Assembly (NCBI GenBank): GCA_000934665.2 | Contig: JYFJ02000514.1 | Location: 124,001 to 171,947, forward strand | Reading direction: 5' to 3' | Source of the DNA: Catajapyx aquilonaris | Lineage: Eukaryota | Length of the DNA: 47,947 nt | In this document: piece by piece, positions 1-47,947 of the stretch | Position numbering within the stretch: the first letter of the stretch is position 1 | Layout: each line of letters opens with the position of its first letter | Notes under the pieces: model-generated | Seen by the model: the letters and a program-made list of their open reading frames with translations, nothing else | The model's database searches: none | What the model was told of the DNA's origin: nothing | Program-made: the position numbers and the translations under genes

Positions 1-2062
1 CTCTTCATTCCTATTATAGGGTGGGTGGGTCTTATCCAGCCAGAAAATATACACGTATCTCTCGTGGCGCGTGCTGGAATCGATTCACTCAGAGGGGAAT
101 AATAATAATATAGGAGAGACGGAGGGTGCTGCTGGGTGAGAGGCATCCGTTTCATTTCAGTTCTCTCTGGTGGTCTGGAGACATGTTGCAGTCATGGGCC
201 TGCCTGCCATCTTATTCCCGGGGAAAAGCATCTCACTCTGTCCTCATTTGCATACCTGCAGAAACCCGACTCCGGCTTCTAACCAAACCTATATATGCGC
301 AGTTTCGGAGAAGAAATATTATTTCTGGCCCGAATTTGCACACCGGACCTCCAAATGGTCTGCTTGCTTTTCCTTTTTGCAGAGGACCAGCTCGGATATT
401 ATCTAGTCGTGTCGATTCGGTTGAAATTGTGAGATACAAAGCCTGGTCATTCGACCTGCGATGACAGCAACACATACCTGAGGGCAATATGATATTGGTT
501 GGCAGCTGTGACACACAGCAAAACATGCTACAGGCAAACACAGGCCGGTTGTGTTCCATGGCCCCCCCTTTTTTTCAAAACATCCCTCCGATCAATTGGG
601 GTGAAAATGATTTGAAGGGGCCCCTCAGTTGGCGCCATGCCACCCTCAGACCCCAGCACTTGGAACCCTCCAAGAAGGGCACCCAGGGGATGAAGGAAAA
701 TCGCCTTATCCTCCAGCAGCAACTACTCCGTCTGCACAACAGCAAGAGGCTTGTTACTTTGCCTGGAAATAAACAAGTGCATTTAATGCTTAGAGCTAGA
801 GTGCCCCGGGAACTTTGAGCGTTTCCCTTTTCTCTCTCTAGCTCTCTCTCCTTGCTGCCTGCCGTCTAACAAACGGGGTCCTTTGTGCGCAGGAAAGACG
901 GGGAAGGTATACTCTCCTCCATGTTTTAAAAGGCCGGAGTACTACTTCCCCGGGTTTGCATTATCCGGAATTTGTATGAGGAACTAATGCACGGCACAAG
1001 AACCTGATGCTGTCGAACTCCGGGACAATGCGAGGCAGCAGCAGCGTGTATTTGGCAAAAAACAAAAAAAGCAGGGTTTATTATTCAATCCGGACAACTG
1101 GTCCCCCCCGATTGCAGCTGTTTAATAAGCATAAAATTTAAACCGCGCGATGACGCAAATGCTGCATCATTTTTGCCCAGTGTTAAAAAATTGCGGGCGC
1201 GGCGGTTTTAATAAGTGATGTCGGTTCAATACTGTACCACTGCACCGAAAACAATGGGTTGAAAAGTGAAAATGCTGCGAGCTTCAGTGTCCCTGCCTGC
1301 CTGCCTGCCTGCTGCAGTACAAATATAGGCCTGTGAATAGGCCTATTGTTCTGGCCTGAAAAGGTCCGTGGGATTGGAGAGGACCGTGGAGCCAACCGAG
1401 CGTGTTTCTGCCGCGTACACGAATATTGGAGCTGGACGCGTCACATCGATGCGAAGGACGACTCACCTCAGGAGACATCACCCGGCAAAATCACGCTGAC
1501 ACTCGACAGATCCCACTCCAAAAAAGGACAACTCAAAATATATGTACACCGGGTGGTCTCGTCAACCGCTGGCAATGGATTTGCACGTGGAAATTGGCAA
1601 TGGTTTTATTACACGAGCGAGTGCAGTGTGAACCTATTTGGCAAGCGGCATAATCCAATCCGGGAGTAGTTGCAGGGGGCAAATTTCGTTAGCCCGATAA
1701 GTTAATAACGTTAATGTACTTCTTTTTTTGAGAGAGCGAGAGGTTCGCATGTTTTGGTTAATGCCCCCCCACCGCCCCTTTTGGTTCTAGTCCACGTGCG
1801 TGCTGCTGTTAAATATCTGCGGGGGCCTCTCTTCTCCGCACGTTGCTTGTAATGCCTTTTATTACCCAATAAGTTGATGGAGCAGGGGGTAAGGAAAAGG
1901 ATAGGACTGCTCTCTGGGATGCTGGCTCTGATCCAACATCAGCTCACAGTTTCCCAACCTTAGAGAGAGAGAACAGAGAATATAATATACTGCCCGGCCA
2001 TAGAAACCAACTCGACCCAAAAGGACCATTTATAGAATCCCCCCGCTTCCTTCTTCGTTGTT

Positions 2063-2063
<1 letters not shown>

Positions 2064-2097
<34 letters not shown>

Positions 2098-2115
2098 NTT
2101 TTTTTTTTTTTTTTT
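2064..2115. repeat. poly-T tract (about 52 nt, contains one n)
   Basis: Directly visible homopolymer in the slit intron upstream of the first exon in the window. Confidence 0.95.
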
Positions 2116-2262
2116 GGGTAGGGGTTCTTCGTATCACACGGCCCGAGACAGATTTACCGTCCTGCAAACACTAACGCAACAAATCTAATGCACTCCAGCA
2201 GTCTTGGAGAATAGCAGGAAGGAATGCAATAATGGTGTTACATTTTCTCTTTTGTTGTGCAG

Positions 2263-5200
2263 GTCTGGTGGAGAGAGGGAGCGGGGAGTGCAGTGCGGAG
2301 CCCCTCTGCCCCCACCCATGTCGATGTGCTGAAGGAATCGTGGACTGCAGGGACAAAGGTCTCACCAGGGTGCCAGACCATCTTCCAGATGCAAGCACGG
2401 AGCTGTAAGTTTTTCTTTTGCCAAAACCATCCATGCCCCCACCCTACTGGCGCGCCAATTGTGTGTGCAGACTATATAGGGTATCAAAACAGGTTTTTTT
2501 TCCCCCCCCATCAGATTGACACGCCCCGTGCCAGGGCTCGATGAGAGGAGTGATGAATTATTAATTGGCAGAGTTTGGGCCCACGTCCCTCCCTCCCAAT
2601 GTAAATCAACAAGATTGTTATTGCGAATTTATGGCACGAAAATGATTTGGGAGCGGGGAGAGTGGGTGGACAAACAGAATTTCCCGCCAAAAATCTGGCA
2701 ATGGCGCAGCGGGCTATTAATTCAGGCAGATATGCTTATGACAACACAAACGCAACACTGTAGTGTTCATGCACACTGTGTTCAGATCCGGCGGCGGCGG
2801 GCGCGACGTAGTTGTCCCCTCGATAATTCAATCGGAGCCTATCTTCCCATCCTATCAGCAATTAGCATGTAAACTGCAGATTAAAAGCGATGTTGCTGGC
2901 GGTGGATGGGACGGCTTATCTGTCGGGTTGATCCGCTGCCGTTTCCATCACTGCTTGTCACCCATCCTCCAAGCATGGATGATGCTGTTTGAACACTCGC
3001 CAAATTATGTCTCCGGAAAAGGGCAGACGTGTCATAATAGGCTTATTCCGTCGGATATTTGTCCGATCTGATAGTAGAGTTATTTCCCGCATCACCTGAG
3101 GGTGGCGGGAGTGTGCAGAGGGAGTGTGCGCCATCTATGCCCGAAGAAACGTACTGCGTGGTAAATCGGCGGGCCATCTCATTAAATTGTTTAATTGTCA
3201 CTCTCATACTGATTATATGTTTTGCCCAACGAATTCCGGGTTCACTATATGTAGTTTGGAGCAGGCCAATTCTGGAGACTTGTTGCCCCCACTGATGGTC
3301 CATTGTAGGTCGACGATTACATTGAGCCCTGAGTCACCTCTTGTGTATAGTCCGTCCTTTCTAGAGTGTGCCAGCCGAGCAGTGACCTATCGCAATTAAT
3401 TAATTATTAATTCTGGGCGTCCGCTTTATTCCGCCTATTCCCCCGACGAGCCCTGCTCTTGCCAGATAAGGAGAGCAGCTCCCTAGTATTACGCAGTGTA
3501 ATCATCAGCCCAGGACAATTTTGCCACTAGTGTCGTCGAGAGGAAGGGTTAGAAAGGGGGGGGAAATGACAATTTCGTCCGAGTGAGATTACACCCGGGC
3601 CATACAGTGTTAAAGGTAAACAAAATGGCATAATCACGAAGCAGCACTTTGGAGCGGAGTTTTGCCTTGCCCCGATTGTCTGGAGTTAATAAACGCCAGC
3701 CTGGAGTGAGATAGAGAGTCTGCCAATTTGCTTTTGGCGCGCTCGCAAATCAAGGAGCACTTGAAACGTATTGCCTTCTCTCGACGGCCTGGGACAAAGT
3801 TTCATTACAGCCTCCTGGAAAAGCAGCACAGCAGCAGCTAAAGAGCCGGGGCCTCCCCAAAATTTTAATATCGGTCGTAATTAGTAGGAGCCGAGCGCGT
3901 GCATGGCTCTCTGATTGCAACTGTTAGCTAAAAGGACTTGGCACTAGTGCATCACCTGGGCGATAATACCTCGAGTAAGTGTTTCGGCGGTGGTCCGGGC
4001 GGGAATGAGAAAGTATACTGCTGGAGAAGGGTTCTCTCCAATTAACATTCCGAGGGGTGGCCCAACGCTTTTGGGTGTGTTGGCTTGGCACACACACAAC
4101 ACACAGAGTCCCGCCTTCTGCAGTGTAGGGGACCTTAATCGCTCATAAAGCTTTCTCCGCTCTCGTTTGGAGGAAAAAGAATGCAGCCGGCGAACTCGGG
4201 CGATGACACACTGGCAATATTTTGGCTCAGGGGATGCTGCACACACTGTGCACCGGAGGAATCCCTCTGAAACATCCGATTCATCTTTCACTGCTGTAGA
4301 GGCCATGGGGGAAGAAATTAGACGGGGGTTCACTCCAGCAGCAACAATGCCTGGCACTGCAATACTTGTAGGCGGCAGTTGATCGCTGCTGGGCTATATG
4401 TTGATGTGACAAGTGCAGGCCCCAGCAAGCCCCCTTCTAAACCCAGTTGTTGGTTGTCTGTTCCAGGCGTCTGGAGCAGAACTCGATCAGCGAAGTGCCT
4501 GCCGGAGCCTTCTCAGCCCACAGGCAGCTCCGGAGGATGTAAGTATATAATAATATGCCATCATATTATAAGCAACAAAGGTCAGCCGCACTTTGAACCC
4601 GCTATTCCTGGATGTATAGAAAAGACGCTCCAAAAGCAACAATCGAGTCGCATCGGAATAAAATGTTCCTCGAAGTGGGGGGGATGCCGGAATTGCGCGT
4701 TTCTCCGCGTTATTTTCCAATTTACGTTTGGCAAGCTGTTTCCAGACAGGTCCAGCAGCATCCGGTGGTAGTAAACATGTTGTTGTTATTATTATTTTAT
4801 GCGGGCACATTTTTGAGTCGATACGTATCCGACAGCTCCCAGCAGAGTAATGTGGATGATAACTGCGACCGTAAATAGGATTTTTGTGGGGCTGCTGTTT
4901 GGGTGATCCCACGTGCTCGCAGAAGGAGCCAAACTCTTGCTCTCCGTCTGTCTGTCTGTCGAAAATTATGACTGGAATATCTGGTTGCTATCGTGTTGGC
5001 CTGGATTTAGTGCGTTTGGCTTGTGCAGCAGGGTTTCTCTCAAGATAGCACCCTGCACGTGTATTAATAAACACAAAAAAACGTGTTCTCGGAACATTTT
5101 CTTTGGACTGATTTCTGAGGAAACAGCAGCCAGCTTACAAATTGGTGCGACAGTCGGTACAAATTGCGAATATATTTTTGTACCCGATGTGAACTGCAGT

Positions 5201-8200
5201 GTTCGCATTACGCATTAGTGCGGGTGTTGTAATGGTCACGCTTCACGTGTAGCAGGAGGAGCGGCCTGGTTTTTCGCAGAATATTATCGCACATGCATTG
5301 GAATTCGGCGTAACCAGTATGTTACATGTTCCGTTGGCTATACCTTTGAGCACGATTGGAAATATGTTTGCACAACATAATTTAATGATTGTTTCTTCAA
5401 TTTCAGCGACCTGAGCCATAATCACATAACGAAGATAGCATCGGACGCTTTCGAAGGCCTCAAGTCCCTCACATCCCTGTAAGTATATCCCGTATCATCC
5501 TGGGAGAGTGTGTGCAGCAATCCGGGGTGTTCATTTGTCCGGGACTGCAGCAATCCGGGAGTCCGGATGAGTATAGAGGAGGAGATAACTCGTTCATTGC
5601 ACCGGTCCCAAGCGAGCTCTTGGAATGCAAATGATGCAACTCGCTTCACTCTCACTCACTCTGCTCTCACCGGGGAGTCCCCGCAACTAGTCACTCACTC
5701 TCGTCTAGCTCCTTTTTTTTTTTTTTTCTGTGGGTGGGATTGGGATGGAACCAGACCGCAAAACCGGACCCGGCTCTTTCCAGCTATCCATGCCCGGAAT
5801 AATAGGGCCAGATTGAAATGGTGAACCCATAATCCGCAGCTTCCTCCTCGAATTTGCATCCATTAGCGCCTGTTTGGCCAGGGGTGGGGTTGGGAAATAA
5901 AAGGCCTCCCCCCCTCCCTTCCCAATCGTTTTTGGGTCCAGATGTGCCCCCATTGCTTTAAGCTGGCCCAGGGTTTTACCTACAAATGGGCGAGTTCGGG
6001 CACATCGGATAAGAAGCTACAACGGGGAGATGGTATCGGAGGACATCTCCGCTTGGATGGGAGCCAGGTATATAATACGGGAAAGGGTACCCATTTTTTA
6101 TCCGGGAAATTGTGACTGGGAGGTAACCATGTTGGGCGGTCGTGCTGCCTCAAAATGCCAAGGGAATATTAAAGGAGTCCAATGAGCCGTCCGCACTCAA
6201 CAGATGTCGCCATGGGACAGACATGCACGAGGCGACATCTGTTGTCAAAAAAACATCAGCACTCTAGCAATGTGAAAATAATTTCGAGTATTATAAATCC
6301 ACGATTTCGACCCCGTTTGGTCCGAAACTTTTCCTTTTTCGACATAACACTAGATGAGAGCAATAAATTGGGAGGCAACGAGCGGCCTGCAAGACACGAC
6401 TTTAGCATAGGTTTATGGGGTCGTTACTGGCTTGTAATAACCCCTGGAAATGACCACTTGTTATTGGCGGAAGCTGCCAATGAATTATGCGCCCCCCTCC
6501 ATTATAACAACAAAAAAAAACTGCACAAGTGTCCGGACCATGTGGACGTTAGGGATTTTCATGGCGCATCTCTTCCAACCCAGCAGCATCCCAGGCATAA
6601 TATAATCAGCTGGACCGGAGAGCGTTGATCGCTCACCGCAACAGTGATGGTATTGCCCGTTAAATGGTTGAAAGAGCTGCAAGTTGATCGAGTTAATCGC
6701 TTTTATAGTTTAGCGCTTCATGTCCACTAGTGGCTTAATTGGTTTTAAATATTCAGAGGGGTCCGTGTGATCAATAGCCGATTGTTTTTTTTTATATAAA
6801 AAAGGAAGACCTAGCTCATTTTTTCCCTGCCGCTCTTTCTGTGTGCAATTGAACCCGACACGAGCACCTGCAATTCGCATCTCTTTTTTTTGGAGGGCTT
6901 GGAATTTATACCAGGCTGTGGGTTACGGTTGGCCATGTGAGAGTGGGCGTGTCGTTAGCGCTTCGGTTTGTCCATGTCATTCATTAGCTCGACCACTTGC
7001 TTTGTTTTTTTTCCCCCCGTAGTTTAACGAGCTCCATAATTGCCTCGCCGGAGGTTTAACCCGGCCTGAAAAAAAAGAGCCTCCATTGTTCACACGGCTT
7101 GATCCCCGCCTGCTGCAGTGTCACCCGCATTGTTGCGTGTGTTGTCCTGTCCTGTGCATTGCAACACTCGATTTATTTATTTTTTGCAGGGTTCTGTACG
7201 GCAACCGGATCAGCGACCTTCCCGCAGGAATCTTCCATGGTCTGACCTCACTCCAGTTGCTGTAAGTATCTCTTCTTCTCGCTCGAGCGGCTGCAAGCAC
7301 CATCGGAGAAGGCCGCACAAAGAGAAGAGGATTGACCTATATATTTCGTTCTATAGAGCCCCAGCACCTCCTATATTCTGGACCAGGCACACCACCTGAG
7401 AGAGAGAGCCTCGCCCATATTAGTTTTCTCCCTGGAGAGAAAGAGAGAGAGCAGTTGAGGCACTTGGGTGGCCTACACGATTGCGTGCCCTCCTTCATTG
7501 CTCTGACAACCGAGAAAAACATGATATTTTCTGCCCTCTCGCCCCCTTCCCACCCACCCACCCTTCCCTCAATCTGTTTCATCCAATTCCCTCGGCTCTA
7601 TCTGACCCATACGTATAGCTTAGGTCGCCTCTAACTAAGCCATCGGATTACTTCATACTGCCAGGAAACAATCGGGCGATATGATGGCCGCATATAAATC
7701 GATATGTCGATGATTCATTGTATTGATTTATATACGCAAGATAGACTTACGTATAAGCTAATTGGACGGTGATATGCAATAGTGTGTCAACCCACAAAAA
7801 TGTCAAGAAACTTGATTCAGTTACAATCAAGCTCGCGAAATCTGCATTTGACGCTGATTTTCTCGACGCCTTTGCTCGCATGATTCTAGCAAGCATTTTT
7901 CCAACTAATTCAACGTGGATTTATTTAATTCCAGGTTGATAAACGCCAACAAGATATCCTGCATCAGGAAGGACACCTTCAAGGACCTCCATGGACTTAA
8001 TTTATTGTAAGTAACTTACAGGGTATTGTTATGATATCAGGAGTTCTGGTTTGAAGTGCTCGGCTTCTATGTATTCACGTGTGTGTCGTGGCAGATTTTT
8101 TTCACCAGGCTATGATGACCAACTGCGCGGTTAATTAGGGGGACACCCCCCCCCCCCCCCCCCCANCCCAGGCCATAACCATCATTTTCGCACGACTCTT

Positions 8201-11200
8201 TTGGCGCTGGTTTTGGCAAACTGTGTGCGGTCGTTCCCTCAATGCGCGTTGCGGGGGAGAAAAAAAATTGCCAACAGTTGCATTACATTTCGAGTGCATT
8301 TTGACGTCAATTGAGCTCAATGCAACCGGTGCATTTTCGCGAAGAAATTGGCGCAATGTTGCATCCTCTCTCTGCTGGATATATAGCAGTTGGCGCAGTG
8401 TGTTTCGCTAGTTGCCCATTTATCAACCAGCTTTCTGGCGCAAAGCTAAAGGAAAAGTCGTGGGAGGGAAAGGGGGCAGATAATTAGGCAGAAAAGATGG
8501 CTTCGGGGAAAAAGAGGCTGTAAATTCTCGGGGCGGGCAAATATTCCTTCAAACTGTTATATATGAATTAGCCGCCGGTGTCTGGGAAAGGGGAGGGGGT
8601 GACACCTTTCAAAAATAATATATGGCCCCCCCTCCCACGAATATACGAGGGGGTCACTTACAGCCTTGCACTCGATGCAAGGACTTTAGCGGACTTTAAA
8701 ATATGCATACGTTAATAAGCAAATTGCACTGTTGGGAAAAAATTAGCTAAAAAGTTGGGAGAAATTTTGAAATATTAAACTTGCTCACATGTTCAGTAAT
8801 ATTTTTTATTGATAAGGTTACACACGGTATTTTTTGGGAAAGGAAATTGCAAATTTAATCATGCGGCACATTTTTGGGGGTACGATCCGATACTCCCAGT
8901 CGCGGTGTTTGAGTGACAATGTGTCGGGCCAAAAAAATATATTTGCGAAATAAAATTTGGAGCGAAGGATTTATCGCTCCGATCGACGTGGTTAAAAAAA
9001 TGACGCCGTCACGCTTAATGAACTTGGGAGGGACATTAATACCTTATTTATATGCGATTAGATTCTGCGGAAGTAGAAACTTTTTCGGATGGAGCGATCA
9101 TTGATTTAGCGTAAGTTCATCATGAAATCTGGGGATGATTTATGTGGACACACATAATTATAACGCGAGCCAGGAAAACTTTTTTCCTCTTCGGAATATT
9201 AAATAATTTTAAAAAAAAGAAGCGGTGGCATAATCTGACCATTACCAGATAAAATGAGGCTCGCTTTAATTATACGGCTGCAAACTTTGCCACGCGTTCC
9301 ATACCGCGCATTAGCCAAATACCAAAAATCCTCTCTGGAAAACGTCACGCAGAATCGTCTGGCCAAAATTAATCATTTTTTTTTTTGTAGTTTGCAGGAA
9401 ACAGAAGTGGTTGGCACGCGAAATGGACAGAATTTGGCACACAATTTCGCGTGGTTGTGATATCTCGGCATGTATAGTGTATGTTTGATGAGACAAGGGG
9501 GCATTGTGTGGCTTTCGACGACGTGCGGATGAGCAGCGTGTGTCGGTGACGGCGCCTTGTCCACAATCCGAGGCCAATCTGGTCTGGCGGAAGGACACTA
9601 ACGAGGCCATCTGACTGAGAAATGTCTCCCTGGTGGGCGACTCGTTTGCGCCAGGAAAGAACTACGTCGACGCAAAACTTCCAGGACCTTGCAATAAAGA
9701 AAGAGAGAGAGAGAAAAAGGCGAGGAAAAAGTGCTGGGTGGGGGGTTATGCCTCTTTACTTGCGTGCATTACCACTTCCTCCAGGGCAAGCGTACCATTA
9801 CCATTGATGCCTTTTATGGTACAGCGGAGAGGAGCTCTGAAAACTTGCAAACTGTCCTTTACGCCATTTTTTTTGCCTCCCTGTAAATGGTGGCCTATAG
9901 GTTGCTTTAAAAATCACTTTTTTTTCTTCTTCTTGCAGGTCACTGTACGATAACAACATACAGTCTCTGGCCAACGGGACCTTTGACTCCTTGAGAAGCA
10001 TCCAGACGCTGTAAGTACTCGATTTAGTTGGGGCTAGACTTTGCAACAAGACGAAGAGAACAGAAATGCATCATAAAGCCAGCCAGCCATATCATAAGTT
10101 CAACTACGTATACAAATACTGATGGTTGCTATCTATTAAAATATAAAATTTTATTAATCATTATTTAAAGAAACTAATACACTGTCCGGAAAAATTTAAC
10201 ATTTCTGATTGGTTAAAATCCTTCGTTGTATGGTTATGCCTTCTGATTGGTCCGCCGTATAATGTTACCGCGACGCTTCCGATTGGGCCCCATTCTGCGC
10301 AGGCGCAATGGGGGTGGAGTCAGCGCCTCTGGTTGGTGGGAGGAGGAACCATCCATTCGTTCGCTGTGGGCCGGAGGGTCTACTTCGCTCTCTCCCCACC
10401 CCAGCACCCAGTGAGCGAAGCGAGTGTTTTCAAGGCTATAATATTAAAATCCTTGCGTTGTTTGCATAAGCATTCTGATTGGTCCTCCGCATATTGTTAC
10501 CGCGACACTTCCGATTGGCCCCTCACGCAGAGTCGTTTCTTTGACACTGTTTACTCGTATTGTTGAGGTCATTTCCATAAGTAGTGAATTCTAATGATGT
10601 CCTCCACCACCACAAGGCGCAGGCCTAGAAAAAAAGAGAACGAAGCTAGGGTGTTTCTAGTATTCTTTTAAAATATAATAAGTAGTGTGACGTCACCATA
10701 AGTTTAGTATACGTGATGGATTCGGTCTCTTGATGTCCAGTTGCCTCTGACCGATTCCAATATTTGTACCGCATGGTCGAAACTGGGGCTGCATAAAAAA
10801 AGCTTGAAATCTCGGGCATCTTTCTCTGGAGCTTGATATCCGGAGTCTGCTGGTGCTGGGGCTGGACCTTAGAGTGAGTGGATCATTCCGACGCCTCCAG
10901 CTTTTTGAACCTTTTCCTCTTGATCGAGCCAGACGGAGCCCAAAAGCCACTGAAGTTACACCGAGACGAAATAATACTTCTGGTTGACGTCTCTCTTTCT
11001 TCTCAAGACATTGCTCGCTCACTGAGATAAAAAAAAGAAGAGGCATAGCCTTTTGTGACATGCATCCGCTGAGCTGAGGGAAGAAGAAGAAGGACCTATT
11101 CTCTCTGTCCTTTTTTTGTCTTTTCATGAGGAAACTGCTCTTAATACTGGTCCTTTCCCCTTCCCCCAAAAAATGTTCCTTCCCGCCCCCCATTTTCTCG

Positions 11201-14200
11201 CCCGATGCTCGTCAGATATCGAGCATGTTCTTGGCAGCGGAACTAATCTCTATTTTCCACCTCTCAGACGACGCGAAAGGAGGTGTGTATAGGCGAGAGA
11301 TGATCGAAATAGGATTCATATTTCATATAGCGGAGAAGGAACCCTCGGAAATATAATATTGCGGGGCTCGATTGAATCTGATATTGGCACTTATTCTGCG
11401 GATTTACCGCTTCTCGTGTCCAGCCGGAAACGAGTTGATGCTGCTGCTGGACCGTTTTTCCCATTGGAAATGTGCCAGATATGCGTGTAGGTCTCCACAT
11501 CATCTGTGGCCCTTCCTAGAAATCATAATTTATTTGGATATGCGAGGCGGTTCAGCTGCAAAAAGCGTCACTCCTCGCTTCAGACACTCACCAAGAAGAA
11601 TCTATATACAATAACAGCAAATATTTCAATTCATTTAAACACAGGCTGGGAATATATTTTTTTGTGTCTACAAAAGGGAGGGTTGCTTGCTTTTCTGCTG
11701 GAAAGAAGTTAATTGGACGTACGACCCTTCCAATGCTTCAGGCAGGTGTTCTCGGCAGGAGGGGGGGTTCCATCCTGACGTTTTCCAAGCCCTCCCCTGC
11801 AGTTTCTTGGTAGACTATGTGGATGCTGCCACTCCATTTTTATTCTCCACGCTTGCTTAACCCTCTCTCCCTCATCATCATCTTCATACAAAGTTGACCC
11901 CTGATTGAGTTACGGATGCAATAGGGCCAATGGATAGAGCCAGTCAAAGGGGGGGATCGTTTAATTGCTTTTACGCTTGATTAAACCCAGCAAAGGCTCA
12001 TTCCGCCCCCTTTAATCGCTGAATTTTGAAGCCCGGAAACCCAATCTCCCATTTAAGCAAGGACGCATTTTCTAATGGAATTTCGCCAAGATCGGAAAGA
12101 TGAAGGTAACTGCCCAAGTCACGGTCCGTAACGCCATGTACAGTACCGTGCAAGATGAATATGAAAACGAATCATCTTAGGTGGATTGCAGCTATGGACG
12201 TGTACACATCAGCACATACCAATTTGCTGTCATGTTAGTCGATCCATCAATTCATCTTATCCTTTAATAAAGCCTCCCCCTCCCCTCCTTCTCCTCCCTC
12301 CCCTGGAATGAAAAGTGAAGGATTTTGGGGGGAGCGGCTACCTACCAACCAACTTGGGGTCTATCTCGTCTTCACCTCAGGGGGCGGGTAGGGAGAGAAA
12401 ATTGGACGGATGAATAGATGGATGGACTCGGGGGTTTTTCGGTGGTGGGTATATAGTAGGTGGGTTTATATGAGAACCGCACCCACCATTCTCTCCCTCT
12501 GATTCCAACCCTAAAGCCCTGTAATATTGGCTGCCAACATGCCAGTGGGGGCGGTTGAAGGGAAGGGAGGGTGAAACAAAAGCCCCTGAGGGGTCGAGAC
12601 CGACTTGATGCGGTTCCTAATTGACCGCGGCCTCATGGCCCAGGCTCTACCTTCCGCCCAAAATTGAACCGGCAGCTTGATTGGATACAAAATCTCCAAC
12701 CTATACACAGCCACAGGTGGACTAACCATCGCTCTTCGACACTTGCCCCCGACTGGTAATATCACTAGAAAAAGTCTCCGCTGAAATTAACAATATGACC
12801 TCCACCACCGCAGGTCGCAGGCCTAGGAAAAAAGCGGGTGGCTTTCTACGCATGCGCCCTAGAAAAACTTAGTTCGCATTTTTCTAGCGATTAAAAAAAG
12901 GCATCTAGAGGAATTTCTGCCAGTTTGTCACCATCAGTCACGTTGGTCTGACGTGACGGGCCGTGACATGCGAATGCCCACCCCCAAATTAGCTGTTTCC
13001 CGACCCCCAATTCGGCCACGATCCGACACTTTTTTTTTCCTTCATTTCCACCCCCAACTGGCTTGAAGGGAGGGAATTAATATTCGTGGCGGTTGGCCGA
13101 AGATAAGATAGGCAAACTGGAGTGAAATATGCTTTCCTTTTGCTACTAAATTACCCGCGCGGCTTCAGGCCTCCCTCCCGCCGCGGTGTGTATCAAGCGA
13201 GAAAACGCGCGCCGGAAACGCACTCAATCGTTCCACTATATTCCGAGGACGAAAATCCCCGATGGAAACCTCCCACCAGAATTATTTACTCGCAGTGCCT
13301 AGGCTACTGAATTACTAATAAATGGCTCAAGTTCAAGCCACATTTGCCCAATTGCGGATCATGCAGTTGATCTATTTAAAAAAAGAAGAAGAGTAGGGCC
13401 ATATTTGTTAATGAATTGGATGACTGGTGTTGTATTACAGCAACTACAGCCTGCAGCTTTTGGTGGGTCGGGGTGTGGAATGGACCCACGTTCTCTCTCC
13501 CCCCTACCCTTTGAAATATAGCTCCATAACTCTGCCCGTTGTCATCGTCGGAGCCGCCTCCTATTTTTTCCCCCTCTCCTTCTTCTACCCAGAGGATATT
13601 CCGCAGTCTAATGGGCCTAATGGCATCCCAGCCACTTCTTTTTGTCTCCTCCAACCTTTTTAAAACCCGGGTGTAAACAACCGCCTTTTCTACTGTTATC
13701 CCACCCGATTAATAATAGACGCGATCCATTCAAGCATCGCCATTGTTACGCGCGTTTAAAAAGGAGCCACGATTTCGTAAACACGCGCCATTTCTGCTTC
13801 AAGCTGTTAAATGCGTAGCGGCTACGGGAAAACAAGGCAGCAGCTACGGGATTTACGGTCCAAATTTTCCCGCTAGATGACACCACCGTCTATTGCAAGA
13901 TGGCGGCCTCCAGTGGCGCGGGTTTTTCAAAATCTGTCTAATTTCAAGCGAGTAAGTACTTCTGCTCCAAGTACTTACAATGTGAGCGCATTGCTGCTCT
14001 TTACTATGGCCAGATATTGCATACTCACATGACAGGTTAAACATAATGCACATACGGCACATGTGTTTTCTCATTATAATATTATTGGACTGTAGTCTTG
14101 TGGACTGATTTCACTTAAAAATGCCATTTATTCCCAGCCACCTTGCCCGCAATCCGTTCATCTGCGACTGCAACCTGAGATGGCTGGCGGAGTACCTTCA

Positions 14201-17200
14201 CAGGCATCCGGTGGAGACGTCCGGAGCAAGGTGCGAGGCTCCAAAGAGGATGCAGAGGAGGAGGATCTCCTCCATGAAGGATGACAAGTTCAAGTGTGAG
14301 TGTCCCTCAGCCAGGATATACATTGCCTGGCCATGTCTAACCGAGACATCATCTTTACCCCACAGGTGCAGAGGAATTCCGGACCAAGCTTGCTGGCGAG
14401 TGCATGATTGACAGCGCGTGCCCTTCCCAATGCCAGTGCGATGGAACTGTCGTGGATTGCTCCGGAAGAGCGCTGCAGGACTTGCCAAAGGACGTGCCCA
14501 TGTACACCACAGAACTGTAAGTCCCTCTTCGAAAGAACACTAGGCAGCGTCTAACGTACCTGTTTGGATCAGGCTGCTGAGCGACAATGAGATCAGTCGC
14601 ATCCGTGCCGAAGGATTCTTCGGGAGGCTGCCGAACCTGAAGAAAGTGGACCTCAGACGGAACCGCATTGCCAGCATTGAAGAGAATGCGTTTGAAGGTG
14701 CCGTCAGGCTGTCTGAACTGTGAGTGTTCCGCCGCAGTAGTGTCGCGGTTACTGTTCTAATTCCTGGATGCTTCCAGTCTCATTGGTGAGAACAAGCTTC
14801 GTGAGATCCACAACAAGATGTTCCTCGGCCTGTACAATCTGCGCACCCTCTCCCTGTACGACAACCAGATCACTTGCGTGGTGCCAGGATCGTTCGACCA
14901 CCTCACTTCCTTACACACACTGTGAGCATTCACGATATATTCAGCGCAAAGTACTTTGGAGTTAATGGCATGACTTATTTCCATCATCAGCAACCTGCTG
15001 TCAAATGAATTCAACTGCAACTGCCACCTGGCATGGTTTGCGGAGTGGCTGCGGAAGCGGGACTTGACCACGGGCAACCCCCGCTGCCACCAGCCCCTTC
15101 GCCTGAAGGAGGTGGCCATCCAGGACATCCCCGGCCACGACTTCCGATGCACCAGCGACAACGACCAAGGTTGCCTTGGAGAGAACTACTGTCCACCCAA
15201 GTGCACCTGCACTGGGACCGTGGTCAGATGCAGTCGAACCAAGCTCAGGGAGGTGCCCAAGGGGATCCCTCCTGAGACGTCGGAGCTGTACCTCGATGTC
15301 AACGAGATTCAGGTCGTGCATCAGGACCGGCTCAATCACCTGAAGCAGCTTACCAGGCTGTGAGTATGCAGAATTCCAGATAAATATTACATGTACTTAC
15401 TGTTGTTATCTGCGCAGAGACCTGAGCAACAACCAGATAGCGGTGCTGTCGAACCAGACATTTTCCAACCTGTCGAAGCTCTCGACCCTGATCATTAGCT
15501 ACAACAAGCTGCAGTGCATCCAGCCAGAAGCCTTCTCGGGGCTCAAAGCACTCCGAATACTCTCGCTCCACGGAAACGACGTCTCCCTTGTGCCTGAAGG
15601 ATCCTTCCAAGATCTCACGTCCATTACGCATTTGTAAGTTTCAGCCGTTTATTGATGAATTTGAATTAATTCACTTTGTTCTAGAGCCCTAGGTGCGAAC
15701 CCTTTCTATTGTGACTGTCACCTGCGCTGGCTGTCCGAGTGGGTCAAGCGCGACTATGTGGAGCCAGGGATCGCCCGCTGCGCCGACCCGCAGCCGATGA
15801 GGGACAAACTCCTGCTCACTTCACCAGCGACCGCGTTTGAGTGCAAGACCAAAGTCAGCACCGAGATACTGGCCAAGTGTGACGCCTGCTTCACCTTTCC
15901 CTGTGCAAACGGGGCCAGTTGCCTGCCTCGCCCAAACAGGGAATTTCACTGCCAGTGTGCTCCCGGTTTCCACGGCCGCCATTGCGAGGCCATGATCGAC
16001 GCTTGCTACGGAAACCCTTGCGCCAACCAGGGGACGTGTAAGGTGCTGGAGGAGGGACGGTTCAGCTGCCACTGCCCACCAGGCTTCGAAGGCGACCGAT
16101 GCGAGACCAACATCGACGATTGCATTGCTCACAAGTGCGAGAACAACGCAACATGCCTGGACATGATTAGCGAGTACAAGTGCATTTGCCAGCCAGGCTA
16201 CATGGGCGAATACTGCGAGCGCAAGATTCCCTTCTGCACCAAGGAATTCAACCCATGCCGAAATGGCGCATCGTGCGTGACGAATCTGACGCACTACGAA
16301 TGCGAGTGTACCTCTGGCTTCTCTGGTCCAAATTGCTCCGTGAACGCTGATGATTGTGTGAACCATCTCTGTCAGAATGGCGGCACTTGCGTGGACGGGG
16401 TGAACAGCTACACCTGCAAGTGTGCAGCGGACTACATGGGGAAGTACTGCGAGATTGCCCCGCTCGTGGCCATGCTGTACCCGCAGACATCGCCTTGCCA
16501 GCATCACGACTGCAAGAATGGGATCTGCTTCCAGCCGCAGGGTTCCAACGACTACGTGTGCAAGTGTGCGCCTGGGTACACAGGTAGGATTGCTCTCATG
16601 TGGGTTTTTCCATTCATGACCATCAACCGGTTAATTGCAGGGAAGCGCTGCGAGTACCTGAGCAGCGTGAGTTTAACGCACAATACGTCGTACGTGGAGC
16701 TTGAACCCCTGCGGACCAAACCAGACGCCAACGTGACCCTGACCTTCTCGACGGACGAGGAGTTCGGAGTGTTGCTGTACTGCGGAGAGAGCCAGCACTT
16801 GGCTGTCGAGCTGTTCAAAGGCCGCATCCGGGTCAGCTACGATGTTGGAAACTACCCCGTCTCAACAATGTTCAGCTACGAGATGGTCTCGGATGGACAG
16901 GCACACACCGTCGAGCTCTTGGCCGTCAAGAAGAACTTCACGCTGAGAGTTGACCAAGGGATGGCCAGGTCAGTGTCGCCGTCATGCACTATGCGACAGT
17001 GCTGCGTCACTTGACCGCTTGTTTCTAAAATCCAGGTCGATTATCAACGAGGGCGACCGCGAGTTCCTCCGCTTGGCAACCCCTCTGTTCGTGGGTGGCG
17101 TGCCGCAAGACACGGGCGTGTCGGCGTTCAAGCAGTGGCACCTCCGCAACCTGACCTCCTTCAACGGCTGCCTGCGGGAGGCAATAGTCAACCACAAGCC

Positions 17201-17788
17201 GGTTGACTTCCTAAACGCACGTCGCCAGCACCTGGTCACCCCTGGATGTGCCCATGATGAGGTCGAGGCTCCCCAGGACGTGGCCACGTTGCAAGAGGTG
17301 GCCGCTGTTGCAGTGGAGGCGGACGAGAAGGCCGTGGCGGCGACCCTTCCCCTGTCGATGGCCGCGGCTGCTGTTGGCGGGACCGACGCTTGCAAGCAGC
17401 ACCGATGCAAACGAGGCAAGTGCTTCCCCAGGCGGGACAACCGCGACTACGCCTGCAAGTGCCAGCCTGGATGGAGCGGGAAGTACTGCGACCAAGGTGA
17501 GTCCAAGAGATACAAAACCCCGAAGCATCTCGTCTCTTCACACGCACGCACGTTGTTGCAGCCCCAACGTGCCGCAAGGAGCAGTACCGGGACTACTACA
17601 AGGAGAACGGTTGCCGCAGTCGCAAGCCAATCAAGATAGCCACCTGCACCGGTGCTTGCGGAGACAACTGCTGCAAGCCCAGGAAGACCAAGCGGCGGAA
17701 AGTCAGGCTCATTTGCAACGACGGCACCCGCTACATCAAGGAGATCGAGATCATACGCAAGTGCAGCTGCACCAAGAAGTGCTACTGA
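2263..17788 (+). CDS. slit: Slit axon-guidance ligand, 5'-partial (about 1200 aa in window: LRR domains D2-D4, EGF1-6, laminin G, EGF7, cystine knot)
   Basis: 16 phase-consistent GT-AG exons: 2263-2404, 4467-4538, 5407-5478, 7190-7261, 7935-8006, 9939-10010, 14138-14295, 14366-14516, 14573-14719, 14778-14921, 14991-15359, 15418-15633, 15685-16583, 16641-16968, 17036-17496, 17562-17788 (TGA). Translations include [62 protein letters not shown], the cleavage-site motif LYPQTSPC (PQTSPC at 16481-16498) and the insect-like C-terminus KCSCTKKCY. Seven EGF repeats, as in invertebrate Slit. Confidence 0.97.
10213..10530. repeat. Two diverged ~88-bp direct repeats rich in GATTGG; probable transposon relic
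   Basis: 10213-10302 (ttaaaatccttcgttg...ttctgattggtcc...tgttaccgcgacgcttccgattgg) matches 10444-10530 (ttaaaatccttgcgttg...ttctgattggtcc...tgttaccgcgacacttccgattgg). Confidence 0.7.
12763..12889. mobile_element. 127-bp CACTA/EnSpm-like miniature element
   Basis: Ends CACTAGAAAAA / TTTTTCTAGCG, flanked by AT on both sides. Its internal cctccaccac..ca....gcaggcctag sequence recurs at about 10586-10662, indicating a dispersed family. Confidence 0.5.
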
Positions 17789-18286
17789 AGTCACCTCTGT
17801 TGAAACAACGCGATTAAAAGGAAAGATAATTAGCAGGGTGCCAAAAAACAAAAGGTTGATCAGTCTTTATAATATAGTAAATGTGGATATCTGGCAAGGA
17901 GCAACCAAAATAATCATTACGAGAAACAGACTCTTAGGCACACCTTTTCTTTTTTCAATTATTCATGCCAGGTGCTTCTTTCACGCCATTTGTTATTAAA
18001 TTTTTTATCATTTCATTACAATAATGATTTGGCCCCATCCTTTGGCATTTCTCGCTTCTTTGAAATGAAACGTTTTGCTGGGTGTGAGCAAATGTGCTGT
18101 AGGCGGTGTTTACTACTTTTTAAACGGAAGAGAGAGAAAAGAAAGCGAGGAAAAGAAAAGTCACTCCTACAATTTTACAGTTGGCTAAGATGTTTCCCTG
18201 TATGTATTTATATAATGCAAATTTATCTCCATTTTAGAGAAGAGGGAGGGGTAAAATAATAATTCATATCTTAGAGTATTGTATGA

Positions 18287-18584
18287 CAGTCCATGTGGCA
18301 CATCCGATTCTGCTAATTGCGACTGGGATATGCTATCTGACGCAGCTAATAATTAAAGCAAAATAATTAACAATCTGAAGCGGCAAACGTCACGTTTCAT
18401 GCAAAGTACCGAAATGGCAATTTTCTTCTGAAAATGTAACGCTGATCGTCGTAAAAGTCATCCTTTGCGGACTTGCGCATTGAATTATTCGAGGCCACTT
18501 TTAAGCATTTGTTTCAGTCGCAGCTAAGGTCGCATATTCCGATCAAAATTTTCAGGGATTTTTATTGATGTACCACACGCACTG
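18287..18584. mobile_element. About 300-bp MITE with CAGT termini downstream of the slit stop
   Basis: Left CAGTCCATGTGGCACATC vs reverse complement of right end CAGTGCGTGTGGTACATC (15/18). Flanks are GA and TA, possibly a decayed TA duplication. Confidence 0.5.
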
Positions 18585-20891
18585 TAATGGCTTAAAAAAA
18601 GAGGTCCTCACTATTATTGTCACACACGAGAGATTAGGTTGGGAATTCTTGTAGATAGCCCCCCTTCGGATTTAAAAAAAAAAGATGATTTGTACTGTAA
18701 CAAGACAACGAGTGTTAGGTTTTAAGTGTTCGTTGGTTCCCACCCCCATCCTAAGCTCTTTTCATATTTTTCCTACCCCCTCCTTTTTTTTTGATGTGCA
18801 TATGTAAATGTGGTCTTTGTTTTTATGTTGGACTTTTTTTTCCCAATTTATTTTGGCATTGGGAGGTGAGCCGAAACTCTTTTTCAAAAAATAAAGTACA
18901 AAGCGAGGCAGGTGAAGTGGTGTTTGGTGTGGACACAATAAGACCAAACAAATGACAAGACACACGAAAGAGCGGAGAAAAGGTGCATACACACAGTGCA
19001 TTGTTGTTGCCTGTGCCAACCCACGTACGAGGAAACCATCGTCACCCACCACCAGGATAAAAAAATGAGCCTCTCTGCCAAGTCAGAATACTCTTTATTT
19101 CATCTCATTGCCAGCCCCTCACGACAAATTCCAGTTCAGTTCATTTCTGTGTGTGTGTCACTTTATAAAAGTTGTCCCATTAAAAAAAAGAGAGAAGTGA
19201 AAACCTTGAGTCGTCGTCATGTGACTTCAGGATCACCTGACCCAGCCTTTTTTTCCAGCCTAGGTGAGCTCCAATCAAAATGGGCATCACCGACCCGGTC
19301 TTGTGTCTCCAGCAGCTCGAACACAATCAGCTTAAAGTATACAGTCCAGGTTGGCCCTTTCACTTATTGTAGTTTTTGGAGAAGGCGTAAGATGGATGAA
19401 GTGCGGTCCCTTCAGAGAGGGAAACTGGTCAAATTGGGTGCAGCATATATCGCATAAAAACGCAGACAATCACGCAGCGCAGGTAACTTTGTACGATACG
19501 AGTCGATTGTACCAACCTGATGGAATATTTTCCTGAATCACTTGACGGAACCCAAGCAGTTTCGAATGTTCCTCTTCACCTTAACCTTTTCCCAACTGGC
19601 GCGCTTGATCCAACTCACACCAGACCAAACAAATAAAATGCGCTGGTTGCTTTCTATGGGTGTCATATATTATTCAAGGCTCAGGAAATAAAAGAGATGA
19701 ACAACCTGCGAGGTCGTTTACACTGTTAGAGGCGGGGCATTGTTACACAAAATTATGTAGATCTCATAGGTCTAAAATTCAAAGTTGAGAGAATTAATTT
19801 ATTGCCACGTGCTATCGGTCTTGATTAGTTTTGGCCACGTCATCCTGGTCTTGAAGCAACCCTTTGCACAAGACCCCACGTTAAGGAGGTGTGTGTGAAG
19901 GGTTGCCTCATGACCAGGTGGCCGAAAGTATTTGAACACGATAGCACATACACACACCGAAAAGGTAATGACAAAACCTGTTGTCATAATGAATGTTGTA
20001 GTGCCCCACGATGAGGCGTAAGAGACACCACGATAAGTGTACACGCCAGGGAAGGTATAACAACCAGAATCATGGCACTTGCGTTCAGGACGCAGACAAC
20101 AACACTTCCCGTCTCACAGGACGGCAGGAGCAGAACTAAAGGCAACGGATTCCTTAGAGTGAACTGCTGGGCCCATGGCCCCGCCCCCAAACAAACCTCT
20201 ATATTATTGTCTCTATTGTATTATATGTATTTCGCCTGGCAACCTTACTGTGACCCACGGTTACAGCGGCCCCATTGGTTCGCCCGGGGGGGCGTGTCTG
20301 TTCACTCTAAGAAGTCCGTAGCCTTTAACAACACTAACTTGACAACAACATCTCGGATACCGATACAGTCATGAATCAATAACCCAGTGCCCAGGCAACC
20401 ATCAGCAGCCAGTTGCCTGGACAAGCACAATAATATATTGAAGTAATTGTTGCATGTTTTGATGTTTCCACATACGATGCAACAATAACCTATCAATTAA
20501 TAGCCCTGCTTTTGTGCCTGCCCCAGCACAGAAGACTATAATAACATACCAAGAATCATCTACGATTGTAACATACCATCATAGTATGTAATGTGGGATC
20601 ATGCTAGAGAGTTATCAGGGCACAAGCCGCGACGGGGTCATATAAAAAGTCTGTAATATTATTGCCTAATCATTGATTTCTACCAACAGACACTGAAATG
20701 GCACTCGCATTGGCATCGAATTGAACTAATTACATTCCCATTACTTCAAAATAAACTATACCCCACTATAATATGCCTAAACCCGATAATTATAACAATG
20801 AATGGTGCATCAGGGAAGAAGGGTGCTTGGTGGGTGTGGAAGGGTGGCACATCATGTGCAAAGAAGAGTCGTTCCTTTCGGTCTTTTTTTT

Positions 20892-23800
20892 CTATCTGGG
20901 TCTGATCTTCATGGCTGCTCTTCTGAGAGAGTACCATCCCTTCCAGTGGTACCAGATGACACCTTGACCGTCTTGGCCGTGCTCTCCCTTGAGATAAACT
21001 CCGTTCAGATTGGACTGGAGGCATGAACTGTACCACCAGCCACCCTTGTGCCTCTCTGCGCAGTTCCATCCACCAGAACGATCGTTGTCCCTGTCTCTTG
21101 TGGAGAAGGCCTGCCCATTGTGCCAGTCCAGAGATTCCCCCAGGTCTCCTCCTCCCGGTCCCCCATCCTTCCTCTGGTACCCTCCCACAGTCAGCCTGTA
21201 CTTCTCCCCTTCCCCTCCGACCCTAAAAGTGTGGTACGAGGCGACCCTCTCCTCCCCCTCCCAATCCTCCAGCTCCACCCGGAGGACCATCGGAGTAGTG
21301 GAAGTGGTGGTCAGGCCGTGGATGGCCTCCAGACCTGTGAAAGGGACATAATTACACTCGGAATGTCACTGGAATAATTAACATTATTAATTGTTATCGT
21401 TTGAAATGAGCTTCTAACCAGCGGTGGACCAAAGCGCGATTTCCATGGAGCAGTAGTGACAGACGCTATTTGTCCCTCATGAAAAGTGCGACTTTACAAG
21501 TGACCAGCGATTTTTTAAAGCGCGACGTGATTTGTATCCAATCGCGGCTTTTGAACTGCTTCCGAAGAAGATGCTTTTGCTTAATACCAATTTAGAACGT
21601 TCCGAAACCTAGTGGAAAATAATAAAGCATGCAGACTTGTGGGTCTACATACATGCTACACCAAAATAATAATCTTTGACCTACGCCCTCCGGAAGTGGC
21701 TAAAAATGACCGATACTTTTTAATGAGGTAGGCTACATGGTGGTGGTGGCATGGTATAGGCCACAAGAATTATTGCATTTCAGTAAATACAATGGTGCTG
21801 TAATTACTCTGACGCGAAGAATGTGTCTCCTACACATACCACAATCATACTTGAGTCTGCAAAGGTTAATATTTCCCCATGTTCAGGCCAAAGGAACGAT
21901 GCAGTGCTATGGAATGACCCAGGATTGTGCAAGTGACCGTACCGGATTTTGCTATGTATAACTTCCCGGATTTCACTACTTTCCGATACTGCATTACACT
22001 TATACCGCATTTGATGTACCCATCTCTTTGGTTTCGAGGCCGTTTACTTTGTTCTACATCTTGTGCAACTTGCCATTTCCCATCGGCCATTGCGGTTTTC
22101 TTGCCAACCTCTGTACGCAGTCATGTGACTTTTCCATCTGCATACTCCCATCATGCACCTGGCTCACTATATCAAGGAGTGAGCCGTTTCGCTCGAGGCC
22201 TTTTCCCGGGAGAATATCCCGGGGACTGGTCAGGCCACTTGTTTGGTTGACATCTCCCATCCCCTGACCTTTTCCCCTCACACACTCACCTTGACGAAGA
22301 ATAAACTGTACTTGATTGTCTACCCACTGGCTTTTATGTTCATCCAACCGGTGACATGCGCATTAAAAGTAATCCGAATGAAATAAGAGCAAAAACATTC
22401 CCTTCAGTGAAAAAAAAAAAGAGAAGTAAGACCTCCGCGGCGGAATGAAAGTACAGAAACAAGGCAGGCGCACTTGTAAGACCTTCACCAATTGATTTAA
22501 GCTGTACCATATAGGTCTTATACTCAAGCAATTACCAATTCGCTGCTCATGAAGTCTCCTTACCGAAAACAATTTGTAGAATTTTCGTCGTAATTACTAG
22601 TTACTTATTCTAACTGAGCAGTACCAGCGTAGTGCAATGGTATAGTGCTACTGCAAGTTAGCAGTAACTGTAGTTGCTAGTAGTACGACGAAAATTCCAC
22701 CCATTAATATTTTCCATGAGCCAGTCGATATTAGTGTTTTCTGGAATTAGGAACTTCAATATTAAGCACATTGAATTTCTATGCGATTGATTGGTGCGAA
22801 TTATTGCCATGAAACATTCACACAGAATCGTCACCTCTTTTATAGAGGCTGCTGATTTTAACCCTAATGTATAATTTTTCACATGTAAACGTAAATTGGT
22901 GAATTTTGGAGGGTCCTTTTCCATTGGATTCTGCATTTTCAGGAGCGAAAATGTCCGCCTTGGGTTCAGTTTTTTAAATTAATTTTTTCAAAATAAAACC
23001 CTGCCTGCTGCTCTGAGTAGTTTGCAGCAGTAATTTTTACGGGGCGTTCCATACAGTACTTGAGAATTTATTGCTTGAGTAAGACCTGTGGTACAGCTTA
23101 AATCAATTGGTGAAGGTCTTACGTGCGCCTGCCTTGTTTCAGTACTTTCATTCCACCGCGGAGGTCTTACTTCTCTTTTTTTCACTCAAGGGAATGTTTT
23201 TGCTCTTATTTCAGCTCTTTCTTTAAACCCCTTATTCGCAATACCAGCTATACCGCCATCGCCTAGGTTGTCGCTTGCAATAAATTACTCTCAAGATAAG
23301 GACAAGATATTTTACAAATAATAACAGCTACAGTAATACATGTAGGATCATATCATACTGACATGTTTATGCTCAACACTACAGTCTGCACTATGAATGC
23401 ATTGGAGACGATTTTCGTCGCTTAGAAGTCCCTAAAATTATTTTCACAGAGATATAGTCGTAAATAAACGAAAGTCGAGTGCGACTGGTTAACGCAACGG
23501 TAAGTCTGATTTAATTATTAAATAGCCTATACGTTAAAATATGCGGAATATGCCTACATTGAGAACCACGCCAGACGAATTTGCTGAAAACGTGGCACTT
23601 TGCAAGAATTCAATCGATATACTTATCTCTGCAGCTTGCCTTCGTCACATCTGCAAACTCCCAAACCTATTTAATTTTCGCGAAATGAGATATCCAATTC
23701 GTCTGGCATGTTTCTCAAGGTAGATATTCCACATACTGTAAGATAATTTCATAATTAAATCAGCTTAAGAGTCGGCCGGTAATAGCCTACAGGGTGGGGT

Positions 23801-26800
23801 TAAAGCGACGCAGCATGGCGTGAGTAACGAACGATTATATTTATGCAAAAATTACACTGCACAGAGAAAGATATGCCATTTATGGATCGATGAAAGTCAC
23901 TTCTTGAAAACAACACTAGAGAGATGTCCACCTTTGCACTGTTTGCAGGCAACACAGAGTCCTCCAAGCTCCGCACGAAACCCTTCATATAACGAGCTCC
24001 AGCATGTCCAGGGGAATGTTTCTCACGGCGTGTCTCATCTGATCCTTAAGATCAGCCAATGACTGAGGACCCTGGGTGCGCCACTACTGGTTGTACACTA
24101 TAGAAATGCTACGGAGGACCTCCTATAATAAGGAGATTGGCATCGCCTTGCGTTCGGGTGTGTATGGAGGTAGTCCAAGATAAATATTCAAGATTTTTTT
24201 GCGAATAATGCTACATTTCTATGAACTAAGGCATGTTTTAATTTAAACCTATGTTTCTAGATAGAGTGGGAACAAAAATATAGCCGATTCCTTGGGGGGA
24301 TTACCGACTATGAATTTTTAAAATATTGGTCCCTCTGTTTGACTGGAAATAACTCCCAGGCAAATGATACGGATAGAGAAAATTATACATAGTTCGAAAT
24401 GGTGTTTAAATCTACGTAGGACATATGTGAGTTGTTTTCCTATCGTCAGTGCGTAACTTTTTATCGCAAGAAGAAGGAGGAAAAGTGGAATTTTGTGACT
24501 ATATAGTTTCCGACGTTACGCTGAAAATGGATTTTTTCTGACACTTTCAGGAGGTTAAAAATGCCCCTGTGAACCCTGGATGGTGCAGACATTTTATAGA
24601 GGGGGGGGGGGATGCCTCCATGAGACCATGACTTGGGGGGGGNNNNGGGGGGCACTGTTGGACGAGGTGTGGCCTATCCTTGTGAAATGGTAAAATGGAA
24701 CCGATGTCTTTAGACAAAATCAGTTGCATCACGACGAAATGGTGTATTACTGATAAGTATGTCGTGTAATATAATACTGTATGTAAGATCGATAGGCCTG
24801 CCAATCCACTCGCCTGCTGTGATGGTGACAACAAGTGATAAGAGTGCAACTCACCCAGCCAGAACTCCCCTTCCAGATCACCAAACCCTCTCTTGTAATC
24901 CGCCCATCCTCGATTGAAGTTCACGTGAGGCTCGATCTCGTCCCTTCTTTGTATGACCGTCCACCCTCCTCCATCCGTGGTCATGTCGCAGTACACCTGA
25001 GGACGAGACAACACTAGTTACTGACTTAAATCCTATTAATTCCACATGATGAAGCCCACTACCATTCAGAGCGAATGCGACCTTTTTCTCACCTCGACAA
25101 TTTTTCCAGCGATGGTCACGGTGTACACGCCAGAAGAGCAGTGCCCTCGTTTCTGGAGGTCATAGCAATTAGATGGAGGAAGTGCGGAACGCGTCGGGTC
25201 TGAAAGAAATAGTCTGAATCAGTCTTCATTCATTTCGTCGTCGCAAAACCGGTCTGTTTTTCTAAACTCTGCCAACATCTTTTTCCACTGTTTTAAAAGC
25301 ATCCCTTACAAGTATTTGGCTCGGTTATATAGGCCACAGTTCCATTATCGCCCTGCCTATAATTACTTCCTGTATACCTCACCATGGTCAGCCTTTTGCT
25401 ATTGGTAAAACTAGAAATATTCCTGAAGCATATACCCATGGGAAAGGCAGCACTCACGTTCTTCTGTGATTGTGACAGGTCCAACAGTGTCTTGTTCCAG
25501 TTCCCCTTCGTCCGAAAACAACTGGACAGTCACATTGTACTGCTTGCATGGAGTGAGGGGTTTAGTTGTGGAGTAACGGCATCTGCCGCTACTTGTGTTG
25601 CAAGCAGTAGTAATATCTCCATCCTCCTGAAGTGATTCGTCGTCACCTGTGAAAGTCGTTCTGAGACCGTTGGCCCTCTTCAGAGCGCACTTTGCACTAT
25701 CAAACTGAATCTCAATCGCCTTGGAGCCGATGGACCAGGCAGTCAAGTTCACGATGGCCTCTGAAAATTCGCTTACCATTAATGCAACAATGTTCGATAA
25801 TAACAATAATGTAATTATATCTCACCATTGTCTGCGTATGTGGCCGAAGCAGGCAGGTAAACTGAGACCTCATGTCCGTAACTCCTGGAGTCATTGTAAG
25901 CTATGCTGACGCTGAGGGTGTAATCAAAGCACTTATCCAGCGGGTGACAGAAATCAACACTGCAGGAAGTGTCATCGCACGCGTCGATGTTACTTGTGTA
26001 GGAAGTTAGCTTGCTCGTGTTTGAAGCCTTTGGAGTTGCAGACAGCATGTATTTTGACACATAAACCTGGTTGCTTAAAGGCGGAATCCAGTTGAAGATG
26101 ACACTTCTTCTCTCCTCGTCATCCGCATCCTCGTCGTCACTTGATATGTGCAGGTTGCTGACTGTGCATGCACGAGAATAAAAAAATATTAAGGAAAAGT
26201 TCATCTCGCCCACTTCCCTTTGCCTGTTTGTGTGTCTGCGCACTTCCGGAGTGTCCCCATCCCTGGACAGCGTCCCACCCATCCCCGGTGACATTTTCGA
26301 ACGTGACTATTGCTTCTCTGAAGTGAACCAGTGAGACACAATTCCATAACAGCTTTTCTTCAAAAGGTGTAAGTGTAACTTACTATTCTTTATCAGGGCA
26401 AATAATTATAAGCACAAATAAAGTCCTATTAATATTTTCAACCAACAACGCACAGAATACGGAAGCAAACGATCTGTTTTCTTACCAGATTGGGTTGGGC
26501 AGACAGTTGCGTTGTTCACCATATCCGCCACCGATGAGGTGATTGTGTCCACTGCATGGCTGGAATGGATTGCACGTATTTTGAAGAAATAATATTAGGC
26601 CCACATGGGTCAACATTCAGTCAAACCACTTTCTTAATCATCACTGGCTGTTTTACCGAACACACAGTCATACCTTCATAATCTAACATTCTAACATGTT
26701 GAGAATAGATGACTGTGATGACATCAGAATTATTTTACCCCTGACTACATTGGTGGCAATAAAAGCAGTTTGGTTGACACGTGGTTGCTCACTTACCTCA

Positions 26801-27245
26801 ATTCTTCTTTTAGTGATTTGATTTCCTCTTTTGATGATTTCATTTCCTCCTCCAATGATTTCAATCCCTCTTCTAATGATGATTTCATTCCTTCTTTTAA
26901 TGCTGTAATTTCCTCTTCCAGTGATGCCACTTCCCCCTTGATGTCTCCCACTTGTCGTGCTGCAGAATGAAAAAAAGGAAGAGCATATTTAACGGTCTTT
27001 AACGAGACTTGATAAATATCCATCGGTCCCTTATTACCTGATCGAGCAAATCCATCCTCTATTAGGCTCATCATTGTTTGTATGGCCAGTTCCAATCGGT
27101 CTATCTGACTGGGTTCCTTTGGATGGACACCAAGGGGAATGTTTTCGGCGGCATTGTTTGTCAGGGCCAGGGAACGATTTACCTCTGATAGGAACAGAAG
27201 GGCGGCCAACAAATAGTGGACAAAACTGCTGATGTTGGCCATCAT
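20892..27245 (-). CDS. Secreted fibrinogen-related (FReD) protein with N-terminal coiled coil and two FN3-like modules, 591 aa
   Basis: 8 phase-consistent exons: 27245-27038, 26959-26797, 26559-26486, 26161-25826, 25760-25458, 25199-25093, 24996-24855, 21334-20892 (1776 nt, no internal stop). Hydrophobic leader ([13 protein letters not shown]) and SLEEE/SLKEE heptads. FReD motifs: [54 protein letters not shown]. The FReD call is firm; the FN3 call is by eye. Confidence 0.88.
21932..22356 (+). mobile_element. Probable solo LTR (425 bp)
   Basis: Ends in CGGTGACA; start AGTGACCG is a degenerate TGTCACCG. TATA-like CTATATCAAGG near 22167, then AATAAA at 22300. Flanks tgca/tgcg resemble a decayed 4-bp target duplication. 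Confidence 0.4.
22379..23213. repeat. Long inverted repeat pair (about 150-bp arms); foldback/MITE-like
   Basis: 22379-22532 is the near-identical reverse complement of 23070-23213 (tgaaataagagcaaaaacattccctt...gaccttcaccaattgatttaagctgtacca...actcaagcaat). No clear target duplication. Confidence 0.85.
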
Positions 27246-27848
27246 CTCGGAGGATGCTGCACTTGTCTCAATCAGACGACTCCTTTCTCCGCAGTCTTAT
27301 AGGGCGTATTGCATAAAGGGTGACATTGGTGACCGCAGATAAAACATTTGTGGGCAAAGGGTGAGGCCTCCTTAACATATAACACGGGTGCTACGGTTAG
27401 GTAATTTCATGCTCCCTTTCTCACATGAGTAATTGGCGTGGTTGGCTGGATGTGTCGTGGGTCATATGATGGGGGCGTTCGCTTTATTTTTATGCCGAGA
27501 TAAGCTTTGATGGCCTTCATCAAAGTCAGAAGTAGCGTCTAGGAGGAAAGTAAGCAGTGATAAGGAGGAAAGTGGTAACTTTCTCCAGACTACCAAAATG
27601 AAACCTGTGAAGTATACAATGGAGAGGAGTCGCTTCATCATCTCTCTATAGTCATTGAGTTTATTTGATTTCATCACAGGGAGCAATGTACCATCTCATA
27701 AAATGTGGCAAAATGTAAAACGGGACAATCATATTAATTCCGTCTGATTCGTTAATATGGTAGCGAAATGCATCCCTGCTGGCTTCACCTCTAACATTAT
27801 GAAATAATTGGTAGATGAATTAAGCAATCCTTGGCAGGATGTTGGACT

Positions 27849-28303
27849 GGTCAGCGATAAACTCTGCGAAACCAAATTTCAGCGCCTGCCATTGGGCGAA
27901 AATGGAATTCGGCAAACGTACTTTTCGGCACCATGAACTTTAGCCGAAAACGGCTCGTTTTGGCTAAATTATTCTGATTCGGTGAGCACAGTTTTCTGCA
28001 ACAGGAGAATTCGCTGAAGGCGCTCTTCGACGAGATGGAGATTCATAAGAGATTGGAGTGATGTGTCGGATAGAATAAGTGCAGCATATAATAAAAGAAA
28101 CAAGATTGCAGATAACGCGAGCATGATTCGAGTCGACTTTTCCTCATTCGGCTGCGGGAAATGAGGCTGACAACACGAAAACAGTTGTCAGCAAATGTTT
28201 CTGTTCCCAGAAGTGTCTTCTCCGAATTTAATTTTCGGCCAATAATAAATAATCTCCGAATCGTCATCCCCCGATTTTTATTTCGCCGAGTTTATCGGGA
28301 ACC
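27849..28303. mobile_element. 455-bp Mutator-like non-autonomous element with periodic subterminal repeats
   Basis: TIRs GGTCAGCGATAAACTCTGCGAAA vs GGTTCCCGATAAACTCGGCGAAA. Flanks TGTTGGACT / CGTTGGACT form a 9-bp duplication with 8 identical bases. Internal ~16-bp units begin TTCG. Confidence 0.8.
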
Positions 28304-29053
28304 CGTTGGACTTTTAAGGCAATATTGTGACACTGCTGAACAATACAATGCTGATGCTGGTCCTGCACATGTAATTTTATTGTTTAGTATTTTCCTAGTA
28401 CAAACGTTGTCAGGTGAGGTGTACAATATGAAATTATTTTTATTCAGTTAGGCATCGGAGTTTGCCTACAAAAGTTCGTCCTAGTTGTATTGTTGAAACG
28501 TGTTTTATTTCAGACGTACCGTACAGCGGGGCGACTTCGGAAGCATGGCGTGAAATCGGACACTTGTTGCACTTTTCTTTGGTTGGGTCAGTGTGGACAT
28601 TTATTATTAGGAGTCTTTAAAAAGCTGCTTGTCCGCCCCCAAAGGATGCCGCGGTGACATGCGAAGGAGTATTTTGAGAGTTTCCTACTTCCCTGTAGCC
28701 CCCTTTATCTGACCACATTCTGCTGCGTGAGTTTGGTTATCACCAGGATGGATGATTTCACCAAGTAGAGTGTGGTCTGGTCGATCTATGTGCCTATCCT
28801 CACACTGGAATATTGACCTTCACTTGCTCATCCTTAACATCCGGATTACCGAATTGACTTATTGTGAGTGATTTTGGACTAGTGGCACATGACCTCATTT
28901 AGAGGCATATTTAAAACCTAAGGCACAGGCTGCCGGGATCGTCGAAAAAGTCACTGCGACGTTCGTCACCATACAGGATACGCATAGATTGTGTATTCTG
29001 TTTCCATCTGCCTAATAACCGCGAATGGGAATATTTTTGAAGACTTGTGTATA

Positions 29054-29515
29054 CAGTAAAACCCCTGTTGTTGGACACCCCTATATGCTGGACACCCCTG
29101 TATGTTGGACATTTTTGGTGGAACCGTGGAAGTTGGACGCTTTTTGTCACCTAAGTTGGACAGGTACACAGTGAATGGGATCAAAAATCTCCATCCAGCC
29201 TGCTGATTTTTCAGGCCATTAGTACTCACAATCACAAGCAAGTGATGCAAGAATCAGAAAGTGAGTCAGACGGTGAAGTGACCAAGGCAAGTGGTTGTGA
29301 CGATGTGCCGCTTTCCCACAAGGATGCTTTAGAGCGATATATGGCTTGGCATCCCACCCAAAAGTGATGGACACCATTTATGCAGCCCGAAAACTCATCA
29401 AAACTGAACTCATGGTGTGGCCAAACCGAAACAGTCCAGGCTGACTTATTTTTGCCACTGTACTCACCATTTATGAACTCAAGGATGTAGAACAGATCTA
29501 CCCGGATGTCCAATT
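29054..29515 (+). mobile_element. Decayed pogo/Tigger-like transposon (right end approximate)
   Basis: TA|CAGTAAAACCCC terminus with repeated TGGACACCCCT subterminal motif. Broken frame encodes ESESESDGE...LSHKDALE and KPKQSRLTYF (29423-29452), resembling the acidic tail and terminal PIP-box-like motif of pogo/Tigger transposases. Confidence 0.55.
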
Positions 29516-30281
29516 TGACTGCACTTGTAGCCGTGATGAGATGACATCAGTCTTCGGTCCAAAGAGGGCCGCATCGGTGGCCTGCAAACAACGGTTATCA
29601 CAATAAGTTTTGCAATTAAGTGACTTCTGCCCCTATAATTGGCACAACTTTATGCTGTATACTTACGGTGTCAGCATCAAGTACTTGCGTGTACCTGATG
29701 ACACATCTGCAGTTGAACACACGACCAGACCAAGACTGATCCAGAGGAGAAATGGTGTCAAACACTGTCTGGAATCTTCTGCATCGAGTGCCAGGCGGAG
29801 AACCCTTGATGCTTCTGATAACGTCAGTTCACATGTCTAAAGTTGTCAAAAAATCTCCCACTGGCAAAAAAAAATGCATGCTGCTTACTGAAACCTTGAG
29901 CTGTAAAAATAACTAGATTAGGCCATCATTTATATCCTAGTGGGCGGAAAGAGTACGTAGAAAGGACGACTTGGCAGCATTTCTAATAGGAGGGTGAAAA
30001 TGCAGAAATTCCCTGCAGAGTTTATTATAAATATATTTATTTAACAGTACAACAGTCACAAGAAAAATTGTCTCTCATTCCGCAGAGGGATCTCATTACA
30101 ATCGGAAATGAGTCTGCCTCCCATTATTATTCACACATCCACAGTACGGTACAGACTCTCTAAATCTGTCCATTACTAAAAGCCACAGTCTCTTATTATC
30201 ACTTCAGTACCATTCTCTGGTTGCATAAATAATAACGGTAGCATTAAAATTGCTATTCCTAAACAATAGTCACATGCAAGT

Positions 30282-30353
30282 CCACATATCATATTCATCA
30301 CAACTTCACATGTCATATTTATCACACCTCCACGTATCATATTCATCACAACA
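30282..30353. repeat. 3 x 24-bp minisatellite
   Basis: ccacatatcatattcatcacaact / tcacatgtcatatttatcacacct / ccacgtatcatattcatcacaaca. Confidence 0.85.
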
Positions 30354-31005
30354 ACAATCTATACCCACCATTTTCAAGCTTGGGCAGGTCATCATCAGAT
30401 AGAATGATTCACAGTGGAAGTGAGTACAACACAAAAAATACCCCAACATCTAGCACACTTTTTAATAAATCACATTGACACGTGTTGGCACAACGCACGG
30501 CCTGGTGGATCCTCTTCACCGAACATGAAACACACTGATTTGTCACGTGTGAGTCGTGAAGGATCATGGGTTTGAAGGAATCGGCATTGACTGGAGCTTA
30601 ATTACGCCATTCCTTGTCATCCAGTTGTTGTCTCCAGGTATCAAGCATTTTAAATCAACGGTGGAATTTCGTGTCCAATGCAGAGCTGCACACTTTTCTG
30701 GTGTGAGTGACAAGGTGACTCAATGGGGACAATATTCATACATGTATTGGGATAAGCAGCAACGACATAGATTGGCATCCCTATACAAGCAAGTACCTCA
30801 TTAACATTAGCATTAACATTAAAACAACAAACTCCTAGATAACTATGCTTAACACCAATAGATTTTTTTTCCCTCTGTCGCCATGTGAACAACACTAGGT
30901 CAAGCGCAGAAATGACTCGGCACCCAACTAATTCATGGGGGAAAAAAAAATCACGACAAGAAAACTTTGAACCTTTTTCCACTGCAGGGTAGGAAAATTA
31001 AATAA

Positions 31006-31407
31006 CACTGTTCGACAAGGATAAATTTTCACAGGTTATGATATGTGTTTCAATAAGTATTTTCGCCGCTGATTCTAAATCTGTAATTAGAATTGTCCTG
31101 TCAGGCATGGTTTTTGAAAGATATCGTTTTAAAGTTTGGAACGGTTTACTAGGGGTCTTTCCAAATCAAGTGGGCCTAAATGTGGCTAGACCATGTCGGA
31201 TCTTGGTAAAAATAATTGCAGATGTACTCAACTATTCCATAGTGCCGCTTATGAAGTTTCAGCTATGTGCGGAACGATATATCTCAAAAACTGTGCCTGA
31301 CAGAAACCTTCTGAGCAGGTATTCAGATTCAGCGCAGAAAGTACAATAGGAATCACTATTCAAATCTTCAGAAAATATAAAAAAGTGTTTTTTTTTGTAC
31401 GGCAGTG
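31006..31407. mobile_element. 402-bp non-autonomous Chapaev3-like (CMC) DNA transposon
   Basis: TAA|CACTG...CAGTG|TAA: 3-bp target duplication and short imperfect TIR. Inverted subterminal motifs cgctga.tct and tgtcaggca(t/c)..tttttga. Family call rests on the CAC termini and TWA duplication. Confidence 0.65.
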
Positions 31408-31762
31408 TAATTAAATACTCTTTGGTAATAATAACTGGGACAACCTGTCCCGCAACCCTCATTTTTGGCTCTGTTAAAATACTCGCCTGGCAACTTCCCC
31501 TGGCTTATCCAGAAAAAAAAGGTGGAAAAAATTAATAATTTGCACTTGGCATTATTTTCTTTTATGGCAGTGCCACCAAAAACATAAAGAGGAATGTAAA
31601 TATTTCAACCAGACAAAAGAATGCCATGGATATTTTGTTGAGATCAATGCGGAGAGACAGAGGTAGCGAGAGAGAGAGAGAGAGAAAGCGCACCTATATG
31701 AAATGTTCATGGGCACCATCCACGTCGAGTATGAAGTGGTCGCTCCCAACCAAAGAAATGCT

Positions 31763-34406
31763 TCATTGGATCTGGCGAGTCGGGCCACATGCCACTCGAG
31801 AAAAGCACTGCATCATCTCCATGTGGACCTCTGGGATTGACGGTTGATGAGCGCTGATAAAGTTGTCATGTTCGTGTAGGTACACGGCCAGTGCAGGACG
31901 ATCCCATTTGTACCTGAAACATACATTTCAGAAAGCGACAATTACTGATATGATGATTTCTTCCAGTTATTGCTGACTGTGGGCAACATGCCGGAACAAC
32001 TCACCTGGCCCGCATCCTCTTCACAAATTGATCCATTACTGAGCTGTTGGATGAAGTATTCTTGTACGTGAGGAAGAGCAGGGTGAGACTAGCGAGATTC
32101 TCCAACACATCTTCCACCTCCGAAAAATCAGCCGGAGCCAGTCCGTCAACAGAACAGTCCATGTACACTTGATTAAGCTGTGAGCAGTTCAGCAAGGTGC
32201 GCAACACCACAGGTACTTGGTCAAATGTCTGCTCAAACCTGTGGTAGCAATCACAAGATGTTAAGTTTTCCCAGTCACGTGGTGACAGCCAGTAAAATCC
32301 ACTAACCAGAATTCCTGAAGGTTGCTGCAAAGCTGCAGGGCGCAGAGCAAATCAGCAGTGAAGGTGCAGCGATCCCGCAATCCCAACTTTCCAAGTCGAA
32401 GGCTTGCAAGGTCTGGACATGACTCAGCAATCTGAAATTCAAATGAAGTTCCGTCATTAACGAAAGCTTCACTTTACAATTTACGATATACAGACCTCTT
32501 TCAGGAAGGATCCGCGACGTGAGATTGGAATGCCGTACAATGTAAGTCTCTTCAGCTTGGTCCACCGGGCAATCAGTCTCATGGTCCTGTTGGGCACTCC
32601 GTATCTGTTGACGCAGTTCCTGCAAGGCAAACGTGTGTTGGTCATGTCGGCAACATGCACCACGGAGAGTAGCTCTGTACCTGTACGGGCAGTGACTATC
32701 TAGCGTCACCAGTTCTAACTCCTCAACCAGGGGGCAATTTGACACAATGAGAGAAAAACCTGAGGATTCATTGGGACTAGAATAATCGAAGCTTTCTTGA
32801 AAAGCTGTGTAAGCAGCAGCACCGCCACTCCGCCTCTTCGCCCAACACATGAAATCCTCATGGTTTGGAGGCTGTCTTTCTATAAAGCACAAGTCGTGTC
32901 GATTTAGACCAACAGCCCACAACGGTCTAACACAAAGTGTCTCTCACCCTTCAGTGGGCAAGCAGGAAGGGCGAGTTTCCTCAAGTTCTTCAGCAAGGAG
33001 ATCCCTTCGCACATCCTCTCTTGGTGGTTTCCATTACACACACAGTCACCAAGAAGGTTCAGTTCCGTGATTCCCAAGTGGACGGCACAAAATCTGGGCA
33101 AGTCCTATAAAAAGTTCAGGTCACATTATTACGACTGACAAATGGGGAGGCAAGTAACGAGGAATTACCAATTGCATGAGGTTGGCGTTGTAATTAAACG
33201 CTTCCAATCCCGAGCACTCCAATTGGACGGGTTTGTCGCAATCATGGGAATTGCAGTAAAAGACATTGAGTCGCGAACAACGTAGCTCTTTTGTCGGTAC
33301 AGCAGCCAGTTTTCCCACGGAAAGTGTCATCATCTGGGAACTTGACACGTTCCTGGGCCAGAAATCGTCTTCTTCATTTTCTTCACACATCACTCGGCAA
33401 TACACTCTGCTGTGAAAACGCACCTCATGCAACTCGTCTGCAGAAAGAAGGAAACATGTAGTAAAATACGTGGACAAGACAAGCGAATCCTCACCTCTCA
33501 TTACGCTGATTGGCGTGTCGAGCCAGAATCCATCCCATTCTGTGCTGGAACTAGCAATTGCAGCATTAAACCCAATGAGATGTGTATCGTGGAAATGCAA
33601 CATGCGATTGGCCCTTGCGACGTAGCGCTTCAGACGCGGAAAGGACATGTAGCCAGGGAGAGGCCACCTCCACCAATTCTGACCATCGCCGTAAACAAAC
33701 ACGAGGATCAGCTCGTGCAGGTTGCAGCACCACTTGAGGAAATGGAGCAGGAAGATGTGCGAATAGTACAGCGGGATGTGGAGTCGGAGGGAGACCAGTT
33801 TGGACAAGGACAGCTCCATGGCCCGCTTGTACTCCAGGAAGAAGAACTCTGAATCAAACTCGTTCCAGCTCCATGAAAGGTGCGTCACCTGCAACGGAAA
33901 GCACACGGCTCATTTTCATGGCGCGTGAACTTGCTGCAATTACTTACGTTCTTGAGCGACTTGAGTATTTCGCAGAGATGGCCGTACTGAAGCTGAGTGC
34001 CGTTCAGACGAAGGTGGGTGATGTTCCTCATCTTGGAGATGCAGCTGGAGAGGAAGGACGAACTGAACCAGTAGCAATCGTCCAAATACAACCGCTGAAC
34101 ATGTGAGCGCCTCAATGGCGACCGCAGGAACTTCTTCAAGTCGCATTCCTTCAGACGTGTCTCGCCCGAGAAGTCAAGCTGCCTGCAAATTTGCGTATCG
34201 TGCGGTTACAATAATTGTCATCCCCGGATATGATTGCGACAGTACCTGACAGCCCTTGCGGTGTGCAAGACCTGGTCGAACTGGACGCACACCAGCGACA
34301 GCGACACCTTGTCGTATCCGTCCAGGTAGGAGAAGATCTGCTCCAGTATTTCAGGCAGGAGGTTCTCCAGCGTGGGCGGTGTTGGCCCGCCTGCCCAGCC
34401 CGCCAT
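31763..34406 (-). CDS. FBXL18: F-box/LRR-repeat protein, FBXL18-like, 682 aa, intact
   Basis: 10 phase-consistent exons: 34406-34246, 34182-33948, 33888-33495, 33437-33169, 33104-32948, 32879-32681, 32619-32496, 32431-32307, 32238-32005, 31913-31763 (2049 nt). F-box LENLLPEILEQIFSYLD..DKVSLSLVC. FBXL18-type motifs LYLDDCYW, LRKLALPAC, CPLVEELEL and the C-terminal RPALAV...IPEVH...FSRVA. Orthology not tested. Confidence 0.82.
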
Positions 34407-35016
34407 TGTTACGTCCCTGGTACAGATTATAACGAAAAAAAAGGGGAGGGTGACACTCTCAACACAACAATGGAGGCTAAAATATGGGTCTCTCTCTTTC
34501 CTGTATAACCTGTCAGGGATCTGGCAGCGCAGGAGACGGCTGCGGATGTGTCTTTCCAACAATGTAGGCGCCCCGTGCTTTGTTGTGGGCCAACAAACGA
34601 CGACAGGAGAGGAGATGTTCCCACGCCGACAATGGGGCCGACACCTTTTGTCCAGTGCCGGTTGGCTGCACTGACGGCACCTTCCACCCGGCACCAACGT
34701 CATTAGAGCACATCTGGTACTGCCGATTTTTAATAAATTGCGATTAACCTGAATATGATTGAATGGACGGTCATGTTTAGCTTATTTGAATGAAATGGCG
34801 CGGGATTGGCTGTTGGCAACATTGCCGGAAGCTATTGTGGCGCCTCTAGTGGCGCCGTATGAGGCGGGAGATTCGAAAAAGCAAAATAATAATCCGAACA
34901 ATAATAATCATCATCATAATCAGTGAAGCGTGCCACTTTTTGCTAACAACAGTCCAATCAGATTCGCCATACACATTTTGTTGCGTTTATTCCAACGTTC
35001 CATACATTTCATACAG

Positions 35017-36844
35017 CTAGGTACGCGGTGCATGCCCCCCCTTCAACCTGCAACAAACATGTGGAATTTAAAATTATTGACATGATCCTGAATTGCTCGT
35101 TGGCTGGAAGCAATTTCAACGACACTTACCGAGAACATATCAACTGGGTGAGTCTGCCTGGGGTTGCTTCACACACATAAAAGAACAAGCTGAGTCTGGT
35201 TGCCTTCTTCATCGGGATCCTCCACAGCTCCCAGCTCCGCAGGATGCAGCCAGTCCCTGCAGTCCAGGTACAATTGCTTCAGACGGGGGCAGCATTGCAA
35301 GGAAAGCAGGAGCTCAGATTTGCTGCCCGGCAACTCCTGCTCCAACCTAGGATAATTTTTAATTTCCTCGACATGAATGCAAGTTCCCGGAATGCGTACA
35401 AATTATGCGGGCGACTAACCAGAATTCCTCTAGGTTACTGCACAGCTTCAATGCTTGGTATAAGTATGGGGAGTACCAGAGGTTATTCTGTAATCCCAGC
35501 TTTCCAATGCGAATGCTGACTAAGGCTTGACATGACCCTGTGATGTTCCAGGCATAATTCAACATTAGAAACAGACCTCTGGCAGAAAGGATCTATCAGT
35601 GATCGGAATATTATGTGCAGGGTCAAACGCTTCAATTTGTTCCACTTGGCGATCAATTCCATCCCACCGCTCAGCACAGGACCCTCACCAAGGCACTTCC
35701 TGCAAGACAATGTCATAGGCAACGCACACACTAAAAAAAACTGTTCAACACGACACATACGTATCACTTGTATTGGCTATCTCAACCTCCTCAACCAGTG
35801 AGCATTTTGTGACATGTAGAAGAAGACTGAGCCCAGCACATCCTTACGCCTCTTCGCGCAGGAGGGACTTGACGCATCTTGTTCTAGAAAGCAGATCAAA
35901 GTATTTTTTAACGTGGCAAGAATAAGCAACAAAGGCAGTCGCAGGTTCTGAAACCAACCTGATTCGTCACCGACCTATGATCAGACTTTTAGCTTTTACG
36001 AAGCAGGCAGGGAGAGCAAGCTTCTTCAGGTTTTCCAACATGGAAAGCATGCACCACCTTAGATGCTCCGTCCCACACACACAAAGATTTAGAATGTTCA
36101 GTTACGTAATTTGCCGATGGGTGGAAAAGAATCTAGCGAAGTCCTGAAATTTTCACATATATTATGAGATTGCAATACATGAAAACCAGTCATTAAAAAT
36201 TACCAGTGAATGGAACTTGGACTGGTAATGGAATGATTGCAGGCCTTGACCTTTAAAAGGAACCGTTTGAATTCACTCTGCAAATCAGGAAGCATCTCGC
36301 ACTGATGTAGCTTAAGCCGAGGCATATTTAGCGACTCTGCACCGAGGGAACTGAGAATACTTTTCCATGGGATTGTTGCAATCTGGCCATCCGGTAATTG
36401 TTTGGGCCAGAAATCCATTTCACCATCACCTCTGCAGGTCATGTTGCGCAGATGTTGGGAATTATCACTTTCCAGTAGGTCTTCTGAAAGGTTAGAAGTT
36501 GTAAGCCAAACCAAGAGCTCTTGGCCAAACATAATCATGGCGATGCAGACGACTCACCTCTCATTAAGCTAACGGGTGCGTCAAGCCAAAAGCAATTCAA
36601 CGCTGAATTGGAACCAACAGCTTTGGTAATGAGCCTGATTATTCCTGCATCTTCTCCAGTCATTGGGCGTTCAAGGATCACCGTGAGGCTGGTGAGGCAT
36701 CTGAATGACACCTTCACGCTCACATCCAGCCACGCTGCATTGTTGGGGCATTCCCCAGCAGCCACAAAGACAAGGGACAATTATCCTTTCCACTATGACA
36801 TCGGGCAGCTTCACAAGACTGGACCCTGCTGGACCATCCCCCAT
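35017..36844 (-). pseudogene. Unprocessed tandem pseudogene of the FBXL18-like gene
   Basis: Collinear similarity and shared intron positions (FWLDAPVSLMR|gt vs FWLDTPISVMR|gt; LKKLALPAC; IAKWNKLKRLTL; CSNLEEFW|gttagt). Lesions: F-box start MGDGPAGSSLVKLPDVIVERII fused out of frame near 36780 to exon-3 sequence; frameshifts near 36275, 35612 and 35220; in-frame TAA at 36104-36102 where the paralog has GAA; acceptor AG changed to AC at 35546-35545. Confidence 0.88.
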
Positions 36845-36921
36845 TTTGCGAGATTTAATAAAAATATAAAATAAATCTTGCTACAAAAACGTGCTTCTCC
36901 CGCCGCCGCCACCACCACCAG

Positions 36922-36936
36922 AGGCCGCCATATTGG
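36922..36936. promoter_or_regulatory. YY1/Pho-type motif in the short divergent intergenic region
   Basis: GCCGCCATATT matches the GCCGCCATNTT consensus and lies between the divergent starts at 36844 (-) and 37208 (+). Motif match only. Confidence 0.3.
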
Positions 36937-37207
36937 TTCCCAACAGGATTCCCAATCCCAGCCTCTCCTGCAATCCCTGGTGATAAATTAATCGATTAGT
37001 GTCATTCTAAAATTGGACAATTAGGATAAATCAAGAGTGATCGAAATTTATACATAAATAATTTAAAATTTTTGCGTCACTTGCCCCCCCTCCCCTCTCC
37101 CTGGCCTTGGGTTCTGTTGGCGACACTGCTGTTGTCCTACTGTACTGCAGCTGTAGTTGACAGGTTTTGCTCTGCTCGTTCTTTTCTTGATAATTATCCA
37201 GCCAGAG

Positions 37208-37668
37208 ATGCCTCCTGTGAACAAGGAGGATTCATCTCGAGGGGAGAGGTCTCCTGTTGCTGCAGACACGGAGCAGCGTTCCAAGGAGGAAGCTGCAGGA
37301 GGAGCCCCCCCGCGTCTGCTGGGAAAGAGAGAAGGGCACAGGAAGAGTGGGGAAGGTATATACACCATACAGTACAGTACAATAAGTATTATTAGAGGCC
37401 AGTTCATTTCATTGCCTGTGGTTTCCATGTTCTGCCAGCAGTGTTGAGCCGTGGTGAGGCGTCTGGCGAGGAAGCCCCACCTGCAGCCAAGAGGCTGAGG
37501 CAACAAGAGGATGAGGATGGTAACGACGACGGCGACGACGACGAGGATCTCCGGCAGATGATGGAAGTGGAGAGGCTGAAGAAAGTGATGATGCGGATAA
37601 TGCGCAGTGTCGACGAACGCATCGGCTCCCTGGAGCACGACATACATGCCGTCGACCCGGACTTTTAA
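37208..37668 (+). CDS. Hypothetical 125-aa acidic protein with predicted NLS
   Basis: Exons 37208-37355 and 37439-37668 join in frame (GAAG|gtatat...ccag|CAGTG, tandem CAGCAG acceptor). GC-rich relative to its flanks. PPAAKRLR, an acidic run and an amphipathic C-terminal helix. No family recognised; the 5' end may be incomplete. Confidence 0.6.
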
Positions 37669-37860
37669 GACTTTCCTGCCGTGCTGCATCCGGCGGGATT
37701 TAATGTATATTTTTCTGTTATAAATTACTATCAGACGTAACAATGAAAGTTCATCCATAATATTCAGGGCTCGTTTTTGTAGAGAGGTGACCTATATTCC
37801 AGGTGCCTGCAAAAACTTAATTTAATTTAAAAAGGGGGAGTATAGTGTGTGGCTACATTC

Positions 37861-37968
37861 TTCCGTTGGCAACCCTGGATATGTTGGCTGCTCTTGTTCC
37901 GTTGCCCACCCTGGATCTGTTGCCCACCCTGGATCTGTTGGCTGCCCTGGTTCCGTTGCCCACCCTGG
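37861..37968. repeat. 6 x 18-bp tandem repeat upstream of RRP7A
   Basis: ttccgttggcaaccctgg / atatgttggctgctcttg / ttccgttgcccaccctgg / atctgttgcccaccctgg / atctgttggctgccctgg / ttccgttgcccaccctgg. Confidence 0.92.
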
Positions 37969-38023
37969 CCCAAGGAACAGTGAATAGGCCGTAGGTTGGC
38001 TATCCTGCATGGAGGAGACAAAG

Positions 38024-39586
38024 ATGGCGGCGGTCAGGGAGGTGTATGGATTCCAGGGTGAGGTTTTCGGCCCGTGGTTTTGTGCACGGGGCTTATTCGG
38101 GGTCGGTGTTGGGCGGGTTTTGTTCGGCGGGTGATGGGGCGATAGGCCTACGCCACATTTGGGGTGTCGGTTAATAGGCGGTGGCGTGAGGATTGTTCAA
38201 ATGTACGCCACGTGGTCACACATTGGCTTGAAATTACCCGCATTTAACAGTTAATTCATGTCATGAGCATTGTGCTTCAAGCTCAGGTGTTGTGCCACAA
38301 GTCATCTGTTAACAACTGCATTTCCAGTCCTGCGCGTCCGGACTACGGCAGAAAGCAGTGCTTCCCATACCCTCCTGGTGAAGATGGATTCTGGACGCTT
38401 TCATCAACATGCGCATAGGTCTAACGTGAGCAGAAGGCCTCCCGGACACACCCTGTTTGTGGTCAACATTCCGCCTTACTGCAACGAGAAGTACTTGAGA
38501 CGGATTTTCAGTGCATGGGCTCCCGTTAGGCATGTCACCCTGCAGCCCTCCCCTTCGAAGCGGTTACCTAAGCGGATGGGGAAGCTGTTCTCTTCGGGGA
38601 AAGTTGAGAGAGGGTTTTGGGTTGGTTATGTTGCATTCATGAAGCCGAATGGGCCGAGGAAGGCCTTGGCTGGGATCAAGAAGGCAAAGGACATTCCACC
38701 AGTCATGTCCGGGGAGCAGCAGCCACTTGTCGGAATCACAAGTGAGTTCTTTGCTGTAAGCTGAAGCGGAGCCCTAATAACGCAGTGTCTGTCTTTACGC
38801 AGAGTGGTGTAAGGAATACACCGACAGCATTGTTGAGGAAAAGACTCTCCTGGCGGAAGTTGAAGGCTACATGGCTGCTTTCGAAAAGAGGAAGGAGGCT
38901 GAGGAAAAGGAGGAAGAAGGGAAGGGGAAAATGCACGAGGACGAGGATGGTTGGGTCACCGTCACCAGCAAGTGCGTTGACTTAGAATTAGGAATTGTCT
39001 ACTGCTCACAAGTCACAACAATCAAGTTACAACAATGTGATACATACTGTTAGTGATAAAGCATGAGATGATTCTTACCTTGATGTGCTGATTGCTATGT
39101 AAATATTTTTACAACTGCTCTCAAGAAGGAGGATTATTCCTCAATATTATTGCAACTAATAAGTGACTAATGGACCCTACGCACAGTAGAAACTTTTCTA
39201 TCACAGATTTTTCACATACTCTTCTTGCATATATTTTATGTTTATTTAGAGATTTAGACATTAGTATTATACAACTTGATGACAAAGGTAACACACCTTG
39301 GTACTTACAGGGCCAGGAAGCGAGTGATGTCCCGAACAAAGGCAATGGACACAAAGTTAAAGGCAAAGGAGAGGCGGAAGAGGCCCAGGAAAGAGCTCAC
39401 AAACTTCTATCAGTTCCAGATGCGGGAATCAAAGATGAAAGGTTCGTGGTTTTAATTACGCCTGCCTCTACAGTTACTGACTTCTGGCTTACATTTGCAG
39501 AGCTGGCGGACTTGAGGCGCAAATTTGAGGAGGACAAGCGTCGCCTGGCCTTGATGAGGCAAACAAGAAAATTCCGGCCCTTCTAA
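38024..39586 (+). CDS. RRP7A: Ribosomal RNA-processing protein 7 homolog A, 277 aa
   Basis: Exons 38024-38057, 38328-38741, 38803-38971, 39311-39441, 39501-39586 (834 nt, in frame; alternative in-frame ATG at 38009). Motifs TLFVVNIPPYC, DEDGWVTV, KELTNFYQFQMRESK, LRRKFEEDKRRLALMRQTRKFRPF. Confidence 0.95.
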
Positions 39587-39993
39587 TGTAAATTGGCCAA
39601 ATTAAATGGCAATGCTTTTCATTTTGTACATCATTTGACGTTATTATCTATACCAGTAGTCCCTGGTTTACAAACGACCTGACTTACGGCGATCCGTACT
39701 TACAAACAGGCTCCCAAGACTCCCGGGAAGGAAAATTTCTAATTATTTCTCCACTTTAAATCACTTCTGCATATGCTGACCGACACCAAGTTCAACATAA
39801 ATACTGCAAAATTTATAACGCAATGTACAGGTTTCCGATATACTCAGGGTCTGTTACGGACAGGTCTCACTGTATGCTGTACATCAGTAAAAGTGGAGAC
39901 GACCAGATTTTAGAAAATGTGCTATCTGGTAGCTATGCCGACATTTGGGTGAAATGTGGGATATGCTCGTAGAGAGTGGCTTAGAACAATGTA

Positions 39994-40513
39994 CAGTTTA
40001 CTTCGGATATAACAGCCTTGGCTATAACAGACTTTCGGTTGTAACAGACTCAAAAGGCTGGTCTCAGTAAAGGCCCTGTGTATTTTTACTCCTGATAAAA
40101 CAGGCTCATTTGCACCTCACCTTGGGTATAACACACCAGTTTTTTGGCCCGTCGGCGGGAAAATATGTTGTTTTTGATTATTTAACTTTATTTCCCATGC
40201 GCAGGAAGGCGAGAGAATATTGGGCGGGGGTGATTTTCACGTCTGTCACGGATCTAAGGTACTCAAAATCATACTTTTTCTGGTGTATTTGGCAACAAGG
40301 GGACAGCAGAAGAAAATTACGTTTTTTTTGGTTCCTGCGTATGAGCTAATTTTGCATTTTCGTAGATAGTTTCAGTAATGTATGCAGTAGAGGGCATTAT
40401 AAGCATATGAAAAGCAGAAAACTTTGTGCATTGGTTGCAAAAATGGCGATTTGGCTATAACAGACTTTTTCTACGGTCCTTTGCAGTCTGTTATATCCGG
40501 AGTCAACATACTG
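39994..40513. mobile_element. 520-bp pogo/Tigger-like MITE
   Basis: TA|CAGTTTACTTCGGATATAACAG...CTGTTATATCCGGAGTCAACATACTG|TA, with a 4-nt indel in the right TIR and repeated TATAACAG subterminal motifs. Confidence 0.75.
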
Positions 40514-41125
40514 TACTATTTAAGTTGCAAATAATAATTAAGAGAGAAAAAATCCCAAAATTGTCTGCTTACATACCAATACTAATGCAGCCCAGTCGAA
40601 GTCACAATTCTGCAGATAGTGTGGTTCCCAAAGGCTAGCTGCATTCACATGTAAGATAATGATCGCTTACAAGTGCAGGAAAACAAATTGACAAATATTT
40701 AATTACTTATGCGTTGGTGTGAGGCAAGAAACATGTCCCGGTAGTACATGGCTTTTTAAATTTACATGGGAGTAATTTTGAACTTACAGAGAGTACCTGT
40801 TTTAAGCTAGGGATTTGTTCCAGCAGCACAGGAAATTTTTAATAATTCTTAAATTAAAATTTTTTAAAGTTAAATTTTGAAAGTTGCCGTTAATGTGAAG
40901 TGGTGTAAAACAAAGCAGTGTAAAACAGGTAGTACCTGCATTTTAATAGGAAAGCATTTGAGCACTTGCACATCTCTTTCAGTGATTGTTGATGCATCGC
41001 ATGTACGAAAACCAAACAAACTGCATGGCACTGAACGCACTGTGAAAATATATATGAATAGCCATTTTCTAAGAAATTGTTTCAGATTTGTTGTTTACAA
41101 TAATTTTTCAGTGTTTTAACTAGTA

Positions 41126-41287
41126 CAGTGTTGGACATTAATCGAGGAATATTGCTAGCGACATATTCCGAAGTGGCAGATGAAGGAATTGAAGATAAGG
41201 ATAGTGCAAGCCGGGCGAGCAAGATTCCTTCTTCTGCCGCTGTGGAAAATGTCGCTGGCAGTATGCTTCGATTAATGTCCAACACTG
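41126..41287. mobile_element. 162-bp Tc1/mariner-type hairpin MITE
   Basis: TA|CAGTGTTGGACATTAATCGA...TCGATTAATGTCCAACACTG|TA: perfect 20-bp TIR, with imperfect pairing continuing to about 64 bp per arm. Confidence 0.88.
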
Positions 41288-42777
41288 TACTAATAGGCAT
41301 GCAGTAGAGACATCAAAATAATGTTGTGGCACAAGGCTTCCACACCATAAATAATTGTAATCATGATCATAAGATAATGAGGGTTTTAATATGCGTAAAG
41401 TAATTTTTCTCTCCTAATTGACAATCAGTACTTCCCGCAATTTCATTACAAAGTAAGTGCAGCTTATTGCTGAATATGTAATATTGGAACTGATTTTGTA
41501 TGAAGCTCTCTAGCCATATCGTCTTCTCTTTTTCTTTTTCTTTTTTGCTTTTGTTGCATTGTTATCATTTAAAGGTTCTCTGACATCTAACTTGTGTCAA
41601 ATAGTAATTAAGTCTAGTTTCACTGCTGCATGGAAGATTTTTCTGGAATGTGAGTATAAGTGATTTTCATTGTGGTTAACTGCGTACAACAGCAACAGGG
41701 GAAAATCCATTGTTTCCTGTCACATTACAATCATGAAAAATTTGACCTAGTAAATGATATTACAATAATTCCACTTTGACTGTGAAGAGGAATGTCATGT
41801 TCTAGCAACAAAAAATATTTTCTTACTAACTTTCCTGCATCATACATTTAGCTACATCTATGCTCCCTGTACAAACAGATATGTTTTAAACCGAGAGGGA
41901 AGACATTTGATCTCCATTTTTAGGGGGCAGTTGGATGTAAAAATATGGCCTCTAATAAAATCATATGTGCACATAATATTTTACATGCAGTCAGTAGGTA
42001 ATGAAGCAAATGGAAGTGGGTGCATATGTATAGTGGAGTGATGAGTTTCAATTTCAAAAGTACATGCCATTGTGTAACTTACAGTAGGCCTACTGCTAGG
42101 TCGACAAGTGACATCGAATGCAGATGTCCCTTCAGACTTTGACTCCTTGCAACTCCATTCCCATCATGTCCTGTGGAGTCATGCAAGAAGAAGCAACACA
42201 TGAGTAAACAACAACAACAAAATGATGATGATTATGATTAACAAGTTGTGATGGGTTGTGACAATAATTTTATTACTTCCAAACTCATAATGCCAAGACC
42301 ATGCACATTTTGCATTGCATATACTCCCGAGCAGCTAATTACGCAGAGTGACCCAGTGCAATGGGGGCGTCATGTTATAGTATGTGTGTAGAACAAGGAG
42401 GCTTCAGTGCACAGGTGAGGTGGTGGGCAAGCAGCCGAAATCGATTGGGCAGAAATATTGGCCTTGGAGGGGGTATATAGTCGAGGGGGGGTTGAGACAC
42501 ACAACACGACGAGGGGGGCCCATTTATCCATCCCGCACACTCTGAGTGCAGGACATGAGACGACCAGGAGCGAGTGCGGCAGGACCCTTCGAGAATACTC
42601 TTGCGTTTTAGATGCATTGTTGGCGTTGTTGGCGTGTGGAGGCCGGTCCAGGGGAGGTGACCCCTGCTGCTGGCGGGTAGGAGACATCATCACCGTCCTT
42701 CCAACCTGGCCAAGACGAAGGACCAGCCGAGGCAGCAGCAGCAGGGAAGCAGGGGTAGCAGGGATGCACAGCAGCAG

Positions 42778-45262
42778 ATGCAGTCCTCTCGACTGCCCCC
42801 TCTGCAGGGGAGACCCTACAGCACCATCTTCGGAAGCAACAACAACAATGCTGCCGGTGCAACCACCGGAGGACTGTTGCTGGCACCTCCTCCCCCTGAT
42901 TCCTCCAAAGACAGCACGCCCTCCCCTGCCAACAACAGCAGGTCTCCAACGGTGCAGCAGAGGCCAAAGTCCAAGTCTCCGGGGCCCAACCCAGCAGGAC
43001 GGATCTCGACCAACACAGGAAAAGTGTTGTGAGTATGACCACTGCTCAAAGATGCTGTCAAATGACAATACACTCCAAGGGAAATAATCATCCCCCATGA
43101 ATTATTATTAGTGACAACATGACACCCATCCGTTTATTTCTAACTAAAAAAATTCATCAATAAATTGTAGACAGTAGGTCCATAGAGTTGCAGCATTTTG
43201 GCATTTACTTATGAGGGAAACGATCCAATTTCTCTCTCTTGGAGTATATGGACTGTGCATTGCAGCAATTACGGATAGTGAATCGCTCTCTTACCAACAA
43301 TCACTGTCTCTTTTTTTAATTTTTTAATTTTGAATTGGTCGAATGCATTTTCTAACCGGAGCTACGGGCCAGCAACGATGCACGCAAAGAGTGGTCTACC
43401 ATATACTGCAGTATAAACCGAGTTTTATTGCAGCAATTACAATATTCCATTCGGGGGTGGGCATGCAGAGAGAGTGTGCCCTTGACCTTCATCCTGGACG
43501 TGAGCTAACCCATGCGCCTCTCTTGCATCACTCGATGCCTGCTTTCCAGGGGACTTGTCATGTGTATCTAGTGCTTCATTGTTTTTTTAAAATCTAATTT
43601 CCAGCCCGTCCGAATCCGATCCGGATGGTGACCACCTGAGGGACCTGGTCAGCTTCACTCCCAGGGCTTGGGACGGACGCCGCCAGCCGCTGACCTCTGA
43701 CCTCCTGGCCCTTGCCAACTTTTACGAGGGAGTCCGGACCAGGACATTCGGCCACCTGCCCTCTGCCCTGATGGCCCATCATTCCAGCAGCAGCAGGCCA
43801 CCTCCAAGCAGGTTTGTTGCGATTGTTGCTGGGGGGTGAACAATTCGCGGCATATCCATCAGTGGATTTTGGACAGTCGCGAATTGTTTCGCAGAATTGA
43901 GATCGAATATAGGCCCGCCAGATACCTAGAAGTAATTCAGTGGCTTTGTTCCAATCCGTGCATGCGCATCCTCCTTGCTCAATGTTGGCTTCAAAAATTT
44001 AATGACCCTCTCTACCTAGTCACGGTAGCCCATCCATCGAAGTATATGAGGAATATGTGGGCCGCGATTAACCTAGTCTCCTTCCTTCCTGAGAAATCCC
44101 CGTCACGTTTGTCATATAATAACGCATTGATTTTCCTCATTTTTTTTGCGTGTCGCAATAAGGATGGGTCGCCTGTCCCCTGTGACTCCTTCGTCGCTGC
44201 CCAGCAGGCCCAGGAAGCTCCAGCCCCTGGCCACATCCATTCCACAACCAGCACTACTGAAAGGACGCCATTCGACCTTCGGAGCATTCCCGCCGTCGAC
44301 GTCCTTCCCACCAGCCACTCACGGGCTGTACAGACCCGTCAATTACACATCCAACGGTACGTGATGCAGCCTACGACGCGCGGATACAGCATACGACACT
44401 TCCATCGCCTCAGGTGGAGGAGGCGCATTATTTACATGGAATTTGTCCCATTATTTTTTCCCCCCTTGTTATTCCTCTCTGGGCAATCAACCAGGTTCGT
44501 GTCTGGCTTGTATTAAAAGCTTAAGGGCCTATTGATTGCCAACAAACAGGTGCAATAAGTGGTTCTCGCCCATTGTACAGACCGATGGCTATTTCGGAAA
44601 GGGAGAATCCGTCCACGCACATGCATCGTCGTATATACACAGCACACGCCACCGTCCAGCAGATGAAGTTAACCGATGGGATCATGCAATGGACTTGGGC
44701 CATTTACACCTCGATATAAATAATGCAAGGCTCTATGTTGTCCATTATTCAAAGTCGGTTGTTAAAGTGGTGTAATACTCTACGCCTGGCTATTGATTCG
44801 CATATGCACAAAGAGAATATAAGGCCTGGCTTTATAACAACAACAGCTACACACCCAGTGATATGCTATTATTAGGTCATTATTGGAATGATTCGGACAA
44901 TATGCTCGTTTCAGCAGCCTCTTGGGACGATTCGGTTGCGATCGTCGAGAATAAGCAGCGATCGCATCCTCCTCATCATCAGCAGAGACGAAAAATTCTG
45001 CAACGTTCCAGCTCCTTTCCGGAAACGACTTTTCCCGCAGTTTCGTCACTTCCCCTCTCGGCTCCTCCAATCATGACGACCACACGACACGGCCAATCAC
45101 GCCAAGTTAACAAGCAGGTAATTCCTTATCCATCAAATATAGTACACTCGAGCAACTGCCTGAGGAAAGGTTTGCATAAAACATTTTGTGTGTTATTTAC
45201 AGGACCAGCTGACTTCAAAAAGCCGACCGTTCTTATCACCTCTACGAAAAAGTTACAACTGA
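42778..45262 (+). CDS. Hypothetical Pro/Ser/Arg-rich low-complexity protein (about 304 aa; start and 3' exons uncertain)
   Basis: Phase-consistent, stop-free chain 42778-43028, 43605-43811, 44163-44356, 44915-45117, 45203-45262 (915 nt) with pyrimidine-rich acceptors and GT donors. An alternative terminal exon at 44495-44535 also fits. No recognised domain. Confidence 0.55.
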
Positions 45263-47947
45263 CTCAAAGGCATTTTAATAAGGGAAAACCAGAGCTATTA
45301 ATTAATTGTAATTATTTTTTTGTTGACGTGCAGCCCGCATTTTGTAGCCGCCATTGACTAGAGTTAATCGCGCAAATTTGTGTCGTTTCTGAGAGCCAGC
45401 ACATGCAGTATTGTATGTGTCCGGCCTTAATGTGGCATCACATGTTTGGGACCCTCACGTGACGATGTAGAGATAAGCCGGCCCTAACTAAGTGCGTTGC
45501 AATCATACGGATTGATTTCCTGCTGAACCTTGAGTTTCTCTTTTGGCTCGAACCTACTCAGCAAGACCACACACACTATAAACTAATCAATGCCTCGCTC
45601 CTCATAGGACGGCCACTCAATGTGTTTTCCCACAACAGAGAACGCGATCACTCTCTCACTTATAATAATGGCCAGCATTATCTCGTTATTGTCGTCTTAT
45701 TTAAATGTTTGGCGATGGAGTTAATGAACCGAATAATCTTCCAGACGAAAGCATTTGAAATGCAGTGGAGGTCAATAAAGGATGTTACATGTTTCAACAT
45801 TCGGTGTTTTTTTTTGCGCTCCAGGATGACTATCATCTAGAGGTGAGAATTAAAGACCAAATACATGTTTCCAGTGAAAGTTGTCACTCAAGAGTGTCCG
45901 CCTCTTGCTTCTGTTGGCGCAATGAGTTTGGCTTCCGTTCGCCAGATGGGGACTGCTGCCCAACTAAACCTCACCGCCTGGTTCATACATCATTACAACA
46001 ATTCTCGTGTACAAAGCATAGTGTGTCCAGACCGAATCACGATTCTGCCGCAGAAACAACCTAGATGGATGCAAGGTGCTGCAGGGGGAGAAAAAAACAA
46101 GAGAGAAAGAGGCATGAAAAGAAATAGTAAGAAAGGGAAAAATTCGCTGGTTATAATATATGACTACAGCAGGAGGTTGCGCGGCAGCTAAGCCTTGCCT
46201 ACATCCAAACGAATTCGACAAGTTTCTCTCATAGGAAAGAAAGCAATCGCTCAAAACATTTGAAAATGGAAAGGGGGGTGGTAATCAGCCTGCTTCCTGC
46301 TGACAAATCCCCAGACTGTTATTGATAGCAAATTGTACAATATCGGCCACCTATAGAAAGGGGTGTTGCCTTTGGCTTTGGCGTGGCTGTGCCTCCATCT
46401 CCAGCAGACTTCAGAGAGAGGGAGGGAGGAGGAGAAAAAAAAGAAATGTAGTAGTTCTATTAGAATGAATAATAACCTCTATCGAGTCCCTAATTCAAAT
46501 TAGCCCTGGCACATTTGTCAGAGAGTTTCGCCGCCAGTAAACTCGAGGAGGTGCTGCAGCACCAGCAGTGGCAGAAGCATGATTACTGCTTATATTGCAA
46601 CGATTTGTTTGCAAGCTTTGAGGAAAGGGAGGGGGAGGAGGGGGAGAGAGAGGAAAAAAAGGAGGGCATGAGAAGGGGTGGGAGGGGGAAACACTCTTCG
46701 AAAAAAAAAAATATGGCCCCCGGGTTATGTAAGGTTGCTATTCATAAGCCCCGGCAGAGTGTTACGAGCTCCCACAATATTTCAAAGTCCAACTCGGCCA
46801 TTTCCTACCAAGTTTTCTCATTCCATACAGACTAATTCTCTGCTGCATTTTTATTGCTTTTTTTTTTCTTTTTAGCTTTTAGTTTCCTTTTGCAGCGCCC
46901 ACACCCTCCCTCCCCCCTTGTTATTTCTGTTCAAGACGTGTTTGTTTCACTTCTCCTGGGGGAGATGTATTTCTCGCTGATGAAGTTTTGGGGGCGTCTG
47001 AGGTGACCATTGTAATTTGGGCAGGGTTGAGTCACAGAAATAATTCAATATCTAACTATACTTGTCCCCTTTCAACCATTGTACAGTGGGACCCCTGAAC
47101 TCAACTTATGTGACACCCAGCCGACTCTGGGCATCAGCCGAATAAGTGACACTGGGTCGCCAAATGATTTCTTGTGACTTGCTTTTTAATTCTTTTTTTT
47201 CCCCACTGACTGCCGCATTCCACTAGCGTTGTTATGGTGATGTATTTTGCAGCAACGTTCACGCTAACTGGACCGCCGTTTTTTTCCCCTCCCCCACCCT
47301 TCCCAGCCTCCCCATCCCTATACGAAAGAGAAGAGATAATAGGCCTGGATATATATAGGCAAAGCAAGAGCAAAGCAGTTTATTTACCCTCTCCTAACAG
47401 GCAGCAGCAGCATCAAGAAGGGAAAAGAGAGATGAATTTTTGCCACTTAAGCCAATCTTTCCTTTCCGCTCGGCATGCACGCTGCACTTCTTTTTATGTG
47501 AGCGTTCGCAGTTTTGAGGATCTTTATTGGGCTGTGTAGCAGAATAATCCTGAAATATCTGTTATCTCCGAAGGCACGCGGCTTTTATTCTCTCCTGGCT
47601 GCAAAGTAATTCGAGAAAAGCACGTCGTGGACGGTTTTAAAGCCTTTTCCCCTGTTAGAGAGAGAGAGAGGAAGGGGGGATGGAGGGTTGACTCCTTTGG
47701 TTCCGGGAACCCATAAAACCAAGCAGAACAAACTCATCCTGCGATGCATCAGCACCATCACTATACTGCACACACAGAGAGAGGTGTCTCACCGCAAACT
47801 CACTCACTCGACCAGCAGAAAGAGAGCATTTGGATCACACCTTGCAGAGGTTAGTAGTAGCCCACGGCTTATTACGGAGCCTCATGGAAAAATTCCGCAG
47901 TGTCGCCACCGTCTATGCGAGTTTAACATGGGAAAGCGCTACTGCGG

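Follow-up and report, generated by a model that had tools for sequence, protein, structure and literature searches.

Gene structure and protein modules

The window analysed here is a stretch of 47,947 nucleotides of the Catajapyx aquilonaris genome (contig JYFJ02000514.1). It contains a minus-strand gene running from position 27245 to 20892, which consists of 8 exons separated by GT-AG introns (7/7) and translates into 591 amino acids without an internal stop, as the single uninterrupted frame proposed in the first-pass annotation. Exon 1 (27038..27245) carries the start codon, a probable signal peptide (the N-terminus is hydrophobic by eye at that position) and the start of a helical stalk. 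The stalk continues through the coiled-coil-like repeats of exon 2 (26797..26959) and ends in exon 3 (26486..26559), which encodes 24 amino acids with one cysteine (C144) and closes in phase 1. Exons 4 (25826..26161, 336 nt) and 5 (25458..25760, 303 nt) each encode one predicted fibronectin type III (FN3) module, and each is a symmetric phase 1-1 exon, as had been read earlier. A fibrinogen-related domain (FReD) begins in exon 6 (25093..25199), has its middle part in exon 7 (24855..24996) and finishes in exon 8 (20892..21334), which keeps the calcium-site aspartates, has a remodelled acetyl pocket and contains the stop codon. This exon layout is not a product of chance, because four further loci of the genome show the same one.

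The adjoining genes are slit, an F-box gene and RRP7. The neighbouring Slit is 73–76% identical to its best named matches, which are from hemimetabolous insects, and in a tree of 37 rows it falls on the insect side (88/97) with its position unresolved, in agreement with the description of the genome as arthropod-like; the organism is probably a hexapod.

Pfam recognizes Fibrinogen_C in the protein (E 1.8e-42 and 1.7e-17); fn3 is matched weakly and below the cut-off (E 0.042–0.14), and exons 1 and 2 have weak matches, chiefly to coiled-coil families. The stalk heptads are imperfect, with a best a/d hydrophobic share of 0.75 for residues 48–75 and 0.59 for residues 76–135, and trimer prediction for exon 2 gave a score of 0.02, which speaks neither for nor against a trimer. 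Among the five FN3-bearing copies described below, exon 2 ranges from 100 to 190 nt with its phase unchanged. Six of the eight N-glycosylation sequons of the window protein lie within or beside the FN3 pair, and the gene encodes neither a transmembrane helix nor a phosphatase domain.

Since fn3 was matched only below the cut-off, we folded each module with an alignment of relatives drawn from this genome (24 and 22 rows). AlphaFold returned a seven-stranded sandwich in both cases (pLDDT 82.5 for module 1 and 91.6 for module 2). The Foldseek lists of both modules were filled with FN3 domains (fibronectin, monobodies, contactin, LAR and CD148), VIA-align superposed module 1 on fibronectin type III repeats with a Z of 11.1 and an rmsd of 2.1 over 90 residues, and the atlas look-alikes are fn3 clusters. 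Both modules are therefore predicted to adopt the FN3 fold, in agreement with the FN3-like character first proposed for them. Module 1 alone, used as query against a large protein set, gave scores for none of 104 candidates (0/104), which is weak evidence; a profile-profile comparison of the two module alignments was discounted because some rows are common to both.

The host lectin family and the captured segment

The FReD of the window belongs to a large family. Genome matches to the family exons number 153 for the last exon, 134 for exon 7 and 65 for exon 1, and the exon layout was read around 64 of the 65 exon-1 loci, some of which are cut by contig ends. Most of these loci encode a signal peptide, a stalk and a FReD, and exon 3 is directly followed by the first FReD exon. 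The closest solved structures to the window FReD are ficolins (113.6 bits), followed by tachylectin-5A (98.4), FIBCD1 (97.2) and tenascins (at most 91.4). In a quick FReD tree of 31 rows, the window head nests within a lineage-specific clade (SH-aLRT 99) of paralogues without FN3, and the sole tenascin-like row, the FReD of an amphioxus tenascin-X-like protein, stands outside it. The possibility raised earlier, an undescribed immune-recognition family, holds in part: there is a small family of five FN3-bearing copies, but it is derived from within the large lineage-specific FReD family with its 65 exon-1 matches and does not stand as a family apart.

Of the features of FREP-, ficolin- and tachylectin-5-type proteins, the window protein has a C-terminal FReD with the calcium aspartates and the Cys pair beside the pocket; the site is described in PMC3908420. 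The DRDND motif and both pocket-side cysteines align to M-ficolin, and the two calcium aspartates are kept in 37/37 and 36/37 family exons. At the five acetyl-pocket positions, residues differ widely across the family, and also between the window and C257, the other complete FN3-bearing copy. The S1 acetyl pocket of FIBCD1 is described as Tyr405, His415, Tyr431, Ala432 and Trp443 (PMC3908420); at these positions, aligned through M-ficolin, the window has His, Leu, Asp, Gly and Trp, so that 1/5 is kept. The ligand of the window FReD is probably something other than the classic N-acetyl group, and a constant frame with a variable pocket reads as the pattern of a recognition repertoire.

Between stalk and head lies a segment of about 925 bp (25413..26335, minus strand) that has homology to FN3-array loci and is absent from sister genes with an empty site. 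It contains both FN3 exons, their 65-nt intron, some 45 nt of the donor intron that follows and a truncated upstream exon. The latter is a scar (26234..26335, minus strand, lower limit approximate), the 3' end of the donor's upstream FN3-type exon, now intronic; the last ~100 nt of this exon remain in the window without an acceptor, and each of the four donors has it complete. Window positions 25400–26340 served as query for a DNA search, in which all ten candidates match (10/10): five FReD genes (93–100%), four FN3-array loci (79–80%) and one partial match. In the donor loci C77, C2238 and C2271 both exons lie inside long FN3-exon arrays, and the fourth, C12376, is a 2-kb contig; no FReD exon was found in the stretches read of the four loci. 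The C77 array is followed, without a change of strand, by a PTP_tm region, a hydrophobic helix (by eye) and a tyrosine phosphatase domain (Pfam: fn3 up to E 3.9e-12, PTP_tm 27.5 bits, Y_phosphatase 65.2 bits). As read from its exons and not from a full gene model, this is the layout of an R3-type receptor tyrosine phosphatase. Amino-acid identity to the donor modules is 77–81% for module 1 and 64–73% for module 2, and by these comparisons the segment is traced to a donor family of four loci, not to one individual locus.

The host side gives the complementary picture. Thirteen FN3-less sister genes align to the window up to position 26334 (26347 in one) and resume at 25408–25412, with at most 6 bases between the two flanks. 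Donor homology covers 26335–25413 and the sister flanks stop there, so that host and donor agree on both breakpoints to within a few bases. At the left junction a 2-bp CT is common to host and donor. All five FN3-bearing copies have the two identical junctions and form one clade in the cassette tree (100/100), which indicates one insertion and subsequent duplication. The direction was from donor to lectin gene, because the segment begins inside an exon that is whole in the donors and the sisters join the flanks directly. The FN3 exons therefore almost certainly reached the lectin gene as a DNA-level copy from the receptor-phosphatase/FN3-array family. An independent assembly by shuffling of phase 1-1 exons, as suggested in the first-pass annotation, is thus borne out by the donor family, the empty sites and the breakpoints.

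Other origins of the segment were considered. Retroposition is ruled out by the introns retained in it. Helitron ends have CTAG|T on the right and an A|TC context on the left. Capture by a transposon was rejected: the right junction, CTAG|T, is Helitron-like, but the left end has no A|TC, and donor homology reaches to within ~3 bases of the junction, with no terminal inverted repeat or target duplication found at the segment ends. The window copy was also rejected as an allelic haplotig, with 81–91% identity over the gene and C257 on a different large contig. Three small contigs show up to 96% identity in their flanks, and allelism among them is possible.

The slot behind the stalk has received other modules. 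At C1154 (L053) the same intron contains two LDLa-type exons, both phase 1-1, with the frame open through exon 7, and the donor of this pair lies on C48 (84% identity). At C2715 (L081) the family exons 1–2 are followed by LDLa, EGF and YWTD exons, a piece of a lipoprotein receptor; this second capture is confirmed in part. Altogether, foreign modules stand behind the stalk in 7 of the 64 loci read and come from three unrelated donors; five further loci (L051, L052, L054, L059 and L061) have large gaps without recognisable captured modules. Such a slot would need no special mechanism, since it is a phase-1 intron between domains, where insertions survive.

Integrity and expression of the FN3-bearing copies

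The five FN3-bearing FReD loci are the window, C257, C5289, C6682 and C7725, and two of them are complete (window and C257). C5289 is without the last exon; the exon-6 acceptor of C6682 reads AA instead of AG, and its final exon is not on the contig; C7725 breaks in exon 6 at an N. The damage in these three copies lies downstream of the FN3 exons, whose frame and splice sites are intact in 5/5 copies, the damaged ones included. The captured segment shows 2 gap runs, each 3 nt long, across its 639 coding nt and 6 across its 284 non-coding nt, an indel density ~7x higher in the non-coding part. The pooled Nei-Gojobori dN/dS of both modules is 0.45 against the donors, and a rough value for the stem branch is 0.41. 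Among the copies the pooled value is 0.63 (0.37 for module 1 and 0.98 for module 2), and with a bootstrap range of 0.36–1.19 and module 2 alone at 0.98, selection after capture is not proven. Taken together, the values suggest constraint on the FN3 exons.

The history of the copies differs along the gene. Their 5' sides group together (exon 3 and its intron, 92/87), and in the exon 1 tree this cluster takes in one empty gene. On the FReD side they do not cluster. This difference, drawn from short alignments with weak support, suggests that heads have been exchanged with sister genes.

The expression data are one run of unrecorded type, kept as contigs, which behaves as RNA because its contigs skip introns at CT..AC. 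Only the joints of this run serve as evidence here; the introns that it leaves uncovered do not. Joints were found at 27038/26959, 25826/25760 and 25458/25199, and a further joint of the length of intron 7 (3520) is placed 38 bases off. At higher stringency, a contig ends at 26162 and carries 21 extra bases that correspond to the family exon-3 end and are identical to that of C6682; the scar and intron region at 26179–26472 has no contig depth. Only an FN3-bearing FReD gene yields joints of exon 3 with exon 4 and of exon 5 with exon 6, and chimeric transcripts therefore exist, in which at least some copies join their FN3 exons to the lectin exons on either side. The junction contigs bear the letters of sister copies (6/6 listed differences match C6682, and 4/4 match C5289). 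One contig is specific to the window (70 nt) and another of 146 nt fits the window or C257, neither of them spanning a junction, and no contig in the run spans the whole gene. Of the three junctions singled out in the first-pass annotation for transcript support, 25458>25199 and 26486>26161 are joined, mostly with sister-copy letters, and 24855>21334 is represented only by the joint placed 38 bases off. Exon 3 is also linked to exon 6 by a weak joint that skips both FN3 exons (depth 3.3); it fits the empty-site sister genes, and exon skipping is possible too.

Interpretation and comparison with known systems

We interpret the window protein, with a probability of roughly 0.68, as a secreted FREP-type lectin for pattern recognition that is probably oligomeric and has the FN3 pair as a spacer. 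About 925 bp of intron-containing donor DNA were inserted once into the phase-1 intron 3, presumably during double-strand-break repair from an ectopic template, to which the 2-bp microhomology and the lack of terminal repeats point. The reading frame stays open because both inserted exons are phase 1-1, and later duplication gave the five copies. In the protein, the stalk would oligomerise and the calcium-binding head would bind a ligand, microbial or self, that differs from the classic N-acetyl group; placed between them, the FN3 pair would let the heads reach further and may provide another surface for binding. The copies appear to turn over by birth and death and to swap heads with sister genes.

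The damage in 3/5 copies would also fit FN3 exons that are tolerated passengers, carried almost neutrally in a fast-turnover family with the frame unbroken and no function added. This is likewise favoured by the module 2 dN/dS of 0.98 among copies, with a pooled interval that includes 1, and by the two unrelated captures in the same slot, of one locus each, from which such insertions would be frequent in the family. However, the FN3 splice sites and frame have stayed intact in all five copies, damaged ones included, indels are ~7x denser in the non-coding part of the segment, the rough stem-branch dN/dS is 0.41 and the FN3 exons are spliced in, so that we consider passengers unlikely. The protein could also have converged on a role in matrix or adhesion: its FN3 pair would keep a ligand-binding property of the phosphatase ectodomain, and the secreted protein would, similarly to tenascins, bridge cells or matrix or act as a decoy for the receptor's ligand. 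The stalk–FN3–FReD order is that given for tenascins in PMC11401434. Module 1 is better conserved than module 2 (0.37 vs 0.98), and 6/8 sequons lie in or beside the FN3 pair, both of which would suit a matrix role. Integrin-binding tripeptides are common, although not universal, in the FN3 loops of tenascins; a search of the window protein for RGD, LDV, IDG, KGD and RGE found none. There are, moreover, only two FN3 repeats, the pocket differs between the two complete copies and the copies turn over quickly, and both of these observations suit immune recognition better than a structural role; a matrix role is accordingly improbable.

We give next to no credence to a genuine tenascin homologue that an arthropod has kept or acquired by transfer, or to a chimera of the assembly. 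Domain order is what they have in their favour, and both are refuted by the donor and empty-site alignments: the two parents are in the same genome at 79–80% and 72–87% nucleotide identity, five contigs have the same junctions with spliced contigs across them, and the FReD sits in its lineage-specific clade (SH-aLRT 99) away from the amphioxus tenascin-X-like FReD. The lectin reading is the one we favour, and on the alignments the exon shuffling is real: it is recent and base-resolved, and through it an arthropod lectin family has converged on most of the domain order of tenascins.

The R3-type phosphatases (PTPRJ/PTPRQ-like) and their FN3-only offshoots resemble the window gene as the source of the modules, with the same intron between them. 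In contrast to them, the window gene took only two of many repeats and has no transmembrane helix or phosphatase domain. Our database searches were seeded from the window gene and were not an architecture-wide survey. Among the best 120 of 164 FReD matches, one has an fn3 domain, an amphioxus phosphatase model; among the profile relatives of module 2, 1/150 has a FReD, an amphioxus usherin/tenascin-X-like protein, and the remaining relatives among ten examined by name are proteins with FN3 arrays or phosphatases, from crickets, stick insects, an amphipod and fish. The literature searched yielded no account of an FN3+FReD protein in an arthropod, although supplementary domain tables could list one.

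Like the invertebrate FREPs and tachylectin-5A, the window family is expanded and clustered, with a C-terminal FReD, a helical stalk and a variable pocket, and it shares with invertebrate FREPs the signs of exchange between paralogues. An expanded, clustered FREP family is described for mosquitoes in PMC1242226, and an IgSF–coiled coil–FReD architecture for the FREPs of Biomphalaria in PMC12074976. As in the snail proteins, beta-sandwich modules were added to a FReD, but they are FN3 instead of IgSF. Unlike in invertebrate FREPs, they stand between stalk and head, and their donor and breakpoints are readable; unlike in tachylectin-5A, ficolin and FIBCD1, the acetyl pocket is not kept.

According to PMC11401434, what defines tenascins is a signal peptide, an assembly domain that carries cysteines and heptads, EGF repeats of the tenascin type, FN3 repeats and a FReD, and none were found in echinoderms, a hemichordate or a xenacoelomorph; its passages on their definition and origin describe no survey of arthropods. 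The window protein follows the order found in TNC, TNR, TNW and TNX, going from a probable signal peptide over heptad-like repeats and FN3 to a terminal FReD, and to this extent the tenascin layout noticed in the first-pass annotation stands. It does not extend to the EGF repeats, which are absent (exon 3 joins FN3 module 1 directly), nor to the cysteine-bearing assembly domain: no cysteine precedes the heptads, the first one being residue 144 behind the stalk, and in place of the RhExLE motif only RLELA was found. Moreover, the protein has only two FN3 modules in 591 amino acids and a FReD of separate descent, and its gene has other neighbours (slit, F-box and RRP7). Judged by its sequence, it is not a tenascin and is alike in layout only; a domain string of FN3 and FReD is insufficient to call a tenascin.

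The FN3-less sister genes are natural controls, so that the effect of added FN3 repeats on an oligomeric FReD protein has become testable, as has a phase-1 intron slot that lets an immune lectin family sample foreign modules. It is a tentative and rather doubtful extension that the stalk/head intron is a recurrent module slot, that module-bearing stalks combine with hypervariable heads into a combinatorial repertoire and that the FN3 form is a working, independently evolved tenascin-like molecule. If so, the family would offer, in readable form, a replay of what PMC11401434 proposes for the birth of tenascins, a recombination of an FN3-bearing locus with a FReD locus. That event lies too far back to be visible; here a fusion of this kind is recent and occurred in an arthropod, and the donor family, the empty sites, the breakpoints, the cut-off exon and the spliced products can still be read.

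Captured exons within the FReD lectin family

In a sister gene of the window lectin gene (contig C1154, L053:2173-2875), two LDLa-type exons of phase 1-1 lie inside the same intron that holds the FN3 pair in the window. This is the family's second case of exon capture at that intron, and the donor lies on contig C48, with 84% identity. The frame of this LDLa-bearing gene is open from exon 1 to exon 7. An acidic Gly/Glu/Asp insertion was also seen in its last exon.

Another composite is found on contig C2715 (L081:8228-4277), where lipoprotein-receptor-type exons (LDLa, EGF and YWTD) come after family exons 1-2, and what is left of the last FReD exon comes after them.

Intron loss, truncation and the window gene

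A deletion is common to several sister genes, namely L035, L062, L065 and that of contig C1906 (L037). In these genes the equivalent of window position ~26507 is joined to that of ~25181, so that exon 3 is fused to exon 6 and the whole of intron 3 is gone. A truncated family gene on contig C274 (L059:1900-5400) retains exons 1-3 only; closely downstream are exons that by eye resemble papain-family cysteine proteases.

Intron 1 of the window lectin gene (27037-26960) is 78 nt long, in frame and free of stops, and its retention would therefore preserve the frame. It is removed by splicing in the contigs of the RNA-like run. The lectin gene stands tail to tail with a plus-strand slit gene with many short introns (~2200-17790). 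The window also contains a minus-strand F-box gene with probable extra F-box/LRR-like copies (~32000-37800) and a plus-strand RRP7-like gene (~38300-39590).

FN3 arrays and the receptor phosphatase

The stretch C77:8000-17999 (L028) carries an R3-type receptor phosphatase gene; beyond it are further phosphatase-domain exons (~C77:10800-9200), possibly those of another gene or of a duplicated copy. On C2238 (L016-L018), C2271 (L026-L027) and C3926 (L048) there are tandem genes built from many consecutive FN3 exons, each encoding a single Cys-bearing repeat. Between these loci whole blocks share 65-93% identity, and the arrays are akin to the ectodomain of the C77 phosphatase.
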